In this document: piece after piece, positions 1 to 64,000 of the stretch
Layout of the letters: each line of letters starts with the position of its first letter
Position numbering within the stretch: the stretch's first letter is position 1
Source: a phage
NCBI GenBank assembly: GCA_012490745.1
Contig: GCA_012490745.1_3925.1
DNA: 64,000 bases
Strand: one strand, 5' to 3'
Translations under genes and position numbers: made by a program
The notes under the pieces: model-generated
The model's database searches: none
What the model saw: only the letters and a program-made list of their open reading frames with translations
What the model was told of the DNA's origin: nothing

Positions 1-1
1 A

Positions 2-1024
2 AAAAAACTTCCCGATTCAGTTACACATGTCTTTATTGACTCTGATAGTATTGCCTATAAAGGTGCTTGTGTAGTTGAGAAAGCAAAATATAAATATGTC
101 AATAAACTCACAGCAGAAGAATCTGAACCATTTGATAATGCAAAAGATGCTGCAAGATGGTTAGCAGACCAGAGAATCCTTGTAGAAGAGCTTGGCCTGA
201 CATTTGATGAAGATGAATGGGAAAGACAGACTTGGAAAGAAGCTAAGAGTGAAAAAGAAGCTATCATGGCTACTCAGCAGGTTCTTCAGGAATGGCTTAA
301 GGTTGTTGGTAAAGAAAGAACTTGGGTAGGTTATTTAACAGAGAAGGGTGTACATAAACATAAAGACATTAAAGGTCTTGAGCACCAATATCAAGGTAAC
401 CGTAAAGAGGCTGTTACACCAACACACTTAGTTGCTTGTCGTGAATATCTTCTATCAAGACCAGAGTTCAAACTCTTAAAGGGAGGCTTCGAAGCCGATT
501 CCATCGTAATTGCTAAAGCTGAAAAGATGGGTAAGAAGGCTGCTCTTATGAGTATTGACAAAGACCTTCGACAAGCTGAAGGGACTTACTGCATTGATAT
601 GACCTATGAAAAATCACCACTAATCTTTATTGCTGACAATAATGTTGGTGATATCTGGGATTGCCCTATCAAATCAAAACCAAAAGCTGCAAAAACAGTT
701 GGCGTAGGTTTTAAATTCTTGTGTTATCAGGCTGTTGCTGGAGATAATGCAGACAACTACTTCGGCCTAAAAGGTGCTGGTAAAGTAGCTGTGATGAATG
801 CTTTAGAGGGTAAAGAGACCTACAAAGAGTGTCTTGACGCTATCTATGAACTTTATGCTAAAAAAGATTCTTATACCTATGTGTCATGGGATGGACAGAC
901 TGTTACCAAAACACCATTAGAGTTAATGGAACAGCACTTCTGGATAGCATATCAAGAGAGAAATCCAAAAGACAATTTCTCTTTCAAGAAATATAATTGG
1001 GAGCCGTGTATGAATGAAGATTAA
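2..1024 (+). CDS. 5'-3' exonuclease / flap endonuclease (T5 D15 / T4 RNase H family); 5' end lies outside window
   Basis: Frame is open from window start to stop at 1024. Motifs HVFIDSDSIAYKG, QYQGNRKE, GFEADSIVIA...SIDKD and AVAGDNADNYFGLKGAGKVAV follow the order of conserved blocks in phage 5' nucleases (recalled from the family, not searched). Confidence 0.7.
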   Translation, partial: KKLPDSVTHVFIDSDSIAYKGACVVEKAKYKYVNKLTAEESEPFDNAKDAARWLADQRILVEELGLTFDEDEWERQTWKEAKSEKEAIMATQQVLQEWLKVVGKERTWVGYLTEKGVHKHKDIKGLEHQYQGNRKEAVTPTHLVACREYLLSRPEFKLLKGGFEADSIVIAKAEKMGKKAALMSIDKDLRQAEGTYCIDMTYEKSPLIFIADNNVGDIWDCPIKSKPKAAKTVGVGFKFLCYQAVAGDNADNYFGLKGAGKVAVMNALEGKETYKECLDAIYELYAKKDSYTYVSWDGQTVTKTPLELMEQHFWIAYQERNPKDNFSFKKYNWEPCMNED

Positions 1025-1511
1025 AGGATTTGGCAATTGCCCTACCTACGGTCATTGGGTATCTTTATGTGGGGAAGTTGACCCCACTAAACATTTTGGC
1101 TTTGTCTATTTAGTGCACTGTAAGAAGACTGGACAATATTATATCGGAAAGAAACAGCTTAACAGTGTGACAAAAAGAAAAGTTGCTGGGAAGACTCGGA
1201 AGAAGGTAGTCACTAAGGAGAGTGATTGGATGACTTACGAAACCTCTTCTGAGTATATTAAAAAAGATATTGAAAGCTTTGGAAAAGAATCTTTTGATTT
1301 TTACATTATTCAAACCTACTACACAAAAGGTGGTCTAGTCTATGGTGAAGCAAACCTTCAACATAAATTCGATGTAATGACAAAAAGGATTGACTCGAAG
1401 CTCAGGCTCTTCTACAATGCCAATATTGCAGCAATTAAGTTTATTACTAAAGAAACTTATGAAGATGCTGAAAAAAGAATCCATAAGGTAATGAAAGCAA
1501 ATTATGCTTGA
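1014..1511 (+). CDS. putative GIY-YIG-type endonuclease-like protein
   Basis: N-terminal FGFVYLVHCKKTGQYYIGKK resembles the GIY...YIG motif; small free-standing ORF beside replication genes. Weak. Confidence 0.4.
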   Translation: MKIKGFGNCPTYGHWVSLCGEVDPTKHFGFVYLVHCKKTGQYYIGKKQLNSVTKRKVAGKTRKKVVTKESDWMTYETSSEYIKKDIESFGKESFDFYIIQTYYTKGGLVYGEANLQHKFDVMTKRIDSKLRLFYNANIAAIKFITKETYEDAEKRIHKVMKANYA

Positions 1512-1517
1512 TAACTA

Positions 1518-1781
1518 TTGAGAGAGAATAAAATGTTTAACAAAAGCAAAGCTGTGAGTCATGTAGCAAAAGTTGACAGCAAGATTGAAGAACTTGAGCG
1601 CATTCTTGCAAATGCTAGAGAGTCAATAATTAAAGAAGTTGAAGCTGTTGAATCTCAAATGCAACACCTAATGCTTAAACGTCAAGAGCTACGTGAGCAT
1701 CTAGAATATATCGAAACACGAGAGCTAAAGGTTAACAGATATTTTAAGGAGCCAAAATGTTTAACTCAAGAGAATCAGTAA
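1518..1781 (+). CDS. hypothetical protein, predicted coiled coil
   Basis: ORF with AGAGA-type SD upstream; charged heptad-like sequence. Confidence 0.4.
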   Translation: MRENKMFNKSKAVSHVAKVDSKIEELERILANARESIIKEVEAVESQMQHLMLKRQELREHLEYIETRELKVNRYFKEPKCLTQENQ

Positions 1782-2512
1782 AAAACTGGAACCTTCGTTG
1801 TGGAAACACTCAAAAGCAACCTTACAGTAATGAGTATTGGGAATCTTTAAAATCTCAATCTCTGTGTATGCTTGAAGAAGCAAAAGAGCTTGTAAAAGCA
1901 ATTGAAGAGAAAGACCCCATTGAGACACTGGATGCTCAGGCAGATTTACAATATGTTCTTGACGGTTTGATTTACCTGTCACAACATGACCATAACGGTG
2001 CTATGGAAGCTGTTTGCCATAATAATGACCTGAAGTACACAGATGACTATGAAGAAGCTTTAAAACGTCTTGCAGACATTGAAAAGCGTACTGGTCAAGA
2101 GTGTATTATTCGAATGTCAGTGGTTGATGGTAAAGAGTGGTATGCGATTGTCCGTGCAGCCGATGGGAAGATTATGAAGCAATCAAATCTCCCTAAAGTA
2201 CAGCTTGGTGAATACATTGTAGAGCTTGAAAGCCAAGAACTTTTTGTGGTAGTATCTGAGACATGCGTTATCTGCAAAGGTATTGTAGGTAGCTTAAAGG
2301 ATTTGGGTGTAGATGGTTTTGTAGAAGTTAATCCAATTACCTCTAAAGCAGATAAAGACTTCTGTAAAGAGAATGGACTATGGATTGCAGATATTGTCTA
2401 CTATGATGGTGAGCAGTTCCATGTAACCTCATACCCGAAACTGAATTATGATGCTAATAACCTGAAGTGCTGGTTAAAAGGGGTTGGTTATAATGGATTC
2501 ACAGAACATTAA
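1757..2512 (+). CDS. hypothetical protein with possible MazG-like NTP-pyrophosphohydrolase N-terminal domain
   Basis: LEEAKELVKAIEEKD...DAQADLQYVLDGL resembles the acidic EExxE...E..D helix pair of MazG-type enzymes; start codon uncertain. Confidence 0.35.
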   Translation: MFNSRESVKNWNLRCGNTQKQPYSNEYWESLKSQSLCMLEEAKELVKAIEEKDPIETLDAQADLQYVLDGLIYLSQHDHNGAMEAVCHNNDLKYTDDYEEALKRLADIEKRTGQECIIRMSVVDGKEWYAIVRAADGKIMKQSNLPKVQLGEYIVELESQELFVVVSETCVICKGIVGSLKDLGVDGFVEVNPITSKADKDFCKENGLWIADIVYYDGEQFHVTSYPKLNYDANNLKCWLKGVGYNGFTEH

Positions 2513-2816
2513 TAAAGAGGGTGTGGCTCAGAAGAGCCACTTCTCAAACTACAATATTTCTATGACGGTGTTTATGAATGACCCGTTACTTGAAAAGTAT
2601 GGTGAGACTCCAGATACACTTCTGGATAATGAACAAGTTTTAAAAGCAGTCCTGTACAAATACGGGATTGACATTGAGAAAGAGTATTCTTTTGAAATCT
2701 GCCAACACAGGAATACTTTTGGTAAAGTTGTGATGGCTCCACTTTTTATGGGTGTAGAAAGGACTGACTACGGTTGGTTATATCTAAAAAGAAACTTGGA
2801 GAAATACCGTGTTTAA
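2484..2816 (+). CDS. hypothetical protein
   Basis: ORF in co-directional operon context. Confidence 0.35.
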   Translation: MVIMDSQNINKEGVAQKSHFSNYNISMTVFMNDPLLEKYGETPDTLLDNEQVLKAVLYKYGIDIEKEYSFEICQHRNTFGKVVMAPLFMGVERTDYGWLYLKRNLEKYRV

Positions 2817-3144
2817 AGCAAAGAAGTTAGATTACGATGCCATTATCTCTGGTGCTAAATTAGGTGTTGACAGTCTCGGACGAGACGTTAAACACGGAGA
2901 CACAGTTATGTACTGTGATGACCGAAGAGGAAGAAGTGCAATCTTGTTTGGAAAAGTTGTATGTAAAATACGCGGTAATTATGTTGTTTCAGATATGGAT
3001 GGCAACGTCGCACAAAAGCTCAAAATAATCATGGATAGCAAGACTCCATCATGGCTCTTAAATTGTATGCACGCTTCGTCTATCACAAAAGTAAGTGATA
3101 AGTTTTACGATATGTGGCAGAATGAGCAAATTTTCAAGATTTAA
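2809..3144 (+). CDS. hypothetical protein
   Basis: ORF ending just before terminator hairpin at 3149. Confidence 0.4.
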   Translation: MFKAKKLDYDAIISGAKLGVDSLGRDVKHGDTVMYCDDRRGRSAILFGKVVCKIRGNYVVSDMDGNVAQKLKIIMDSKTPSWLLNCMHASSITKVSDKFYDMWQNEQIFKI

Positions 3145-3148
3145 ACTA

Positions 3149-3174
3149 GGGAGCCTCTTCGGAGGCTCTTTTCA
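3149..3174 (+). terminator. rho-independent terminator (GAGCCTC-TTCG-GAGGCTC + T-run)
   Basis: Perfect 7-bp GC-rich stem with TTCG tetraloop followed by TTTT. Confidence 0.7.
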
Positions 3175-3190
3175 TCTGTAGGATTCGAAA

Positions 3191-5425
3191 ATGATTAAGA
3201 CAATTAAAAAATCAAATGGTACAGTAGTAAGCTTTGACCCAGAAAGACTGAATAAGTGGGCATCATGGGCAGATAAACGTGGAATTATCTGGTCAGAAGT
3301 CACTATGGAAGCTATGAAACGTGTCTATGAAGGTTGCACTACAAAAGAGATGCACCAAGCCATGATTGATGTTTGTGTTGATAAACAAACGCAAGAGTAC
3401 TCAGATATGGCTGGACGGCTACTTCTGGGGATTATCTACAAAGAAGCCTTTGGAGGCTTTACTAAGGTTCCTACACTGATTACCTTCGTTAAAAATATGG
3501 AGAGGGCAGGACTTTGGGAGAAGATGGATTATTCACAGGAAGAACTTGAATACCTGCAAGGTTACATCGTACACTCAAAAGATATCTCTTACGGCTATGC
3601 GGTCTTGAAACAGTTCAGAGACAAGTATGGTATCCGTGATATTAAAACGGGAAGACTTTTTGAGTCACCACAATTTATGTTTATGGGTATGGCTATGAAA
3701 GCCTTTGAGAAGCAACCAAAGCACCGTAGACTGCAAGATGTTATCAAGCTGTACACTTACCTATCTGACCTGAAGATTAATGCCCCTACGCCTTATCTGA
3801 ATGGTTTAAGAGCTACTAAATCAGGTTATGCGTCATGTTGTTTGATTAAGGCGAACGATACTGCTGAATCTCTAGGTATTGCTGCAAAGGTTGCTTATGA
3901 CATGACTACAAAGCAAGCTGGTATCGGGATGCTGATGGAGACTCGCACTATTGGTGATGGTATCCGTCAAAATACTATTGAACACATGGGTAAGCTACCT
4001 TATTACAAGCTTGTACGTTCATCTGTAGAGGCAAACAAACAGAAGAGTCGTGGTGGTTCAGCTAACAACTTCTATACTGCTCTAGACCCGCAGATTGAAG
4101 ATTTACTGCGTTTGAAGCACCCTACAACGGTTCCTTCGAAACGTATTAACGAGATGGACTACTCATTTGGTACAAATGATTATTTCTGGCAGTGTGTTCA
4201 ATATGATACAGACTGGTTGCTATTCTCTTACAAGGATGCACCAAAACTCTATGACATGTTCTACACAGCATCTGCTGATGAGTTTGCTATGGCAGTTGGT
4301 CACGCAGTACATTCAGGAGTTAAGCACAGACGAGTAAAGGCTCGTGAAATTGCCAAGCTGTTTATTCAACAGCGTTATGCTACAGGTCGTGTGTATCCAT
4401 TCTTCACTAACAATGCGAACACACATACACCATTTAAAGAACCTTTGAAGATGTCAAATCTTTGTATGGAAATTGTGTTGCCAGTGTACGGCTTTGAGAA
4501 AGAGACAGACCTTTACAGAGATGATGCTGTGAAAGAGGATGGTGAGGTAGCTCTTTGCTTCCTAGCTAGTTTGGTTGCAGGGAGAATTTCAGAAGATGAA
4601 TACGCTGACGTTGCTTATTATGCTCTTGCAATGGTTGACTCCGTTATTGACCTTATGGATTATCCGTATCCGTCGATGCGTAACCATGTTCAGAAGCGTC
4701 GTTCTGTTGGTATTGGCCTTACAAATGTGGCTCATTACCTTGCAAAAAACTACGTGAACTACTCTTCAAGAGCAGGTAAGACGAAGCTTCATGAGCTTGC
4801 TGAAATGCACTCTTACTACTTACACGAAGCTTCTTTAAGACTTGCTAAAGAACGTGGTGTACCTGAGTATATGCAGTTCACTAAGTATCCTGAAGGCTGG
4901 GTTCCTCCAAAGACAGCTAACAAGAAGATTGATGAGAAGCATGATGCAAAACTTCGTTATGATTGGGATGACTTAGCACAACGTATTAAAGAAAATGGTG
5001 GAATCCGTAACTCTGTATTAGAGGCTTACATGCCTAATGAGAGTTCTTCACTGGCAACTAATACGACAAACGGCTTGTACCCAATTCGTGACTTTATTTT
5101 AACTAAAAAGTCTGCAACTGGTAACGTACTGTTTATTGTTCCAGATTACGAAGAGTTGAAGTATGTCTATGAAATTGCTTGGGATATTGACACCTTTGAC
5201 CTGATTGATTGTTATGCAATTGTTCAAAAGTTCACTGGTCAAGCTATCTCTTCAGACTTCTATGTTGACTATGCAAAGTCTAAGAAGGTATCATTGGCTC
5301 AAGCTCTGAAGTACATGATTTATGCCAACTCGGTAGGTATGAAAACCATGTACTATCTGAACAGCCGTATCGGTGTAGGTAAATCTGCACTGCAAGATGC
5401 TTATTGCGAGGGTTGTGGTGTTTAG
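3191..5425 (+). CDS. nrdA: ribonucleotide reductase class Ia large subunit
   Basis: 744 aa; N-terminal ATP-cone-like region (MIKTIKKSNGTVVSFDPERLNKW); active-site SNLCMEI block; followed by small subunit gene. Confidence 0.9.
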   Translation: MIKTIKKSNGTVVSFDPERLNKWASWADKRGIIWSEVTMEAMKRVYEGCTTKEMHQAMIDVCVDKQTQEYSDMAGRLLLGIIYKEAFGGFTKVPTLITFVKNMERAGLWEKMDYSQEELEYLQGYIVHSKDISYGYAVLKQFRDKYGIRDIKTGRLFESPQFMFMGMAMKAFEKQPKHRRLQDVIKLYTYLSDLKINAPTPYLNGLRATKSGYASCCLIKANDTAESLGIAAKVAYDMTTKQAGIGMLMETRTIGDGIRQNTIEHMGKLPYYKLVRSSVEANKQKSRGGSANNFYTALDPQIEDLLRLKHPTTVPSKRINEMDYSFGTNDYFWQCVQYDTDWLLFSYKDAPKLYDMFYTASADEFAMAVGHAVHSGVKHRRVKAREIAKLFIQQRYATGRVYPFFTNNANTHTPFKEPLKMSNLCMEIVLPVYGFEKETDLYRDDAVKEDGEVALCFLASLVAGRISEDEYADVAYYALAMVDSVIDLMDYPYPSMRNHVQKRRSVGIGLTNVAHYLAKNYVNYSSRAGKTKLHELAEMHSYYLHEASLRLAKERGVPEYMQFTKYPEGWVPPKTANKKIDEKHDAKLRYDWDDLAQRIKENGGIRNSVLEAYMPNESSSLATNTTNGLYPIRDFILTKKSATGNVLFIVPDYEELKYVYEIAWDIDTFDLIDCYAIVQKFTGQAISSDFYVDYAKSKKVSLAQALKYMIYANSVGMKTMYYLNSRIGVGKSALQDAYCEGCGV

Positions 5426-5480
5426 TTTTAACAACTATGAGGGTCGTAAAAGACCCTCTAAAAATAACTTTGGAGAGAGT

Positions 5481-5738
5481 ATGAAGGACTTAATAGCAAA
5501 TCATGAGTGGCCAATTTATCTGCTCTACAAACCTCGGAAAACGTTGTACTATGTAAGTAGTACAGATATGATGATAAAACAAAATGATGACTCATGGGTC
5601 GATGGTGTGTCATACATCTCTACAGCAGATGGTAAAATCTATGCAAGACCATATGAGATGTTCAATGAAGAAAATTGGGAAGTTCTAGACCGAAAACAAG
5701 CCTTAGAAATGATAAAGAAAGGAGAAATCACACTATGA
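5481..5738 (+). CDS. hypothetical small protein between nrdA and nrdB
   Basis: ATG at 5481 preceded by GGAGAGAG SD; the track ORF start at 5397 overlaps nrdA and is less likely. Confidence 0.35.
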   Translation: MKDLIANHEWPIYLLYKPRKTLYYVSSTDMMIKQNDDSWVDGVSYISTADGKIYARPYEMFNEENWEVLDRKQALEMIKKGEITL

Positions 5739-6808
5739 TTAACCAACACCCAATCTTTTTAGGTGGTGAGAGAAAGACATTTGACTCACTTAATAAACAC
5801 TACCCAAAAATCTTTGAGCTTTATAAACAACAAAAAGCACAAGATTGGTCAGAAGATGAGTTCCCTTTTGAACAATCACGTCTTGATTTTGAGAGTGTCC
5901 CAGCATCAATGTCAGGTGTAATGCTTGAGATTCTTAAGTGGCAGTGGGAAGCAGATACCCAAGTTGCTAAGAGCTTGGCATTCGCCTTTGCACCATTCAT
6001 CTCTGATGACATCTATGCAACTGCAATTATGAAGCAGTCTGAGATTGAAAACCTACATGCTCTTACTTACTCAGAGATTGTAAGGCAATGTATTAAAAAC
6101 CCTGAAACAATCTTAGATGAGATTAACCAGAATGTTGCTGTGCAAGACCGATTAAAAACTGTGAATCGTGTTCTTGAAGAATTACTGGATGAAGGCATAA
6201 ACTATCGTCTCAGTTATGTGCGTGACTCACTTCTGGACAAAGACCCATTACACTTCCATAAAGTGATTCTAAAAGGTCTATTTGCAGTGACTGCACTTGA
6301 AGGTATTTCCTTCATGGCATCCTTTGCATGTACCTTTGCACTTGATGCTCAGGATAAATTTCAGGGTATTGCTCAAGCTGTCCAGAAAATTATGCTTGAT
6401 GAAATCCTTCACACCAAGATTGATATTGAAGTTTTAAAAGAAACTTTAAGAGATGATGAGTGGCAGAAAGCTTTTCAACAAATTCTTCCAGAGATTAAAG
6501 TAATCTTAGATGAAGTAGTTGAAAGTGAAGAAAAATGGTCGTATTATATCTTCTCCGAAGGACGTGCTGTAGTTGGTTTAAATACAAAGCTTCTTCATGA
6601 GTGGGTTTACTATAATGCTGCCCCACTGTATGATATGTTTGGCATTCCCAGAGATTTTATAGCTCCTAAAGAACCACCTTTGAAGTATATGATTAAGAAG
6701 ATGGAAATTGATAAAGAGCAGAATGCTAATCAGGAGCAACAGAACGGTGCGTACCTGTTGAATACTGTTGTAGATGATTTGAATAGTGGATTTTTAGAGG
6801 TTCCTTAA
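5735..6808 (+). CDS. nrdB: ribonucleotide reductase class Ia small subunit
   Basis: About 357 aa from ATG 5735 (SD AAAGGAGAAA); helical ferritin-like sequence with E/H ligand motifs (EILHTK etc.); directly downstream of nrdA. Confidence 0.8.
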   Translation: MINQHPIFLGGERKTFDSLNKHYPKIFELYKQQKAQDWSEDEFPFEQSRLDFESVPASMSGVMLEILKWQWEADTQVAKSLAFAFAPFISDDIYATAIMKQSEIENLHALTYSEIVRQCIKNPETILDEINQNVAVQDRLKTVNRVLEELLDEGINYRLSYVRDSLLDKDPLHFHKVILKGLFAVTALEGISFMASFACTFALDAQDKFQGIAQAVQKIMLDEILHTKIDIEVLKETLRDDEWQKAFQQILPEIKVILDEVVESEEKWSYYIFSEGRAVVGLNTKLLHEWVYYNAAPLYDMFGIPRDFIAPKEPPLKYMIKKMEIDKEQNANQEQQNGAYLLNTVVDDLNSGFLEVP

Positions 6809-7050
6809 TGACTTATGTGATTTACTCCAAAACTGGATGCCCTCAGTGTGAGACTGCAAAGAATTTTGCAAAAGCTCGTGGTATTGACCATGTTGTGAGA
6901 ATGTTAGGGCAGGACTATGAACTGTCAGACCTGATGGATATTGCACAGATGCCAGTTCGTCAGATGCCATTCATCATGAAAACTGATGGACAAAACCTAA
7001 AACCTGTTGGGACGCTACAGAATTTTATGGCAGAGGTGAATAATGCTTAA
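6808..7050 (+). CDS. glutaredoxin / NrdH-like redoxin
   Basis: 80 aa, N-terminal CPQC redox motif (VIYSKTGCPQCETAK); located between the nrd genes. Confidence 0.7.
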   Translation: MTYVIYSKTGCPQCETAKNFAKARGIDHVVRMLGQDYELSDLMDIAQMPVRQMPFIMKTDGQNLKPVGTLQNFMAEVNNA

Positions 7051-7249
7051 ACGCATTTGGGAAGGTTTGGTTGTCGATGCACCAGCTATTGTGATTGGTA
7101 TGCTGATTGTTAACCTATTTACTGATTTTGAACAAGGTTCATTGTTTGGGGCCATGTTACTATGGGTTATCTTTGAAATATTAGAGATACAGCTAGGCAT
7201 CACTGAAAAACTGAGAAAACTCGTTTCTAAGTTTTCTAAAAAGATTTAA
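7043..7249 (+). CDS. hypothetical small hydrophobic protein
   Basis: 68 aa, one predicted TM helix; ends before terminator. Confidence 0.3.
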   Translation: MLKRIWEGLVVDAPAIVIGMLIVNLFTDFEQGSLFGAMLLWVIFEILEIQLGITEKLRKLVSKFSKKI

Positions 7250-7256
7250 AATGAAA

Positions 7257-7278
7257 GGGTCTCTTCGGAGACCTTTTT
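7257..7278 (+). terminator. rho-independent terminator (GGTCTC-TTCG-GAGACC + T-run)
   Basis: Perfect stem, TTCG loop, TTTTT tail. Confidence 0.7.
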
Positions 7279-7297
7279 AGCATGTAAAGGGGCAATA

Positions 7298-9442
7298 ATG
7301 AACAAAGTACAGATTATTAAAAAGAATGGCTCACTTGAAGAACCTGATATCAAAAAAGTTTTAGCAGCAGTCACAAAGTCAGCTAACAGAGTTGGTTATA
7401 AAGAGCTTCCACCAGATGTTACTCAAGCTCTTGAGTCAGCATTTATGAGGATTCTGGTAAAGTCCACTAAGCAGAATAATTTGCTAATTTCGGTAAATGA
7501 TATTCACAGTATTGTTGAGGGTGCTTTGGCAGAAGTCAATCACGAGATTTATGAGTCTTACTCAACATATAGAAATTACCGTAAAGAGGTTGCTCAAAAT
7601 TGGGATGAACTCTACCAGAAGACTAAAGATACACTCTTCTTAGGTGACCGTGAAAATGCTAACTTTGACAGCAGTTTAATTTCTACGAAAGGTTCAATTA
7701 TCCGTGGTTACCTGACTAAAGAAATCTTTAAACAGTATCATCTAACACCAGAGGAACTTGAAGCCATTGAGAAAGGCTTTATCTATATCCATGATTTAAG
7801 AGACCTGATTTTTGGTGGTATTAACTGTTGCCTGTTTGACATTGGTAAAGTACTAAAAGGTGGCTTTGAAATGTCCGGCATTGAGTACTGTGAACCTAAA
7901 TCTGTACTGTCAGCGTTGCAGGTTATTGGTGACGTAGTACTTTCAGCAACTGCACAGCAATTTGGTGGTTTTACTTTAGCAGAGATTGATAAGGTACTTG
8001 TACCGTATGCTAAGAAGTCTCTACGCTATCATGCTGAGAAAGCATCATCTTATGGTATTCCTAAAGAGCATTACCACAATTATGTAATGGAGCAGTTACA
8101 AATTGAATTAACTCAAGGTTTTCAGTCACTTGAAATGAAACTGAACACTGTACCTTGTAGCCGTGGTGATTTCGCATTCACAACTTTAACATTTGGTTTA
8201 CTTGACTCAGACATGTCTAATGAAGACAACCGGCTACAATACATGATTGCAAACACCATTCTTGATGTTCGCATGAATGGACAAGGTAAGAGTAAGAAGC
8301 CTGTTGTATTCCCTAAACTGGTTTATATTCATGACCAGAAGAGACACGATGAGAATATCTGTCAAGGCCAACTGTACAGTAAAGCTATTGAGTGTTGCTC
8401 TAAAGCAATGTATCCAGATTTCTTAAGCGTATCTGGTCATGGTGCTGTAGCAGAGGCTTTTGAGCGTTCTGGCAAGGTAATTTCACCGATGGGTTGCAGA
8501 GCTTTCTTATCCCCATATCTTAACGAGAATGGAGAAGAGTTCTACGTTGGTCGTGCTAACATTGGTGCTGTGTCTTTGAACTTACCAATGATTTACCAGT
8601 ATTCTAAAGAGAATGGTTTAGATTTCTGGAAAGAGCTTGACAAGTACCTAGAGATGATTCGCAGCTTCCACAAGAAACGCTACGAAATGATTGCTAATAT
8701 GCCAGCAAGCTCTAACCCTCTTGCATTCACACAAGGTGGTCTGTACAAAGGGACCAAGAAACCTACTGACAAGGTTGGTTGGGATATCGTGAAGTCTTTC
8801 ACAGCTTCTTTTGGGGTTACTGCGCTTGATGAGTTATCTGTTCTTGCTGAAGGTAAACGGCTGCATGAAGTTGGGAGCTATAGTTTTGCATACGATGTTC
8901 TGGCATACATTAACATGAAAACTGAAGAGTTTAAAAATGAAGATGGCTTCTTATATGCTGTCTATGGTACTCCAGCAGAATCACTTTGTGGAACTCAGCT
9001 AAAACAGTTCAGAGAAATGTTTGGTGTTATCAAAGGTGTTTCTGACAAGGAATACTTTACAAACAGTTTCCATATGAATGTTGCAGCAGACATCTCACCA
9101 TTTGAGAAGCAGGACTTAGAAGAGCCATTCTTCCATATCTGTAGAGGTGGCAGAATCCAGTATGTCAGGGTAGCTAACCCAGAAAACTTACCAGCACTTA
9201 AAAGCTGTATTACCAGAGGGATGTTGAAAGGTTTCTATCAGGGACTTAACTTTGACTTAGCAATCTGTGAGCATTGTGGTAACAGACCAAAATCAGATGT
9301 TGAAGAGTGTGAAGTTTGTCACTCACATGATATCTCTGTGATTAACAGGGTGTGTGGGTATCTTGGATGGACTAAGATTAAAGGTGAATCCCGAATGAAC
9401 GATGCAAAAATCGCTGAGATTCGTGACAGAGTTTCTATGTAA
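7298..9442 (+). CDS. nrdD: anaerobic ribonucleotide reductase class III
   Basis: 714 aa; C-terminal Cys cluster (CEHCGN...CEVCHSHD) followed by glycyl-radical motif RVCGYLGW. Confidence 0.9.
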   Translation: MNKVQIIKKNGSLEEPDIKKVLAAVTKSANRVGYKELPPDVTQALESAFMRILVKSTKQNNLLISVNDIHSIVEGALAEVNHEIYESYSTYRNYRKEVAQNWDELYQKTKDTLFLGDRENANFDSSLISTKGSIIRGYLTKEIFKQYHLTPEELEAIEKGFIYIHDLRDLIFGGINCCLFDIGKVLKGGFEMSGIEYCEPKSVLSALQVIGDVVLSATAQQFGGFTLAEIDKVLVPYAKKSLRYHAEKASSYGIPKEHYHNYVMEQLQIELTQGFQSLEMKLNTVPCSRGDFAFTTLTFGLLDSDMSNEDNRLQYMIANTILDVRMNGQGKSKKPVVFPKLVYIHDQKRHDENICQGQLYSKAIECCSKAMYPDFLSVSGHGAVAEAFERSGKVISPMGCRAFLSPYLNENGEEFYVGRANIGAVSLNLPMIYQYSKENGLDFWKELDKYLEMIRSFHKKRYEMIANMPASSNPLAFTQGGLYKGTKKPTDKVGWDIVKSFTASFGVTALDELSVLAEGKRLHEVGSYSFAYDVLAYINMKTEEFKNEDGFLYAVYGTPAESLCGTQLKQFREMFGVIKGVSDKEYFTNSFHMNVAADISPFEKQDLEEPFFHICRGGRIQYVRVANPENLPALKSCITRGMLKGFYQGLNFDLAICEHCGNRPKSDVEECEVCHSHDISVINRVCGYLGWTKIKGESRMNDAKIAEIRDRVSM

Positions 9443-9465
9443 AACTTGACATGGTGGTGTGAGTC

Positions 9466-9849
9466 TTGATAGGCTTACATCACCTTTTTTATTGGAGTTG
9501 TATCATGGACTTGTGGCTTTATGTAGCAGTTTGTGGCCTTGCATGTCTCATCATATTAATCATTATCGGTGTCATGCGTTTTAAAGACATTATTTGCTCA
9601 GATTTTTGGCCTGAGTTTATCTTTAAAGCTATGGTAGTGGTATTCCTTATATTTTGTGCTTTTGTTGTATATGATTCGTATAAGGTAATGGCATGGATGG
9701 ATGCAAACAATTGTGTAAAAACCTCTCAAAACCGTGAGGTCACTTATTTTGTGAGCGTGCTTAGTGGGAGTACCACTATACTTGTTCCACAAACTTCTGT
9801 AGAATATCTTTACACATGTGATAATGGGAAAACTATATGGTGGAATTAA
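9466..9849 (+). CDS. hypothetical membrane protein
   Basis: Multiple hydrophobic segments; start codon uncertain. Confidence 0.3.
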   Translation: MIGLHHLFYWSCIMDLWLYVAVCGLACLIILIIIGVMRFKDIICSDFWPEFIFKAMVVVFLIFCAFVVYDSYKVMAWMDANNCVKTSQNREVTYFVSVLSGSTTILVPQTSVEYLYTCDNGKTIWWN

Positions 9850-10052
9850 TTATGTCTAAGCTTTTAAAGGTGTCGATACCCATACTGCATATAGCGGTAT
9901 TCTTCATTGGGGTTAGTGTCACAGTATGGGGTTTCTCAGACCCACAATGGGAGTTTTCATATCAGGGTCAGATGGATTTGTGGTCATGCTTCAAACCATT
10001 TTTAGGGTTAACTATTGCATTTTCTGCAATACCAACTAAGGTCAAATTATGA
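9837..10052 (+). CDS. hypothetical membrane protein
   Basis: 71 aa, two hydrophobic helices. Confidence 0.3.
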   Translation: MVELIMSKLLKVSIPILHIAVFFIGVSVTVWGFSDPQWEFSYQGQMDLWSCFKPFLGLTIAFSAIPTKVKL

Positions 10053-10444
10053 TTAAGTTAAGCCAAAAACAATTAGAGTGGATTAAAGATTACGCCTCAG
10101 AGTGTGGCTCTTGCGAAAAGAATCACGTAAAATACTCAACATTTCATACGACCTTCACATTGTATGTTGGTGACAACGTTCTAAGTGATTCCGTAGAAGA
10201 TGGTGTAGCTTTGCCTAATGAATTACTTGACAAATTAGCTGTAGTCACTGGAACTTGGTCTGAAGAAGATGGTCACGAGCTATCTGACGATGTTGTCTTC
10301 TACAGTCTTGAAAATATTATGAATCCAGAGTACATTATGCTAATGACTTGTGCACAAGACTGTGTGCCATTACAAAACTTCATTAAAGAGCACTGCGAAG
10401 AGTTTATTACTAAACAGGTTCCTTGTCAGGTGGTGTTTGAATGA
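10049..10444 (+). CDS. hypothetical protein
   Basis: ORF with overlapping start/stop coupling to neighbours. Confidence 0.4.
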   Translation: MIKLSQKQLEWIKDYASECGSCEKNHVKYSTFHTTFTLYVGDNVLSDSVEDGVALPNELLDKLAVVTGTWSEEDGHELSDDVVFYSLENIMNPEYIMLMTCAQDCVPLQNFIKEHCEEFITKQVPCQVVFE

Positions 10445-10740
10445 GTAAAACAATTCGAAGAAAAGGTTTGAAGAACGTTCATGGACTCTATGAGTGGAGA
10501 AATGAGGTACATAACAGAGAAAATGCTTCAGATGTCTACTTCCATTCTGATATGATGTCCAGAAAAGGTGGCTCTTATGACTTCACAAGCCAGCCTTGTA
10601 GAGAGATTAAGGAGGCTACTAAACGTCTTACAAGAACACAAATCAGGCAGCTTTCTAAGACATCCTTCTTAGATGAAGACTTTGACATTGATAGTAAGTC
10701 TCCAAAGAAAGCCGCTAAGAACACTTATATGTATTGGTGA
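10441..10740 (+). CDS. hypothetical protein
   Basis: ORF, ATGA overlap with upstream gene. Confidence 0.4.
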   Translation: MSKTIRRKGLKNVHGLYEWRNEVHNRENASDVYFHSDMMSRKGGSYDFTSQPCREIKEATKRLTRTQIRQLSKTSFLDEDFDIDSKSPKKAAKNTYMYW

Positions 10741-10749
10741 GGTAACTAG

Positions 10750-11235
10750 ATGAATTACATGGAGATTCGACCATTTGACACAGCTAATGGTGAAGGGGTT
10801 CGTGTAAGCCTCTTCGTAGCTGGTTGTAAGCATCACTGTGAAGGCTGCTTTAACAGGGAGTCTTGGAAGTTTAATGCCGGTAAAGTGTTTACTTATGCAA
10901 ACCTCTACGGCATCATTAAGTTAATGGATGATAATGCCATCAGTGGGCTGTCAATACTTGGTGGAGAACCTCTGGATGATAGAAACATTCAAGAGGTTAC
11001 CAACATATGCAAACGTATTAAAACCGTTTACCCAGAAAAATCTATCTGGCTCTGGACAGGTTTTCAGTTACATGAAAAAATTCACCTTGATGTGATGAAA
11101 TATGTTGACGTGGTGATTGATGGTAAGTATGATTCATCTAAACCAACAGTTAAACCATATCGTGGTTCTGATAACCAAAACCTCTGGAGAAAAGAGTATG
11201 GGTGGCAAGGTGATTGTCAGTGGAGAGCAGAGTGA
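10750..11235 (+). CDS. nrdG: anaerobic RNR activating protein (radical SAM)
   Basis: 161 aa; CKHHCEGC matches the CxxxCxxC radical-SAM cluster motif; follows nrdD. Confidence 0.8.
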   Translation: MNYMEIRPFDTANGEGVRVSLFVAGCKHHCEGCFNRESWKFNAGKVFTYANLYGIIKLMDDNAISGLSILGGEPLDDRNIQEVTNICKRIKTVYPEKSIWLWTGFQLHEKIHLDVMKYVDVVIDGKYDSSKPTVKPYRGSDNQNLWRKEYGWQGDCQWRAE

Positions 11236-11331
11236 TTATTCTGGCAAATGGACTAAGGTATAACTCCAATTGGTATCACTGAAGAAGAACTTCATAAGTT
11301 CTGTATTAAACTTTAATGAGAGAGACTAAAA

Positions 11332-11598
11332 ATGGGAATTTTAGGTAATATGAAAGCTGGATTCTTGAAGGCACTCGAAAAAGCAGCAGCAATTGTTTCT
11401 ATGACTGGAAAGCAGGTCGGTGTAGATGCTTCAGCGGTTGCACAGGTTCTTGCAAGCCAAATTGAACAGCAGCCTTACATCTACGTAGGACGTGGTAAAG
11501 GTGGTAAGAAACAAGCCCACCGCCAATCTGGTGCAGCAGCTATTAAACGAGCAGCTAAGAAAGCTCGTAACCGTAAACGTAACAAGAAGGTTAAATAA
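11332..11598 (+). CDS. hypothetical protein with lysine/arginine-rich tail
   Basis: 88 aa; basic C-terminus (KKARNRKRNKKVK). Confidence 0.4.
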   Translation: MGILGNMKAGFLKALEKAAAIVSMTGKQVGVDASAVAQVLASQIEQQPYIYVGRGKGGKKQAHRQSGAAAIKRAAKKARNRKRNKKVK

Positions 11599-11600
11599 CC

Positions 11601-11921
11601 ATGAGCAAAGTTTATAACACTCGTAAATTACAGATTTTCGTACTGTGCCAGTTTATGGCTAAAGAATACAACTTCTACTATTGTGGTACAGGTTTTATTA
11701 GCGATGATGATGGCTCATACCTCCCATTCAAAGAAGCTGTAAAACTCTTTAATGAAGAGAAAAGCTCTAAGAAAGATATTGAAAAGGTTAAGCTAACCTA
11801 CAGCAAGAAAGATAAGAAGATTATCTGCCTAGATAACTTTGTGAAAGTTACTGGAGAAGCAAAAGAGTTTATGGATGAGAGTGATATTTCATTCACAAGC
11901 ATCTTGAAAGTAGCTCAGTAA
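11601..11921 (+). CDS. hypothetical protein
   Basis: ORF with GTTAAATAACC-ATG coupling. Confidence 0.4.
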   Translation: MSKVYNTRKLQIFVLCQFMAKEYNFYYCGTGFISDDDGSYLPFKEAVKLFNEEKSSKKDIEKVKLTYSKKDKKIICLDNFVKVTGEAKEFMDESDISFTSILKVAQ

Positions 11922-11933
11922 ACAGATACTATA

Positions 11934-11960
11934 AGGGGACTGTAAAGGTTCCCTTTTTAT
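11934..11960 (+). terminator. possible rho-independent terminator
   Basis: Imperfect hairpin AGGGGAC...GTTCCCT followed by TTTTTATTTT. Confidence 0.35.
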
Positions 11961-11972
11961 TTTGGAGGTAAA

Positions 11973-12488
11973 ATGTATCTGTCAAACCTGAAACGTTCGG
12001 TTGCAATATCTGTTCTGAGACTAAGCTTTGAAGAGCGTCAAGAGTTCATTGATTCTCACCAATATGACCCTTCCAATTCCAATCACATGATTCTCTGGAA
12101 CCGTGATAACTTCCGTGAAAGAGCACTTGTCCGTTATTACCCACACTACACAATAGATAACCTGTATGAATGGTGTGTTGTGAAGAACACTATTGCAACA
12201 CTTAACAATCTTTGCAGGTATACAGGCAAGCAAACATTTACACTAGGTCACCACAAGCCTGTTACAAAAGGTGGTGAACATCACTGTGCAAACTGGTTTA
12301 TCCAAACTAAAGCTGATAACCAGAAGCAAGGAGATAGACTCCTAAGCATCCCTAAGATGACCTATGAAGAGCAAGAGAGATATATCAAAAATAATATGCC
12401 AGATGTGCTTGACAACAACTATACAGATTTGGCAATATCTCTCCTGTTGAAGTTCGAGACAGTTTATAGGGCAACTTACAATGGCTAA
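11973..12488 (+). CDS. putative HNH endonuclease
   Basis: GHHKPVTKGGEHHCANWFIQTKADNQKQG resembles an HNH nuclease core; free-standing gene between metabolic genes. Confidence 0.5.
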   Translation: MYLSNLKRSVAISVLRLSFEERQEFIDSHQYDPSNSNHMILWNRDNFRERALVRYYPHYTIDNLYEWCVVKNTIATLNNLCRYTGKQTFTLGHHKPVTKGGEHHCANWFIQTKADNQKQGDRLLSIPKMTYEEQERYIKNNMPDVLDNNYTDLAISLLLKFETVYRATYNG

Positions 12489-12759
12489 AGAAAAGTGGGA
12501 GATTTTACCATTAGTCAGTGAAGGTGGTAATGGTTGTGAGATGTACATGATACGTGGTCATGTTCCAGAACCAATTGCACTTGAGATGGTAAACAACTTT
12601 ACAGATGGTTCTTACAAAGACTTAGGAGAGCCAACTATAAAGCATCAATGGGTAAAGCCTGTACCAGACAGCACAGGTAACTGTAGTGTACTTTACCACG
12701 TTGTAGACCCTGTAAAATGCAAATCTGCAATGGCAGTAACAAACGTAACTTTTGATTGA
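12481..12759 (+). CDS. hypothetical protein
   Basis: ORF. Confidence 0.35.
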   Translation: MAKEKWEILPLVSEGGNGCEMYMIRGHVPEPIALEMVNNFTDGSYKDLGEPTIKHQWVKPVPDSTGNCSVLYHVVDPVKCKSAMAVTNVTFD

Positions 12760-12770
12760 GAGAGAAAACT

Positions 12771-13652
12771 ATGAAAACATCTATCCGTGTCACAATTCAT
12801 TCACCGACTAAAGGAACTCATGAAGAAGAGTTTAACATCATCCAATTCCCTTCTGGTGAGATTGGTGGCCACTTTTCACAAGAGCTTGTTGATTTTACTG
12901 CTTATGCAGCATCATCTATTAACAATGTGGTTATGATTGTAAAGGGTTATGATAAAGACACATTGTTTGCTGTGGCACTTGCTAAAGAAGCAATTGATGA
13001 TTTAATTCCTCATGATTATGCTTTAAAGACTATCATCTTTTACTACTTACCAAATGCACGATATGACCGTCACATGTTTAAAGGCGACGCAGCAGCTTTA
13101 AAGGTTTTTGCTAAACAGGTAAATGCAATGGGATTTGGTGCAGTCTGTGCAGTTGACCCTCACAGTTACGTTCCAGATAACCTGTTTAACTGCTTCCAGA
13201 GTATTCCTCAAAAGGAGATTGCAGTCCACTATGCAAATGACCCACTGGTTGATTACTTAGTGGCCCCAGATGCAGGTGCTGCTAAGAAGATTGTAGAGAC
13301 TGCTAAAGAGGTGGATAAACCATATATCACAATGTCTAAGGTGCGTAACCTTAAGACTGGCGAAATTACTGGTATGCGAATCCTTGACGATGTTGATTTG
13401 ACAGATAAAACCGTCATGATACTGGATGACATTTGCGATGGTGGTAGAACATTTATTGAGGCAGCTAAACATCTTCGTGAAGCAGGTGCAAAACGTGTGG
13501 AACTCTATGTAACACACGGTATCTTCTCTAAAGATGTTGAAAACTTGCTTGACAATGGTATTGACCATATCTACACTACAAACTCTTTAGGGGAAGCTGA
13601 AGACCGTGGCTTAACACATTATAGCCAAGTTACTGTAGCAAACCTTGATTAG
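12771..13652 (+). CDS. PRPP-synthetase-like phosphoribosyl pyrophosphokinase (Prs homolog; possibly ADP-ribose pyrophosphokinase of an NAD+ reconstitution pathway)
   Basis: About 293 aa; type-I PRT PRPP-binding motif VMILDDICDGGRTF; ATG at 12771 with SD (the track start at 12756 is TTG). Confidence 0.75.
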   Translation: MKTSIRVTIHSPTKGTHEEEFNIIQFPSGEIGGHFSQELVDFTAYAASSINNVVMIVKGYDKDTLFAVALAKEAIDDLIPHDYALKTIIFYYLPNARYDRHMFKGDAAALKVFAKQVNAMGFGAVCAVDPHSYVPDNLFNCFQSIPQKEIAVHYANDPLVDYLVAPDAGAAKKIVETAKEVDKPYITMSKVRNLKTGEITGMRILDDVDLTDKTVMILDDICDGGRTFIEAAKHLREAGAKRVELYVTHGIFSKDVENLLDNGIDHIYTTNSLGEAEDRGLTHYSQVTVANLD

Positions 13653-13660
13653 GTAACAGT

Positions 13661-14152
13661 ATGAATAAGGGTTATTTTGAAAGATACCTAATATATGAAC
13701 CAGATACAGGTTTATTAATTTGGAGAGTAACCCTTTGCAGTACCGCTATTGCTGGTAATGTGGCTGGCACAAGGTCTAAGAAGGGTTATATCCAAGTCCA
13801 GATAAATAAGAAGAGGTACTATGCACATAATATTGCATGGATTATGTCTGGAGGTGAGATACCAAGTGGATATGAGATAGACCACATAGACCTTGATAAA
13901 TCTAATAATAAGTTGGAGAATTTAAGACTTAGCACAAAGTCACAAAATCAGAGGAATAGGGGTATATACAAGAATAATAAAACTGGTGTGAAGGGTGTAA
14001 GTTTTTGTAAACAAACAGGTCTTTACAAAGCAAGAGTCATGCTTTACCATAAAGAATACTTTTGTGGAAGATTTAAAACGGTAGAAGAAGCAAAAGAAGC
14101 TGTAATTAAAAAGCGAATAGAACTTCATGGTGAGTTTGCAAGACATAACTAA
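13661..14152 (+). CDS. HNH homing endonuclease with AP2 DNA-binding domain
   Basis: YEIDHIDLDKSNNKLENLRLSTKSQNQRN (HNH_3-type motif) followed by GVKGVSFCKQTGLYKARVMLYHKEYFCGRFKTVEEAKEAV (AP2-like). Inserted between the two NAD-related genes. Confidence 0.8.
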   Translation: MNKGYFERYLIYEPDTGLLIWRVTLCSTAIAGNVAGTRSKKGYIQVQINKKRYYAHNIAWIMSGGEIPSGYEIDHIDLDKSNNKLENLRLSTKSQNQRNRGIYKNNKTGVKGVSFCKQTGLYKARVMLYHKEYFCGRFKTVEEAKEAVIKKRIELHGEFARHN

Positions 14153-14166
14153 GAGAGAGATAAAAT

Positions 14167-15948
14167 ATGAGTAAGTCACTTTACGCAGTACCAGCAGGTC
14201 TTAATGCAGATGCTTACAAGGCATCACATATATATCAGTATCCAGATGCTACGCAATATCTTATGTTGAACCTGACACCACGTAGTGACAAATGGTTTAA
14301 CAGCCCCTTAGCAATTGATGGTGTAGTAGCTTTTGGTATTCAACGTTTTGTTAAAGATTACTTGATAGACCACTGGAATGCTACGTTCTTTGAACGTGAC
14401 AAAAAAGAAGCAATTGACGAAATCTTAGAAGTCATGAATGGTGTTCTGGGCAAAGATGCTATCGGTCGAGAGCATTGGGAAGCACTCCACGATTTAGGTT
14501 ATCTACCAGTTGAAGTATATGCTGTAGAAGAAGGTACAGTTGTCCCGATGCGTGTCCCAATGATTGTCTTCCAGAACACTGTTTCAGGCTTCCATTGGGT
14601 AGCAGGTTATCTGGAAGATGCTTTCTCTGCTGAGATTTGGAAGGCTTGCACCATTGCGACTATTGCATTGCACTACAAACGTATATGTAAGAAGTGGGCT
14701 GACCTTACTTGTGACAACGACCTACATTTACCTTATCAGTGTCACGACTTTGCTATGCGTGGTATGTCCGGCTTTACTGATGACGCATTTAACGCTGTAG
14801 GTCACTTAACCAGCTTTAAAGGAACCGATAGCTTCCCTGCTGTATACACGGCTAAACGCATCTATGGACAGTCTTACCCAATCTCTGATATTGGTAGTTC
14901 TGTACCAGCCACTGAACACTCTGTAATGTGTGCAAACATTGCTTGGGAAGGTGGTAATGAGTTGATTGAAGAAGAAAGACGCTTTAAAGGTGAGTTACAA
15001 ACCTTCCGTCGTTTCTTAACAGAAACTTACCCAACTGGTATTGCAAGTGTTGTTTCAGACACTTATAACTTCTGGAGAACTGTGTCAGAAATTTTACCAG
15101 CACTCCGTAAAGAAATTATGGAACGTGATGGCAAACTGGTAATTCGTCCTGACTCTGGAGACCCTGTACATATTGTCACAGGTTATAAAGCAATCCACTT
15201 AGAATGTGCTAAGAAGGCTTATTACGAGCACCTAAGCAAGCTGGAAGCCAGTGACACAATGTTGAATGCTGTTCTGAACATGAAGCTTGAGAACATCAAC
15301 TATGGTATTGCTGGATGGCTACTGTCAGAAGGCTACGAGATGGTTGTTGACAGAGAAGACTTTGAAGTTGCTGATACAGTGATGTTGAAGAACGCTTATA
15401 TGGTTGGCTCTGCAAACGTTGTAACACGCCCTGTAGCTGAGATTGATGGAGCTATTAAGACACTGTACAACATCTTTGGAGGAACTATTAACTCTAAAGG
15501 TTTTAAGGTACTGGATGAGCACATTGGCCTTATCTATGGCGACTCTATCACGCTGGAACGTGCAAACGAAATCCTGAAGCGTCTGTATGAAATGGGTTTT
15601 GCAAGCTCTAACGTAGTGTTTGGCGTAGGCTCTTACACTTACCAGTACATGACTCGTGACACCTTTGCATTTGCTGTTAAAGCAACTCTTGCAAGCATTG
15701 GTGGTAAAGAGATTATGCTTGCAAAAGACCCTAAAACAGATAGTGGTGTTAAGAAGTCTGCTTTTGGTGGTGTAGCACCTATGTGGGATGGTGATAAGTT
15801 GAAAGCTGTAGATGGCTATGGATTCCAGAGCTTTGCAGATGTACTTGAACATCCAGCTTGTGCTTTACGTTTAGTCTTTAGCGACTCTGAGCAGTTCGGT
15901 TACACAACGCTTGGTGATATTCGAAATAATATTGACAAGCAGCTTTAA
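14167..15948 (+). CDS. nicotinamide phosphoribosyltransferase-like enzyme (NAMPT/NadV family; possibly Namat-type)
   Basis: 593 aa; long NAPRTase-family-like sequence adjacent to the Prs-like gene. The pairing is the classic phage NAD-salvage arrangement. Assignment is by context and overall resemblance, not alignment. Confidence 0.7.
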   Translation: MSKSLYAVPAGLNADAYKASHIYQYPDATQYLMLNLTPRSDKWFNSPLAIDGVVAFGIQRFVKDYLIDHWNATFFERDKKEAIDEILEVMNGVLGKDAIGREHWEALHDLGYLPVEVYAVEEGTVVPMRVPMIVFQNTVSGFHWVAGYLEDAFSAEIWKACTIATIALHYKRICKKWADLTCDNDLHLPYQCHDFAMRGMSGFTDDAFNAVGHLTSFKGTDSFPAVYTAKRIYGQSYPISDIGSSVPATEHSVMCANIAWEGGNELIEEERRFKGELQTFRRFLTETYPTGIASVVSDTYNFWRTVSEILPALRKEIMERDGKLVIRPDSGDPVHIVTGYKAIHLECAKKAYYEHLSKLEASDTMLNAVLNMKLENINYGIAGWLLSEGYEMVVDREDFEVADTVMLKNAYMVGSANVVTRPVAEIDGAIKTLYNIFGGTINSKGFKVLDEHIGLIYGDSITLERANEILKRLYEMGFASSNVVFGVGSYTYQYMTRDTFAFAVKATLASIGGKEIMLAKDPKTDSGVKKSAFGGVAPMWDGDKLKAVDGYGFQSFADVLEHPACALRLVFSDSEQFGYTTLGDIRNNIDKQL

Positions 15949-15960
15949 AAGTATATGATA

Positions 15961-15986
15961 AGAGGCTCCTACGGGAGCCTTTTTAA
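15961..15986 (+). terminator. rho-independent terminator (AGGCTCC-TACG-GGAGCCT + T-run)
   Basis: Perfect 7-bp stem, tetraloop, TTTTT. Confidence 0.7.
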
Positions 15987-16001
15987 TTTCTGGAGAAAAC
16001 T

Positions 16002-16337
16002 ATGAAAATCAAAGAAATGAACATCAACATTGTCTTAGAAGAACGTTGGGAGAACATCAAGAAGACTGAAGATGGTCATAAGTTCCTCAACAAAATTTTA
16101 GTAGCAGCTAAAGAAGAACTGACTGGAAAGGTTGCAGCAGCAATCACAATAAAGGTTTGTGTAAAAGGTCTTCCACAACATCACCAGTTTGCGCTTGACG
16201 AGTTTAAAAAAAGCTTCTACAATCCAAACAAACAGATGCTTGAAAGTAACTTTGCAGTATCTACAAGTATCGTTCATGACAGAAGCTTTATCCTTTACAA
16301 AAACATGAGAGGTGAGTCATGCAAGCATATTGGATAG
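16002..16337 (+). CDS. hypothetical protein
   Basis: ORF with SD GGAGAAAACT. Confidence 0.4.
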   Translation: MKIKEMNINIVLEERWENIKKTEDGHKFLNKILVAAKEELTGKVAAAITIKVCVKGLPQHHQFALDEFKKSFYNPNKQMLESNFAVSTSIVHDRSFILYKNMRGESCKHIG

Positions 16338-16495
16338 AAATTTTACTGTCACTTGGTAGTGTAGCAGTATTTGTCTACCTCCTTTGTAAGTACTTTGCAG
16401 AGCACAAAAAATGTGACTACTGTAATGGAGAGGGGTACATAAGGGCAGGTTGTTGCCCTATGTGTGGTGGTTCTGGTAAAATGTTTAATAAGTAA
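16319..16495 (+). CDS. hypothetical small zinc-ribbon protein (not in supplied ORF track, <60 aa)
   Basis: 58 aa; N-terminal TM segment plus CDYCNGEGYIRAGCCPMCGGSG (CxxC...CxxC); overlaps stop of upstream gene. Confidence 0.3.
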   Translation: MQAYWIEILLSLGSVAVFVYLLCKYFAEHKKCDYCNGEGYIRAGCCPMCGGSGKMFNK

Positions 16496-16523
16496 TTTAA
16501 CAGTAAACTAAGAGGAAAGTATT

Positions 16524-18890
16524 ATGCGCATGGTAAACGACCACGCAGAAGTGATTAAGAGTTCAACTTCTTTAGAGACGTCTCAAGCACAGATTACAAT
16601 GACACCTGAAATGTTCAGCCTTTTGAGTTCCGGTGTATACACATTTAAAGAAAGGGCAGTGATTCGTGAACTGTCATGTAACGCAGTAGATGCTCAAAAA
16701 GAAGCTGGAAAAGAGAACATCCCGTTCCATGTGCATTTACCTACTCGATTTGAGCCTTACTTTGAAGTCCGTGACTTTGGAACTGGTTTAACCCATGACA
16801 AAGTAATGAGTTTGTATCTGAACTATGGGGCTTCTACGAAGAATGACTCTAATGACTACATTGGTGCAATGGGTATCGGCTCAAAGTCACCGTTTGCGAT
16901 TGCTCAGTCATTCACAGTGTCTAGCTATGTTGATGGTGTTGTTAATAAGTACTCTGTTTACCTTGAGAATGGTATTCCTCAAGTAACTAAGCTTACTACT
17001 AACCAAACAAATGAACCTAATGGTTTAGCTGTACGTGTGGCAGTTGCTGACCACCGTATTTCAAAGTTCTTTGAAGAGGCTGGTAATGTATACTCATACT
17101 TTGCTGTAAAACCAGAGAGTAATGTGGAGTATAATGATATATTAGCAGATATGGATGTGATTGCTCGTGAAGAAGGTGTCTATGATGCCATGACTCATAA
17201 GCATAGCTGGCGTTCAAGCAGCAATAGAACAGAGTTTAACGTGGTTATGGGTAATATTGCCTACCCAGTTAATATGGAGGCATTACTTGGTGATGATTTC
17301 TTCAAAGTATTACCAGAATTTTTCCGCAGGAGCATAGACCTTGTAAACATCTACATGCCTATTGGTTCAGTTGCTATTGCAGCTTCTCGTGAAGCATTGC
17401 AGATGAATGACACGACAAAAAATGTTATCATCGAGGCTACTAAAAAGATAACTGAAGCAATTACAAAGGATGTTATCAAGAAAGTTAATAGTCAACCTAC
17501 ACTCATGGATGCTGCACAGGCTTATGCTGAGTTACGCTTGAACTCACGAGAGATGTTTAATGCTGTGTGTCCAAAGCTAGAGTGGGGAGGCGTTAAGCTT
17601 GATTCTCTGGAAGAAGAATTACTAAACATTCGTCGTGGGATTATCTACGCAGAAGACGGCTCAGTCATTTATGAACGTGACGGCAAAGGCAATATTAAGG
17701 TTGACAGCAAAGGAAACAATATCCCTAAAGTTGACTACCTATACAATCCAGTTGCTTATGTCAAGTTCAACTCTTTAGAGAGTAAGATTCGTGCAACAGC
17801 ACTTTCCTACACTCAAGAGGCAAGTATGTTCAATATCTTTGGTGCAATGCGTAAAAGTCAAATTGAACAGTTTTTGTTTGTTATTAATGACCGTCGCAAT
17901 AAAAACGGTACTGAGAAGACTGTAGGCCGCAATCAGATTCTGCGTGGTGCATGTCGAGACTACGCCAGTGAGTCCAGTCTGTTTCACAGATATAATGGCA
18001 TTGTGTTTGTATTCTCGACTGAAAAAGAGTTAGATGATTTAATCAATCTACACAAACTTGATAAAAGCTTGTTAAAGATTGTGAAAATGTCTGATAAGGA
18101 GCACCATTACCAGCGTAAAGAAGCTGTAAGGGGTGTTGTAAAACTCTGGAAAGCTGTTCCAGCAGAAGGTGTAGCTTCCTATAAAGAGGTTTCAGAGGAC
18201 TTTGATACAATTGAAGAGCCTCAGCTTTACATTAAGGCAGTTGGCGACACAGTTGATGGCGAATGTTTTTGCTCATCTCCAGAAGATGTAGCCAAGTCAG
18301 TTGCTAATGTTACAGGGAAGACAGTCTATGTTTTCCGAAAAGCAAATTGGAAAAAGATACCAGAAGACTGGATTGAAGTAGATGAGAAACTCTTGAACGA
18401 CAGCTTAACTGATGTTCATTGGATTAATCATAACAGATATATGACACGCATCTACATGAATGGTGTTCTTGACCTGACAAGCAGTTGGATTATTGCCAGA
18501 AACTTTACGTTCAATAACAGGAAGATTTCTCGTGGCTATTGCTATTCACGGGATACAAACAAAACTATCTTCCTAGAAGGAAATGAAGATGCTGTAGAGG
18601 CAATGTTTGGTAAAATCCAATACGTTGCTGCACCATTTGCATACACTTATACTATTAGTGTATTGAAAACTTTGAAAGACTGTCTTGACAATGATACAAA
18701 GCTTTACAAGAAAATTAAGAAAGCTGGTGACCGTATGGTCATTAAGGTGACAAACTACCTTTCAAAAAGAAAACAAGAAAACTTCTTGCTTTCTCATTTG
18801 GATTGGAATAAAGTGTCACCCATCGAAGTGAGTAAGTTCTTAGGCTTTGATGTAAAATGTGTTCCAGAAGGGACTACAATTTACGATTAA
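16524..18890 (+). CDS. rIIA: rIIA-like protein with GHKL-type ATPase N-terminal domain
   Basis: 788 aa; N-box-like RELSCNAVDA, G1-like VRDFGTGL, G2-like GAMGIGSKS in the order expected for a histidine-kinase-like ATPase fold as found in rIIA. Confidence 0.6.
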   Translation: MRMVNDHAEVIKSSTSLETSQAQITMTPEMFSLLSSGVYTFKERAVIRELSCNAVDAQKEAGKENIPFHVHLPTRFEPYFEVRDFGTGLTHDKVMSLYLNYGASTKNDSNDYIGAMGIGSKSPFAIAQSFTVSSYVDGVVNKYSVYLENGIPQVTKLTTNQTNEPNGLAVRVAVADHRISKFFEEAGNVYSYFAVKPESNVEYNDILADMDVIAREEGVYDAMTHKHSWRSSSNRTEFNVVMGNIAYPVNMEALLGDDFFKVLPEFFRRSIDLVNIYMPIGSVAIAASREALQMNDTTKNVIIEATKKITEAITKDVIKKVNSQPTLMDAAQAYAELRLNSREMFNAVCPKLEWGGVKLDSLEEELLNIRRGIIYAEDGSVIYERDGKGNIKVDSKGNNIPKVDYLYNPVAYVKFNSLESKIRATALSYTQEASMFNIFGAMRKSQIEQFLFVINDRRNKNGTEKTVGRNQILRGACRDYASESSLFHRYNGIVFVFSTEKELDDLINLHKLDKSLLKIVKMSDKEHHYQRKEAVRGVVKLWKAVPAEGVASYKEVSEDFDTIEEPQLYIKAVGDTVDGECFCSSPEDVAKSVANVTGKTVYVFRKANWKKIPEDWIEVDEKLLNDSLTDVHWINHNRYMTRIYMNGVLDLTSSWIIARNFTFNNRKISRGYCYSRDTNKTIFLEGNEDAVEAMFGKIQYVAAPFAYTYTISVLKTLKDCLDNDTKLYKKIKKAGDRMVIKVTNYLSKRKQENFLLSHLDWNKVSPIEVSKFLGFDVKCVPEGTTIYD

Positions 18891-18895
18891 AGTGT

Positions 18896-18925
18896 TTGAC
18901 AAGGGGCTTCAAAGCCCCTTAAAAT
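18896..18925 (+). promoter_or_regulatory. sigma70-like promoter with palindrome in spacer (TTGACA-18-TAAAAT)
   Basis: TTGACA at 18896-18901, 18-nt spacer consisting of palindrome AGGGGCTTCAAAGCCCCT, TAAAAT at 18920-18925. Confidence 0.4.
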
Positions 18926-18969
18926 GGCATCACAAAATGATTTATTAACTAACAAGAGAGAGTAATAAG

Positions 18970-20079
18970 ATGACTACTAAAACTAAAGCACAGATTGACG
19001 CAGAAATTTACAAACTGGTTAAAGAGGGCAAGCTGACTAAAACCGCTATTGCACAGAAATTTAACACCTCAACCCGTTCAGTCGGTCGTGCTGTAGAGCG
19101 TCATGAAGCAACCTTAAAAGGGAATAAGAAGGTGACTTCTACACCAGCTACGAAGACTTTGAAGCAAGTTGCTAAGACCTTTAAAAAGAAAGCTGACAAA
19201 CCAGTTGAAAAGGTTGTTAAAGATGCTGTACAGAAAGCTCCAGTAAATAAACTGCATGAAGCTATGCAGAAAGATGACAAGATTGAGTACATGATTACTG
19301 GTGACTCTGTAATTATGACTTACGGTTCAGAGTCTGAAATTGTTGAATCTACTCATCCGAACTATCAAGAGATTGTAGTTCATGTTGTGAAAGGTGAGTT
19401 TAAGAAAGCCTTTGAACTGATGAACATTCGTAAGTCTATCGAAAACTTCACTCAGGGTGCTATCACAATCAAAGGCGACAAACTATTCTACGGTGCTGTT
19501 GAGATGCGTTCTACTCTGGTTGACCGTATTCTTCACATGATGAAGACTGGAGATAAAGGTTTCGAACGCCTTGTGATGTTCTTCGAAAAACTGATGGAAA
19601 ACCCATCTAAAGATTCCGTAGAACAACTTTGGGGCTTCGTATCTCACCTTGATGTTGAAATTGATGAAGAAGGCTACATCATTGGTTGGAAGAAAGTATC
19701 TACTCGTGAAGGCAAGCTGGTTGACTCCCACACCTACAGAGTACCTAATGATTTGGGTAACATTGTAGAAATGCCACGTTGGATGGTTGATAATAACCGT
19801 AACGTGACTTGCTCTCAAGGTCTTCATGTTGGTGCTTGGGATTATGTTCGTTGTTTCTCAGGTGATACAATTCTGAAGGTTCGTGTCCATCCACGAGACG
19901 TTGTATCCGTACCAACTGATTACAACGATATGAAGATGCGCTCGTCTCGTTATGAAGTTGCAGCAATCGTTGATAATCAACGTAAAGTGCTGAAAGCATG
20001 GGATGGCAAGACTGAAGCTTTACATGTCATCGTTGGTACTGCTGGAGAACTTATCTCCCAACGTAAACGTGAAATCTAA
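18970..20079 (+). CDS. rIIB: rIIB-like protein
   Basis: 369 aa immediately downstream of the rIIA-like gene; assignment mainly by synteny and size. Confidence 0.45.
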   Translation: MTTKTKAQIDAEIYKLVKEGKLTKTAIAQKFNTSTRSVGRAVERHEATLKGNKKVTSTPATKTLKQVAKTFKKKADKPVEKVVKDAVQKAPVNKLHEAMQKDDKIEYMITGDSVIMTYGSESEIVESTHPNYQEIVVHVVKGEFKKAFELMNIRKSIENFTQGAITIKGDKLFYGAVEMRSTLVDRILHMMKTGDKGFERLVMFFEKLMENPSKDSVEQLWGFVSHLDVEIDEEGYIIGWKKVSTREGKLVDSHTYRVPNDLGNIVEMPRWMVDNNRNVTCSQGLHVGAWDYVRCFSGDTILKVRVHPRDVVSVPTDYNDMKMRSSRYEVAAIVDNQRKVLKAWDGKTEALHVIVGTAGELISQRKREI

Positions 20080-20094
20080 TAAGTAATTTCTTAA

Positions 20095-20120
20095 AAGGCT
20101 GCTTCGGCGGCCTTTTTTAT
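20095..20120 (+). terminator. rho-independent terminator (GGCTGC-TTCG-GCGGCC + T6)
   Basis: GC stem with TTCG loop and TTTTTT. Confidence 0.7.
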
Positions 20121-20148
20121 TTGTATTTTGTGCAGAGTGCTGTATAAT
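20121..20148 (+). promoter_or_regulatory. sigma70-like promoter (TTGTAT-16-TATAAT, TG upstream of -10)
   Basis: Perfect TATAAT at 20143-20148 preceded by TG; -35-like TTGTAT at 20121-20126. Confidence 0.45.
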
Positions 20149-20179
20149 TGTTGTCACGATAAACTAAACAGGAGAACCA

Positions 20180-20728
20180 ATGAAGAAATTGATTCTAGGT
20201 TTGTGCTTAATGTTTACAGCACACTTATCTTATGCAGTTGACTGCCCAGAGCTATCAATTAGCCAAAAAGTAAACATGTTAAAAGCTTACCAGTATGGTG
20301 AGAATAACATGGGTAAAGGTTGGGGTATCACTCTAGCTGCTATAGCCTTACAAGAGTCAGAGTTAGGTCTGAAGGTAGAGAATAAAAAGACACATGATTA
20401 TGGTATTTTCCAGAATCACTTGAAGACTGTTGTAAAGCGTAACAAAATTAGTCCTAATGTGGCTAAAAAGAAACTCTTAAGAGACTTTGACTATGCTGCA
20501 AAGGAAACGCACAAAGAACTTGAATTTTGGACAAAGGTGCATGGTCAGCCAAAGTCAAAGAAAACTTTACAAAAAGTTTTAGCATCATATAATGCTGGGT
20601 ATTCGTACAGAATCCCTAAAGCTAAAAAATATTCTCAAGATGTCTATAACAACATGAAAGTTATCGCTCAATGTGAATTTGCAACAAACATTTCTAAGGT
20701 AAATCATGAAAAAATTAAGAAAGTCTGA
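20180..20728 (+). CDS. secreted protein with possible lytic-transglycosylase (SLT-like) domain
   Basis: Signal peptide MKKLILGLCLMFTAHLSYA; AIALQESELG...DYGIFQN resembles the SLT E-S ... G-L/I-x-Q motifs. Confidence 0.4.
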   Translation: MKKLILGLCLMFTAHLSYAVDCPELSISQKVNMLKAYQYGENNMGKGWGITLAAIALQESELGLKVENKKTHDYGIFQNHLKTVVKRNKISPNVAKKKLLRDFDYAAKETHKELEFWTKVHGQPKSKKTLQKVLASYNAGYSYRIPKAKKYSQDVYNNMKVIAQCEFATNISKVNHEKIKKV

Positions 20729-21401
20729 TGAAGTACTGTGTCATGCTTATGACTTACATCCTCATGAGTTAGGTCTTGATTCCTGTGTATGGACTCCAGA
20801 ACAGTGTAGGGATTTTGAAGACACTGCAAGAGAAGTTGTATGTTCACTTGAAGAGTTTCACACATCAGAGCCAATTGTGAATGTTGTAGATAAAGAGACT
20901 GGACAAACTATAGGGGTAAGTCGTGATAGTTTAGTCATAGTCAATAAAGACCTTGTAGAAAAAGGTAACCTCATCTTAGCAGATATTGATGGTGTTCTTA
21001 CAAATTTTAATCACGAAGATTGCTCAACGGAATTGACTGATGGGTCATTCTCACAGTACACTAATCTTCTTGACTCTGTAAGAGCAAAACCAACGTATGT
21101 TTTTAGTATTATTGATGCAATTGCTAATCATGCTGCCATTGGACTCTTGACAGCGAGAGGTGAATCTCAGAGAATACCTACTGAGATGTTTTTAAGGCAT
21201 AACATAGAGCATGACTACATGCTTTTTATGCGTGGTTTTGGAACTAACTCTATAAGTGCAGAAAGTTTGAAAGTGAGGATGATTCAGTCTTGCATCCTGC
21301 CTTACTTTAATATAGTATGTTTTATAGAAGACACAGAGAAGAATGTGCAGAAGGTGAACAGAATCCTTCCACACATTAAAACCATGTTAGTTAAACATTG
21401 A
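20706..21401 (+). CDS. hypothetical protein
   Basis: ORF overlapping upstream stop. Confidence 0.4.
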   Translation: MKKLRKSDEVLCHAYDLHPHELGLDSCVWTPEQCRDFEDTAREVVCSLEEFHTSEPIVNVVDKETGQTIGVSRDSLVIVNKDLVEKGNLILADIDGVLTNFNHEDCSTELTDGSFSQYTNLLDSVRAKPTYVFSIIDAIANHAAIGLLTARGESQRIPTEMFLRHNIEHDYMLFMRGFGTNSISAESLKVRMIQSCILPYFNIVCFIEDTEKNVQKVNRILPHIKTMLVKH

Positions 21402-21411
21402 GAGAAAACTT

Positions 21412-21876
21412 ATGAACAATATCATTACGGTAGCACTGGACGATACGGTAAACAAATCCGCAGTAGTTCGTAAAATGATTCAAGGTAACTTTGAAGGTAA
21501 AATTTTTCGTGCTGTTAATGTAAAAGCTGATGGCAGCATTCGTGAATATCGTGCATTGTTGAACGTTAAGAAGCACGTAAAAGGTGTTGGTTCAACGACT
21601 GCACACAAAGAAAACCTGATGACTATCTATGATATGGGTAAGGCTTCAGAGTTAGGTGCTGAAGGTATCGTTAAAGAAGGTGCTCCGTATCGCTCTTTCA
21701 ATCTGGAAACTACTCTTATGCTTTCCTTTACAAGTGGTTCCAAAACAATCACTTATCTCTTTACTGATGCTGCAACGGTATCTGCTATTAAGGATAGCAC
21801 TGTCAAAGCTGGCGTAGTTGCTGCTGCAAAAGCTTCTTCGATGGCTGCGAATATCCTTGCTAAAGTCCTCGGTTAA
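21412..21876 (+). CDS. hypothetical protein
   Basis: ORF followed by strong terminator. Confidence 0.45.
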   Translation: MNNIITVALDDTVNKSAVVRKMIQGNFEGKIFRAVNVKADGSIREYRALLNVKKHVKGVGSTTAHKENLMTIYDMGKASELGAEGIVKEGAPYRSFNLETTLMLSFTSGSKTITYLFTDAATVSAIKDSTVKAGVVAAAKASSMAANILAKVLG

Positions 21877-21885
21877 GGTTAAGAT

Positions 21886-21910
21886 ACAGGCTCCTTCGGG
21901 AGCCTTTTTC
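21886..21910 (+). terminator. rho-independent terminator (AGGCTCC-TTCG-GGAGCCT + T5)
   Basis: Perfect stem and TTCG loop, TTTTT. Confidence 0.75.
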
Positions 21911-21928
21911 ATTTCAGGAGATTGTTAA

Positions 21929-22276
21929 ATGACATTTAAAGAGTTCTGTCAAGCTACTTTCATAATTGTTTTCTTAGTTGGGGCGGGTGTCTGGGGAGGG
22001 TACTCTTACAGAGACTACCAAGTTGCTGAAACTGAGCTAAACAATCAAAAGCTCATAAGTGTTGCTAAAGATGCTTATCAGGAAGGATTAGTTACACTGA
22101 GCGCCAATTACAAAAATGATTTGAAAGATGTGCTTGCTAAGAATAAGCACACAAAAGAGGTACTAACATATGAAAAAACTAAGCCAGAGTTTTATAATGT
22201 TTGTGTTACTGATAATTATGTCAGGGTGTTCAACGAACAAAGTGAACAGTACATTCAAAAACTCCCAAGTAAGTGA
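21929..22276 (+). CDS. i-spanin-like protein (Rz-like)
   Basis: N-terminal TM helix (FIIVFLVGAGVWGG) followed by charged helical periplasmic region; the next gene starts inside it in another frame. Confidence 0.4.
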   Translation: MTFKEFCQATFIIVFLVGAGVWGGYSYRDYQVAETELNNQKLISVAKDAYQEGLVTLSANYKNDLKDVLAKNKHTKEVLTYEKTKPEFYNVCVTDNYVRVFNEQSEQYIQKLPSK

Positions 22277-22439
22277 GAGTGATAAGTACACTCAAGAAGA
22301 ATCACGGTATATCATCAAAGGCAACACAGGCAGTGATGTAGCAGCAGCACTTGAGTTCTACCGTGACGGCTTTTACCAGTGTACAATTAAAGCTAATAAC
22401 CTTATTGACATGATTTTATTAGGGAATAAGCAGCAATGA
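22170..22439 (+). CDS. o-spanin-like lipoprotein (Rz1-like), embedded/overlapping in a different frame
   Basis: Signal peptide with lipobox-like IIMSGC; start lies within the preceding ORF. Confidence 0.4.
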   Translation: MKKLSQSFIMFVLLIIMSGCSTNKVNSTFKNSQVSESDKYTQEESRYIIKGNTGSDVAAALEFYRDGFYQCTIKANNLIDMILLGNKQQ

Positions 22440-22705
22440 CAGAGAATCAAGACACTTTCTATGTAGAAGGTTACTTACTGTTGCCACGACCAAAAGAAAC
22501 TTATATGCGAATCGATTTCTTACCAACCATTATGGATAATGTGATGTGTCATATCTTTATGCAAGGTGTCACAGCACAGCTTAAGCATGTTGGTAAAGAT
22601 TGCAAAATAAAGGTTGACACTCATCCAGAAATCAAAGAGAATCACTACACATGGTTCTTACCAGATTCTAAAGAAATCTTAGCAGTTCTTAAAACGAGGA
22701 AGTAA
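22436..22705 (+). CDS. hypothetical protein
   Basis: ORF, ATGA overlap. Confidence 0.4.
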   Translation: MTENQDTFYVEGYLLLPRPKETYMRIDFLPTIMDNVMCHIFMQGVTAQLKHVGKDCKIKVDTHPEIKENHYTWFLPDSKEILAVLKTRK

Positions 22706-22707
22706 CT

Positions 22708-23034
22708 ATGCAGATTAATGGAAGAGACTTTGTAGCCGTTTACTACGAGAAAGATAAAGAAGTTGGCGTAGCACAAGTAACTTACGGCAATGGTAAGTGG
22801 CTATATGGAACAATTGCAGTGGTCGGAACAAGAAGTGACACAAAAACTTTTAAAGATTGTGTTGACCTTCTTGAAGAATCCATTCAGAATCATTGGTGTC
22901 TGATATGGATGACTGACAACGAAGTGATAGAACGCTTCAAAAAGATTGATATCAACATTGATAGTATTGAGCATGTTGATTTATATGAGCTAACTGAGAA
23001 GGTAAACTATGAAAGTAATACTAGCCAGAGATAA
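22708..23034 (+). CDS. hypothetical protein
   Basis: ORF. Confidence 0.4.
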   Translation: MQINGRDFVAVYYEKDKEVGVAQVTYGNGKWLYGTIAVVGTRSDTKTFKDCVDLLEESIQNHWCLIWMTDNEVIERFKKIDINIDSIEHVDLYELTEKVNYESNTSQR

Positions 23035-23236
23035 AAAGACACGAAAGCTTATCAGGTCAGCAGTGTTCATTGGACGAAATGAGGTCATCCCATTTACAGC
23101 AAATGATGTGATAGCTTACAGGAAGAACTTAGTATTCACTGACTGCTTACGTGGCTTCATCTCTGAACCATTGGAAGACTTTAAAAGTCGTTGTGGTAAA
23201 GGTATCATCATTCAAGAGGCAATTATTCATGGCTGA
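23009..23236 (+). CDS. hypothetical protein
   Basis: ORF. Confidence 0.3.
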   Translation: MKVILARDKKTRKLIRSAVFIGRNEVIPFTANDVIAYRKNLVFTDCLRGFISEPLEDFKSRCGKGIIIQEAIIHG

Positions 23237-23429
23237 CTTCTGTAAAGATTGTTCTATCGAAATGTTCGGACGTGATACAGGTGACTTAAAAGGTCTTATC
23301 ACTGAAGATGACTTTAAAGCTGGCTACGCAATGCCAGTAATCTGTGAAGGTTGTGGGTGCGTCTGGGTAGACCACGAAGGGCAACGTGTAAAACCTTCAG
23401 AAGATAAAGAATCTTGGGAGAGATGTTAA
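23229..23429 (+). CDS. hypothetical small Cys-rich protein
   Basis: 66 aa from ATG 23229; CKDC ... CEGCGC pairs suggest a Zn ribbon. Confidence 0.35.
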   Translation: MADFCKDCSIEMFGRDTGDLKGLITEDDFKAGYAMPVICEGCGCVWVDHEGQRVKPSEDKESWERC

Positions 23430-24215
23430 ATGGGTATTGTAAAAATCATCAATGGCGATATCTTTGCAGCATTTGATAAAGGTAAGTTTGACATCATTGG
23501 TCACGGTTGCAACTGTATGAATTTAATGGGTGCAGGTATCGCTGACAAGATTTCTAAACTTTACCCAAAAGCATATGAGACCGATACAGAAGTTTACCTC
23601 TATGCAGGTGGTATAGGTCACAAACCCTGTGAAAATCTACTGGGTAATTTCTCTGTAGCACGTTTAGAACAAGGCCGTATAGCTAACCTTTACACTCAGC
23701 TTAAGACTGGTAAAGATGCCCGATACAGTGCTTTAGAGTCATCTTTGAAACAACTTAACAGATACTGTGAAGTCAATCAGTTGAAGAAAGTTGGGTTACC
23801 TATGATTGGTGCAGGTATCGGTGGACTAGACCCTCAAGCCGTCACAGTTATCATTAATCAGGTGATGAAGAGTGTAGATGTGTATCTTTATGTCTACGAA
23901 GGAGAGATGTACCACAAGTTACGCTCAGGTTGGAAGAACTACTGTGAACCAGAATACTTTGCAGGTGTAGCAGTGTTCACAGATAACGCAGTTACCCTCT
24001 TCAGACGAAGAAAAGGTAAGATACATCAAAGTAACCCTCCGGTTGAAAAGATGTCTCTAAGTAACGCTCTAGTTACCCACCTGTCGAAGAGCAATCACAG
24101 GATTGCAGTAACATTTGGCAGTGATGCAGATACTTATATCTATGCAAGAACTGATGAGGATATCGAGACAGTTTTCTCTTCACCAGAAGTTACCTTCTTA
24201 GACGCAAAGAACTAA
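23430..24215 (+). CDS. macro-domain protein (ADP-ribose binding/processing)
   Basis: INGDIFAAFDKGKFDIIGHGCNCMNLMGAGIADKI and VGLPMIGAGIGGLDPQ resemble the two Gly-rich macro-domain signature blocks; about 100-aa C-terminal extension. Confidence 0.55.
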   Translation: MGIVKIINGDIFAAFDKGKFDIIGHGCNCMNLMGAGIADKISKLYPKAYETDTEVYLYAGGIGHKPCENLLGNFSVARLEQGRIANLYTQLKTGKDARYSALESSLKQLNRYCEVNQLKKVGLPMIGAGIGGLDPQAVTVIINQVMKSVDVYLYVYEGEMYHKLRSGWKNYCEPEYFAGVAVFTDNAVTLFRRRKGKIHQSNPPVEKMSLSNALVTHLSKSNHRIAVTFGSDADTYIYARTDEDIETVFSSPEVTFLDAKN

Positions 24216-24287
24216 GAAACTCTGTAGGATATTCACAATAGCCTAAGCCTTTCTTATCTGGTAAATTTTTCAGGTAAGGAGGGCTTT

Positions 24288-24470
24288 TTCATTTCAGAAT
24301 TGTGCAGGTAGAGTTCTGTAGAGAAATCTGTAGAGAGAATTTTGAACTCCAAAGAGAAAATTCATTTTCAAACTGTGCAGATAATCTCCAAAGAGCTTTT
24401 TCATTTTCAAAACGTGCAGACCACACTCAGGTCGGGCAAGAAAAATCATTTTAGATTTGTGCAGGTAGGT
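24288..24470. repeat. four direct repeats of about 20 bp (TTCATTTTCAAAnnGTGCAG-type), iteron-like
   Basis: Copies near 24288, 24361, 24399, 24445; also duplicated CTCCAAAGAG and TCTGTAGAGA words; followed by C-rich tract (24491-24530) and AT-rich DNA. Confidence 0.6.
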
Positions 24471-24642
24471 TTTTATAGAGAGCCAGACCAACCCCTCTCC
24501 CCCTCTTACTCCCCCTCTCCCCAAAAATCAAGAGAAAAATTTGTAGCGGATTGAAAAATAATTCTTGATTTGTGTTCTGTTTTGTGGTAGTCGTGTGCGC
24601 CCGTTTCATTACAGTTTTGCCAAAAATATTTTTAAAATTTTT

Positions 24643-24736
24643 TCTTGACTCTTTGAACGTGGTTATCTAGTATTTGCATCAACGGGGAGGGAATGACCTT
24701 CCCCACTAAATAAAGTCCTAAACTGGAGATTCAAAA
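24643..24736 (+). promoter_or_regulatory. cassette A1: promoter (TTGACT-17-TAGTAT) + leader stem-loop GGGGAGGGAATGACCTTCCCC + conserved SD
   Basis: Hairpin 24684-24704; leader CCACTAAATAAAGTCCTAAACTGGAGATTCAAAA-ATG ending at ATG 24737. Confidence 0.6.
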
Positions 24737-25120
24737 ATGGCATATCGTGCACCTAAATTCATCAACAAAGACAACTTTCGCAACGCACTGGAGAAGTCAC
24801 TTGATGAGAATTTTAAAGGTAACATTATCGTTGTTCACGCATTCAATTTTAAGTATGATGTAAACGGGAATAGAATCAACCATTACACGGCAACCATGTT
24901 AGATGGTACACTTTCAAGTGAAAAAGCCGTACTAAATGCACTGGCAGGACGTGGAAAGGTATTAGTAAGATGTGATAAGAGACGTTATCAGGGCGGCGCA
25001 TATGGTTATGATGATGCTGTTTACCATCTTGAAAATATGGGCTATCAAGTAGAAAAAGCTGGAGCATCACAAATCATCGGCAGCGATGGTTATGTAACTA
25101 TCTTCAAAATTAACAAATAA
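24737..25120 (+). CDS. hypothetical protein (cassette-linked)
   Basis: ATG placed 8 nt after the conserved GGAG of cassette A1. Confidence 0.55.
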   Translation: MAYRAPKFINKDNFRNALEKSLDENFKGNIIVVHAFNFKYDVNGNRINHYTATMLDGTLSSEKAVLNALAGRGKVLVRCDKRRYQGGAYGYDDAVYHLENMGYQVEKAGASQIIGSDGYVTIFKINK

Positions 25121-25205
25121 AGTACTTTACAAGGGGCTTATAGTTCGATAAAGTAAGCCCCAGATAAAGAGCTTTACCACTAAATCCTAAACTGGAGATT
25201 CAAAA
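25121..25205 (+). promoter_or_regulatory. cassette B1: TTTACA-17-TAAAGT promoter-like element overlapping hairpin GGGGCTTA(13)TAAGCCCC + conserved SD leader
   Basis: Hairpin 25133-25161 with 8-bp perfect stem; leader AGATAAAGAGCTTTACCACTAAATCCTAAACTGGAGATTCAAAA-ATG. Confidence 0.5.
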
Positions 25206-25718
25206 ATGAAAACTGTAGACGCTACCTTTGAAGTTGTAAAAGAAAAATTTTCCATCATTTACGAAGCAGTTAATTGCTTTGAAGCAAGCCATAATCTTGA
25301 TAATTGGGAATTTACAGATGACCATCAAGGCGGTGTGACGATTAAAAATCCTAGCTGTCAGCGTAATGAATTTAAATATGCAATCCCTTTACATTACAGC
25401 CTTAAACAGCTTTCAAGTGACTATGCAAAACAAGGCCGGGAAAACCCATCAAAAGAGGCTTACATCAGCTTACAGAAAGAACTAGAAAGAGATTTAGAGG
25501 CTTCAGAATATAACATCGCCGCGAAAGTTGTAGATGCAAACGGTAGCACGGTTTTAGAGAGTTTTTATATTGGTTATGCTTTCGATTGGTGCTATCATGA
25601 CGGCGATGATTTAGAGGATAGACTAAAAGAAGAGGTGAACAACGCAGACGCAGAATCTGAAGTATTAGAACGTTTGGAATCGTTGAAAGACTCAGTGATG
25701 AATATCTTTAAGAACTAA
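25206..25718 (+). CDS. hypothetical acidic protein (cassette-linked)
   Basis: 170 aa, acidic (many D/E), ATG at conserved cassette position. Confidence 0.55.
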   Translation: MKTVDATFEVVKEKFSIIYEAVNCFEASHNLDNWEFTDDHQGGVTIKNPSCQRNEFKYAIPLHYSLKQLSSDYAKQGRENPSKEAYISLQKELERDLEASEYNIAAKVVDANGSTVLESFYIGYAFDWCYHDGDDLEDRLKEEVNNADAESEVLERLESLKDSVMNIFKN

Positions 25719-25721
25719 ATA

Positions 25722-25810
25722 GATTTCTTTACACGGGGTTATCAGACTGATAAGATAGCCCCAGATAAAGAGCTTTATTCAAATCAACCCTTAAACTAGG
25801 AGATTCTAAA
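25722..25810 (+). promoter_or_regulatory. cassette B2 (variant): TTTACA-17-TAAGAT + hairpin GGGGTTATC...GATAGCCCC + SD
   Basis: Hairpin 25735-25762 with one G-U pair; same downstream leader. Confidence 0.45.
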
Positions 25811-26107
25811 ATGAAATTATCAAATCAAGTGCGTGAGAATCTGAGCAAATTACTCAACAAAATTGATTTCATTGAAACATCAAGGAATAGTCATGATGTT
25901 ATGGAATGGTTACACGGCAAAATAAAAGGCCGTCGTGTAGTGATTTGCTTATGGAACAGTTGCAGGGAGTATAAAAAACCTGTATTGCAAGTCAATATCT
26001 ATGATGATACTTTTAAAAGCCCTGTAAAGTCTAAAAACGACTTATTAGAATCCTATGAGATAACTGTAAGTGGCAAAGTATCACGTAAAGAGGAAACACC
26101 ATGTTAA
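25811..26107 (+). CDS. hypothetical protein (cassette-linked)
   Basis: ATG at conserved cassette position. Confidence 0.5.
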   Translation: MKLSNQVRENLSKLLNKIDFIETSRNSHDVMEWLHGKIKGRRVVICLWNSCREYKKPVLQVNIYDDTFKSPVKSKNDLLESYEITVSGKVSRKEETPC

Positions 26108-26433
26108 TGACTGGTATCACTGCAATCATTGCCATTTTCGCGCTATATAAGGCATATAAAGCCTATAATCTAGCAAATAAGGCAATCACACAGCAGGTTA
26201 GAAATAACCTTGTAGAGAGCTTTCTAGGGCGTCTCAGTGATGAGCAAATAAAGCGGCTAGAGATGAGCTTCAGATACAAAGCGAAAACCTATCAGATAAG
26301 TGACATCTTCAAAGATAATTTTCAGTTAGTTGATGATTATAATTCTCTGATAAATGCTTTAAATGTCAGTGACTTAAAAGACTACTACGCTGTAATTGTT
26401 CAAGAGTTGAGCAAACGAAAACAAAACTGTTGA
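26107..26433 (+). CDS. hypothetical membrane protein
   Basis: TAATG stop/start overlap with upstream gene; N-terminal TM helix (GITAIIAIFALY). Confidence 0.4.
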   Translation: MTGITAIIAIFALYKAYKAYNLANKAITQQVRNNLVESFLGRLSDEQIKRLEMSFRYKAKTYQISDIFKDNFQLVDDYNSLINALNVSDLKDYYAVIVQELSKRKQNC

Positions 26434-26522
26434 CACTGGTTTTTAGATAGATTAAATTACACATCAACGGGGAGGGAATGACCTTCCCCACTAAATAAAG
26501 TCCTAAACTGGAGATTCTGAAA
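26430..26522 (+). promoter_or_regulatory. cassette A2: TTGACA-17-TAAATT promoter + leader hairpin + SD
   Basis: TTGACA 26430-26435; hairpin 26469-26489; conserved leader to ATG 26523. Confidence 0.6.
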
Positions 26523-26795
26523 ATGTATACTACTAACAACGGTCGCACCTTAAATGTCACCTTGCGTCACTATGTAGACGGTGTGATGTGCTTTGAAGAT
26601 TTACGGGCTGAGCAACACATCTTAAATTGGCAAGTTGCAGGACTCCAAAAAACTGCTACAGGATACGGGAAAAAGATTCCAACCAGTTGGAAAGTACACT
26701 ACGAAGGACGTTTGCGCAGAATTTATCAGGATGTGCAAAGCAATAGCGCATCGAGTTACATTATAGTAAAAGGCAAAAAACTGCATTTAATGTAA
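26523..26795 (+). CDS. hypothetical protein (cassette-linked)
   Basis: ATG at conserved cassette position. Confidence 0.5.
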   Translation: MYTTNNGRTLNVTLRHYVDGVMCFEDLRAEQHILNWQVAGLQKTATGYGKKIPTSWKVHYEGRLRRIYQDVQSNSASSYIIVKGKKLHLM

Positions 26796-26796
26796 A

Positions 26797-26881
26797 GTAC
26801 TTTACAAGGGGCTTATAGTTCGATAAAGTAAGCCCCAGATAAAGAGCTTTACCACTAAATCCTAAATTGGAGAACTTAAAA
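26797..26881 (+). promoter_or_regulatory. cassette B3
   Basis: Hairpin 26808-26836 (GGGGCTTA...TAAGCCCC); near-identical to B1. Confidence 0.5.
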
Positions 26882-27286
26882 ATGGCTATTAATAACCGTG
26901 AATTATCAATTTTAAAAGCACGTTTGACCGTTAACCGGATTAATGTTATCACGTCATCAGCACCAGATGAAACACTGCAAAACATTATTGGGAAGATTCA
27001 AAGTGTTATCTTAGACGTTGAAAGCGTAAAAAATTCATTGGCTGACGTTGCAGCAGGTATCACACTAGACGGTGCGCAATATGAAATGTCCGACATGTTA
27101 GGCAAATCTAAGGTAATGAATAAAGAGTTAGATTTGAAAATGTTCCGATTTGCTGTTAAAGTGTGGCTATCTGTCGAGTATGATGCTAACTTTGCAATCG
27201 CTGACTTTTTCGCCACTTGGTTGCAGCGTAATTTGACTAATCATGACTTCCGCGATATCTGTGATGCAATTTATGCAGAACTCTAA
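26882..27286 (+). CDS. hypothetical protein (cassette-linked)
   Basis: ATG 26882 at cassette position (the track start 26867 is TTG). Confidence 0.5.
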   Translation: MAINNRELSILKARLTVNRINVITSSAPDETLQNIIGKIQSVILDVESVKNSLADVAAGITLDGAQYEMSDMLGKSKVMNKELDLKMFRFAVKVWLSVEYDANFAIADFFATWLQRNLTNHDFRDICDAIYAEL

Positions 27287-27296
27287 AAAAATTTTG

Positions 27297-27388
27297 TTGA
27301 CACTGGTTTTTAGATAGATTAAATTACACATCAACGGGGAGGGAATGACCTTCCCCACTAAATAAAGTCCTAAACTGGAGATTCAAAA
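27297..27388 (+). promoter_or_regulatory. cassette A3: TTGACA-17-TAAATT + hairpin + SD
   Basis: Near-identical copy of A2; hairpin 27336-27356. Confidence 0.6.
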
Positions 27389-27592
27389 ATGGCTATTATT
27401 AATGGTTTAACCATTGAAACTACACACATCAAAGATATCAAAGTTGGCGATATAGTCCTTTCCCACGGCGTAGAAAAAACTGTCACTGCAAAGGATATCA
27501 AAGAGGATTCTTTCATGGGTAGGACTCTCTTCGGTGATTCTTATTGCTTAGGCTATCTTGCAGTTTTAAAAGTTGTCAAAAATAACAAATAA
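27389..27592 (+). CDS. hypothetical small protein (cassette-linked)
   Basis: 67 aa; ATG at cassette position. Confidence 0.5.
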   Translation: MAIINGLTIETTHIKDIKVGDIVLSHGVEKTVTAKDIKEDSFMGRTLFGDSYCLGYLAVLKVVKNNK

Positions 27593-27678
27593 AGTACTTT
27601 ACAAGGGGCTTAAAAGTTGATAACTTAAGCCCCAGATAAAGAGCTTTACCACTAAATCCTAAACTGGAGATTCTAAAA
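27593..27678 (+). promoter_or_regulatory. cassette B4 (variant loop)
   Basis: Hairpin 27605-27633 GGGGCTTAA...TTAAGCCCC (9-bp stem). Confidence 0.5.
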
Positions 27679-27927
27679 ATGATGAACTACTTTAACATTC
27701 CCGATACCTGTAGATTATTGACACAAGAAGAAAATTTGGGTAAACCTTTCATTTACCACATGCCAGATAACACGGCAAAAACTTATAGTTACAATGTTAA
27801 CCGTTTCACCGCATACGCTGCAAAGAACGGCTATAGGTTGGTTACTCAAAAAGTAATGCTGGTTACAACTGCTGGCGAGATTCCTACAGTTGCAGTCAAA
27901 CTAGTTTTCTCAAAGAAAGTTAAATAA
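27679..27927 (+). CDS. hypothetical small protein (cassette-linked)
   Basis: 82 aa. Confidence 0.5.
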   Translation: MMNYFNIPDTCRLLTQEENLGKPFIYHMPDNTAKTYSYNVNRFTAYAAKNGYRLVTQKVMLVTTAGEIPTVAVKLVFSKKVK

Positions 27928-28012
27928 AGTACTTTACAAGGGGCTTATAGTTCGATAAAGTAAGCCCCAGATAAAGAGCTTTACTACTCAATCCTAAACT
28001 GGAGATTCAAAA
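27928..28012 (+). promoter_or_regulatory. cassette B5
   Basis: Hairpin 27940-27968; same as B1/B3. Confidence 0.5.
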
Positions 28013-28555
28013 ATGAAATGTTATCACGGAACTACTCAAGAAAATTTCCTCAACCTGATTAATAACGGTGATAAACCATCAGGCGCATGGAATTGTTCGG
28101 ATATGGACGGCAATTTTTACGTGTATCCAGAAAATAAAATCTATGGCGACGATGATGAAGAGATAACATCGGAGGGCATTCAGCAAGCTCTAGGGAACGC
28201 CACTATTACGGCGGCCTTCCAGATGAAAACCCAAAATATTGTTATCTTAGAACTCGATATTCCAGATGATGAGCTAAATGATGATTATTCTTGTGATAAT
28301 ATGTCGAGTGTAGCAAGTTTTACAGAGTACTTTGATGTAAACTGGATTAAAAAGGTCTATACAACAGAGTTTAACGCTATGTATTCGCCTTTTTGTCTTC
28401 CTTCACTGGATAACCCAAATATGAACTATCTTGATGAGACATTAGAACTACTTGCTAAAAGTGTTCAACAGTCGGACAGTATTCAGGTTTTTTGTGACAT
28501 CATGGATACACTGACAGGAAACATCGCAGAAGAGGATTTAAAGAGCTTTTTCTAA
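28013..28555 (+). CDS. hypothetical highly acidic protein (cassette-linked)
   Basis: 180 aa; D/E-rich stretches (DDDEEITSEG, DIPDDELNDDY). Confidence 0.55.
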   Translation: MKCYHGTTQENFLNLINNGDKPSGAWNCSDMDGNFYVYPENKIYGDDDEEITSEGIQQALGNATITAAFQMKTQNIVILELDIPDDELNDDYSCDNMSSVASFTEYFDVNWIKKVYTTEFNAMYSPFCLPSLDNPNMNYLDETLELLAKSVQQSDSIQVFCDIMDTLTGNIAEEDLKSFF

Positions 28556-28587
28556 AAACCTATGCAATCACCTTATAAACACTATTT

Positions 28588-28607
28588 AGCCCCTTACAGG
28601 GGCTTTT
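28588..28607 (+). terminator. rho-independent terminator (AGCCCCT-TAC-AGGGGCT + TTTT)
   Basis: Perfect 7-bp stem then T-run; followed by SD GGGAGG and ATG 28622. Confidence 0.6.
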
Positions 28608-28621
28608 GGGAGGCTTAAATC

Positions 28622-28855
28622 ATGCTTACAACCGTTTACCTCATCCTTTCTATTTGTAACGGTCATTCATGCGATTTTAAAGGGCTTGAAGAGTTTACAG
28701 GAAGTAAAGAAAATGCTATTCAAGTTTGCCAGATAGCAAGACAAGACTATCCCGCTAGTGATGATATACAATGTTACTTTAAGACAGAAGATGAAGACGG
28801 TATCTATTTTGACAGCGTAGATGGTCAGTATGAAATTATCATTGAAAAAGACTAG
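28622..28855 (+). CDS. hypothetical small protein
   Basis: 77 aa; SD GGGAGG 8 nt upstream. Confidence 0.45.
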   Translation: MLTTVYLILSICNGHSCDFKGLEEFTGSKENAIQVCQIARQDYPASDDIQCYFKTEDEDGIYFDSVDGQYEIIIEKD

Positions 28856-28869
28856 ACAAGCCTGATAAA

Positions 28870-28946
28870 AATCTGTAAATTGTCAATCAACGGGGAGGGA
28901 ATGACCTTCCCCACTAAGTACAATCCTTAAACTAGGAGATTCAAAA
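28870..28946 (+). promoter_or_regulatory. cassette A4: (TAGACA-17-TAAATT) + hairpin + SD
   Basis: Hairpin 28892-28912 GGGGAGGGAATGACCTTCCCC. Confidence 0.5.
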
Positions 28947-29288
28947 ATGGCTTATGTAACCGTAATTACCGATAAAGAAAATTCATCTTGGTCAACTCAA
29001 GTAAGTGATAAGATGTCACCTATGCAGTGCCTAAAATACTTTGAGCAGTGGAACAAAGGCGAGGATGTCAGCCCCTTTCAAGTGATGCAAATCATCCATA
29101 CAGATAACGAAGGGAATAAAACGGTTTTAAATAGTGAGTACTACGCAAGCCGTTTTGAAACTAGAAGTAAAACAATGAAGCTTTTACGTGAATCCGGTTA
29201 TGCCCATATCGCCGCGCTAATCTGGGATGACCTGCTAAAAAGACAGCGTATCAGCTATGTAAAACCTGAAAAAATATTCATCAGTTAA
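28947..29288 (+). CDS. hypothetical protein (cassette-linked)
   Basis: 113 aa. Confidence 0.5.
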   Translation: MAYVTVITDKENSSWSTQVSDKMSPMQCLKYFEQWNKGEDVSPFQVMQIIHTDNEGNKTVLNSEYYASRFETRSKTMKLLRESGYAHIAALIWDDLLKRQRISYVKPEKIFIS

Positions 29289-29410
29289 TCAATAACTTAC
29301 AAAAAACTTTTAAAAAAGTGTTGACAATACCCATTGACATTGGTAACTTTGTTCGAGGGGGTTATCTAAAAGGGATTCACTTAAAAGATTCTTTATAGAT
29401 AAGCTTAAAA

Positions 29411-29507
29411 AATTGCTTGCAATCAGCTATCAAAACAAGTAAATTACTAATCAACGGGAGGGATGACCTCCCCACTAAATAAAAATCCTTAAACTAGGAG
29501 AGTCAAA
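29411..29507 (+). promoter_or_regulatory. cassette A5: TTGCAA-17-TAAATT + hairpin GGGAGG-GATGA-CCTCCC + SD
   Basis: Hairpin 29456-29473; conserved TAAATTACTAATCAACGGG and leader. Confidence 0.55.
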
Positions 29508-30038
29508 ATGAACAAGTTTAAAGCTATCAACTTCATTCGTTCAAATGCTGTAATGTCTAAGCCTGTAAAAGATACATATGAATTCCGTTGTAATGGGGTA
29601 CATTTCGCAACAATCACCAAATCAGAAAACGGGGCTTATTACGTTCATCGTCGTAATGTCTCAACCGTTGTAGTCTCTCACTTTATGCAAGCTGTAGCGG
29701 AATTATTACCGTTATTCTTAGAGATTTATCTAGATGAGTGTAAAAACGTTCACAACCACGTTAAAAACCTTTTAAACGGTTATAAAATGGCTTATGAACG
29801 TTCTATCAAGTCACTAAACAAGTTTTACAATGCACCTGCAAATACTGTTTCAATGGCTTATGATGTAAACGGTGAGTTAGTTAGTCTCTTTAAAGTGGAA
29901 GAAATTAAACTGTATAATTTACGTCCTAGTGGTTACTCTAAGACTCTTGGTGAAGGTTTAACGTTCAATATCAAGAACTTAGAAAAAACTTTAAAAGATA
30001 TTGAAAAAGATATTGACGAGACAATCAAAAGTCTGTAA
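29508..30038 (+). CDS. hypothetical protein (cassette-linked)
   Basis: 176 aa. Confidence 0.5.
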   Translation: MNKFKAINFIRSNAVMSKPVKDTYEFRCNGVHFATITKSENGAYYVHRRNVSTVVVSHFMQAVAELLPLFLEIYLDECKNVHNHVKNLLNGYKMAYERSIKSLNKFYNAPANTVSMAYDVNGELVSLFKVEEIKLYNLRPSGYSKTLGEGLTFNIKNLEKTLKDIEKDIDETIKSL

Positions 30039-30103
30039 ATTACTAATCAACGGGAGGCGATAACCTCCCCACTAAATAAAACCCTTAAACTAGGAGATTC
30101 AAG
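30013..30103 (+). promoter_or_regulatory. cassette A6: TTGACG-17-TAAATT (promoter overlaps 3' end of upstream gene) + hairpin + SD
   Basis: Hairpin 30052-30070 GGGAGG-CGATAA-CCTCCC. Confidence 0.55.
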
Positions 30104-30367
30104 ATGGAAAACGTAGAATTAACCACACTTTTACAAATTGCAACCGACAAAGAAGATGTAGCATTATTTCACCGTATTGAAAGTGATTTGTTCAATGGTG
30201 AAATCATCAAAGAATCTTACGAAGTTGTCGGATTCAAAGATGGTAAAGCGTTTGGCTTTTTTGACCTCGATAAAGGCAACGCTGTTACAAAATATGATGT
30301 TTTATCTTGTGAGATTCTTACAAAATACAACGAAAAAAGGCTTGCAACATACGCCAATATGCAGTAA
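30104..30367 (+). CDS. hypothetical protein (cassette-linked)
   Basis: 87 aa. Confidence 0.5.
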   Translation: MENVELTTLLQIATDKEDVALFHRIESDLFNGEIIKESYEVVGFKDGKAFGFFDLDKGNAVTKYDVLSCEILTKYNEKRLATYANMQ

Positions 30368-30432
30368 ATTACTAATCAACGGGAGGGATGACCTCCCCAC
30401 TAAATAAAACCCTTAAACTAGGAGATTCAAAA
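30333..30432 (+). promoter_or_regulatory. cassette A7: TTGCAA-17-TAAATT + hairpin + SD
   Basis: Hairpin 30381-30398; leader to ATG 30433. Confidence 0.55.
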
Positions 30433-30681
30433 ATGGCAACTATCCGCGCTACTGTTAACGAGTTCGGTTTTTCCTCTCTGGATGTTAAATTTGACATTGC
30501 AGGCACTGATAACGCCTTTGAAATGGTGAAATGTCTTATCAGTCAGACCATCAAAGACTATAATCCTTCGGATGAGTTCTGGGAGGAAACAAAACAAGAA
30601 GTTCTCAAGGATGGTTATACTTATCACTATTGGGGAGAAAAAATCGTCTCCCTGTACTACAACAAACAAGATTATAACTAA
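30433..30681 (+). CDS. hypothetical protein (cassette-linked)
   Basis: 82 aa from ATG 30433 (the track start 30388 lies inside the cassette). Confidence 0.5.
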   Translation: MATIRATVNEFGFSSLDVKFDIAGTDNAFEMVKCLISQTIKDYNPSDEFWEETKQEVLKDGYTYHYWGEKIVSLYYNKQDYN

Positions 30682-30719
30682 TCGACGCAGCGGGGCTATT
30701 TAGCCCCAGATACCCTAAC

Positions 30720-30745
30720 AGCCCCTATTTAAAGGGGCTTTTTTA
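30720..30745 (+). terminator. rho-independent terminator (AGCCCCT-ATTTAA-AGGGGCT + T6)
   Basis: Perfect 7-bp stem and TTTTTT; preceded by a second hairpin GGGGCTATTTAGCCCC (30692-30707). Confidence 0.7.
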
Positions 30746-30749
30746 CGTC

Positions 30750-32340
30750 TATCGAATCCTTATACAATCCCTTTCCCTCACCTTTCCAGAATCTTATCAG
30801 ACCTTAAAAGCAATAACTCTATAGTCTACTCTATAACCTCTTATCAAATCAACTTAAATATAAGCCCATAACCCGAAAGGGAAGGGCAACCCCTTAAACG
30901 CTCTATAACGCCCTATAACAGCCTTATCAACCTAACTTAAGGGGTTGCATTAACTCACCCTAAAAAGCCCTTCCTAGAGCTTCCTAGAACCTTAAAAGAA
31001 TCTTATAAGGGTGTAAGCTTTATTATCTCGTTAGCTATCTTGTGAACTACTAAACAAGCCCCTTGATAGTAACTGAAAAGTATGTTATAGGGGCTATAAA
31101 GTTACTTCAAAGTTGCTTAAAAGTTACGTAAATGCTAGCCCCCTTAACATTTTCTTAACAATTTCTTAACAAACCCTACATAGTTATGCTTTTAAGGCAC
31201 TTGTTAGCAACTTGTTAGCCCCTTGTTAAATCTCTGTCAAGACCACGTAAAAGCCTTGTAAGAACCTTTGACATAGTCTTTAAAGCCCCTGTAAAGCCCT
31301 ATAAAGAGGTATCTGTACAGTTGGGGTGTAATTACTAGGAAGAGGCTTAAAAGAGCTTACAAGGGGCTATAGAGAGCTTTTAAGAGGGCTATTTAGAGAA
31401 TCACTAAGAAAGAGAGGGAACGATAAGAAAAGAGATAGTGACCATGTTAATAGCTTGTTAAAAAGATTAAACACTTGTTAGAAACTTGTTAATTATCTTA
31501 ACAAAATAACTCTTAAAAATTAACTTGTTAGCTCTTGTTAGTCATCTGTTAAGACTCTGTAAAGACCATGTATCGTCTGTTAAGAAACTGTTAAGCCCTT
31601 GTTAGTTATGTTAAGAATCTGTTAAGACCTCTGAAGAGATGTTAAGAGATTGAGAGAGTTGTTAAGAGATTGTTAAGGATATTTTAAAATTCTGCAAAGT
31701 ACTTGTAAGGGAGCTGTTAAGGGCTACCAAGCAGATATACATCTTCTACAGATATTTTTCAGTTCCTTCAAAGACCCTAAAAAATGACTTGATAGTCCTA
31801 TTTTATAAAAATTTTAAAAATCTGAATAATTACCTATACAGTCTTTCTAAAATACAGGTAATAACAGGCTTATAAGATACCTTGTTAGTACCGTGTTAGA
31901 CCTTGTGAGATAAGGTCTGTAAAGATATTCCTGTTAAGTTTGTTAAAACAGTCTATATAGAGGCTTAGTAGCACCTAGTGAACACCTATAGAGAGTATCA
32001 TAGCTGACATAATGGGTTACTGTTAAGTAACACAGATAACCTAGAGATTAAGAGGTGTATAGGAGCTTCTAAGAGAGTGTAGAGAGATGGTTAAGGTGAT
32101 TGTATAGGTTGTTAAGAAGGCTTGTTAGAAGAGTGTTTAGAGGGCTATTTAGAAGGGCTATACAGAGGGCTATTAAGACCACTAGATAGTTACTAAGATA
32201 CTATATAGTACTATATAACTATATAGAGAGTAAGATTAAGAAGGTTGTTAAGAAGGGTAGATATTTTATTCACATATGATGGTGACCCAGAGGTTGGGAC
32301 AACCGATAAAATTTTACTCAATAAAAAGCCCCCGATTAAG
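30750..32340. repeat. 1.6-kb ORF-free region densely packed with short degenerate repeats
   Basis: No ORF of 60 aa or more on either strand. Repeated words: CTTGTTAG / CTGTTAAG / TTGTTAAGA (over 20 copies, both orientations), GGGCTAT(T/A)NAG, CTATATAG / CTATAAC, CCTTAAAAG. Confidence 0.7.
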
Positions 32341-32357
32341 GAGGCTCTTAAGATATT

Positions 32358-32981
32358 TTAAATCAGTGTTTCCAGAACTGTTTTTAGGGATGACTTGGTT
32401 GTCTGATAAAAATGAGTGAATCCGTTGTTGTTATCGAATATCTGCATCATGATATCATCTCCCTTGATTGGGTACACTCGGATATCATAGTGAAAACCAT
32501 TAAAGACACAAGAACCACTACAGAATGCACTAAAGTCAGCCACTGAGATATACTCTTCATGTCCTGTGATTTTTATACAAACACCTTTACTCGGTCTCTT
32601 AGGGTTGATATCTTCCATCACAGACATACTCTGTCCACCAAGAGATACCATAGTGACCACTTTACGGTTCTTCTGTTTAAAGTACATCTTAACTTTCTGC
32701 AAAGTGTCTTCATAGAATGGATAAGACCTTTCTACAAAGATTCCTTCAAGTGGCTCTTTACCATTTTCAACTTCTCGGTTATGCCGTACTGCAAAGATAA
32801 TTTGTTCGAACCAGTCAAGATTTTCTTCGGAGAGTGCTTCCCGAACATCCTTCCAGTCAAGTACTAAGTAGTTACCTTCAACTTCTTTTAAGTTATCTTT
32901 TTCCATATCTATCACACCATTATCGTAAAACTTGATATTCTGGTACTGCGAATTTATTACTATTGTTCTTGATGAGGTCAT
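32358..32981 (-). CDS. hypothetical protein
   Basis: 207-aa ORF; start may be an internal Met (overlaps next gene). Confidence 0.4.
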   Translation of the reverse strand: MTSSRTIVINSQYQNIKFYDNGVIDMEKDNLKEVEGNYLVLDWKDVREALSEENLDWFEQIIFAVRHNREVENGKEPLEGIFVERSYPFYEDTLQKVKMYFKQKNRKVVTMVSLGGQSMSVMEDINPKRPSKGVCIKITGHEEYISVADFSAFCSGSCVFNGFHYDIRVYPIKGDDIMMQIFDNNNGFTHFYQTTKSSLKTVLETLI

Positions 32982-33384
32982 CCTCTGAAACTAAAAATGT
33001 AATACCACATAAGTGTCTGTAACGACTATCATACTCGAATATCTTAAACAGATATTTACCATCATGATAAACCTGTTGCACTTCACCTTCTGCAACAATC
33101 TCGCCTGTAATAAAATTTTTTAGTTTATATACATTACCAACTTTAGGTACTGTTTTCATCTCAGGCTCTTTTAGTGCTACACCTATTTTTGCATCACCGA
33201 GTAAATGAGAACTCTCAAAAGCTACGTGTTTCATATAAGCTTCTGAGCATTCCCAAATAAAACAGTGTACAAGAACCTTAGCAGCATGTCTTGAGCAGTT
33301 CAACTTATCACAAATTTCTGTGTACATCTCATCTTTAGTAGAATTGTCAAGCATTGCTCTTTGCACTACTTCTTTAATTTTCAT
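32920..33384 (-). CDS. hypothetical protein
   Basis: 154-aa ORF. Confidence 0.4.
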   Translation of the reverse strand: MKIKEVVQRAMLDNSTKDEMYTEICDKLNCSRHAAKVLVHCFIWECSEAYMKHVAFESSHLLGDAKIGVALKEPEMKTVPKVGNVYKLKNFITGEIVAEGEVQQVYHDGKYLFKIFEYDSRYRHLCGITFLVSEDDLIKNNSNKFAVPEYQVLR

Positions 33385-33796
33385 AAGCTCTCCGAATAAC
33401 CCTATTAAGCATCTCTAAAGTCAGCTTTCCAGATTCTAAATGCGGCATAACAAGCTTTAAAGCTTTTTCAACATCATGCACAATATCAATTATACCTTCT
33501 TCATAGGCTTCTACGAGGATATCTTTTACACCGATATAGCCTTCATTGATAAGGATTTGCATATCAAAATCTTCTGATTGCTTGTTTAACTTACCTCTCC
33601 AATACCCATCAGCATTAAAAGATATCACTTCACATTCTTTAAAATCCATATCATCTGCGTTGAATGGAGTAATTATTGTGCATTGGATTGGATACTCTAC
33701 ACCAGTGTCGTCAACATCAAAGACCTTCACAGAAGTAAGTGGTTTCTTTGTTTTAGAGCAGTAAACTGTCAATCTTTTACCAATAAGCTCTTTCAT
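33374..33796 (-). CDS. hypothetical protein
   Basis: 140-aa ORF. Confidence 0.4.
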   Translation of the reverse strand: MKELIGKRLTVYCSKTKKPLTSVKVFDVDDTGVEYPIQCTIITPFNADDMDFKECEVISFNADGYWRGKLNKQSEDFDMQILINEGYIGVKDILVEAYEEGIIDIVHDVEKALKLVMPHLESGKLTLEMLNRVIRRAYEN

Positions 33797-33849
33797 TTCG
33801 CTACCTTCTAAGTTCCTACAAAGGGGCTATCAAGTAACCCCTCAAGCTA

Positions 33850-34074
33850 TTACTCAGACTTTTCAGTCTTCTTATCGGATTTCTTGCTAGTCTTCTTCTC
33901 AGCTTTCTGTTCAGGCTCCTTCTCAGAAGTTGCCTTAATAACCATATCAAGAAGCTCTGATAAGTCACTCTTCAGCAAAGTAACAGGTTGCTCGTTGTAG
34001 AAGTTTTTGTCAAGATAAACTTTGAACTCTTCAATAGATGGAAATCCAAAAATTGGTACAGGTGTCTTAATCAT
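33850..34074 (-). CDS. hypothetical small protein with K/E-rich tail
   Basis: 74-aa ORF. Confidence 0.35.
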   Translation of the reverse strand: MIKTPVPIFGFPSIEEFKVYLDKNFYNEQPVTLLKSDLSELLDMVIKATSEKEPEQKAEKKTSKKSDKKTEKSE

Positions 34075-34150
34075 TACTTAGTTTCTCCATAGGCATCTTT
34101 TAAGATTGCCTTGTTAATCATTTCAGCGATTGCAAAACGAACACATACAG

Positions 34151-34684
34151 CTATAATTGTAGGTTGCATTCTTTACTTACCTCTTCAAGTTTAACTTCAG
34201 AGTCCTTAAGTCGTTTCTTATGAACTATGAATCTTAGTAGTGAGATTATGATACCAGCTAAAGGAACAGCATACAAGTACCAAACATCATATACCTTTGC
34301 AGTAATCTGTGTAATAGTCAAGTCTTGAGCTATGTAGCTGATTGCTGATACGGCTAGTAATGTTGCTAAGAAGAAAACCAGTATCATAGCAATATTCAGA
34401 CAACCTCTGGCATGGTATTCATGCTTAATGCACTTATTCTTCTCTTCAACAACACTGTTGTAGTCATTTGTAAAGTCTCTGTAGAAAGCTTTTAAGTATT
34501 CTTGAGTGTAGCCTTCAAAGCAACCTGTACCGTACCAATAATCACCACCAAAATGTGCTATGATACCAGTATCCCCATTTGGTTTGGTTACTCTTAGTGA
34601 AGTATGATGACCAGTCTTCTGATAATCTATCTTGTATCTTTCTTCGTAAATCATTTCCCAACCCCTCTCAATCGTTTGTTCCAC
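34151..34684 (-). CDS. hypothetical membrane protein
   Basis: 177 aa; two C-terminal hydrophobic helices. Confidence 0.4.
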   Translation of the reverse strand: MEQTIERGWEMIYEERYKIDYQKTGHHTSLRVTKPNGDTGIIAHFGGDYWYGTGCFEGYTQEYLKAFYRDFTNDYNSVVEEKNKCIKHEYHARGCLNIAMILVFFLATLLAVSAISYIAQDLTITQITAKVYDVWYLYAVPLAGIIISLLRFIVHKKRLKDSEVKLEEVSKECNLQL

Positions 34685-34869
34685 TCAAGGTCAACAAGTC
34701 TTTGCAGGACTTTCCCTCTAGGTGTTACACCTTTTAAATCTGCATCGTAGCAACGGTAAAAGTCACCTTCAGCGTGTTTACCGTAGCATTTTCTGATATT
34801 CTGGCTCCTACGATACTGCTCTAACAGGGACAGTTTGTAGTAGTCTTCAACTGTAGTTAGTTTTTTCAT
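34651..34869 (-). CDS. hypothetical small protein
   Basis: 72-aa ORF. Confidence 0.35.
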   Translation of the reverse strand: MKKLTTVEDYYKLSLLEQYRRSQNIRKCYGKHAEGDFYRCYDADLKGVTPRGKVLQRLVDLEWNKRLRGVGK

Positions 34870-35411
34870 TCTTTCACCATAGCGTTTCTGAACTGGCGTT
34901 GTGTTTCTCTTGTAATTTCGTTTGGAGTAAAACCAGCTTTTAGCATATCTCTGAAAAGAACTTCTAAATGGTTCCTCTCAATGATGTAAATAGCATTCTG
35001 AATAGCTGTTTTGCGCTCCTTCAGGTCACTACTAATCTCTTCGCACTTACTGGTAAGTTCTGTATCAACTTTCTTATAGACTGGCATAACATGTGCGTAG
35101 CAACCTTTATTAGTCTCCATGAAAAATTTAAAAGATTCTTCAGAGTCCTTTAGAGCAATCCCTATAAAGTTTTTGTAAGCACCTGTGAAAGATAAGGAAT
35201 CAATCTCAGCAGTTGAGTATACAGTCCCTGCACACAGTCTTGCAGAAGTACTGAATGTGTGGTTTGGTGTTGTGTCAAAGTCTAAGTTCTTCAGTGGTCG
35301 GAAATAAACTGTACCATTGTGTGAGATGTGTGTTACAACAGCCTCAACACTCTTTGAAGGGTTCTGTTTAACATACAAAATAATTTTATCGTGCTCTTTC
35401 ACTTTAGCCAT
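34866..35411 (-). CDS. hypothetical protein
   Basis: 181-aa ORF. Confidence 0.4.
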   Translation of the reverse strand: MAKVKEHDKIILYVKQNPSKSVEAVVTHISHNGTVYFRPLKNLDFDTTPNHTFSTSARLCAGTVYSTAEIDSLSFTGAYKNFIGIALKDSEESFKFFMETNKGCYAHVMPVYKKVDTELTSKCEEISSDLKERKTAIQNAIYIIERNHLEVLFRDMLKAGFTPNEITRETQRQFRNAMVKE

Positions 35412-35483
35412 AACTATTCTCCAGAAACTAAAAAGGGAACTACCTCTCGATAGCTCCCATCATAGTCAATATTGTATACTCGG

Positions 35484-36065
35484 TCAAGAGTATTTTTTAG
35501 GCAGTAATGCACTGCGCTTGTTACTCTCTTCACTCAATAGTGCAATGAAATCATCACTTTTACCTTTCCACGGGCTGAATGAAGGGATATGCTCACGAAT
35601 GGCTTCAATCACCGTTTTCAGTGCTGTATTTTTCATCCACCAATCAGAATCTGCTGATGCTACCACGTAGTATCCACCGTCATCAGTTAAAATTGGCTCT
35701 GAAATACATGGTGAAATCAAAGTGGTGATGATTGAACCGTTGTTCATGTAGTATGTGCGCTTCATAACCTTTTCAAGAAGCTTGTGAAGGTCACCAAACA
35801 GTGTTACAAGCTCTTTGTGGTCAATGTCTTTTTCGAGATTTGCACGATACTTCAACAAAGCTGCATCAACTTCTCTGTCATTGAACTTGAAGTACTGAAC
35901 TTCATCAACAAGGCAAACACTGATATTGTTGACATTCATAGTCAACTTACAAACTTTTGCGGGAGAGTTAATACTTGGCTGAAAAAGTGCAATACACCCT
36001 TCAATGTTTCCAAAATGTTGTACTAATGTCACTTGTGGAGTGATACTTTGTTGCTCTTCGGACAT
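35484..36065 (-). CDS. hypothetical protein
   Basis: 193-aa ORF. Confidence 0.4.
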   Translation of the reverse strand: MSEEQQSITPQVTLVQHFGNIEGCIALFQPSINSPAKVCKLTMNVNNISVCLVDEVQYFKFNDREVDAALLKYRANLEKDIDHKELVTLFGDLHKLLEKVMKRTYYMNNGSIITTLISPCISEPILTDDGGYYVVASADSDWWMKNTALKTVIEAIREHIPSFSPWKGKSDDFIALLSEESNKRSALLPKKYS

Positions 36066-36409
36066 TACAGTTTCCTCATTAAATACTTTTTAAGTTGTGT
36101 GTTAGGTTTCTCAAAAACTTCTACAGAAGATATCTTGACAGCTTCACCACGCATACCTGTATGTTTGAATATATAGTACTCTAACATCCCTATATACTTT
36201 GCTGGTAAGTCATGTTTGACATACACTGTTATAGAATCTTCAAATTCAACAACCTTTGTACCATCTTTGTAGTTGAACTCTTTAGGATGGTTGTAGTTGT
36301 CAATATCGTACATTAAAAATAGTCTTTTCCGTTGAATGTCAAGCTTGTTGGTTAGAGACTCTTTGATATCTGAGAAGTTTTTGTAGACTACGACATGGAG
36401 CTTACTCAT
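36065..36409 (-). CDS. hypothetical protein
   Basis: 114-aa ORF, coupled stop/start. Confidence 0.4.
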   Translation of the reverse strand: MSKLHVVVYKNFSDIKESLTNKLDIQRKRLFLMYDIDNYNHPKEFNYKDGTKVVEFEDSITVYVKHDLPAKYIGMLEYYIFKHTGMRGEAVKISSVEVFEKPNTQLKKYLMRKL

Positions 36410-36695
36410 CGTTAAACTCTCTGACGAAGAAATAGTTGACTTTGTTGTTACCTACCATAAGGTCAAAGCAGGTATTCTCAAAAGGTTTGTTGTAGGCATC
36501 ATATGAAGTGTATGTATCAGCTACTTGCTTAGTAGTGAGCTTTTTACTTGATGGATTTAAGAGGCCACCATACAGTTTCTTGATAGCCTCTTCTACAACA
36601 GACCAGATAATTTCGTCAGTAATTTCTTCGTACAGGTCAAGTTCACGCTCTAGTGAGAAGTCACAAATAGGGAAAATAACCTGTACTTTACTCAT
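36402..36695 (-). CDS. hypothetical protein
   Basis: 97-aa ORF. Confidence 0.4.
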   Translation of the reverse strand: MSKVQVIFPICDFSLERELDLYEEITDEIIWSVVEEAIKKLYGGLLNPSSKKLTTKQVADTYTSYDAYNKPFENTCFDLMVGNNKVNYFFVREFNDE

Positions 36696-44390: not shown

Positions 44391-44473
44391 CGGGGCGTAT
44401 CTCAGCGGTCTTCTAAACCGCCGTTAACCGAGTAAGTGGAGTATGCGGGTTCGAGTCCTGCCGCCTCGACCAA
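44391..44473 (+). tRNA. atypical tRNA-like gene (possible Arg, anticodon TCT), D-arm irregular
   Basis: Good acceptor CGGGGCG/CGCCTCG, T-arm GCGGG-TTCGAGT-CCTGC and CCA; hairpin GCGGT-CTTCTAA-ACCGC; no canonical D-stem found. Confidence 0.35.
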
Positions 44474-44614
44474 TTTAGTTAGCAGATTACTTAGACGACC
44501 TAAGCGGGTCTTCCTGTAGGGAGGTGGTCTGTATCTCATGTTTTCCAGAACATGTAAATAATCTGAGAAGGGGCTTTACAGTGTTGAGATAATACGGTAA
44601 GCTTCGAATTATAG

Positions 44615-44699
44615 TATGGGACGATGTTAAGACTCTAAGGCATGAGCAACGGCCTCCAAAACCGTTTCAAAGGGGTTCAACTCCTCCGTCCCATGCCAA
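44615..44699 (+). tRNA. atypical tRNA, possibly Trp (CCA), about 7 extra nt before D-arm
   Basis: Perfect acceptor ATGGGAC/GTCCCAT + CCA; D-arm ACTC-TAAGGCAT-GAGC; anticodon arm ACGGC-CTCCAAA-ACCGT; T-loop TTCAACT. Confidence 0.4.
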
Positions 44700-44711
44700 A
44701 GTCTTATTAGG

Positions 44712-44799
44712 GGTAGGTAGCGGCTAATGGCAGCCAAACAGTCTTGAAAACTGTTGCCACTGTAGAGATACGGTGAGGGTTCGACTCCTTTACTTACCG
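44712..44799 (+). tRNA. tRNA-Ser (TGA), class II
   Basis: D-arm AGCGGCTAATGGCAGCC; anticodon stem ACAGT/ACTGT, loop CTTGAAA; about 20-nt variable arm; T-loop TTCGACT; no encoded CCA. Confidence 0.7.
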
Positions 44800-45058
44800 C
44801 CTAATAAGATTTTTAAAGCCAAGCTTCATTCGGATGTTGCTTTGGTATACCGCGTGTATTGTCGTACACACAGATAAAGCACCTAGTAGGTGTCACGGAG
44901 AAGAGATAATATCAAGCTCTCCAAAGGTTCTAGTCACCGGATTAAACAAGACTATGCAAAGGCCTTTTTAGGTCTTTTTAGAGGGCTTCTAAGGTTATTA
45001 CAGCTTGTTGTGGAACCTTGTTGCTTAGGTTCTTAGAAGTTCTCTAAAAAGATTTAAT

Positions 45059-45136
45059 GGGAGATTGACGGTAATTGGTAAACCTACCATCCTTAGAAGT
45101 TGGTGTTTGAGGGTTCGAATCCCTTGTCTCCTACCA
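45059..45136 (+). tRNA. tRNA, anticodon TAG (Leu?) but short variable arm, identity uncertain
   Basis: Acceptor GGGAGAT/GTCTCCT, anticodon loop CTTAGAA, T-arm GAGGG-TTCGAAT-CCCTT, CCA. Confidence 0.5.
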
Positions 45137-45143
45137 AATTAAT

Positions 45144-45219
45144 GCAGGTGTAGCAAAATGGTTATGCGGCTGACTCTTAATCAGTAAGACGATGGGTTCA
45201 ATTCCCTCCACCTGTACCA
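45144..45219 (+). tRNA. tRNA-Lys (CTT)
   Basis: Anticodon stem GCTGA/TCAGT, loop CTCTTAA; same bulged T-stem as the other Lys tRNA. Confidence 0.65.
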
Positions 45220-45225
45220 AACAAT

Positions 45226-45301
45226 GGGGATGTAGTTTACATGGTTAAAACATAAGTTTTGCAAACTTAAGTACAGGGTTCAATTCCCTGCTTCTCCACC
45301 A
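45226..45301 (+). tRNA. tRNA-Ala (TGC)
   Basis: Anticodon stem TAAGT/ACTTA, loop TTTGCAA; T-arm CAGGG-TTCAATT-CCCTG; CCA. Confidence 0.75.
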
Positions 45302-45307
45302 ATTAGT

Positions 45308-45382
45308 GCATCCATAGTTTAAACGGGAAAATTACAGTCTTCCAAACTGAGGTTGAGGGTTCGATTCCCTCTGGATGCTCCA
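45308..45382 (+). tRNA. tRNA-Gly (TCC)
   Basis: Perfect acceptor GCATCCA/TGGATGC; anticodon loop CTTCCAA; T-arm GAGGG-TTCGATT-CCCTC. Confidence 0.8.
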
Positions 45383-45388
45383 AACAAT

Positions 45389-45465
45389 GCTGCTTTCGTA
45401 TAATTGGCTATTACACATCCCTTGTAAGGATGGAAATGCAGGTTCGAGTCCTGTGAGCAGCACCA
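45389..45465 (+). tRNA. tRNA-Thr (TGT)
   Basis: Anticodon stem CATCC/GGATG, loop CTTGTAA; T-loop TTCGAGT. Confidence 0.8.
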
Positions 45466-45468
45466 ATT

Positions 45469-45556
45469 CAGAGGTCAAGTGAAAGACCGCTTTGAGTCAA
45501 CTGAAGACCGTAACAAATTCCACGGAGTTGAGTTAGCGGCACAACTCCAGACCTCT
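45469..45556 (+). ncRNA. divergent structured element (outer stem AGAGGTC/GACCTCT, inner hairpin GGAGTTG/CAACTCC; contains CTGAAGACCGT box)
   Basis: Two nested inverted repeats between tRNA-Thr and tRNA-Val. Confidence 0.35.
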
Positions 45557-45561
45557 TTCAT

Positions 45562-45636
45562 ACTCGCTTAGTTTATATGGTAAAACATCACCCTTACAAG
45601 ATGAAGAAAAAGGTTCAAGTCCTTTAGTGAGTACCA
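45562..45636 (+). tRNA. tRNA-Val (TAC)
   Basis: Acceptor ACTCGCT/AGTGAGT; anticodon loop CTTACAA; T-arm AAAGG-TTCAAGT-CCTTT. Confidence 0.7.
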
Positions 45637-45637
45637 T

Positions 45638-45715
45638 GTTCCAGTATCCCAATTGGCAGAGGATGCAAGCTCAAACCTTGTACTAGTGACGGTTCGAATC
45701 CGTCTTGGAACACCA
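45638..45715 (+). tRNA. tRNA, anticodon CAA (Leu?) with short variable arm, identity uncertain
   Basis: Acceptor GTTCCAG/TTGGAAC; anticodon stem GCAAG/CTTGT, loop CTCAAAC; T-arm GACGG-TTCGAAT-CCGTC. Confidence 0.5.
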
Positions 45716-45720
45716 ATTTT

Positions 45721-45796
45721 GCAGGATTAGTTCAAATGGATAGAGCAACAGTCTACGAAGCTGTTAATAGGGGTTCGAATCCCTTATCCTGCGCCA
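45721..45796 (+). tRNA. tRNA-Arg (ACG)
   Basis: Perfect acceptor GCAGGAT/ATCCTGC; anticodon loop CTACGAA; T-loop TTCGAAT. Confidence 0.8.
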
Positions 45797-45815
45797 ATTT
45801 AAAGAGGCTATTTAG

Positions 45816-46373
45816 ATGAGATATTTGAAGTATGCTTCATGGATTTTCTTAGCTTTGTTAGAGCCATTTGCAGCAATCTTAGCAGTTATCTTAGCACCTT
45901 TTGTAGTTCCATTCTACAGTGAGAAGAAAGGACACTTACCTTTCGGGTTCAGATGGATGGAGACATATGACAACCCAATTGATGGTGATGAAGGTCACGT
46001 TAAAAGATGGGCTAATATTAGATGGATTGGTAAACTAGGTGTCTACATGCAAAGAGTCGGATGGCTCTGGAGAAACAAAGCTTATAACTTCTCTTACCAT
46101 GTATTAGGAAGAGATGTAAGAGATGTTACTAAGTGGAAAGGTAATATCAACGTAAGTTCTGACCCCGAAGATAATCAGACAGGTTATCTCCTAATGTGGA
46201 ACAGTAATGCTTGGGGATTATTCGCTTTTATCCCATCAATTAAAATCTTTGGTAAACAGTTTTACTGGAGAATTTATATTGGATGGAAACTTAAAAGTGT
46301 TGTCCCAGAAGAAAGAGCATTCTCAAGGGAAAGAGTTATGTTGGCATTCTTTATTCATCCACTGAGAAAGTAA
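45816..46373 (+). CDS. hypothetical membrane protein embedded in tRNA array
   Basis: 185 aa; SD AGAGG 9 nt upstream; N-terminal hydrophobic helix (IFLALLEPFAAILAVILAPFVV). Confidence 0.5.
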   Translation: MRYLKYASWIFLALLEPFAAILAVILAPFVVPFYSEKKGHLPFGFRWMETYDNPIDGDEGHVKRWANIRWIGKLGVYMQRVGWLWRNKAYNFSYHVLGRDVRDVTKWKGNINVSSDPEDNQTGYLLMWNSNAWGLFAFIPSIKIFGKQFYWRIYIGWKLKSVVPEERAFSRERVMLAFFIHPLRK

Positions 46374-46381
46374 AGATTTAA

Positions 46382-46457
46382 AGGGGATTAGTTTACAAGG
46401 TTAAAACCTCGGTCTTTGAAATCGAAGAAGTTGGTTCAATTCCAACATCCCCCGCCA
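46382..46457 (+). tRNA. tRNA-Gln (TTG)
   Basis: Anticodon stem TCGGT/ATCGA, loop CTTTGAA; T-arm GTTGG-TTCAATT-CCAAC. Confidence 0.7.
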
Positions 46458-46459
46458 AT

Positions 46460-46538
46460 GCTCCATTACTCCAATTGGCAGAGAGGCCAGACTTAAAATC
46501 TGTGTTATGTATCGGTTCGAATCCGATATGGAGTACCA
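46460..46538 (+). tRNA. tRNA, anticodon TAA (Leu?) with short variable arm, identity uncertain
   Basis: Acceptor GCTCCAT/ATGGAGT; anticodon loop CTTAAAA; T-arm ATCGG-TTCGAAT-CCGAT. Confidence 0.5.
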
Positions 46539-46543
46539 AATTT

Positions 46544-46619
46544 AGCGGTATAGCATAACTGGCAATGCAACAGTCTCTGAAGCTGTCCTATTAAGGTTCA
46601 AATCCTTATGCCGCTGCCA
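46544..46619 (+). tRNA. tRNA-Gln (CTG)
   Basis: Anticodon stem ACAGT/GCTGT, loop CTCTGAA; T-arm TAAGG-TTCAAAT-CCTTA. Confidence 0.6.
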
Positions 46620-46650
46620 CTTCTAAGGATTCTTACGAGAGTCCTTAAAT

Positions 46651-46726
46651 GTGGCCTTATCATAAAAGGTAATGACCCATGCTGTGAACATGGTCTATAC
46701 GGGTTCAAATCCCGTAGGTCACCCCA
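46651..46726 (+). tRNA. tRNA-His (GTG)
   Basis: Anticodon stem CCATG/CATGG, loop CTGTGAA; T-arm ACGGG-TTCAAAT-CCCGT. Confidence 0.8.
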
Positions 46727-46731
46727 ATTTA

Positions 46732-46808
46732 TAGTCCAAGTAGCTTATATGGTTAAAGCGCGTGTCTGAAAAACATGAGAAGAGGGTTCAAATCCCACTG
46801 GACTACCA
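46732..46808 (+). tRNA. tRNA-Phe (GAA)
   Basis: Anticodon stem CGTGT/ACATG, loop CTGAAAA; T-loop TTCAAAT. Confidence 0.7.
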
Positions 46809-46824
46809 ATTTCAAAGGTGCTTA

Positions 46825-47559
46825 ATGAAAGAGATGACAGAACAAGGTAAGGAGATTTTTAATCTCTTAAAAACTGGTAAAGGGTTTTCTAACCCCCTTA
46901 TTACTGGTGCAGCAGTTCTCGGTGGAACCGTAGCTGCCTCTACATCACTTGTAAGCTCTATTAGCTCTGTATCAGACCCTACAGTAAAGGATAAGCTTGT
47001 TGCTGCTGGACTTACAACAGTTCTGCTTAACAGCTTTACCACGAGTCTGACAAGCACTACATCAACTACCAAAACACTAACAGATTACGGTCAAAAGTCC
47101 ATTGATGAGTTTTCATCACGTATGCAGGTAGCAAAAGGTTATTCTAATGTTATGGGTGCAGCAGGTGAACAAGTTGGCTGTACACCATTTAGTGGTATTA
47201 TGGGTGTTGCTACAGAGTATGGTCAAAAAGCTATTGATACGATTAACAGTACACTAGATAGTGTTAATGGTGTGTTAAGTGACTTACAAGATGCTATTGA
47301 TAAGGGTCTTGATACTGTTTCTGATTTAGCTAATCAGGCTGTTAGCAAGATTAATGAAGGTATCTCAAAGATTACAGCTTATGCAGATGAAGTTGTGCAG
47401 ATGATTGAAGAAGAAGCTGCCCTTATTGCAGAGTACCTTAAAACGAATATCAATGGGTTCTTAGCAGGTATCTTACCAGACTGGTTTGATGATGCTTGTA
47501 AAACTGGTGTGATTGACACTATTGCAACACCAGAAATGAAGAACGCATTACAGAAATAA
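46825..47559 (+). CDS. hypothetical Ser/Thr-rich protein
   Basis: About 244 aa from ATG 46825 (SD AAAGG); the track start 46762 would overlap tRNA-Phe. Confidence 0.45.
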   Translation: MKEMTEQGKEIFNLLKTGKGFSNPLITGAAVLGGTVAASTSLVSSISSVSDPTVKDKLVAAGLTTVLLNSFTTSLTSTTSTTKTLTDYGQKSIDEFSSRMQVAKGYSNVMGAAGEQVGCTPFSGIMGVATEYGQKAIDTINSTLDSVNGVLSDLQDAIDKGLDTVSDLANQAVSKINEGISKITAYADEVVQMIEEEAALIAEYLKTNINGFLAGILPDWFDDACKTGVIDTIATPEMKNALQK

Positions 47560-47560
47560 T

Positions 47561-47653
47561 GGAAGATTAACCCTAAAAGGTAAGGGAGCAGTTTGCTAAA
47601 CTGCCAGTAGCTGAGAAATCGGTGTACCAGTTCAAGTCTGGTATCTTCCTCCA
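47561..47653 (+). tRNA. tRNA-Ser (GCT), class II
   Basis: Perfect acceptor GGAAGAT/ATCTTCC; anticodon stem GCAGT/ACTGC, loop TTGCTAA; long variable arm; T-arm TACCAG-TTCAAGT-CTGGTA. Confidence 0.8.
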
Positions 47654-47657
47654 ATTT

Positions 47658-47733
47658 GAATCCGTGACAGAAATGGCTATGTGCCTGTCTGCAAAACAGG
47701 TTTATAAGGGTTCGAGTCCCTTCGGATTCTCCA
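47658..47733 (+). tRNA. tRNA-Cys (GCA)
   Basis: Perfect acceptor GAATCCG/CGGATTC; anticodon stem CCTGT/ACAGG, loop CTGCAAA; T-arm AAGGG-TTCGAGT-CCCTT. Confidence 0.8.
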
Positions 47734-47770
47734 AGTTATTTTACTCTCTCTCAATTAAAATAATAATAAT

Positions 47771-47830
47771 GCCCTGCTATAAGTATTCTTCCTTTCGCTA
47801 CCGAAGAGTATTTTTAGACAGGGCTTTTTT
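47771..47830 (+). terminator. rho-independent terminator closing the tRNA array
   Basis: Long hairpin GCCCTG...CAGGGC followed by TTTTTT. Confidence 0.6.
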
Positions 47831-47955
47831 ACAGAGCTATACTTTATAAGAAGACTTATACAGTATGTCTCTGACGTACATTGTGGTTTCTCCTTGACGG
47901 TCTCTGTGCCGTCTTTTTTAAGGGGAAACATGGTTAATTATTTGGAGAAAACATA

Positions 47956-48156
47956 ATGAGCGAGACCGTTTATAAAGAACTTTATGAAGCTAACAAGAAG
48001 CTAGAATTTATGCAGAATACTATCATGGCAATTGCAGACAGATTATCTGTAGCAACAGGCATTGATATTAAAGAAGCATCTATGGATGCACTTCTTGATG
48101 CTGTTGATGCAAAGTTCGAAGTTAAGAAAGAAGAGACTGCTACAGACTCTGAATAA
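47956..48156 (+). CDS. hypothetical small protein upstream of terminase (possible small terminase subunit or accessory)
   Basis: 66 aa; position only. Confidence 0.3.
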   Translation: MSETVYKELYEANKKLEFMQNTIMAIADRLSVATGIDIKEASMDALLDAVDAKFEVKKEETATDSE

Positions 48157-48177
48157 TTCTATTTGCGGAGGTGCTTA

Positions 48178-49779
48178 ATGGACTTAAATGCTGTTAAGCA
48201 GAAGCGAGTGGAAGATGTTAGGAAAGTCCTAGCTGGAGAGTTGGGGCTTTCTGATGAAGTAAAAGAAATTATCAAATCATTCGGTAAAGACCCCTCTAAA
48301 TTCCTTCCAACTCAAATTCTGACTTTATTAAGATACACACCAGACCAAGTTAGACTTATCTTCAAATTGATGACTGATAAGAACTATGTAGCCCCTCAGC
48401 CGGGTTCTCAAGAGGTCTTTTTAAATACTAATGCTGACTTGGTTCTCTATGGTGGTGCTGCGGGTGCTGGTAAGACTGCTGCATTGTTAATGGACTCTTT
48501 AAGGTTTATTGAAGACCCTAACTATAATGCTGTATATTTCCGTCGAAATACAACACAGTTACAAGGTGGTTTATGGCCTGCTGCAAAGAAACTATTTGGT
48601 AAGTTTGGTGGGGTTCCTCACGAGCAGAAGATGACTATCACATTCCCTTCTGGGGCAACTATCAAGTTTACCTATCTAGAACTTGAAAAGCACGCTGAAG
48701 GTCATCAGGGTATTGAATACTCAGCTATTTACTTTGACGAAGGTACACACTTCTCTGCTTCACAGATTTCATACCTACAGACTCGTCTACGTTCTGGGGC
48801 TGAAGGTGATTCATACATGAAGATTTCTATGAACCCAGACAGAGACCACTTTATTTACGATTGGGTAGAACCATTCTTAGATGAAGAAGGTTATCCAGAC
48901 CCTGAAAAGTGTGGTCGTATTCGTTGGTATGTAATGAATGACGGTGTGATGGTTTCTGATTGGGAGAGAGACAAGATTCTTGAAATGTTCCCTCTTGAGA
49001 TTCCTCAAACATACACCTTTATCTCTGGTACGATTGATGATAACCCAATCCTTGACTTCTTAGAGCCTAAGTACCGTGGTAAGTTGGAAAACAACACCCC
49101 TGTAAACGTTGCAAGACTTCGTTTCGGTAACTGGAAGGCTCGTGCAGAAGGTTCAAACTATTGGCAAAGACAATGGTGTGAGATTGTTGATTCACTCCCA
49201 GAAGATGTATTCGATGTTAGAGCATGGGACTTAGCAGCAACTTTACCATCTGAGGTTAACCCTAATCCAGACTGGACAGCAGGTGTTAAGATGGGTAAAT
49301 CTAAAAAAGACGGTTGCTATTATATCATTGATGTAGTAAGATTTAGAGATAGACCCTCTGGAGTCGAAACACAAATTAATTTGACTGCTGAAAGTGACGG
49401 TAAGCGAACTGGTATTTTTATCCCTCAAGACCCAGGCGCTGCTGGTAAATCCTACGCAACATCCCTCATCAGGAAACTTGCCGAGAAAGGCTATCGTGCA
49501 AGAGCTAAACCAACAAATAAAGATAAAGTTACCCGCTTTGCGGGATTTTCTGCTGCTTCTGAAGCTGGACTTGTAAAAGTCTTGAGAGGTAGTTGGAATG
49601 AAGCTTACTTTCAAGAGCTTGAAGGCTTTTGTGGTGATGGCAAAACTAAAGATGACCAAGTGGATGCTACCAGTGATGCTTTCAACAGTCTTAACGAAGT
49701 TAAATTATTCAAGCCACCATCAATGGGTGCTCACACAGACTTAGTGAGGGGAAACCCATATGAGGGGCTTAGACGTTGA
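48178..49779 (+). CDS. terminase large subunit
   Basis: About 533 aa from ATG 48178 (SD GGAGG); Walker A-like LVLYGGAAGAGKT; C-terminal nuclease-like acidic motifs; precedes portal. Confidence 0.8.
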   Translation: MDLNAVKQKRVEDVRKVLAGELGLSDEVKEIIKSFGKDPSKFLPTQILTLLRYTPDQVRLIFKLMTDKNYVAPQPGSQEVFLNTNADLVLYGGAAGAGKTAALLMDSLRFIEDPNYNAVYFRRNTTQLQGGLWPAAKKLFGKFGGVPHEQKMTITFPSGATIKFTYLELEKHAEGHQGIEYSAIYFDEGTHFSASQISYLQTRLRSGAEGDSYMKISMNPDRDHFIYDWVEPFLDEEGYPDPEKCGRIRWYVMNDGVMVSDWERDKILEMFPLEIPQTYTFISGTIDDNPILDFLEPKYRGKLENNTPVNVARLRFGNWKARAEGSNYWQRQWCEIVDSLPEDVFDVRAWDLAATLPSEVNPNPDWTAGVKMGKSKKDGCYYIIDVVRFRDRPSGVETQINLTAESDGKRTGIFIPQDPGAAGKSYATSLIRKLAEKGYRARAKPTNKDKVTRFAGFSAASEAGLVKVLRGSWNEAYFQELEGFCGDGKTKDDQVDATSDAFNSLNEVKLFKPPSMGAHTDLVRGNPYEGLRR

Positions 49780-49795
49780 TAGCTAGGTGAGAAGA

Positions 49796-51262
49796 ATGGC
49801 AGATATTACAGAAACACAAGAAAGCTTACCACCATTTAGAATGGGTGAAGTAGGTTCTTTGGGTCTGAAGGTTAAGAATGGAAGAATCTATGAAGAACCT
49901 CGTCAGGCACTAAGGTTCCCTGAAAGTATTAAAACTTTCCAATTAATGATGCGTGACCCTGCTGTAGCAGCATCTGTAAATATTATTAAGATGTTTGTCA
50001 GAAAAGTCAACTGGAGATTCGTACCTCCAAAGGGAAAAGAGCAAGACCCTAAAATGCTTGAAAGAGCAGACTTCTTTAATTCTTTAATGGATGACATGGA
50101 GCATGATTGGGCAGATTTTATTAATTCTGTAATGTCATTCTGCACTTATGGGTTCTGTGTTAACGAGAAAGTTTATAAGAAGCGACAGGGTAAAAAAGGA
50201 AAGTACCAGTCAAAATTTGATGATGGTCTAATTGGATGGGCTAAATTACCAATCAGAAACCAATCAACACTTGATAAGTGGTATTTTGACGAAGACTTTA
50301 GAAAAGTTACTGGTGTCAGACAGAATCTGAGAAATGTTTCACATATTGCTGGAGCAATTAATCTTGGAGAGAGACCATTAACAAGAAAACTTCCACGAGC
50401 TAAATTCATGCTGTTTAAGTATGACGATGAATATGGAAACCCAGAAGGTCGTTCACCATTACTCAATGCCTATGTACCGTGGAAGTATAAAGTTCAGATT
50501 GAAGAGTACGAAGCTGTTGGTGTTTCAAGAGACTTGGTAGGTATGCCAAAAATTGGTTTACCACCAGATTATCTGGATGAAAATGCAGAACCTGAAAAGA
50601 AAGCTTTCGTACAATACTGCAAAACTGTTGTTAACGATATGATTGCTAACGATAGAGCAGGTTTAATCTGGCCTAGATATATCGACCCAGATACTAAAGA
50701 GGATATTTTCGAGTTCTCATTAGTTTCTAGACAGGGTGCTAAAGCATACGATACAGGTTCTATTATTGACAGATATTCCAAGCAGATTATGATGGCATTT
50801 ATGTCAGATGTTCTTGCTATGGGTCAGTCAAAATATGGTTCATTCTCTCTTGCAGATTCTAAGACGAGTTTACTAGCAATGTCAGTAGATATTCTGCTGA
50901 AGCAAATTAAGAACGTAATTAACCGTGATTTAGTTGCACAGACTTATGCTCTTAATATGTGGGATGATGAAGAACATGTACAAATCACATATGATGATAT
51001 CGAAACTCCAGACCTTGAAGCAATTGGTTCTTATATTCAGAAGACTGTTGCAGTAGGTGCTTTGGAAGTTGACAAAGAGCTATCTAACAAACTTAGAGAG
51101 CATATTGGTCTCCCTCCTGCTGATGAGTCTCAGCCAGTATCTGAAAAGCTTTCTCCAAATAGCCAAAGCCGCTCAGGAGATGGTTATAAGACCGCTGGAG
51201 AAGGTACTGCAAAGACACCTTCAGCGAAAGACCCAAGCACAGCAAATAAGGCAAATAAATAA
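49796..51262 (+). CDS. portal protein
   Basis: About 488 aa directly after terminase; ATG 49796 preferred over the track GTG 49787. Confidence 0.55.
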   Translation: MADITETQESLPPFRMGEVGSLGLKVKNGRIYEEPRQALRFPESIKTFQLMMRDPAVAASVNIIKMFVRKVNWRFVPPKGKEQDPKMLERADFFNSLMDDMEHDWADFINSVMSFCTYGFCVNEKVYKKRQGKKGKYQSKFDDGLIGWAKLPIRNQSTLDKWYFDEDFRKVTGVRQNLRNVSHIAGAINLGERPLTRKLPRAKFMLFKYDDEYGNPEGRSPLLNAYVPWKYKVQIEEYEAVGVSRDLVGMPKIGLPPDYLDENAEPEKKAFVQYCKTVVNDMIANDRAGLIWPRYIDPDTKEDIFEFSLVSRQGAKAYDTGSIIDRYSKQIMMAFMSDVLAMGQSKYGSFSLADSKTSLLAMSVDILLKQIKNVINRDLVAQTYALNMWDDEEHVQITYDDIETPDLEAIGSYIQKTVAVGALEVDKELSNKLREHIGLPPADESQPVSEKLSPNSQSRSGDGYKTAGEGTAKTPSAKDPSTANKANK

Positions 51263-51762
51263 TGGCTGAAGTTATCTCTATTTCAAATGCTACACGAGTG
51301 CATTCGTATAGGGGTGTCCTTATCATTACTGACAAGTTATCTGTAGAGGCTGGCTCAAGGGTCAGTCTTTCAGGTTATGTAAGTGATGGTGGAACCTCTG
51401 ACGTTTTCACTATTTGCAGGTTACTTGATGCACCAATGAGTGGAAAACCGTTTATTTTAGGAAATTGTAGTGAAATTGTTAAAATTCCATTTGACAGTTC
51501 ATGCCTTTTGGGTGTAAAGTTATATAACTGCGAGAATAAACGTATCAATGTTAATAGCATTGAAGCCGCTTTCATTACCCTCGACACTGCATTTCAATCT
51601 CCAATGACAGTTAATAAAGAAACAAACAGACTTGAATACATTTTTTCACAAAATGATTACAAAGTACTTGTCAAAGGTAAAGTATATGCTATGATTGTAA
51701 ATGTGGTAGATGAATCTGGTAACCATTCAACAGTCCTTAAACAAAAAGTAAGGTTTAATTAA
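51262..51762 (+). CDS. hypothetical virion-associated protein
   Basis: 166-aa ORF between portal and protease. Confidence 0.4.
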   Translation: MAEVISISNATRVHSYRGVLIITDKLSVEAGSRVSLSGYVSDGGTSDVFTICRLLDAPMSGKPFILGNCSEIVKIPFDSSCLLGVKLYNCENKRINVNSIEAAFITLDTAFQSPMTVNKETNRLEYIFSQNDYKVLVKGKVYAMIVNVVDESGNHSTVLKQKVRFN

Positions 51763-52094
51763 TGGGAACATTAACTATTGATGGTAAGAATAAAATCCTC
51801 GCCACGCTAAACCCAACGACTATTATTTTACACAATGTAGACCCAACGGCAGACCCTACAGCAAATAAGGTTACTCAGCCAGTGGCTATTTATTTTTCTG
51901 AACCGGATAATGGCTTAATTGCCTCAGAAGACACAGTTAATATTACTGTTCCAGCTTCTGCAACGGTCTCACACTATAGCTTGTGGGATGCTAACGATAA
52001 ATGCGTGGCAACTGGTGCTCTTAGCAAACCTCAATTCTTTGCTGAAGAAGGTATCTATGTTATCTCTTCAGTCTCTGTAGATTTAAACAAATAG
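51762..52094 (+). CDS. hypothetical virion-associated protein
   Basis: 110-aa ORF, coupled start. Confidence 0.4.
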   Translation: MGTLTIDGKNKILATLNPTTIILHNVDPTADPTANKVTQPVAIYFSEPDNGLIASEDTVNITVPASATVSHYSLWDANDKCVATGALSKPQFFAEEGIYVISSVSVDLNK

Positions 52095-52105
52095 GGTGAG
52101 TAAAA

Positions 52106-64000: not shown

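Follow-up and report, generated by a model that had tools for sequence, protein, structure and literature searches.

Does the run of small ORFs at positions 24737 to 30681 form a hyperplastic early accessory region, and do its acidic products act as DNA mimics? The 64-kb window, that is, the whole stretch of DNA analysed, belongs to a Felixounavirus (a Felix O1-like myovirus), and all except two of the 255 phage records matched by megablast are named as enterobacterial-phage or Felixounavirus. The island is syntenic with Felix O1, Mooglevirus and Kolesnikvirus and is the known early array of "small hypothetical genes" of Felix O1-like phages (Ounavirinae). In Felix O1-like phages the island comes after rIIA/rIIB and the macro-domain 'phosphatase' gene. 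Its upstream limit is an intrinsic terminator that corresponds to t13 of Felix O1, and the strong terminator that closes it corresponds to t23 (Table 2, PMC3185647). These flanking features are:

23430-24215: macro-domain 'phosphatase' gene
24245..24286, + strand: intrinsic terminator that follows the macro-domain gene; a T run comes after its 17-bp stem
30720..30745, + strand: strong intrinsic terminator

As originally predicted, 14 small ORFs of 67-180 aa were found between 24737 and 30681, all on the + strand. Each matches one function-unknown PHROG family over approximately its full length (E 1e-32 to 1e-93) and, judged by sequence, all 14 are genuine. Two starts were corrected so as to agree with the register of the cassettes and with the PHROG profiles: ORF6 begins at 26882 (not at the TTG at 26867) and ORF14 at 30433 (not 30388). 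The genes are:

24737..25120, + strand: o1, 127 aa, basic, phrog_4495, no known function
25206..25718, + strand: o2, 170 aa, pI 4.56, phrog_4190; Felix O1 ORF16, early
25811..26107, + strand: o3, 98 aa, phrog_4401
26101..26433, + strand: o4, 110 aa, phrog_4375; 7-nt overlap with o3, without its own cassette
26523..26795, + strand: o5, 90 aa, phrog_3436
26882..27286, + strand: o6, 134 aa, phrog_4327; Felix O1 ORF20, early
27389..27592, + strand: o7, 67 aa, phrog_3623
27679..27927, + strand: o8, 82 aa, phrog_9030
28013..28555, + strand: o9, 180 aa, pI 4.05, phrog_3303; predicted ADP-ribosyltransferase (ART) fold
28622..28855, + strand: o10, 77 aa, pI 4.08, phrog_4640
28947..29288, + strand: o11, 113 aa, phrog_4318; Felix O1 ORF21, early
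29508..30038, + strand: o12, 176 aa, phrog_4725; Felix O1 ORF22, early
30104..30367, + strand: o13, 87 aa, phrog_7022
30433..30681, + strand: o14, 82 aa, phrog_4559

Apart from the proposal for o9, no function could be assigned to the island ORFs. The hydrophobic N-terminus of o4 suggests that this protein is possibly membrane-anchored; that of o10 is also hydrophobic and contains a Cys.

The claim that nearly every ORF has its own cassette promoter was borne out, with 12 of the 14 carrying an upstream cassette of 65-105 nt that belongs to one of three repeated types. The exceptions are o4, which overlaps o3, and o10, which is preceded by a hairpin with a T run and its own RBS alone; since it lacks a promoter cassette, o10 is probably co-transcribed with o9, and its adjacency to o9 homologues is not kept in distant phages. 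Each cassette comprises the preceding gene's stop codon, a sigma-70-like promoter, a GGGG..CCCC stem-loop located inside the promoter or just 3' of the -10, and a constant Shine-Dalgarno/ATG block; a sigma-70-like hexamer pair was flagged for nine ORFs. A 23-nt RBS block (five copies), a 32-nt hairpin block (four) and a 51-nt promoter/hairpin block (four) all recur strictly within the island, with zero copies of each expected from shuffles. The cassettes are:

25121..25205, + strand: type A, TTTACA-17-TAAAGT, then the RBS block; hairpin GGGGCTTA..TAAGCCCC overlaps the spacer and the -10; RNA fold z = -4.3
26796-26881: type A copy
27593-27678: type A copy
27928-28012: type A copy
24633..24736, + strand: type B, TTGACT-17-TAGTAT, then hairpin GGGGAGGGAATGACCTTCCCC, then RBS CCTAAACTGGAGATTCAAAAATG
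26434..26522, + strand: type B, TTGACA-17-TAAATT with hairpin and RBS
27287-27388: type B copy
28856-28946: variant type B copy
29439..29507, + strand: type C, TAAATT, hairpin GGGAGGGATGACCTCCC, RBS
30035-30103: type C copy
30364-30432: type C copy

The island can be read as a chain of cassette-plus-gene modules. As predicted promoters and attenuators, the cassettes would be fired by the host RNA polymerase immediately after infection, and their stem-loops may attenuate read-through. The early, accessory character originally proposed agrees with RT-PCR data from Felix O1, in which the homologues of o2, o6, o11 and o12 peak at 5 min (PMC3185647), and with variation in gene content. The evidence supports an early, promoter-rich, accessory-type region, and a defence-related role for some of its genes is plausible.

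The term "hyperplastic" applied to the region holds in part. Several genes vary among the nine relatives compared, but gene order is strictly collinear in all nine, and o3, o5 and o12 occur in every one. Across the Ounavirinae the genes keep their order, whereas about half of them come and go. The genes o4, o6 and o11 are absent only from the Erwinia phage, while o1, o7, o8, o9, o10 and o13 each lack a counterpart in two to six relatives (o1 in Felix O1, ASO1A, SWJM-02 and Erwinia phage Harbringer; o7 in Felix O1 and Sf13; o13 in Felix O1, Mushroom and SWJM-02), o8 being found in only three; o14 has divergent alleles in some relatives (56-63% identity).

The breakpoints coincide with the cassettes. 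Felix O1 lacks the block from o7 to o10, the boundaries of which fall exactly at cassettes. In that phage o6 and o11 meet at a hybrid junction: its left half corresponds to the post-o6 cassette and its right half to the pre-o11 cassette, and the two cross over within the hairpin that they share. The o8 gene sits between two direct type A cassettes that match one 103-nt reference copy at 92% and 90%, and HY02, adrianh and Mushroom, which lack o8, retain a single cassette-length gap. The Mushroom o9 allele is 53% identical, with flanking genes at 97-99%. Comparison of the relatives shows that the cassettes serve as portable homology: recombination between near-identical copies deletes, inserts or swaps single genes or whole blocks, and the order of the genes is preserved.

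Two ORFs, 25206-25718 (o2) and 28013-28555 (o9), had been described as strongly acidic and as possible DNA mimics. The description fits o9, whose pI of 4.05 and net charge of -24 make it the most acidic of the window's ORFs with 100 aa or more, but the acidity of o2 is no more than moderate (pI 4.56, net -16, rank about seventh of 73 ORFs), and a third acidic ORF, o10 (28622-28855, pI 4.08), was overlooked. As DNA mimics, o2 and o9 would occupy the DNA-binding sites of restriction-modification, BREX or other DNA-binding defences, and like T7 Ocr and ArdA they are small, acidic, early and from mobile elements. Acidity is kept in both families (o9, median pI 4.26 with 95% below 5; o2, pI 4.2 to 5.3), the o2 homologue is expressed early, and DNA mimics span many unrelated folds, so that the missing fold match of o2 is no bar to mimicry. 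We nevertheless regard mimicry as distinctly improbable. The charge per residue is about -0.09 for o2 and -0.13 for o9, compared with about -0.24 for Ocr; the density of the two proteins is roughly half that of Ocr or ArdA, and o2 retains 18 Lys/Arg. Neither protein shows fold similarity to Ocr or ArdA; o9 has instead an ART-like predicted fold and invariant, enzyme-like polar residues, so the statement that no ORF carries a recognisable enzymatic motif was mistaken in its case. Furthermore, phage Bas63, which carries both genes, is reported to be highly sensitive to restriction-modification systems. Structure prediction, proposed as the check on the acidic ORFs, gave the ART-like fold for o9 and, for o2, a confident model for which structural comparison revealed no convincing neighbour. 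With its invariant motif SDYAKQGRxNPSxEAY, o2 is best described as an early protein with a predicted compact alpha/beta fold.

Most likely, o9 is a small stand-alone ART-fold enzyme and not a DNA mimic, an assignment that rests mainly on one predicted structure. The AF2 model has a pLDDT of 82.8 and a pTM of 0.80, with all five models at pLDDT 72-83. In Foldseek its top 28 matches were all ART toxins (E 0.04-2, TM about 0.33, none significant), and two independent structure-comparison programs ranked ART proteins first among tens of thousands of chains. That the model is a prediction artefact, and o9 a small phage protein of unknown fold, appears unlikely to us in view of these scores and rankings, although the Foldseek matches fall short of significance, the short HGT motif is the only sequence link, and the alignment used for folding had little depth (41 sequences, most of them with more than 60% identity). 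A further point against an artefact is that the conserved His and Tyr lie in predicted strands one and two (residues 2-8 and 35-39), the elements in which H-Y-E ARTs carry these residues.

The o9 family comprises 429 cluster representatives. Near-invariant residues are H5-G6-T7, W26, S29, Y36 and D91-x-S93-C94-x-N96-M97, and H5, W26, S29, Y36, D91, S93, C94 and M97 are 90-100% conserved at 22-40% pairwise identity. No Pfam or NCBIfam model was matched at threshold; 24 of 136 family members weakly match Pfam PARP and six Tpt1, always at the HGT strand. The best PDB profile match is the Tpt1 HGT motif, and this motif alone was aligned by hhalign to the KptA family profile (probability 4%). A Tpt1/KptA-like enzyme acting on RNA 2'-phosphates or cap 5'-phosphates could serve RNA repair with the phage polynucleotide kinase and the Poa1p-like macro-domain phosphatase, both encoded in the transcription unit of o9. 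We find this scarcely credible: the alignment extends over only about 78 residues, corresponding to the NAD lobe; the profile-profile match is not significant; o9 lacks both the N-terminal RNA-binding lobe and the Arg-His-Arg-Arg that constitutes the catalytic residues of Tpt1, its His being residue 5; and a net charge of -24 disfavours RNA binding.

With an ART fold, o9 could also work without catalysis: as a sponge it would take up NAD+ itself or immune signals derived from NAD, or it would inhibit an NAD-consuming defence effector stoichiometrically or serve as its decoy. Such a fold implies a nucleotide pocket, phages counter NAD-based immunity with binding proteins (Tad3-Tad7 reportedly block active sites; preprint 10.64898/2026.01.28.702374), the NAD-related macro 'phosphatase' gene (23430-24215) is in the same genome, and Felix O1 has a PRPP synthetase and a nicotinate phosphoribosyltransferase (PMC3185647). 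The invariance of His, Tyr, Asp and Ser-Cys over 136 divergent members suggests catalysis more than binding, there is no similarity to known sponges, and Pfam Tad6 was weakly matched in one of the 136 members, probably as noise; this role is improbable.

As the preferred ART-fold enzyme, o9 would bind NAD+ by means of Tyr36 and its N-terminal HGT strand, with the invariant Asp91 of the D-x-S-C-x-N-M motif, in a loop of low model confidence (pLDDT about 59), as the putative catalytic acid. Its target may be a host or defence protein with a positive charge, which it would ADP-ribosylate in the early phase of infection, in the manner of T4 Alt/ModA/ModB or the anti-CRISPR AcrIF11. Taken as a whole, an early cassette-built array in which o9 is an ART-fold enzyme is in our estimate a reasonably probable explanation. 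The region is ordinary and already known; it yields one useful new annotation lead, o9 as a putative, so far unannotated, NAD-using ADP-ribosyltransferase.

Among known ARTs, the sequence motif of o9 resembles the small H-Y-E/D enzymes (the Tpt1/KptA NAD lobe, rifampin ART (Arr), DarT and the PARP catalytic domain), whereas the structures closest to its model are R-S-E toxins. With the former it shares an N-terminal strand that bears [FY]HGT and leads into a helix, an aromatic Tyr strand about 30 residues on, a conserved acidic residue further on, and the weak Pfam PARP/Tpt1 matches at the HGT strand, every one below family threshold. It differs in a long inserted helix (residues 48-70), a helical C-terminal extension, the absence of the Tpt1 RNA lobe, and an acidic surface, opposite to that of nucleic-acid-binding members. 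Identity to the R-S-E toxins (heat-labile enterotoxin, cholera toxin, pertussis S1 and the Rhs toxins TreTu/TreX) is about 10%; o9 has His in place of the first-motif Arg, no STS or ExE, and no delivery or immunity partner. Like T4 Alt/ModA/ModB and AcrIF11, o9 is phage-encoded and early, and would be expected to carry out NAD+-dependent modification of host or defence proteins. It has no detectable sequence similarity to them, is very acidic and only 180 aa long, and has a first-position His and the invariant D-x-S-C-x-N-M, whereas Alt/Mod are R-S-E enzymes.

The cassettes resemble, in anatomy and in their recombination logic, the PeSL (promoter-early stem-loop) cassettes of T4-type hyperplastic regions (Arbiol et al., 2010, PMC2839356; Comeau et al., 2014, PMC4122927). 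The phage lineage is another one (Ounavirinae, about 88 kb, not T4-like), the cassette sequence differs, and the order of genes varies less in the island than in the classic T4 regions. In predicted anatomy the two are the same, agreeing point by point with the published description (PMC2839356, section 14): an upstream stop codon, sigma-70-like -35/-10 boxes, a GGGG/CCCC stem-loop that lies between these boxes, overlaps them or follows closely after the -10, and a Shine-Dalgarno sequence with start codon. Both occur in many copies restricted to a region of small non-essential genes, and in both the indel breakpoints between relatives sit in the cassettes.

A megablast search with the island at 24737–30681 matched 255 phage records, all but two of which were named as enterobacterial phage or Felixounavirus, with Escherichia, Salmonella, Shigella and Citrobacter as the hosts in those record names; only 9 of the 255 spanned at least 80% of the island. 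These names, together with the 25 tRNA genes located 3' of the island and a G+C content of approximately 39%, indicate that the window is a segment of a Felixounavirus genome. The tRNA cluster (42784–47733) contains two genes each for tRNA-Met, tRNA-Lys, tRNA-Gln and tRNA-Ser and three for tRNA-Leu, and its 25 genes slightly exceed the 22 reported for Felix O1. In annotated relatives, the island follows rIIA, rIIB, polynucleotide kinase, the spanins and a macro-domain 'phosphatase', and precedes an ORF-free region of approximately 1.5 kb and then a gene block on the opposite strand. The island genes of these relatives are all labelled 'hypothetical protein', and a block of approximately 15 kb in Felixounavirus genomes has been annotated solely as hypothetical proteins (PMC8300805). 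More than 250 deposited genomes, as well as the Felix O1 paper of 2010, already contain the island with its genes and repeats. The features referred to below are:

23430–24215, gene of the macro-domain 'phosphatase', 5' of the island
24245–24286, intrinsic terminator 5' of the island, corresponding to Felix O1 t13 (PMC3185647)
24737–30681, + strand, island of 14 small ORFs (o1 to o14, in order)
25206–25718, + strand, o2, 170 aa
26101–26433, + strand, o4
28013–28555, + strand, o9, 180 aa
28622–28855, + strand, o10, 77 aa
30720–30745, intrinsic terminator 3' of the island, corresponding to Felix O1 t23 (PMC3185647)

Repeats were also observed on either side of the island. The stretch 24287–24632, which separates the macro-gene terminator from the first intergenic cassette, is devoid of ORFs and holds four to five copies of a unit of approximately 35 nt (core TCATTTTCAAACTGTGCAG, spacing 39–45 nt) as well as a C-rich tract, CCCCTCTCCCCCTCTTACTCCCCCTCTCCCC; this stretch may serve as an array of regulator-binding sites or encode a small RNA. 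An Rfam search of 23500–33000 returned no RNA family. On the 3' side, the ORF-free stretch of approximately 1.5 kb at 30760–32340 contains many short direct repeats, with CTTGTTA / TGTTAAGA units, and 31-nt repeats at 31542–31634. This gene-free gap is kept in all relatives, is annotated as a repeat_region in phage adrianh, and coincides with convergent transcription and with the turn of the cumulative GC skew; the gap is a candidate for a replication origin or for another cis-acting site.

All 14 plus-strand ORFs of the original prediction were recovered, and each matched one PHROG family over its full length, so the ORFs are genuine genes and did not arise by chance. Every one of these families is listed as of function unknown. 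At-threshold matches were absent from Pfam and, for the 10 of 14 ORFs searched, from NCBIfam; phmmer searches of PDB sequences with o1, o2, o6, o9, o11 and o12 gave nothing meaningful, and literature searches found no functional studies of island genes. Based on the register of the upstream repeats and on the PHROG profiles, the starts of ORF6 and ORF14 were revised to the ATG codons at 26882 and 30433, respectively. Because of a hydrophobic segment at its N-terminus (MLMTGITAIIAIFALY), o4 may be membrane-anchored. The o10 protein starts with MLTTVYLILSICNGHSC, which is lipobox-like yet atypical, and has five more Cys in its 77 residues; export of o10 or its association with a membrane is possible. 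As for charge, o2 and o9 had both been put forward as strongly acidic. This description fits o9 (pI 4.05, net charge −24), which is more acidic than any other ORF of 100 aa or longer in the window, and overstates the case for o2, the acidity of which is moderate (pI 4.56). A third acidic ORF, o10 (pI 4.08), had been passed over.

The acidity of o2 and o9 had been read as that of DNA-mimic anti-restriction proteins, and it is conserved across both families. The net charge amounts to −16 over 170 residues in o2 (18 Lys plus Arg) and −24 over 180 residues in o9 (8 Lys plus Arg), a charge density approximately half that of Ocr or ArdA. When the models were compared with solved mimics, neither the o2 nor the o9 model resembled any of them. 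Phage Bas63 (MZ501086) carries genes for both proteins (93.5% identity for o2, 92.8% for o9), and is reported to be remarkably sensitive to several restriction-modification systems (PMC8594841); judged from this sensitivity, an indirect line of evidence, protection from restriction by o2 or o9 was not evident. The Bas63 phenotype removes an Ocr-like reading, though a narrow specificity may exist. With no mimic-like fold, a restriction-sensitive carrier and, in o9, invariant residues that are enzyme-like, the DNA-mimic reading is not supported, and the two candidates were dropped as probably false. Members of the o2 family were located in 273 phage records, among them Ounavirinae and some phages of approximately 148 kb; the family possesses an invariant motif, SDYAKQGRxNPSxEAY, and its model is confident (pLDDT 91.9). 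At a guess, held with low confidence, o2 is a protein-binding early factor.

A different picture emerged for o9. Its homologues in a set of 5.8 billion proteins were all phage proteins of approximately 185 aa. An AlphaFold2 model of o9 built from 41 sequences (pLDDT 82.8, pTM 0.80) displayed a fold resembling the split β-sheet core, with its NAD+ cleft, of ADP-ribosyltransferases (ARTs), and the top-ranked Foldseek matches were 28 ART toxins, at non-significant scores (E 0.036–2, TM approximately 0.33). A profile search of 1.84 billion representatives yielded 429 clusters at E ≤1e-3, and the best 150 of the 429 are nearly all stand-alone proteins of 150–245 aa. Conservation was computed over 136 family members that are 22–40% identical to o9. 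Residues W26, D91 (136/136) and S93 are invariant, H5 and Y36 are each conserved in 135 of the 136 members, and G6, S29, C94 and M97 are conserved in at least 90%, giving the signature [FY]HGT ... W-x-x-S ... Y ... D-x-S-C-x-N-M. In the model, H5 and Y36 are localized to predicted strands 1 and 2, the site of the His and Tyr in ARTs of the H-Y-E/D type, and D91 lies in a loop (pLDDT approximately 59) ahead of the next strands.

Searches for ART relatives at the sequence level were less telling. The o9 protein itself has no Pfam or NCBIfam match. Among the 136 family members, 24 showed weak Pfam PARP matches (best E 6e-4) and six showed Tpt1/KptA matches, all below the cut-off and confined to the HGT strand and helix. 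No significant profile match of the family to a curated ART family was obtained; hhalign against E. coli KptA alone and against the KptA family alignment paired the HGT motif only (probability 3–4%, and 4% for the KptA family), and the best result of PDB profile searches with o9 alignments was the Tpt1 HGT motif (E 0.22). We therefore rate the ART fold predicted by the model as likely, and catalytic activity, which we infer, as an evenly balanced prospect. Assignment of the predicted ART fold to the o9 family appears to be new, as it is absent from the record annotations and literature searched; literature searches likewise found no ART annotation in Felixounavirus or Pakpunavirus. A single Pfam Tad6 match, seen in one of the 136 members, was taken as noise.

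The o9 gene was located by tblastn in 376 phage records. Approximately 234 of these have enterobacterial or Felixounavirus names, compared with approximately 244 records carrying a full-length macro gene at 60% identity or more, and the others include phages of Pseudomonas (80), Erwinia (28), Vibrio (23) and Pectobacterium (5). The listed examples from Pseudomonas have genomes of approximately 92 kb, one being classified as a Pakpunavirus. In these other phages, the o9 homologue is again found among small hypothetical genes. Acidity is shared across the family (median pI 4.26; 95% of members below 5), which speaks against nucleic acid as the substrate and in favour of a basic protein as the target. 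A homologue at 91.7% identity is also present in GU169904.1 (Staphylococcus phage SA1, 147 kb) at 133002–133541, along with other Felix O1-like sequence; that record probably stems from an assembly with chimeric joins or contamination. The o10 gene co-occurs with o9 in Felixounavirus and Mooglevirus; the idea that o9 depends on o10 as an obligatory partner or as an immunity protein was rejected, since an unrelated gene lies downstream of the o9 homologues in Pakpunavirus, Vibrio and Erwinia phages.

Just 5' of the island, the macro protein (261 aa) matches Pfam Macro (E 1e-7) and phrog_335, 'phosphatase'; its C-terminal residues, approximately 100 in number, are without assignment. The macro part is shared with T4-like phages, where it appears as the '17.5 kDa protein'. 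Related phage macro proteins dephosphorylate ADPR-1''-phosphate and thereby counter NAD-depleting defence (2026 preprint), and a functional link between the macro protein and the ART-like o9 is possible. We tentatively propose, with some doubt, that o9 founds an unannotated clade of small (approximately 180 aa), stand-alone, strongly acidic phage ARTs, present in approximately 376 sequenced phages (Ounavirinae, Pakpunavirus, and Vibrio and Pectobacterium myoviruses). Early in infection, members of the clade would transfer ADP-ribose to a basic protein of the host or of its immunity, and the macro enzyme may counterbalance them. If this is true, the clade would represent a new host-takeover or anti-defence effector family and would join a short list of phage ADP-ribosyltransferases, among which Alt and AcrIF11 are already linked to defence evasion. 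Phages of the Felix O1-like and PAK_P1-like (Pakpunavirus) groups find wide use in diagnostics, biocontrol and therapy, and the predicted NAD-dependent modifying enzyme offers a testable handle on how these phages reprogram or disarm their hosts.

The intergenic spacers of the island carry three repeated types of cassette (approximately 65–105 nt):

type A cassette, TTTACA-17-TAAAGT, with a hairpin GGGGCTTA...TAAGCCCC overlapping the spacer and the −10 box
type B cassette, TTGACA-17-TAAATT, followed by the hairpin GGGGAGGGAATGACCTTCCCC
type C cassette, a shorter relative of type B

The three types share a 3' end, the block CCTAAACTGGAGATTCAAAAATG, which comprises the Shine-Dalgarno sequence and the start codon. 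Five copies of a 23-nt cassette block, four of a 32-nt block and four of a 51-nt block were counted (at most three mismatches), every copy being within the island and none being expected from shuffled sequences. A consensus scan placed promoter-like hexamers 5' of nine genes, and the type A cassette folds far more stably than its shuffles (z = −4.3). The o4 gene overlaps o3 by 7 nt, and o10 follows o9 after a hairpin and a T run, with its own ribosome-binding site; both genes are consequently without a promoter cassette.

When the 14 proteins were compared by tblastn with nine relatives (seven Felixounavirus, one Mooglevirus and one Kolesnikvirus), gene order was strictly collinear in all nine. 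Three genes (o3, o5 and o12) are present in 9/9, and o4, o6 and o11 in all except the Erwinia phage (Kolesnikvirus); o1, o7, o8, o9, o10 and o13 are each absent from two to six of the nine, Felix O1 lacking all six. Extra small genes occupy cassette positions in relatives. RT-PCR in Felix O1 showed that transcripts of the macro gene and the homologues of o2, o6, o11 and o12 peak at 5 min, and those of the o3, o5 and o14 homologues at 25 min (PMC3185647). Overall, the original description of the island is confirmed in part, and the proposal of an early accessory region is supported in part, by these early transcripts and the variable gene content.

Cassettes also mark where the genomes differ. 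In Felix O1, the o7–o10 block is replaced by one hybrid cassette, the left half of which corresponds to the cassette after o6 and the right half to that before o11, with the crossover inside the shared hairpin core. Flanking o8 are two type A cassettes, which show 92% and 90% identity to one and the same 103-nt reference copy; in HY02, adrianh and Mushroom, o8 is absent and a single cassette-length gap remains. The Mushroom allele of o9 (L006 6569–7135) is only 53% identical to that of the window, with neighbours at 97–99%, which suggests a cassette-bounded allele replacement. A third o9 allele class, at approximately 65% identity, was observed in Mooglevirus-type phages; the classes suggest cassette-bounded allele exchange or diversifying selection on an ART-like gene. 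Among the few junctions examined, indel and replacement breakpoints fell in cassettes, as in promoter-early stem-loop (PeSL) elements. A collinear backbone combined with cassette-bounded changes points to PeSL-type shuffling on a conserved backbone and not to a free-for-all, and the cassettes explain the pattern of gene presence and absence between isolates.

The 57-bp and 39-bp repeats were listed as direct repeats and left uninterpreted in the 2010 Felix O1 paper (PMC3185647), and PeSL cassettes outside T4-like phages were not described in the literature searched; reading the Felixounavirus repeats as putative PeSL-type cassettes therein appears to be new. PeSL-like cassettes beyond the T4-like phages would suggest a general promoter/hairpin device for the shuffling of accessory genes. 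The anatomy agrees in each feature with that published for PeSL cassettes in T4-type hyperplastic regions, and promoter and terminator activity in the island is predicted from consensus scans and folding energies. Between the small genes recurs a unit that combines a sigma-70-like promoter with a G/C-tract stem-loop and a Shine-Dalgarno/start module. Island cassettes and PeSL (PMC2839356) have in common an upstream stop codon, sigma-70-like boxes and a polyG/polyC stem-loop; in both, the stem-loop is placed between the boxes, across them or immediately past the −10 box, and the Shine-Dalgarno sequence and start codon form the 3' end.

What the first reader, a model, noticed from the sequence alone, without database searches (positions are those of the whole stretch)
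25121..28012. Second cassette family (type B, five copies): promoter-like hexamers overlapping a perfect 8-9 bp hairpin
AAGTACTTTACAA-GGGGCTTA-(loop)-TAAGCCCC-AGATAAAGAGCTTTACCACTAAATCCTAAACTGGAGATTCAAAA-ATG recurs before five ORFs. TTTACA and TAAAGT/TAAGAT/TAACTT are separated by exactly 17 nt, and the hairpin spans the spacer and -10. Loop sequences vary while the stem is kept (one copy keeps pairing through a G-U). There is no U-tract, so it is not a simple terminator. Possibilities: a structure-gated promoter, an RNA processing site or a protein-binding palindrome.
Basis: seen in the sequence. Interest (0 to 1): 0.6.

Follow-up and report, generated by a model that had tools for sequence, protein, structure and literature searches.

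The report
Promoter-plus-hairpin gene cassettes, Felix O1 phage
The repeat is real: it is a roughly 90-base control cassette of Felix O1-like phages that interleaves a probable host-type early promoter with a conserved 59-base RNA hairpin. It also serves as the seam at which small genes of unknown function are swapped between phages, much like the "PeSL" cassettes already described in T4-like phages.

Summary
Five type B copies lie on the + strand, where shuffled sequence gives none. Each has -35 TTTACA, a 17-nt spacer, a -10 of the form TAnnnT, and a GGGG…CCCC stem with no U-tract.

The window is a Felixounavirus. I collected 198 copies (128 unique) from all four Ounavirinae genera.
- **Promoter signature:** TTTACA is invariant. 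T1, A2 and T6 of the -10 are invariant while positions 3-5 vary freely. The spacer is 17 or 18 nt only, and G at -14 occurs in 91% of unique copies.
- **Spacer constraint:** the hairpin stays 28-30 nt long even though the split between stem and loop changes.
- **RNA hairpin:** It shows compensatory changes in both stems and wobble pairs almost only on the sense strand.

Gene order across 30 loci shows ORF-plus-cassette units gained, lost, duplicated and reordered at the cassettes.

The best reading is a PeSL-like composite cassette: an early promoter, a hairpin that acts on read-through RNA, and a recombination linker. No activity was measured. The Felix O1 genome paper listed the repeat but did not interpret it. 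I rate it a new member of a known kind, of moderate interest.

The parts
25118..25205 (+). Type B cassette 1, from the stop codon of ORF 24737-25120 to the base before ATG 25206. Hairpin 25118-25176; -35 TTTACA 25126-25131; -10 TAAAGT 25149-25154; predicted +1 about A25162; SD GGAG 25194-25197.
25720..25810 (+). Type B cassette 2 (variant stem GGGGTTATC/GATAGCCCC with a U.G pair). Hairpin 25720-25777; -35 25728-25733; TGn plus -10 TAAGAT 25751-25756; ATG 25811.
26793..26881 (+). Type B cassette 3. Hairpin 26793-26851 (its first three bases are the TAA stop of ORF 26523-26795); -35 26801-26806; -10 TAAAGT 26824-26829; ATG 26882.
27590..27678 (+). Type B cassette 4. Hairpin 27590-27648; -35 27598-27603; TGn plus -10 TAACTT 27621-27626; ATG 27679.
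27925..28012 (+). Type B cassette 5. Hairpin 27925-27983; -35 27933-27938; -10 TAAAGT 27956-27961; ATG 28013.
24636..30435 (+). Context: the whole array of small genes of unknown function. The five type B cassettes alternate with seven type A cassettes (TTGACA-17-TAAATT followed by a 5'-UTR hairpin) at 24636, 26422, 27288, 28846, 29414, 30011 and 30341. Both types share the leader and SD module ACTAAAT..CCTAAACTGGAGATTC.
24245..24286 (+). Canonical intrinsic terminator (17-bp stem plus T-tract) that closes the upstream unit, just before the array.
30720..30739 (+). Canonical intrinsic terminator (AGCCCCTATTTAAAGGGGCT plus TTTTTT) that closes the array.

Best explanation
Type B is a composite intergenic regulatory cassette of Felix O1-like phages (subfamily Ounavirinae). 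It works like the promoter-early stem-loop (PeSL) cassettes of T4-type phages. It has three layers.

1. **A host sigma-70 early promoter (inferred).**
   - An A-rich stretch runs over the end of the upstream ORF.
   - The elements are -35 TTTACA, a 17-18 bp spacer, often a TGn extended -10, and a -10 of the form TAnnnT.
   - The predicted start is the A of AGATAAAG (about 25162 in copy 1).
   - The resulting roughly 45-nt leader carries the shared SD.

2. **A 59-nt two-part RNA hairpin.**
   - Its 5' half is the stop codon, the -35 region and the spacer.
   - Its 3' half is the end of the -10 plus the first 15 or so transcribed bases.
   - It is therefore complete only in transcripts that read through from upstream.
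   - There it most likely marks or protects the 3' end of the upstream message, or is a processing site. Its length and internal loop resemble RNase III substrates. This role is inferred.
   - By sequence criteria it is not an intrinsic terminator.

3. **A homology patch for recombination.**
   - The roughly 90-bp repeat and the leader it shares with type A cassettes are the seams at which single-ORF modules are inserted, deleted, duplicated and reordered.
   - This is shown by comparison of related phages.

The near-invariance of the 3' block AGATAAAGAGCTTTA then needs no extra factor. It must pair with a 5' strand that is itself held fixed by the stop codon and the -35.
For: **Promoter**
- In 128 unique copies from four genera, TTTACA is present in 128 of 128.
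- T1, A2 and T6 of the -10 are present in 127 of 128, while positions 3-5 take all four bases.
- The spacer is 17 nt in 118 copies and 18 nt in 9. It is never 16 or 19.
- G at -14 occurs in 116 of 127 and TGn in 72 of 127.
- The only invariant loop columns are that T and A.
- Hairpin length stays at 28-30 nt although stem and loop split as 8+13+8, 9+10+9 or 12+5+12.
- The same 5' module with a consensus TTGACA, and a hairpin wholly inside the spacer, sits between rIIA and rIIB. It is conserved in Moogle- and Suspvirus.
- In Felix O1, genes 16 and 20, which follow its two type B repeats, peak 5 min after infection (PMC3185647).

**RNA hairpin**
- 92.3% of cells are paired, against 30-57% when the partners are slid.
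- Compensatory GC to UA changes occur at upper pair 19-45 (10 sequences) and lower pair 5-58 (12 sequences). UA to AU occurs at pair 1-62 (4 sequences).
- There are 151 G.U cells against 7 A.C cells, and the sense strand folds better in 66 of 97 copies.
- Fold z-scores are -4.4 to -6.4 in every lineage.

**Shuffling**
- Gene order in 30 loci shows single ORFs present or absent, swapped (L019), tandemly duplicated (L008), and empty cassette pairs (L034, L045), always at cassettes.
- The window's cassette 1 is a chimera of the two KhF3 cassettes that flank an extra ORF.

**Match to PeSL**
[quoted passage not shown] They often have a G-run, a loop and a C-run, and span from the upstream stop to the ATG in regions rich in orphan genes (PMC2839356).
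- All ten ORFs of the array have no known function.
Against: - No transcription start, RNA end or promoter activity has been measured for any Felix O1-like phage in the literature searched.
- A single copy scores only 8-9 of 12 against the sigma-70 consensus, which is common in this AT-rich DNA: 45 sites found against 31 expected.
- CTTTA of the -35 and T6 of the -10 are also stem bases, so part of their conservation could come from the hairpin.
- In the window, type A (consensus) promoters always open a run of genes and type B sits between cistrons. That is also what a pure intercistronic RNA element would look like.
- The copies are related and exchange sequence. Counts of unique sequences therefore overstate the number of independent events. 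The wobble asymmetry rests mainly on three positions.
- PeSL stem-loops were reported to terminate transcription. Here there is no U-tract.
Confidence: 0.6

Rival explanations
1. RNA-only element. Type B is an intercistronic processing or stabilising hairpin, for example an RNase III site like those between T7 early genes, or a barrier to 3' exonucleases. It would sit inside operons driven by type A promoters, and its likeness to a promoter would be incidental.
For: - In the window every gene run opens with a type A consensus promoter, and B elements separate internal cistrons.
- The hairpin is 22-27 bp-equivalents long with a symmetric internal loop, the general shape of RNase III substrates.
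- Both stems covary and the wobble pairs are on the sense strand.
Against: - It does not explain the invariant T and A in the loop, G at -14 in 91% of copies, the invariant CA of the internal loop, or the 10-13-nt loops.
- It does not explain why total length stays at 28-30 nt while stem length changes.
- It does not explain the rIIA-rIIB relative, which has a consensus -35 and a -10 outside the hairpin.
Confidence: 0.15
2. Promoter whose activity is gated by DNA structure. A hairpin or cruciform extrudes in the spacer and -10 and switches the promoter on or off.
For: The inverted repeat covers the spacer and part of the -10 in every copy.
Against: - The arms are 8-9 bp with an 11-13-nt spacer, which extrudes poorly (established knowledge of cruciforms; not tested here).
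- A DNA structure would suffer T.G and A.C mismatches equally on its two strands. Observed are 151 G.U cells against 7 A.C cells on the sense strand.
- The lower stem covaries across 45 nt, which fits RNA folding.
Confidence: 0.06
3. Operator model. The two 12-bp palindromes TAAAGnnCTTTA that flank the promoter bind a dimeric phage or host regulator, which represses or activates the promoter.
For: Both flanks are self-complementary 12-mers, one over the -35 and one at +4 to +15. The 3' block is nearly invariant across four genera.
Against: - Covariation runs between the left half of the 5' site and the right half of the 3' site (pair 5-58, GC to UA in 12 sequences).
- That change destroys the symmetry of each 12-mer while keeping the long hairpin.
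- In variant 2 the 5' site, TAGATTTCTTTA, is not palindromic at all, yet it pairs at 12 of 12 positions with TAAAGAGATTTA.
Confidence: 0.06
4. Plain transcription terminator or attenuator for the upstream gene, with nothing more to it.
For: - It is a GC-rich stem directly after a stop codon.
- PeSL stem-loops reduced read-through in a reporter (PMC2839356).
Against: - There is no U-tract after either the upper stem or the full hairpin, and no site is called by the terminator scan.
- Real terminators with T-tracts bracket the array at 24245 and 30720.
- The 10-13-nt loops are unusually large for terminators.
Confidence: 0.04

Closest known systems
PeSL (promoter-early stem-loop) cassettes of T4-type phages (Arbiol, Comeau and Krisch 2010, PMC2839356; Comeau et al. 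2014, PMC4122927)
   Same: [quoted passage not shown]
- Both carry a sigma-70-type early promoter with an AT-rich upstream region.
- Both have a stem-loop of G-run, loop and C-run placed between the -35 and -10 or over the -10.
- Both cluster in a region of small orphan genes.
- In both, indels and replacements between close relatives end in the cassettes.
   Different: - The phage subfamily is different: Ounavirinae, not T4-like.
- There is no sequence similarity.
- The hairpin here is two-part and 59 nt long. Its lower stem pairs the stop codon and -35 region with the first transcribed bases.
- There is no U-tract, so the terminator activity shown for PeSL is unproven here.
- Two cassette types (A and B) share one leader.
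- Promoter activity and mini-circles have not been tested.
RNase III processing hairpins between T7 early genes (e.g. R1.1)
   Same: - Both are intercistronic hairpins in early phage transcripts.
- Both have an upper stem, an internal loop and a lower stem, about two helical turns in all.
- Cleavage in the 3' side of the internal loop would leave a protective 3' hairpin on the upstream message.
   Different: - T7 sites do not contain a promoter.
- The T7 internal loop is asymmetric.
- Cleavage here is a conjecture based on shape only, from my own knowledge of T7. It was not tested.
Promoter-coupled terminators of bacteria (Fletcher et al. 2026, bioRxiv 10.64898/2026.08.19.745784)
   Same: One stretch of DNA serves both the end of the upstream unit and the start of the downstream unit. 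Stem-loop DNA overlaps promoter elements.
   Different: In those elements the stem-loop DNA supplies the -35, the T-tract is the spacer, and the -10 follows it. Here the -35 lies upstream of the main stem, the stem and loop fill the spacer and the -10, and there is no T-tract.
The direct repeats listed in the Felix O1 genome paper (Whichard et al. 2010, PMC3185647)
   Same: This is the same element. Their 57-bp repeat CTTTACATGGGGCTTAAAAGTCTGTAAAGTAAGCCCCAGATAAAGAGCTTTACCACT lies between genes 15/16 and 19/20. Their 39-bp repeat is type A.
   Different: The paper reports them only as direct repeats. It gives no promoter, hairpin or recombination interpretation.

Membership tests
PeSL cassettes | Sigma-70-like early promoter (-35, -10, AT-rich upstream) | tested here: met
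   Met by sequence conservation only. TTTACA is present in 128/128 unique copies and TAnnnT in 127/128. The spacer is 17-18 nt, G at -14 occurs in 91%, and an A-rich stretch lies upstream. Activity was not measured.
PeSL cassettes | Stable stem-loop, often G-run/loop/C-run, between the -35 and -10 or over the -10 | tested here: met
   The GGGG…CCCC stem fills the spacer and overlaps the -10. Folds are -19 to -24 kcal/mol, z = -4.4 to -6.4. Covariation is shown.
PeSL cassettes | [quoted passage not shown] | tested here: met
   In four of five copies the TAA stop forms bases 1-3 of the hairpin. The SD and ATG follow 30-35 nt after it.
PeSL cassettes | Many copies concentrated in a plastic region of orphan genes | tested here: met
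   Five type B and seven type A cassettes lie in 5.8 kb. All ten ORFs tested have no known function. No type B copy occurs elsewhere in the 64-kb window.
PeSL cassettes | Indels and replacements between related phages end in the cassettes (modular shuffling) | tested here: met
   Gene order in 30 loci shows presence/absence, a swap, a duplication and empty cassette pairs. A chimeric junction is visible.
PeSL cassettes | Stem-loop is an effective transcription terminator or attenuator | not testable with these tools
   The sequence criteria for an intrinsic terminator are not met: there is no U-tract and the scan calls nothing. A reporter or Term-seq experiment is needed.
PeSL cassettes | Recombination between cassettes yields circular ORF mini-circles | not testable with these tools
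   This needs inverse PCR on phage DNA.
PeSL cassettes | Found in T4-type myoviruses | tested here: not met
   The window and all 48 matching stretches in the viral collection come from 54-94 kb contigs, most of them 81-94 kb. Every annotated GenBank hit I examined is in subfamily Ounavirinae. I therefore file it as PeSL-like in another subfamily.
Intrinsic (Rho-independent) terminator | GC-rich hairpin followed at once by a U-tract | tested here: not met
   The hairpin is present. The tails are AGAUAAAG after the upper stem and CCACUAAA after the full hairpin.
RNase III processing site | About 20 bp or more of mostly double-stranded RNA, often with an internal loop | tested here: met
   An 11-12-pair lower stem, a 2-3-nt symmetric internal loop and a 9-12-pair upper stem.
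RNase III processing site | Cleavage by RNase III | not testable with these tools
   This needs a comparison of rnc mutant and wild-type hosts, or cleavage in vitro.
T4 middle (MotA-dependent) promoter | MotA box (a/t)(a/t)(a/t)TGCTTtA placed 12 +/- 1 bp from the -10 (PMC2988021) | tested here: not met
   GTGCTTTA is present in Moogle, Susp and Erwinia phage copies, but it ends 19 bp before the -10. Whichard et al. report no MotA- or AsiA-like genes.
Promoter-coupled terminator (Fletcher 2026) | Stem-loop DNA acts as the -35, the T-tract as the spacer, and the -10 follows directly | tested here: not met
   The geometry differs and there is no T-tract.

The most novel reading that the evidence does not exclude
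The cassette could be a natural insulator for gene expression. The hairpin in read-through RNA would be cut by RNase III or a phage nuclease in the 3' side of its internal loop (AGA). That is the same position where the embedded promoter is predicted to start transcription. Each orphan gene would then get an identical 5' UTR whether it is transcribed from its own promoter or from any upstream one. Expression would not depend on genomic context, which would explain how modules can be shuffled freely. The upstream message would keep the upper hairpin as a protective 3' end.
Probability: 0.15. Interest if true: 0.65.

Novelty: new member of a known kind. Interest (0 to 1): 0.4.

Why it matters
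**For Felix O1-like phages**
- These phages are widely used for Salmonella and E. coli typing, biocontrol and therapy, but their transcription programme is essentially unmapped.
- If the reading is right, it supplies a class of early promoters that curated records do not annotate. The AYO145A record, for example, marks type A as a promoter but not type B.
- It explains why gene content in this region differs from isolate to isolate.

**More broadly**
- It extends the PeSL principle beyond T4-like phages: a regulatory cassette that doubles as a recombination linker.
- That suggests a convergent, general solution for keeping shuffled orphan genes expressible.
- The overlapping constraints (stop codon, -35, spacer length, -10, two stems) make a compact model for how several codes coexist in 59 bases.
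- The cassettes are ready-made portable expression units for phage engineering.

Tried and rejected
- **T4 MotA-type middle promoter.** The box-like GTGCTTTA is at the wrong distance: 19 bp from the -10, not 12 +/- 1.
- **N4-type hairpin promoter.** From my own knowledge of N4, that needs a 5-7-bp stem, a 3-nt loop and a virion RNA polymerase. Whichard et al. report no phage-encoded RNA polymerase in Felix O1. Not pursued.
- **Integron attC-like site.** It is also an imperfect palindrome of about 59 bases, but there are no core or inverse-core motifs and these are lytic phages with no integrase reported. Rejected on sequence. Site-specific recombination cannot be excluded experimentally.
- **Known RNA family.** An Rfam scan of 24000-31000 at E <= 1 gave only a chance miRNA hit at 21 bits, against a gathering score of 47.
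- **Terminator on the minus strand.** The KhF3 record annotates type A hairpins this way. There is no T-tract, and the wobble pairs become A.C mismatches on that strand.
- **Literature.** Searches for start-site mapping or RNA-seq of Felix O1-like phages found nothing usable. One of these was too loosely specified and was wasted.
- **Linking loop type to the upstream or downstream gene.** I tried this to locate crossover points. The result was too mixed to give a clean rule. It shows only that loop types move between junctions.
- **Malformed calls.** My first pattern search missed four copies because of my own pattern error, corrected. Searches failed on term syntax, and one search failed on a seed-length limit.
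Full report

Yes. The pattern TTTACA-N-GGGG-N(14-24)-CCCCAGATAAAGAGC occurs five times on the + strand, at 25126, 25728, 26801, 27598 and 27933. It did not occur in any of 100 dinucleotide-preserving shuffles. The 3' block CCCCAGATAAAGAGCTTTA occurs exactly five times.

All five copies lie between the stop codon of one small ORF and the ATG of the next. The two hexamers are 17 nt apart in every copy (and direct reading for TAACTT at 27621-27626). The stem is a perfect 8 bp in four copies. No terminator-like site is called at any copy.

The hairpin is larger than described. The stop codon and -35 region (TAAAGTACTTTA) pair with the block after the stem (TAAAGAGCTTTA). This gives a 59-nt two-part hairpin: a lower stem, a 3x3 internal loop (CAN/WGA) and the GGGG/CCCC upper stem. 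It folds at -19 to -24 kcal/mol, with z = -4.4 to -6.4.

**2. Where does it come from?**

The window is a Felix O1-like myophage (Felixounavirus). Its best match is Escherichia phage vB_EcoM_LMP33 at 96% identity.

The cassette occurs in 289 phage records. They cover all four genera of subfamily Ounavirinae: Felixounavirus, Mooglevirus, Suspvirus and Kolesnikvirus of Erwinia. A scan of the viral collection found it in 48 stretches on contigs of 54-94 kb, most of them 81-94 kb, the size of these genomes.

The Felix O1 genome paper lists exactly this sequence as a 57-bp direct repeat between genes 15/16 and 19/20. It lists type A as a 39-bp repeat. It interprets neither (PMC3185647). Curated records mark type A as a promoter but leave type B unannotated. 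One record marks type A hairpins as minus-strand terminators. I found no start-site or RNA-seq study of these phages.

**3. Comparative anatomy**

A profile search over the window and 54 related loci gave 198 copies, 128 unique cores and 97 unique 59-nt spans.

*Promoter signature*:
- TTTACA is present in all 128 unique cores.
- The hexamer 17 nt downstream (118 copies) or 18 nt downstream (9 copies) is T-A-n-n-n-T in 127 of 128. Positions 3-5 take all four bases.
- G at -14 is present in 116 of 127, and a full TGn extended -10 in 72 of 127.
- The T and A of the -10 are the only invariant columns in the loop.
- Total hairpin length is 28-30 nt in every copy, although stem and loop split as 8+13+8, 9+10+9 or 12+5+12 in different lineages.

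A fixed total length with a free internal partition is what a promoter spacer demands. A hairpin alone would not demand it. It also accounts for the unusually large loops.

*RNA-structure signature*:
- On alignment A1, 92.3% of cells pair, against 30-57% when the partners are slid by 1-3 columns.
- Upper pair 19-45 is G-C in 85 sequences and U-A in 10 (Erwinia phages).
- Lower pair 5-58 is G-C in 74 and U-A in 12. Pair 1-62 is U-A in 70 and A-U in 4.
- Wobble pairs are strongly strand-biased. There are 151 G.U cells against 7 A.C cells, and the sense strand folds better in 66 of 97 copies.

The wobble bias rests mainly on three positions, and the copies are related, so I treat it as supportive rather than decisive.

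The 5-58 covariation matters for another reason. It links the left half of the 5' 12-mer to the right half of the 3' 12-mer. Each 12-mer loses its own symmetry while the long hairpin is kept. That argues against two separate palindromic protein sites.

**4. Context**

The five type B cassettes alternate with seven type A cassettes. Type A has TTGACA-17-TAAATT followed by a hairpin at the 5' end of its own transcript. Both types share the leader and SD module. The array runs from 24636 to about 30700 and is bracketed by canonical terminators at 24245-24286 and 30720-30739. All ten ORFs tested belong to PHROG families of unknown function and have no Pfam match.

A related element sits between rIIA and rIIB at 18888-18925: TAAAGTGTTTGACA-A-GGGGCTTCAAAGCCCC-T-TAAAAT. 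It has the same 5' module, but with a consensus -35 and the hairpin wholly inside the spacer. Moogle- and Suspvirus conserve it as TTGACA-GGGGCTGAAAAGCCCC-T-TAGAAT. Placing a hairpin in the promoter spacer is therefore a recurrent design in these phages.

In Felix O1, semi-quantitative RT-PCR places genes 16 and 20 in the class that peaks at 5 min. These are the genes that follow its two type B repeats.

**5. Recombination**

I ordered cassettes and ORF families in 30 loci. Single ORFs come and go exactly at cassettes:
- An 85-97-aa ORF (family x1) lies between the homologues of 24737 and 25206 in most of the loci that cover this junction. It is absent from the window.
- The 27679 ORF is present in some phages and absent in others.
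- The 27389 and 27679 ORFs are in reverse order in L019.
- L008 carries 'B x1 B B x1 B'.
- Empty 'B A' pairs occur in L034 and L045.

At the nucleotide level, the window's cassette 1 is identical to the KhF3 cassette after the 24737 homologue for its first 83 nt. It then switches near the SD to the KhF3 cassette before the 25206 homologue. Loop types also move between junctions.

**6. Mechanism**

*Shown by computation:* the conservation pattern, the covariation, the strand bias and the gene-order polymorphism.

*Inferred:*
- Host sigma-70 RNA polymerase starts about 7 nt after the -10, at the A of AGATAAAG (about 25162 in copy 1).
- The promoter's own transcript therefore carries only the 3' strand of the lower stem. 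The complete hairpin exists only in RNA that reads through from upstream.
- In that RNA the hairpin most likely protects or defines the 3' end of the upstream message, or is a processing site. It has the size and internal loop of RNase III substrates, but this rests on shape alone.
- It is not an intrinsic terminator by sequence criteria.

Under this model the near-invariant 3' block needs no extra factor. It must pair with a 5' strand that the stop codon and the -35 already hold fixed.

**7. Comparison with what is known**

The closest known system is the PeSL cassette of T4-type phages (PMC2839356, PMC4122927). PeSLs have these features:
- a sigma-70-like early promoter;
- an extent from the upstream stop to the ATG;
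- clustering in plastic regions of orphan genes, where they mediate modular shuffling.

Every feature I could test is met except the host group. Terminator activity, promoter activity and mini-circles cannot be tested here.

Bacterial promoter-coupled terminators (bioRxiv 10.64898/2026.08.19.745784) share the idea of dual-use DNA but have a different geometry. A T4 MotA-type middle promoter is excluded by spacing.

**8. Verdict**

The finding is real and non-random. The most likely reading is a PeSL-like promoter-plus-hairpin cassette that also serves as a recombination linker.

My confidence is about 0.6 for the composite model. By component it is about 0.7 for the promoter, 0.75 for a selected RNA hairpin and 0.85 for modular shuffling.

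I rate it a new member of a known kind, in a phage subfamily where it had only been listed as a direct repeat. Interest is moderate (0.4).

The most novel reading still open is that processing of read-through RNA and initiation at the embedded promoter give the same 5' end. That would make each module's expression independent of its genomic context (probability about 0.15).

Noticed in passing
window 24636-24739, 26422-26522, 27288-27391, 28846-28949, 29414-29509, 30011-30105, 30341-30435: Type A cassettes have a near-consensus promoter (TTGACA-17-TAAATT, or a weaker -35). The hairpin GGGGAGGG..CCTTCCCC, or GGGAGG..CCTCCC, starts only about 3-10 nt after the predicted start site. It would act as a 5'-terminal stem-loop on the cassette's own mRNA and contains a sense-strand G.U pair. 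Type A shares the leader and SD module with type B.
   Followed up: partly
window 18888-18925: The rIIA-rIIB intergenic region reads TAAAGTGTTTGACA-A-GGGGCTTCAAAGCCCC-T-TAAAAT. It has the same 5' module as type B, but with a consensus -35 and the hairpin entirely inside the 18-nt spacer, followed by UUAAAAU. Moogle- and Suspvirus conserve it with a GAAA tetraloop (L004, L005, L006).
   Followed up: partly
window 24289-24640: About 350 bp of apparently non-coding DNA lies between the terminator at 24245-24286 and the first cassette. It holds two pairs of 35-nt direct repeats (24289/24446 and 24347/24386) and a C-rich tract, cccctcttactccccctctcccc, at 24500-24522. Its function is unknown.
   Followed up: no
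window 28588-28613: A third kind of intergenic element lies before the ORF at 28622. It is the hairpin AGCCCC-TTACA-GGGGCT followed by TTTGGGAGG, where the short T-run leads straight into the SD. It looks like a weak terminator fused to a ribosome-binding site, with no promoter hexamers.
   Followed up: no
window 25110-25120, 27582-27592; L001 (KhF3) 652-663, 1124-1135, 1504-1515: Several ORFs from different BLAST clusters upstream of type B cassettes end with the same codons, AAC AAA TAA (or GAC AAA TAA). Cassette homology therefore reaches a few codons into the upstream gene and supplies its last residues and its stop codon.
   Followed up: partly
L008 (IMGVR_UViG_2974556886_000001), L019, L034, L045: L008 carries a tandem duplication, 'B x1 B B x1 B'. 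L019 has the 27389 and 27679 homologues in reverse order. L034 and L045 have adjacent B and A cassettes with no ORF between them. These look like footprints of recent cassette-mediated rearrangements.
   Followed up: partly
GenBank GU169904.1 (hit H35): The 147-kb record named Staphylococcus phage SA1 carries six places matching this Felix O1-type cassette, the best at 96% identity. The record may be chimeric or contaminated with a Felixounavirus.
   Followed up: no
window 42830-47740: There is a dense run of repeats resembling tRNA T-arms (GGTTCGAATCC…CCA), at least 14 copies. This is presumably the phage tRNA gene cluster known from Felix O1. I did not run ARAGORN on it.
   Followed up: no
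window 38046-38587 (repeat family D13): Three 41-nt direct repeats are spaced about 250 nt apart on the + strand (CCACCTGCACC…). This suggests a protein-coding repeat, possibly a tail or Ig-like domain gene on the minus strand.
   Followed up: no

What the first reader, a model, noticed from the sequence alone, without database searches (positions are those of the whole stretch)
30750..32340. 1.6-kb ORF-free region saturated with short repeat families at a convergent transcription boundary
No ORF of 60 aa or more exists on either strand for about 1.6 kb in an otherwise tightly packed genome. The region contains more than 20 copies of TTGTTA(A/G)G-type words in both orientations, clusters of GGGCTAT(T/A), CTATATAG/CTATAAC and CCTTAAAAG. 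It lies between the terminator of the rightward island and the stop of the leftward operon. Candidates: binding-site array for a phage or host DNA-binding protein, packaging/injection-related sequence, replication element, or a source of small RNAs. The same words recur in the divergent promoter region at 40.5-40.75 kb.
Basis: seen in the sequence. Interest (0 to 1): 0.7.

Follow-up and report, generated by a model that had tools for sequence, protein, structure and literature searches.

The report
Genome ends of a Felix O1-like phage
The 1.6-kb gene-free, repeat-filled stretch is where the linear chromosome of a Felix O1-like phage begins and ends (a 591-bp terminal repeat plus its non-coding flanks), which is already known for close relatives, although the conserved array of TGTTAAG words inside it has not been explained.

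Summary
Window 30682-32357 is the largest gene-free gap in the window and is packed with short words; TGTTAAG is 37-fold enriched. The window is a Felixounavirus genome. In three relatives deposited with a terminal repeat at both ends (Pr103Blw, ZX4221, ECP2307), the repeat maps to window 31138-31728, and the boundary sequences match the window. In UAB_Phi87 the ends were found experimentally: a 608-bp repeat whose position the paper text does not give; its homologous segment is 614 bp. So the "convergent boundary" is the collapsed junction of the two chromosome ends: right-end unique DNA, a 591-bp direct terminal repeat (DTR), then left-end unique DNA. The DTR holds 23 TGTTAR copies, often 11 bp apart, facing outward toward both boundaries. 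These copies are more conserved than their spacers (91% vs 70% across genera). The same word and boundary sequences recur in a Kolesnikvirus with no BLAST-level similarity. My inference is that the arrays and boundary words are cis-acting packaging and end-cutting signals. A DUF5681 protein with an AT-hook-like motif (40750-41121) is a candidate small terminase. The DTR is already known; the array architecture is apparently undescribed. Interest is modest.

The parts
30720..30745 (+). Intrinsic-terminator-like hairpin plus T-run that ends the rightward gene cluster. A second hairpin, GGGGCTATTTAGCCCC, lies just upstream at 30692-30707.
   Evidence: 7-pair stem, 5 GC pairs, then TTTTTT. The stem bases are conserved in relatives.
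30746..31137 (.). Right-end unique non-coding segment; in the virion it sits just inside the right-hand copy of the terminal repeat. It has almost no TGTTAR (0-1 copy). Its own words are CTCTATA(G/A), CTATAAC, CTTATCAA, CTTCCTAG and CTTAAAAG. It is the best-conserved part between genera.
   Evidence: Nucleotide identity to Suspvirus and Mooglevirus is 80-85%.
31089..31137 (+). Four 11-bp phased AAAGTTRC-type units that abut the left DTR boundary. Their copy number varies between relatives.
   Evidence: Family D6, spacing 11/11. Indels of 11 bp occur here in several relatives, and FO1a has a 154-bp expansion.
31134..31149 (.). Left DTR boundary: ...TGCTA|GCCCCCTTAACA, with the end at 31138 (uncertain by up to about 6 nt).
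   Evidence: The cut position is identical in Pr103Blw, ZX4221 and ECP2307. The sequence is conserved in 11 relatives and recognisable in Kolesnikvirus SPARTY. GCTAGC and GCCCCC occur nowhere else in the 64 kb.
31138..31728 (.). Direct terminal repeat (DTR), 591 bp. It appears once here because the assembly is collapsed; it is inferred to be present at both ends of the virion DNA.
   Evidence: The annotated 581-bp DTR of Pr103Blw aligns to 31138-31728 at 89% identity. Exact repeats of 581, 591 and 592 bp with the same boundaries occur in three records. Other records start or end at this segment. UAB_Phi87 has an experimentally determined 608-bp DTR.
31144..31171 (-). Three TGTTAAG copies on the minus strand, 11 bp apart, pointing toward the left boundary.
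   Evidence: Two copies sit at the same offsets (18 and 29) in the SPARTY DTR.
31202..31721 (+). Nineteen TGTTAR copies on the plus strand pointing toward the right boundary, with one further minus-strand copy at 31498. Successive spacings are mostly 10-11 bp or multiples of that.
   Evidence: Motif positions are 91% conserved against 70% for other DTR positions in distant genera. The spacing pattern 11,11,9,(11/20),20,20,11 is shared with SPARTY.
31715..31740 (.). Right DTR boundary: TGTTAAGGGCTACC|AAGCAGATATAC, with the end at 31728.
   Evidence: The cut position is identical in three records. The sequence is near-invariant in 11 relatives, with single substitutions in SUSP1 and Andreotti. 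AAGCAGATATAC also lies directly outside the SPARTY DTR, and it occurs only once in the window.
31729..32357 (.). Left-end unique non-coding segment; in the virion it follows the left-hand DTR copy. It holds 8 more plus-strand TGTTAR copies, GGGCTAT x3, CTATATAG x3, and an AT-rich tract at about 31795-31835.
   Evidence: The TGTTAR copies here are not preferentially conserved: 57% vs 71% for other positions.
32329..32343 (-). Terminator-like hairpin that ends the leftward operon, whose last ORF is 32358-32981.
   Evidence: A terminator is annotated at the same place in XTG1, wV8 and Moogle.
40750..41121 (+). DUF5681 protein, a candidate small terminase subunit and possible binder of the arrays (inferred only).
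   Evidence: Pfam DUF5681, E = 2e-14. Homologues sit directly upstream of and overlapping large-terminase genes in unrelated phage contigs, or upstream of terminase and portal genes. The invariant core PSGRPKGSRNKS matches the HMGA AT-hook, but only weakly (E = 0.2).
48163..49779 (+). Large terminase subunit, the enzyme expected to cut at the DTR boundaries.
   Evidence: PHROG 979 'terminase large subunit', E = 1e-233, followed by a portal gene.

Best explanation
The region is the joined-up image of the two ends of a linear Felix O1-like phage chromosome, that is, the concatemer junction. It has three parts: about 420 bp of right-end unique non-coding DNA (30720-31137), a 591-bp direct terminal repeat (31138-31728), and about 630 bp of left-end unique non-coding DNA (31729-32357). 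Genes on each side are transcribed toward the chromosome ends, which is why the region looks like a convergent boundary.

Proposed mechanism, inferred by analogy with T7-type phages. Replication produces head-to-tail concatemers with one repeat copy per junction. The terminase recognises cis-acting signals here and cuts at two fixed, conserved sites: TGCTA|GCCCCC on the left and GGGCTACC|AAGCAGATATAC on the right. The repeat is duplicated so that each packaged genome carries a copy at both ends.

The roughly 23 TGTTAR words in the repeat are often one helical turn apart and face outward toward both boundaries. I propose they are a phased binding array for the small terminase subunit or another packaging protein, and that the array positions the nuclease at the boundary words. 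The distinct word families on the two flanks would tell the left end from the right. A DUF5681 protein with an AT-hook-like motif (40750-41121) is my candidate binder of the TTAA cores.

What is shown: the location of the ends in relatives, the identity of the boundary sequences, and the enrichment, orientation, spacing and selective conservation of the array. What is inferred: that this particular phage has the same ends, that the arrays bind terminase, and that DUF5681 is the small terminase.
For: Taxonomy and conservation: 257 phage records match the region, almost all Felixounavirus and allied genera, and 178 match over at least 80% of it.

Physical ends in relatives:
- Pr103Blw carries an annotated 581-bp DTR at both record ends. 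Its first gene starts 631 bp after the left copy, and its last gene ends 457 bp before the right copy. PhageTerm evidence is in PMC8303462.
- That DTR aligns to window 31138-31728.
- ZX4221 (591 bp) and ECP2307 (592 bp, deposited in the opposite orientation) have exact terminal repeats with identical boundaries. The window's boundary sequences equal those of ZX4221.
- Further records begin or end at this segment: pEP20, H12, GE_vB_7A, MET-P1-301 and BPS15Q2.
- UAB_Phi87 ends were determined by Bal31 digestion and run-off sequencing, giving a 608-bp DTR. The distance between the boundary words in its record is 614 bp.

Evidence of function for the arrays:
- Inside the DTR, TGTTAR positions are 91% conserved against 70% for other positions in distant genera, and 97.5% against 88% within the genus.
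- Every relative keeps 19-23 copies with the same orientation bias.
- 13 of 32 successive spacings are 10-11 bp, and 7 more are about two or three times that.
- Indels between relatives come in units of 10-12, 21-24 and 32-33 bp.
- The non-coding DNA is as conserved between genera (73-85% nt) as the flanking genes (72-77% nt over partial lengths). The neighbouring protein is only 48-56% identical.

Deep conservation: Kolesnikvirus SPARTY (439-bp DTR by PhageTerm) has no BLAST-level similarity. It still has a 1454-bp non-coding junction with 25 TTAACA/TGTTAA words, the same AAGCAGATATAC just outside one boundary, GCC after TTA| at the other, and the same internal spacing pattern.

Trans-acting factors: large terminase; DUF5681 synteny with terminase genes and an AT-hook-like core.
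Against: The window holds only one copy of the repeat, so the DTR of this particular phage rests on homology rather than observation. Reported end positions differ by up to 6 nt between sources: GE_vB_7A starts 6 nt further in, and UAB_Phi87 is 608 vs 614 bp.

No binding, cutting or packaging data exist for the arrays. One paper on a Felixounavirus (SEP1) reports pac-type headful packaging instead, although its methods date the PhageTerm run 1 June 2026 and give no details.

TGTTAR copies outside the DTR are not preferentially conserved. Long-range helical phasing is not significant in a Fourier test.

The DUF5681 model is of low confidence (pLDDT 66.6). The AT-hook match is a 12-residue motif with E = 0.2. 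In this genome the DUF5681 gene lies 7 kb from the large terminase gene.
Confidence: 0.8

Rival explanations
1. The TGTTAAG array is an iteron-type replication origin. An initiator protein would bind the phased repeats and melt the nearby AT-rich tract. This could coexist with the terminal-repeat role.
For: There are more than 20 direct repeats, often 11 bp apart. An AT-rich tract of about 40 bp lies at 31795-31835, about 70 bp from the array. The motif copies are under selection. The cumulative GC skew turns here.
Against: The array fills the terminal repeat exactly, and its outermost copies face the two end-cut sites. No initiator-like gene is adjacent; all flanking proteins fall in families of unknown function. 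There is no cluster of DnaA boxes: 2 loose matches in the region and no enrichment in the window. The GC-skew turn is also explained by the switch in transcription direction.
Confidence: 0.12
2. The arrays bind a protein other than terminase. Candidates are a phage end-protection or DNA-ejection factor, a nucleoid-type protein that condenses or bends the ends, or a regulator.
For: The evidence is the same as for a binding array: enrichment, phasing and selective conservation. Some of the words (CTTAAAAG, CTTATAAG, GGCTATTTA) also occur in the divergent promoter region at 40.6-40.75 kb, so part of the vocabulary may be regulatory.
Against: The dominant TGTTAAG word is absent from the promoter region. 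No IHF consensus occurs in the region. The outward-facing terminal copies sit 12-14 bp from each end, which fits end cutting better.
Confidence: 0.2
3. The short repeats have no sequence-specific role. They would be by-products of slippage and unequal recombination in non-coding terminal DNA, where only the two cut sites matter.
For: Indels come in whole 11-bp units, and copy number varies between relatives, for example a 154-bp expansion in FO1a. TGTTAR copies outside the DTR are not preferentially conserved.
Against: Inside the DTR, motif positions are clearly more conserved than spacers, at 91% vs 70%. The same word and spacing pattern survive in a genus with no alignable similarity.
Confidence: 0.1
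4. The region is a source of small or non-coding RNAs.
For: A sigma-70-like promoter candidate with an extended -10 (TTGATA-N17-TGtTATAGG) lies at 31063-31091 and reads into the repeat. Its hexamers are conserved.
Against: No Rfam family matches; the best hit scores 23 bits against a gathering score of 55. Promoter-like sites are not enriched, at 7 found vs 6.2 expected. Folding around the boundaries is unremarkable, with z-scores from -1.9 to +0.3. A 12-bp inverted repeat at 30886-30948 is not conserved.
Confidence: 0.05
5. The region is decayed coding sequence or an assembly or frameshift artefact.
For: Some GenBank records annotate short hypothetical proteins here.
Against: A gene-free gap of 1.45-1.75 kb lies at the genome-end junction in four genera, and between homologous flanking genes in three of them. 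No small ORF is shared among 11 relatives.
Confidence: 0.01

Closest known systems
Direct terminal repeats of Felix O1-like phages (UAB_Phi87, 608 bp, wet-lab; Pr103Blw, 581 bp, PhageTerm)
   Same: For Pr103Blw it is the same locus and the same flanking genes, with boundary sequences identical to the window. UAB_Phi87 has the same boundary words, and its published repeat length (608 bp) fits the 614-bp segment between them. The window's segment is 84-96% identical to those of relatives.
   Different: Nothing essential differs. The length varies between 568 and 614 bp through gain or loss of 11-bp units. None of the papers I read mentions the word arrays or the conserved boundary words.
T7/T3 concatemer junction (short exact terminal repeat flanked by arrays of short repeats, with cis-acting packaging signals)
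   Same: Both have a short, exact, non-permuted terminal repeat in non-coding DNA, with arrays of short repeated words beside it (from my own knowledge of the T7 sequence). [quoted passage not shown]
   Different: T7 uses its own RNA polymerase, phage promoters at both ends, and a polymerase pause at the junction. No single-subunit RNA polymerase is known for Felix O1-like phages (own knowledge). Here the repeat is about 3.7 times longer and is itself filled with the array. Genes on both sides run toward the ends, rather than early genes running inward from the left end.
pac sites built from repeated short words around the cut (P1 pac hexamers; SPP1 pacL/pacR boxes)
   Same: A short word is repeated many times on both sides of a terminase cut, partly in helical phase, and probably binds the small terminase (own knowledge for P1 and SPP1).
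   Different: Those phages package by the headful mechanism and have permuted ends. Here the ends are fixed at both boundaries. Binding is untested here.
Iteron-type replication origins (plasmids, P1 oriR, lambda ori)
   Same: Both have multiple direct repeats about one helical turn apart near an AT-rich tract.
   Different: There is no adjacent initiator gene and no cluster of DnaA boxes. There are more than 20 copies, and the array coincides with the terminal repeat.

Membership tests
Short exact direct terminal repeat (T7-type DTR) genome ends | The same sequence is present at both ends of the virion DNA. | not testable with these tools
   The window holds one collapsed copy and no reads. 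In relatives the feature is met: exact repeats of 581, 591 and 592 bp at both ends of three records.
Short exact direct terminal repeat (T7-type DTR) genome ends | The ends are fixed and non-permuted, at defined sequence positions. | tested here: met
   Three independent records share identical boundary positions, and the window has the same boundary sequences. Wet-lab ends were determined in UAB_Phi87. This is met by homology; direct proof for this phage is lacking.
Short exact direct terminal repeat (T7-type DTR) genome ends | The large terminase groups with DTR-type terminases. | not tested
   A large terminase is present at 48163-49779. I built no tree. PMC4837284 reports that Felix O1-like terminases form a DTR group.
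Repeated-word pac site bound by the small terminase | A short word is repeated on both sides of the terminase cut. | tested here: met
   TGTTAR copies flank the right boundary on both sides and lie inside the left boundary. The terminal copies sit 12-14 bp from each end.
Repeated-word pac site bound by the small terminase | The small terminase binds the words specifically. | not testable with these tools
   Only a candidate protein exists: DUF5681, supported by synteny and an AT-hook-like motif.
Repeated-word pac site bound by the small terminase | Headful packaging with permuted, imprecise ends. | tested here: not met
   The ends are exact and identical in independent records. One paper claims headful packaging for SEP1, against several that report a DTR.
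Iteron-type replication origin | An array of direct repeats at helical spacing. | tested here: met
Iteron-type replication origin | An adjacent AT-rich unwinding element and host-factor sites (DnaA, IHF). | tested here: inconclusive
   An AT-rich tract lies at about 31795-31835. There is no IHF consensus, only two scattered DnaA-like boxes, and no enrichment.
Iteron-type replication origin | A cognate initiator gene next to or overlapping the iterons. | tested here: not met
   All ten flanking proteins tested fall in PHROG families of unknown function, and none is initiator-like. The three of them also scanned against Pfam gave only DUF5681.
Described non-coding RNA families (Rfam 15) | A match reaching the family's gathering score. 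| tested here: not met
   There is one sub-threshold match, at 23 bits vs 55.

The most novel reading that the evidence does not exclude
The roughly 20-copy, outward-facing TGTTAAG array inside the terminal repeat, together with the two conserved boundary words, would be the packaging-recognition and end-cutting signal shared by the whole subfamily Ounavirinae. It would be read by a previously unrecognised class of small terminase: DUF5681 proteins whose N-terminal AT-hook docks into the TTAA cores spaced one helical turn apart. That would be the first defined cis/trans recognition system for short-DTR myoviruses, and it would work without the RNA-polymerase pause that T7 needs.
Probability: 0.3. 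Interest if true: 0.5.

Novelty: already known. Interest (0 to 1): 0.3.

Why it matters
The practical value is correct annotation. This genome should be opened at 31138, and it carries a 591-bp repeat that a circularised assembly hides, so the true virion DNA is about 0.6 kb longer than the collapsed sequence.

The biological value is that the region offers a well-defined, deeply conserved set of candidate cis-signals for DNA packaging: two unique boundary words and a phased word array. These belong to a phage group widely used for Salmonella and E. coli typing, biocontrol and engineering. Packaging signals and the small terminase have not been defined for this group in the literature I could search.

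Knowing these signals would help genome rebooting and synthetic assembly of these phages, design of packageable vectors, and prediction of ends from sequence alone.

Tried and rejected
- **Rfam scan** of 30500-32500 at E <= 1 gave nothing usable.
- **Promoter and terminator consensus scan:** promoter-like sites are at chance level, and only the two bounding terminators stand out.
- **IHF consensus:** none in the region.
- **DnaA boxes:** no cluster.
- **Fourier test for long-range 10-11 bp periodicity** of AA/TT, G or TTA did not exceed same-length control windows. The phasing is local, between neighbouring copies, not global.
- **Single-strand DNA folding around both boundaries:** the left boundary sits in a long imperfect palindrome (31089-31223), but z is only -1.7 to -1.9. 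The right boundary is unremarkable. I therefore claim no T7-like hairpin.
- **A perfect 12-bp inverted repeat** (GCAACCCCTTAA / TTAAGGGGTTGC, 30886-30948) looked like a hairpin but is not conserved in relatives.
- **Small ORFs in the region** are not conserved.
- **PhageMaP essentiality study of Bas63**, a Felixounavirus: its Bas63 library was designed as 2-4 sgRNAs per gene, and the passages I read report nothing on this non-coding region.
- **The Felix O1 genome paper** does not discuss the region in the passages I searched and only infers short terminal repeats.
- **AlphaFold model of the DUF5681 protein** was too poor (pLDDT 66.6, pTM 0.35) to justify a fold search.
- **Sequence and profile searches of PDB** gave only the short AT-hook match.
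- **PHROGs, Pfam and source names** gave no terminase label for DUF5681.
Full report
**1.
No ORF of 60 aa or more exists on either strand between 30703 and 32358. The longest ORFs wholly inside are 35-37 aa. On a crude gene map, 30682-32357 (1676 bp) is the largest non-coding gap in the window; the other gaps over 700 bp contain tRNA genes.

- TGTTAAG occurs 34 times in the window against 16.2 +/- 3.5 in shuffles, and half of these lie in 1.1 kb.
- Measured against the rest of the window, TGTTAAG is 17 vs 0.46 expected, CTTGTTAG is 8 vs 0.12, GGGCTAT is 6 vs 0.20, and CTATATAG has three sites vs none elsewhere.
- The looser word TGTTAR has 31 copies (18.9 per kb vs 1.62 per kb elsewhere), split 27 plus-strand to 4 minus-strand.

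Terminator-like hairpins bound the region on both sides. The claim about the 40.5-40.75 kb region is only partly right. CTTAAAAG, CTTATAAG and GGCTATTTA recur there, but the dominant TGTTAAG/CTTGTTAG family does not.

**2. What the window is.**
The region matches 257 phage records, 178 of them over at least 80% of its length. Nearly all are Felixounavirus and allied Ounavirinae, and the best match is 93.7% identical. The same gene-free gap of 1.6-1.75 kb lies between homologous flanking genes in Felixounavirus, Suspvirus and Mooglevirus. No small ORF is shared among 11 aligned relatives, and wV8 has none of 30 aa or more. Decayed genes and assembly error are therefore excluded.

**3. The physical chromosome ends lie here.**
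- Phage Pr103Blw was reported to have 581-bp direct terminal repeats by PhageTerm (PMC8303462). Its GenBank record starts and ends with that annotated repeat. After the left copy come 631 bp of non-coding DNA and then the leftward operon. Before the right copy come 457 bp of non-coding DNA after the last rightward gene. Those three pieces add up to the window's gap.
- The Pr103Blw repeat aligns to window 31138-31728.
- ZX4221 and ECP2307 were deposited independently, one in the opposite orientation. They carry exact repeats of 591 and 592 bp at both ends with the same boundaries...TGCTA|GCCCCCTTAACA and ...TGTTAAGGGCTACC|AAGCAG. The window is identical to ZX4221 at both boundaries.
- Several further records begin or end at this segment. 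Others have the first leftward gene about 1.2 kb from the record start.
- For UAB_Phi87 the ends were determined experimentally by Bal31 digestion and run-off sequencing, giving a 608-bp repeat (PMC4837284). The distance between the boundary words in its record is 614 bp. The 6-nt difference matches the start of the GE_vB_7A record, so I give the boundary positions an uncertainty of up to about 6 nt.
- One paper reports headful packaging for a Felixounavirus, SEP1. It stands alone against this evidence.

The "convergent transcription boundary" is therefore the collapsed junction of the two ends of a linear genome, and each flanking gene cluster is transcribed toward its end.

**4. Anatomy.**
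- *Right-end unique segment (30720-31137).* It has almost no TGTTAR and its own vocabulary: CTCTATAG/CTATAAC, CTTATCAA, CTTCCTAG and CTTAAAAG. It ends with four 11-bp AAAGTTRC units that abut the repeat.
- *Terminal repeat (31138-31728).* It holds 23 TGTTAR copies. Three minus-strand copies 11 bp apart lie at its left edge, 19 plus-strand copies follow, and one further minus-strand copy lies at 31498. The edge copies and the plus-strand run therefore point outward toward the two boundaries. The outermost copy lies 12 bp (left) and 14 bp (right) from the end.
- *Left-end unique segment (31729-32357).* It has eight more plus-strand copies, clusters of GGGCTAT and CTATATAG, and an AT-rich tract.

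Of 32 successive spacings between plus-strand copies of the looser word TGTWAR, 13 are 10-11 bp, 4 are 20-22 bp and 3 are 31-33 bp. A Fourier test shows no significant long-range phase.

**5. Signs of selection.**
- Inside the repeat, motif positions are conserved at 91% in the three distant-genus sequences, against 70% for other positions. Within the genus the figures are 97.5% vs 88%.
- Outside the repeat the copies are not favoured (57% vs 71%).
- Every relative keeps 19-23 copies in the repeat with the same orientation bias.
- Between genera, the non-coding DNA is 73-85% identical over nearly its full length. The flanking genes reach 72-77% over partial lengths, and the adjacent protein is only 48-56% identical.
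- Indels of 5 bp or more between relatives cluster at 10-12, 21-24 and 32-33 bp, with a 154-bp expansion in FO1a. The region therefore changes by whole 11-bp units. This also explains repeat lengths of 568-614 bp.

**6. Conservation beyond alignable similarity.**
Hafnia phage SPARTY (Kolesnikvirus) has a 439-bp terminal repeat by PhageTerm (PMC8928762) and was not found by BLAST with the window's region. Its collapsed junction is 1454 bp of non-coding DNA with 25 TTAACA/TGTTAA words, and TCTTAACA is the top 8-mer.

When SPARTY is placed in the window's orientation:
- One boundary reads ...CCACT|AAGCAGATATACA, against the window's ...CTACC|AAGCAGATATACA.
- The other reads ...TTACGCTATGGTTA|GCCACTTTTACATTT, against ...TTACGTAAATGCTA|GCCCCCTTAACATTT.
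- Minus-strand copies sit at the same offsets (18 and 29).
- A plus-strand run has spacings 11,11,9,20,20,20,11, against 11,11,9,11,20,20,11 in the window.

AAGCAGATATAC and GCTAGC each occur once in the 64 kb, exactly at the boundaries. The cut sites and the array are thus shared features of the subfamily.

**7. Candidate trans-acting factors.**
The large terminase is at 48163-49779, followed by portal, protease and major head genes. No small terminase is annotated.

The first gene of the same rightward unit (40750-41121) is a DUF5681 protein. In unrelated metagenomic phage contigs, DUF5681 genes overlap the start of a large-terminase gene. In others they lie upstream of terminase and portal genes with an insert between, or precede an unannotated protein of 470-624 aa. 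This is the classical small-terminase position.

Its invariant core, PSGRPKGSRNKS, matches the second AT-hook of HMGA, PRGRPKGSKNKG (PDB 2EZD). The match covers only 12 residues at E = 0.2. The AlphaFold model is helical but of low confidence. In the window this gene is separated from the large terminase by a Ro60-like gene and 25 tRNA genes.

**8. Mechanism.**
*Shown:* the ends map here in relatives; the boundary sequences are conserved and unique; and the array is enriched, oriented, locally phased and selectively conserved.

*Inferred:* this phage has the same ends. As in other short-DTR phages, concatemers carry one repeat per junction, the terminase cuts at the two boundary words, and the repeat is duplicated. 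The TGTTAAG array is the platform on which a small terminase assembles and positions the nuclease, and the unlike flanks give polarity. My candidate small terminase is DUF5681, with AT-hooks reaching into the TTAA cores one helical turn apart. I put about 0.9 on the identity of the region, about 0.4-0.5 on the array being a terminase-binding platform, and about 0.3 on DUF5681 being its reader.

**9. Rivals.**
- An iteron origin is not excluded and could coexist. However, no initiator gene is adjacent, DnaA boxes are not clustered, and the array coincides with the repeat.
- A different binding protein is possible; part of the vocabulary recurs in a promoter region.
- Functionless slippage products are contradicted by the motif-vs-spacer contrast and by SPARTY.
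- Small RNAs have no support.

**10. Comparison with known systems, and verdict.**
The terminal repeat of Felix O1-like phages at this locus is published and annotated, so the feature is already known. It works like the T7/T3 concatemer junction in having a short, exact repeat with packaging specificity near the termini. It differs in lacking a phage RNA polymerase, in the direction of flanking transcription, and in the repeat being filled by the array. It resembles repeated-word pac sites but fails their headful criterion.

I found no description of the array or the boundary words in the papers I could search, and that literature coverage is limited. Interest is modest: the main finding is ordinary once the ends are recognised. 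The conserved array and the DUF5681 lead are a useful, testable side result.

Noticed in passing
window 40750-41121 (+): A DUF5681 protein is the first gene of the rightward unit at the divergent promoter. Homologues elsewhere sit in the small-terminase position next to large-terminase genes. Its invariant core PSGRPKGSRNKS looks like an HMGA AT-hook. No source names it a terminase.
   Followed up: partly
window 41203-47733 (+): A Ro60-like gene (DUF2828/DUF7788) is followed by 25 tRNA genes. The block lies between the DUF5681 gene and the large terminase, as if a 7-kb RNA-related island had split a terminase operon. A marine relative (L032/L033) shows the same order with a shorter insert.
   Followed up: partly
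window 31063-31091 (+): A sigma-70-like promoter candidate with an extended -10 (TTGATA-N17-TGtTATAGG) lies 47 bp before the left repeat boundary and reads into the repeat. Both hexamers are conserved in most of the 11 aligned relatives. Its position recalls the T7 promoter just upstream of the right terminal repeat.
   Followed up: no
window 31089-31223: A long imperfect palindrome is centred about 18 bp inside the left repeat boundary, with outer arms AGGGGCTA / TAGCCCCT. Its folding z-score is only -1.7 to -1.9, so its significance is unclear.
   Followed up: partly
window 31982-32081: This is the least conserved stretch of the non-coding region (mean 0.55 against 0.75-0.95 elsewhere). The window carries a 32-bp segment at about 32010 that nine of ten relatives lack.
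   Followed up: no
window 48163-49779 (+): The large-terminase ORF starts at a TTG and aligns only from position 82 of the 642-position PHROG profile. The true start, or an N-terminal piece, may lie upstream just after the last tRNA gene.
   Followed up: no
GenBank GU169904 (Staphylococcus phage SA1), positions 135884-136463; protein P0022: A 147-kb 'Staphylococcus' phage record contains this Felix O1-like terminal repeat at 88% identity. A partial 'Staphylococcus aureus' protein is 100% identical to the window's DUF5681 protein. These are probably chimeric or contaminated records.
   Followed up: no
window 31543-31553 and 31616-31626 (+): Two array copies read (C/A)ATCTGTTAAG, which contains ATCTGTT. 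From memory, that is the core of the T7 RNA-polymerase class II pause signal used at the T7 concatemer junction. It is probably a coincidence, since no such polymerase is known in these phages.
   Followed up: no
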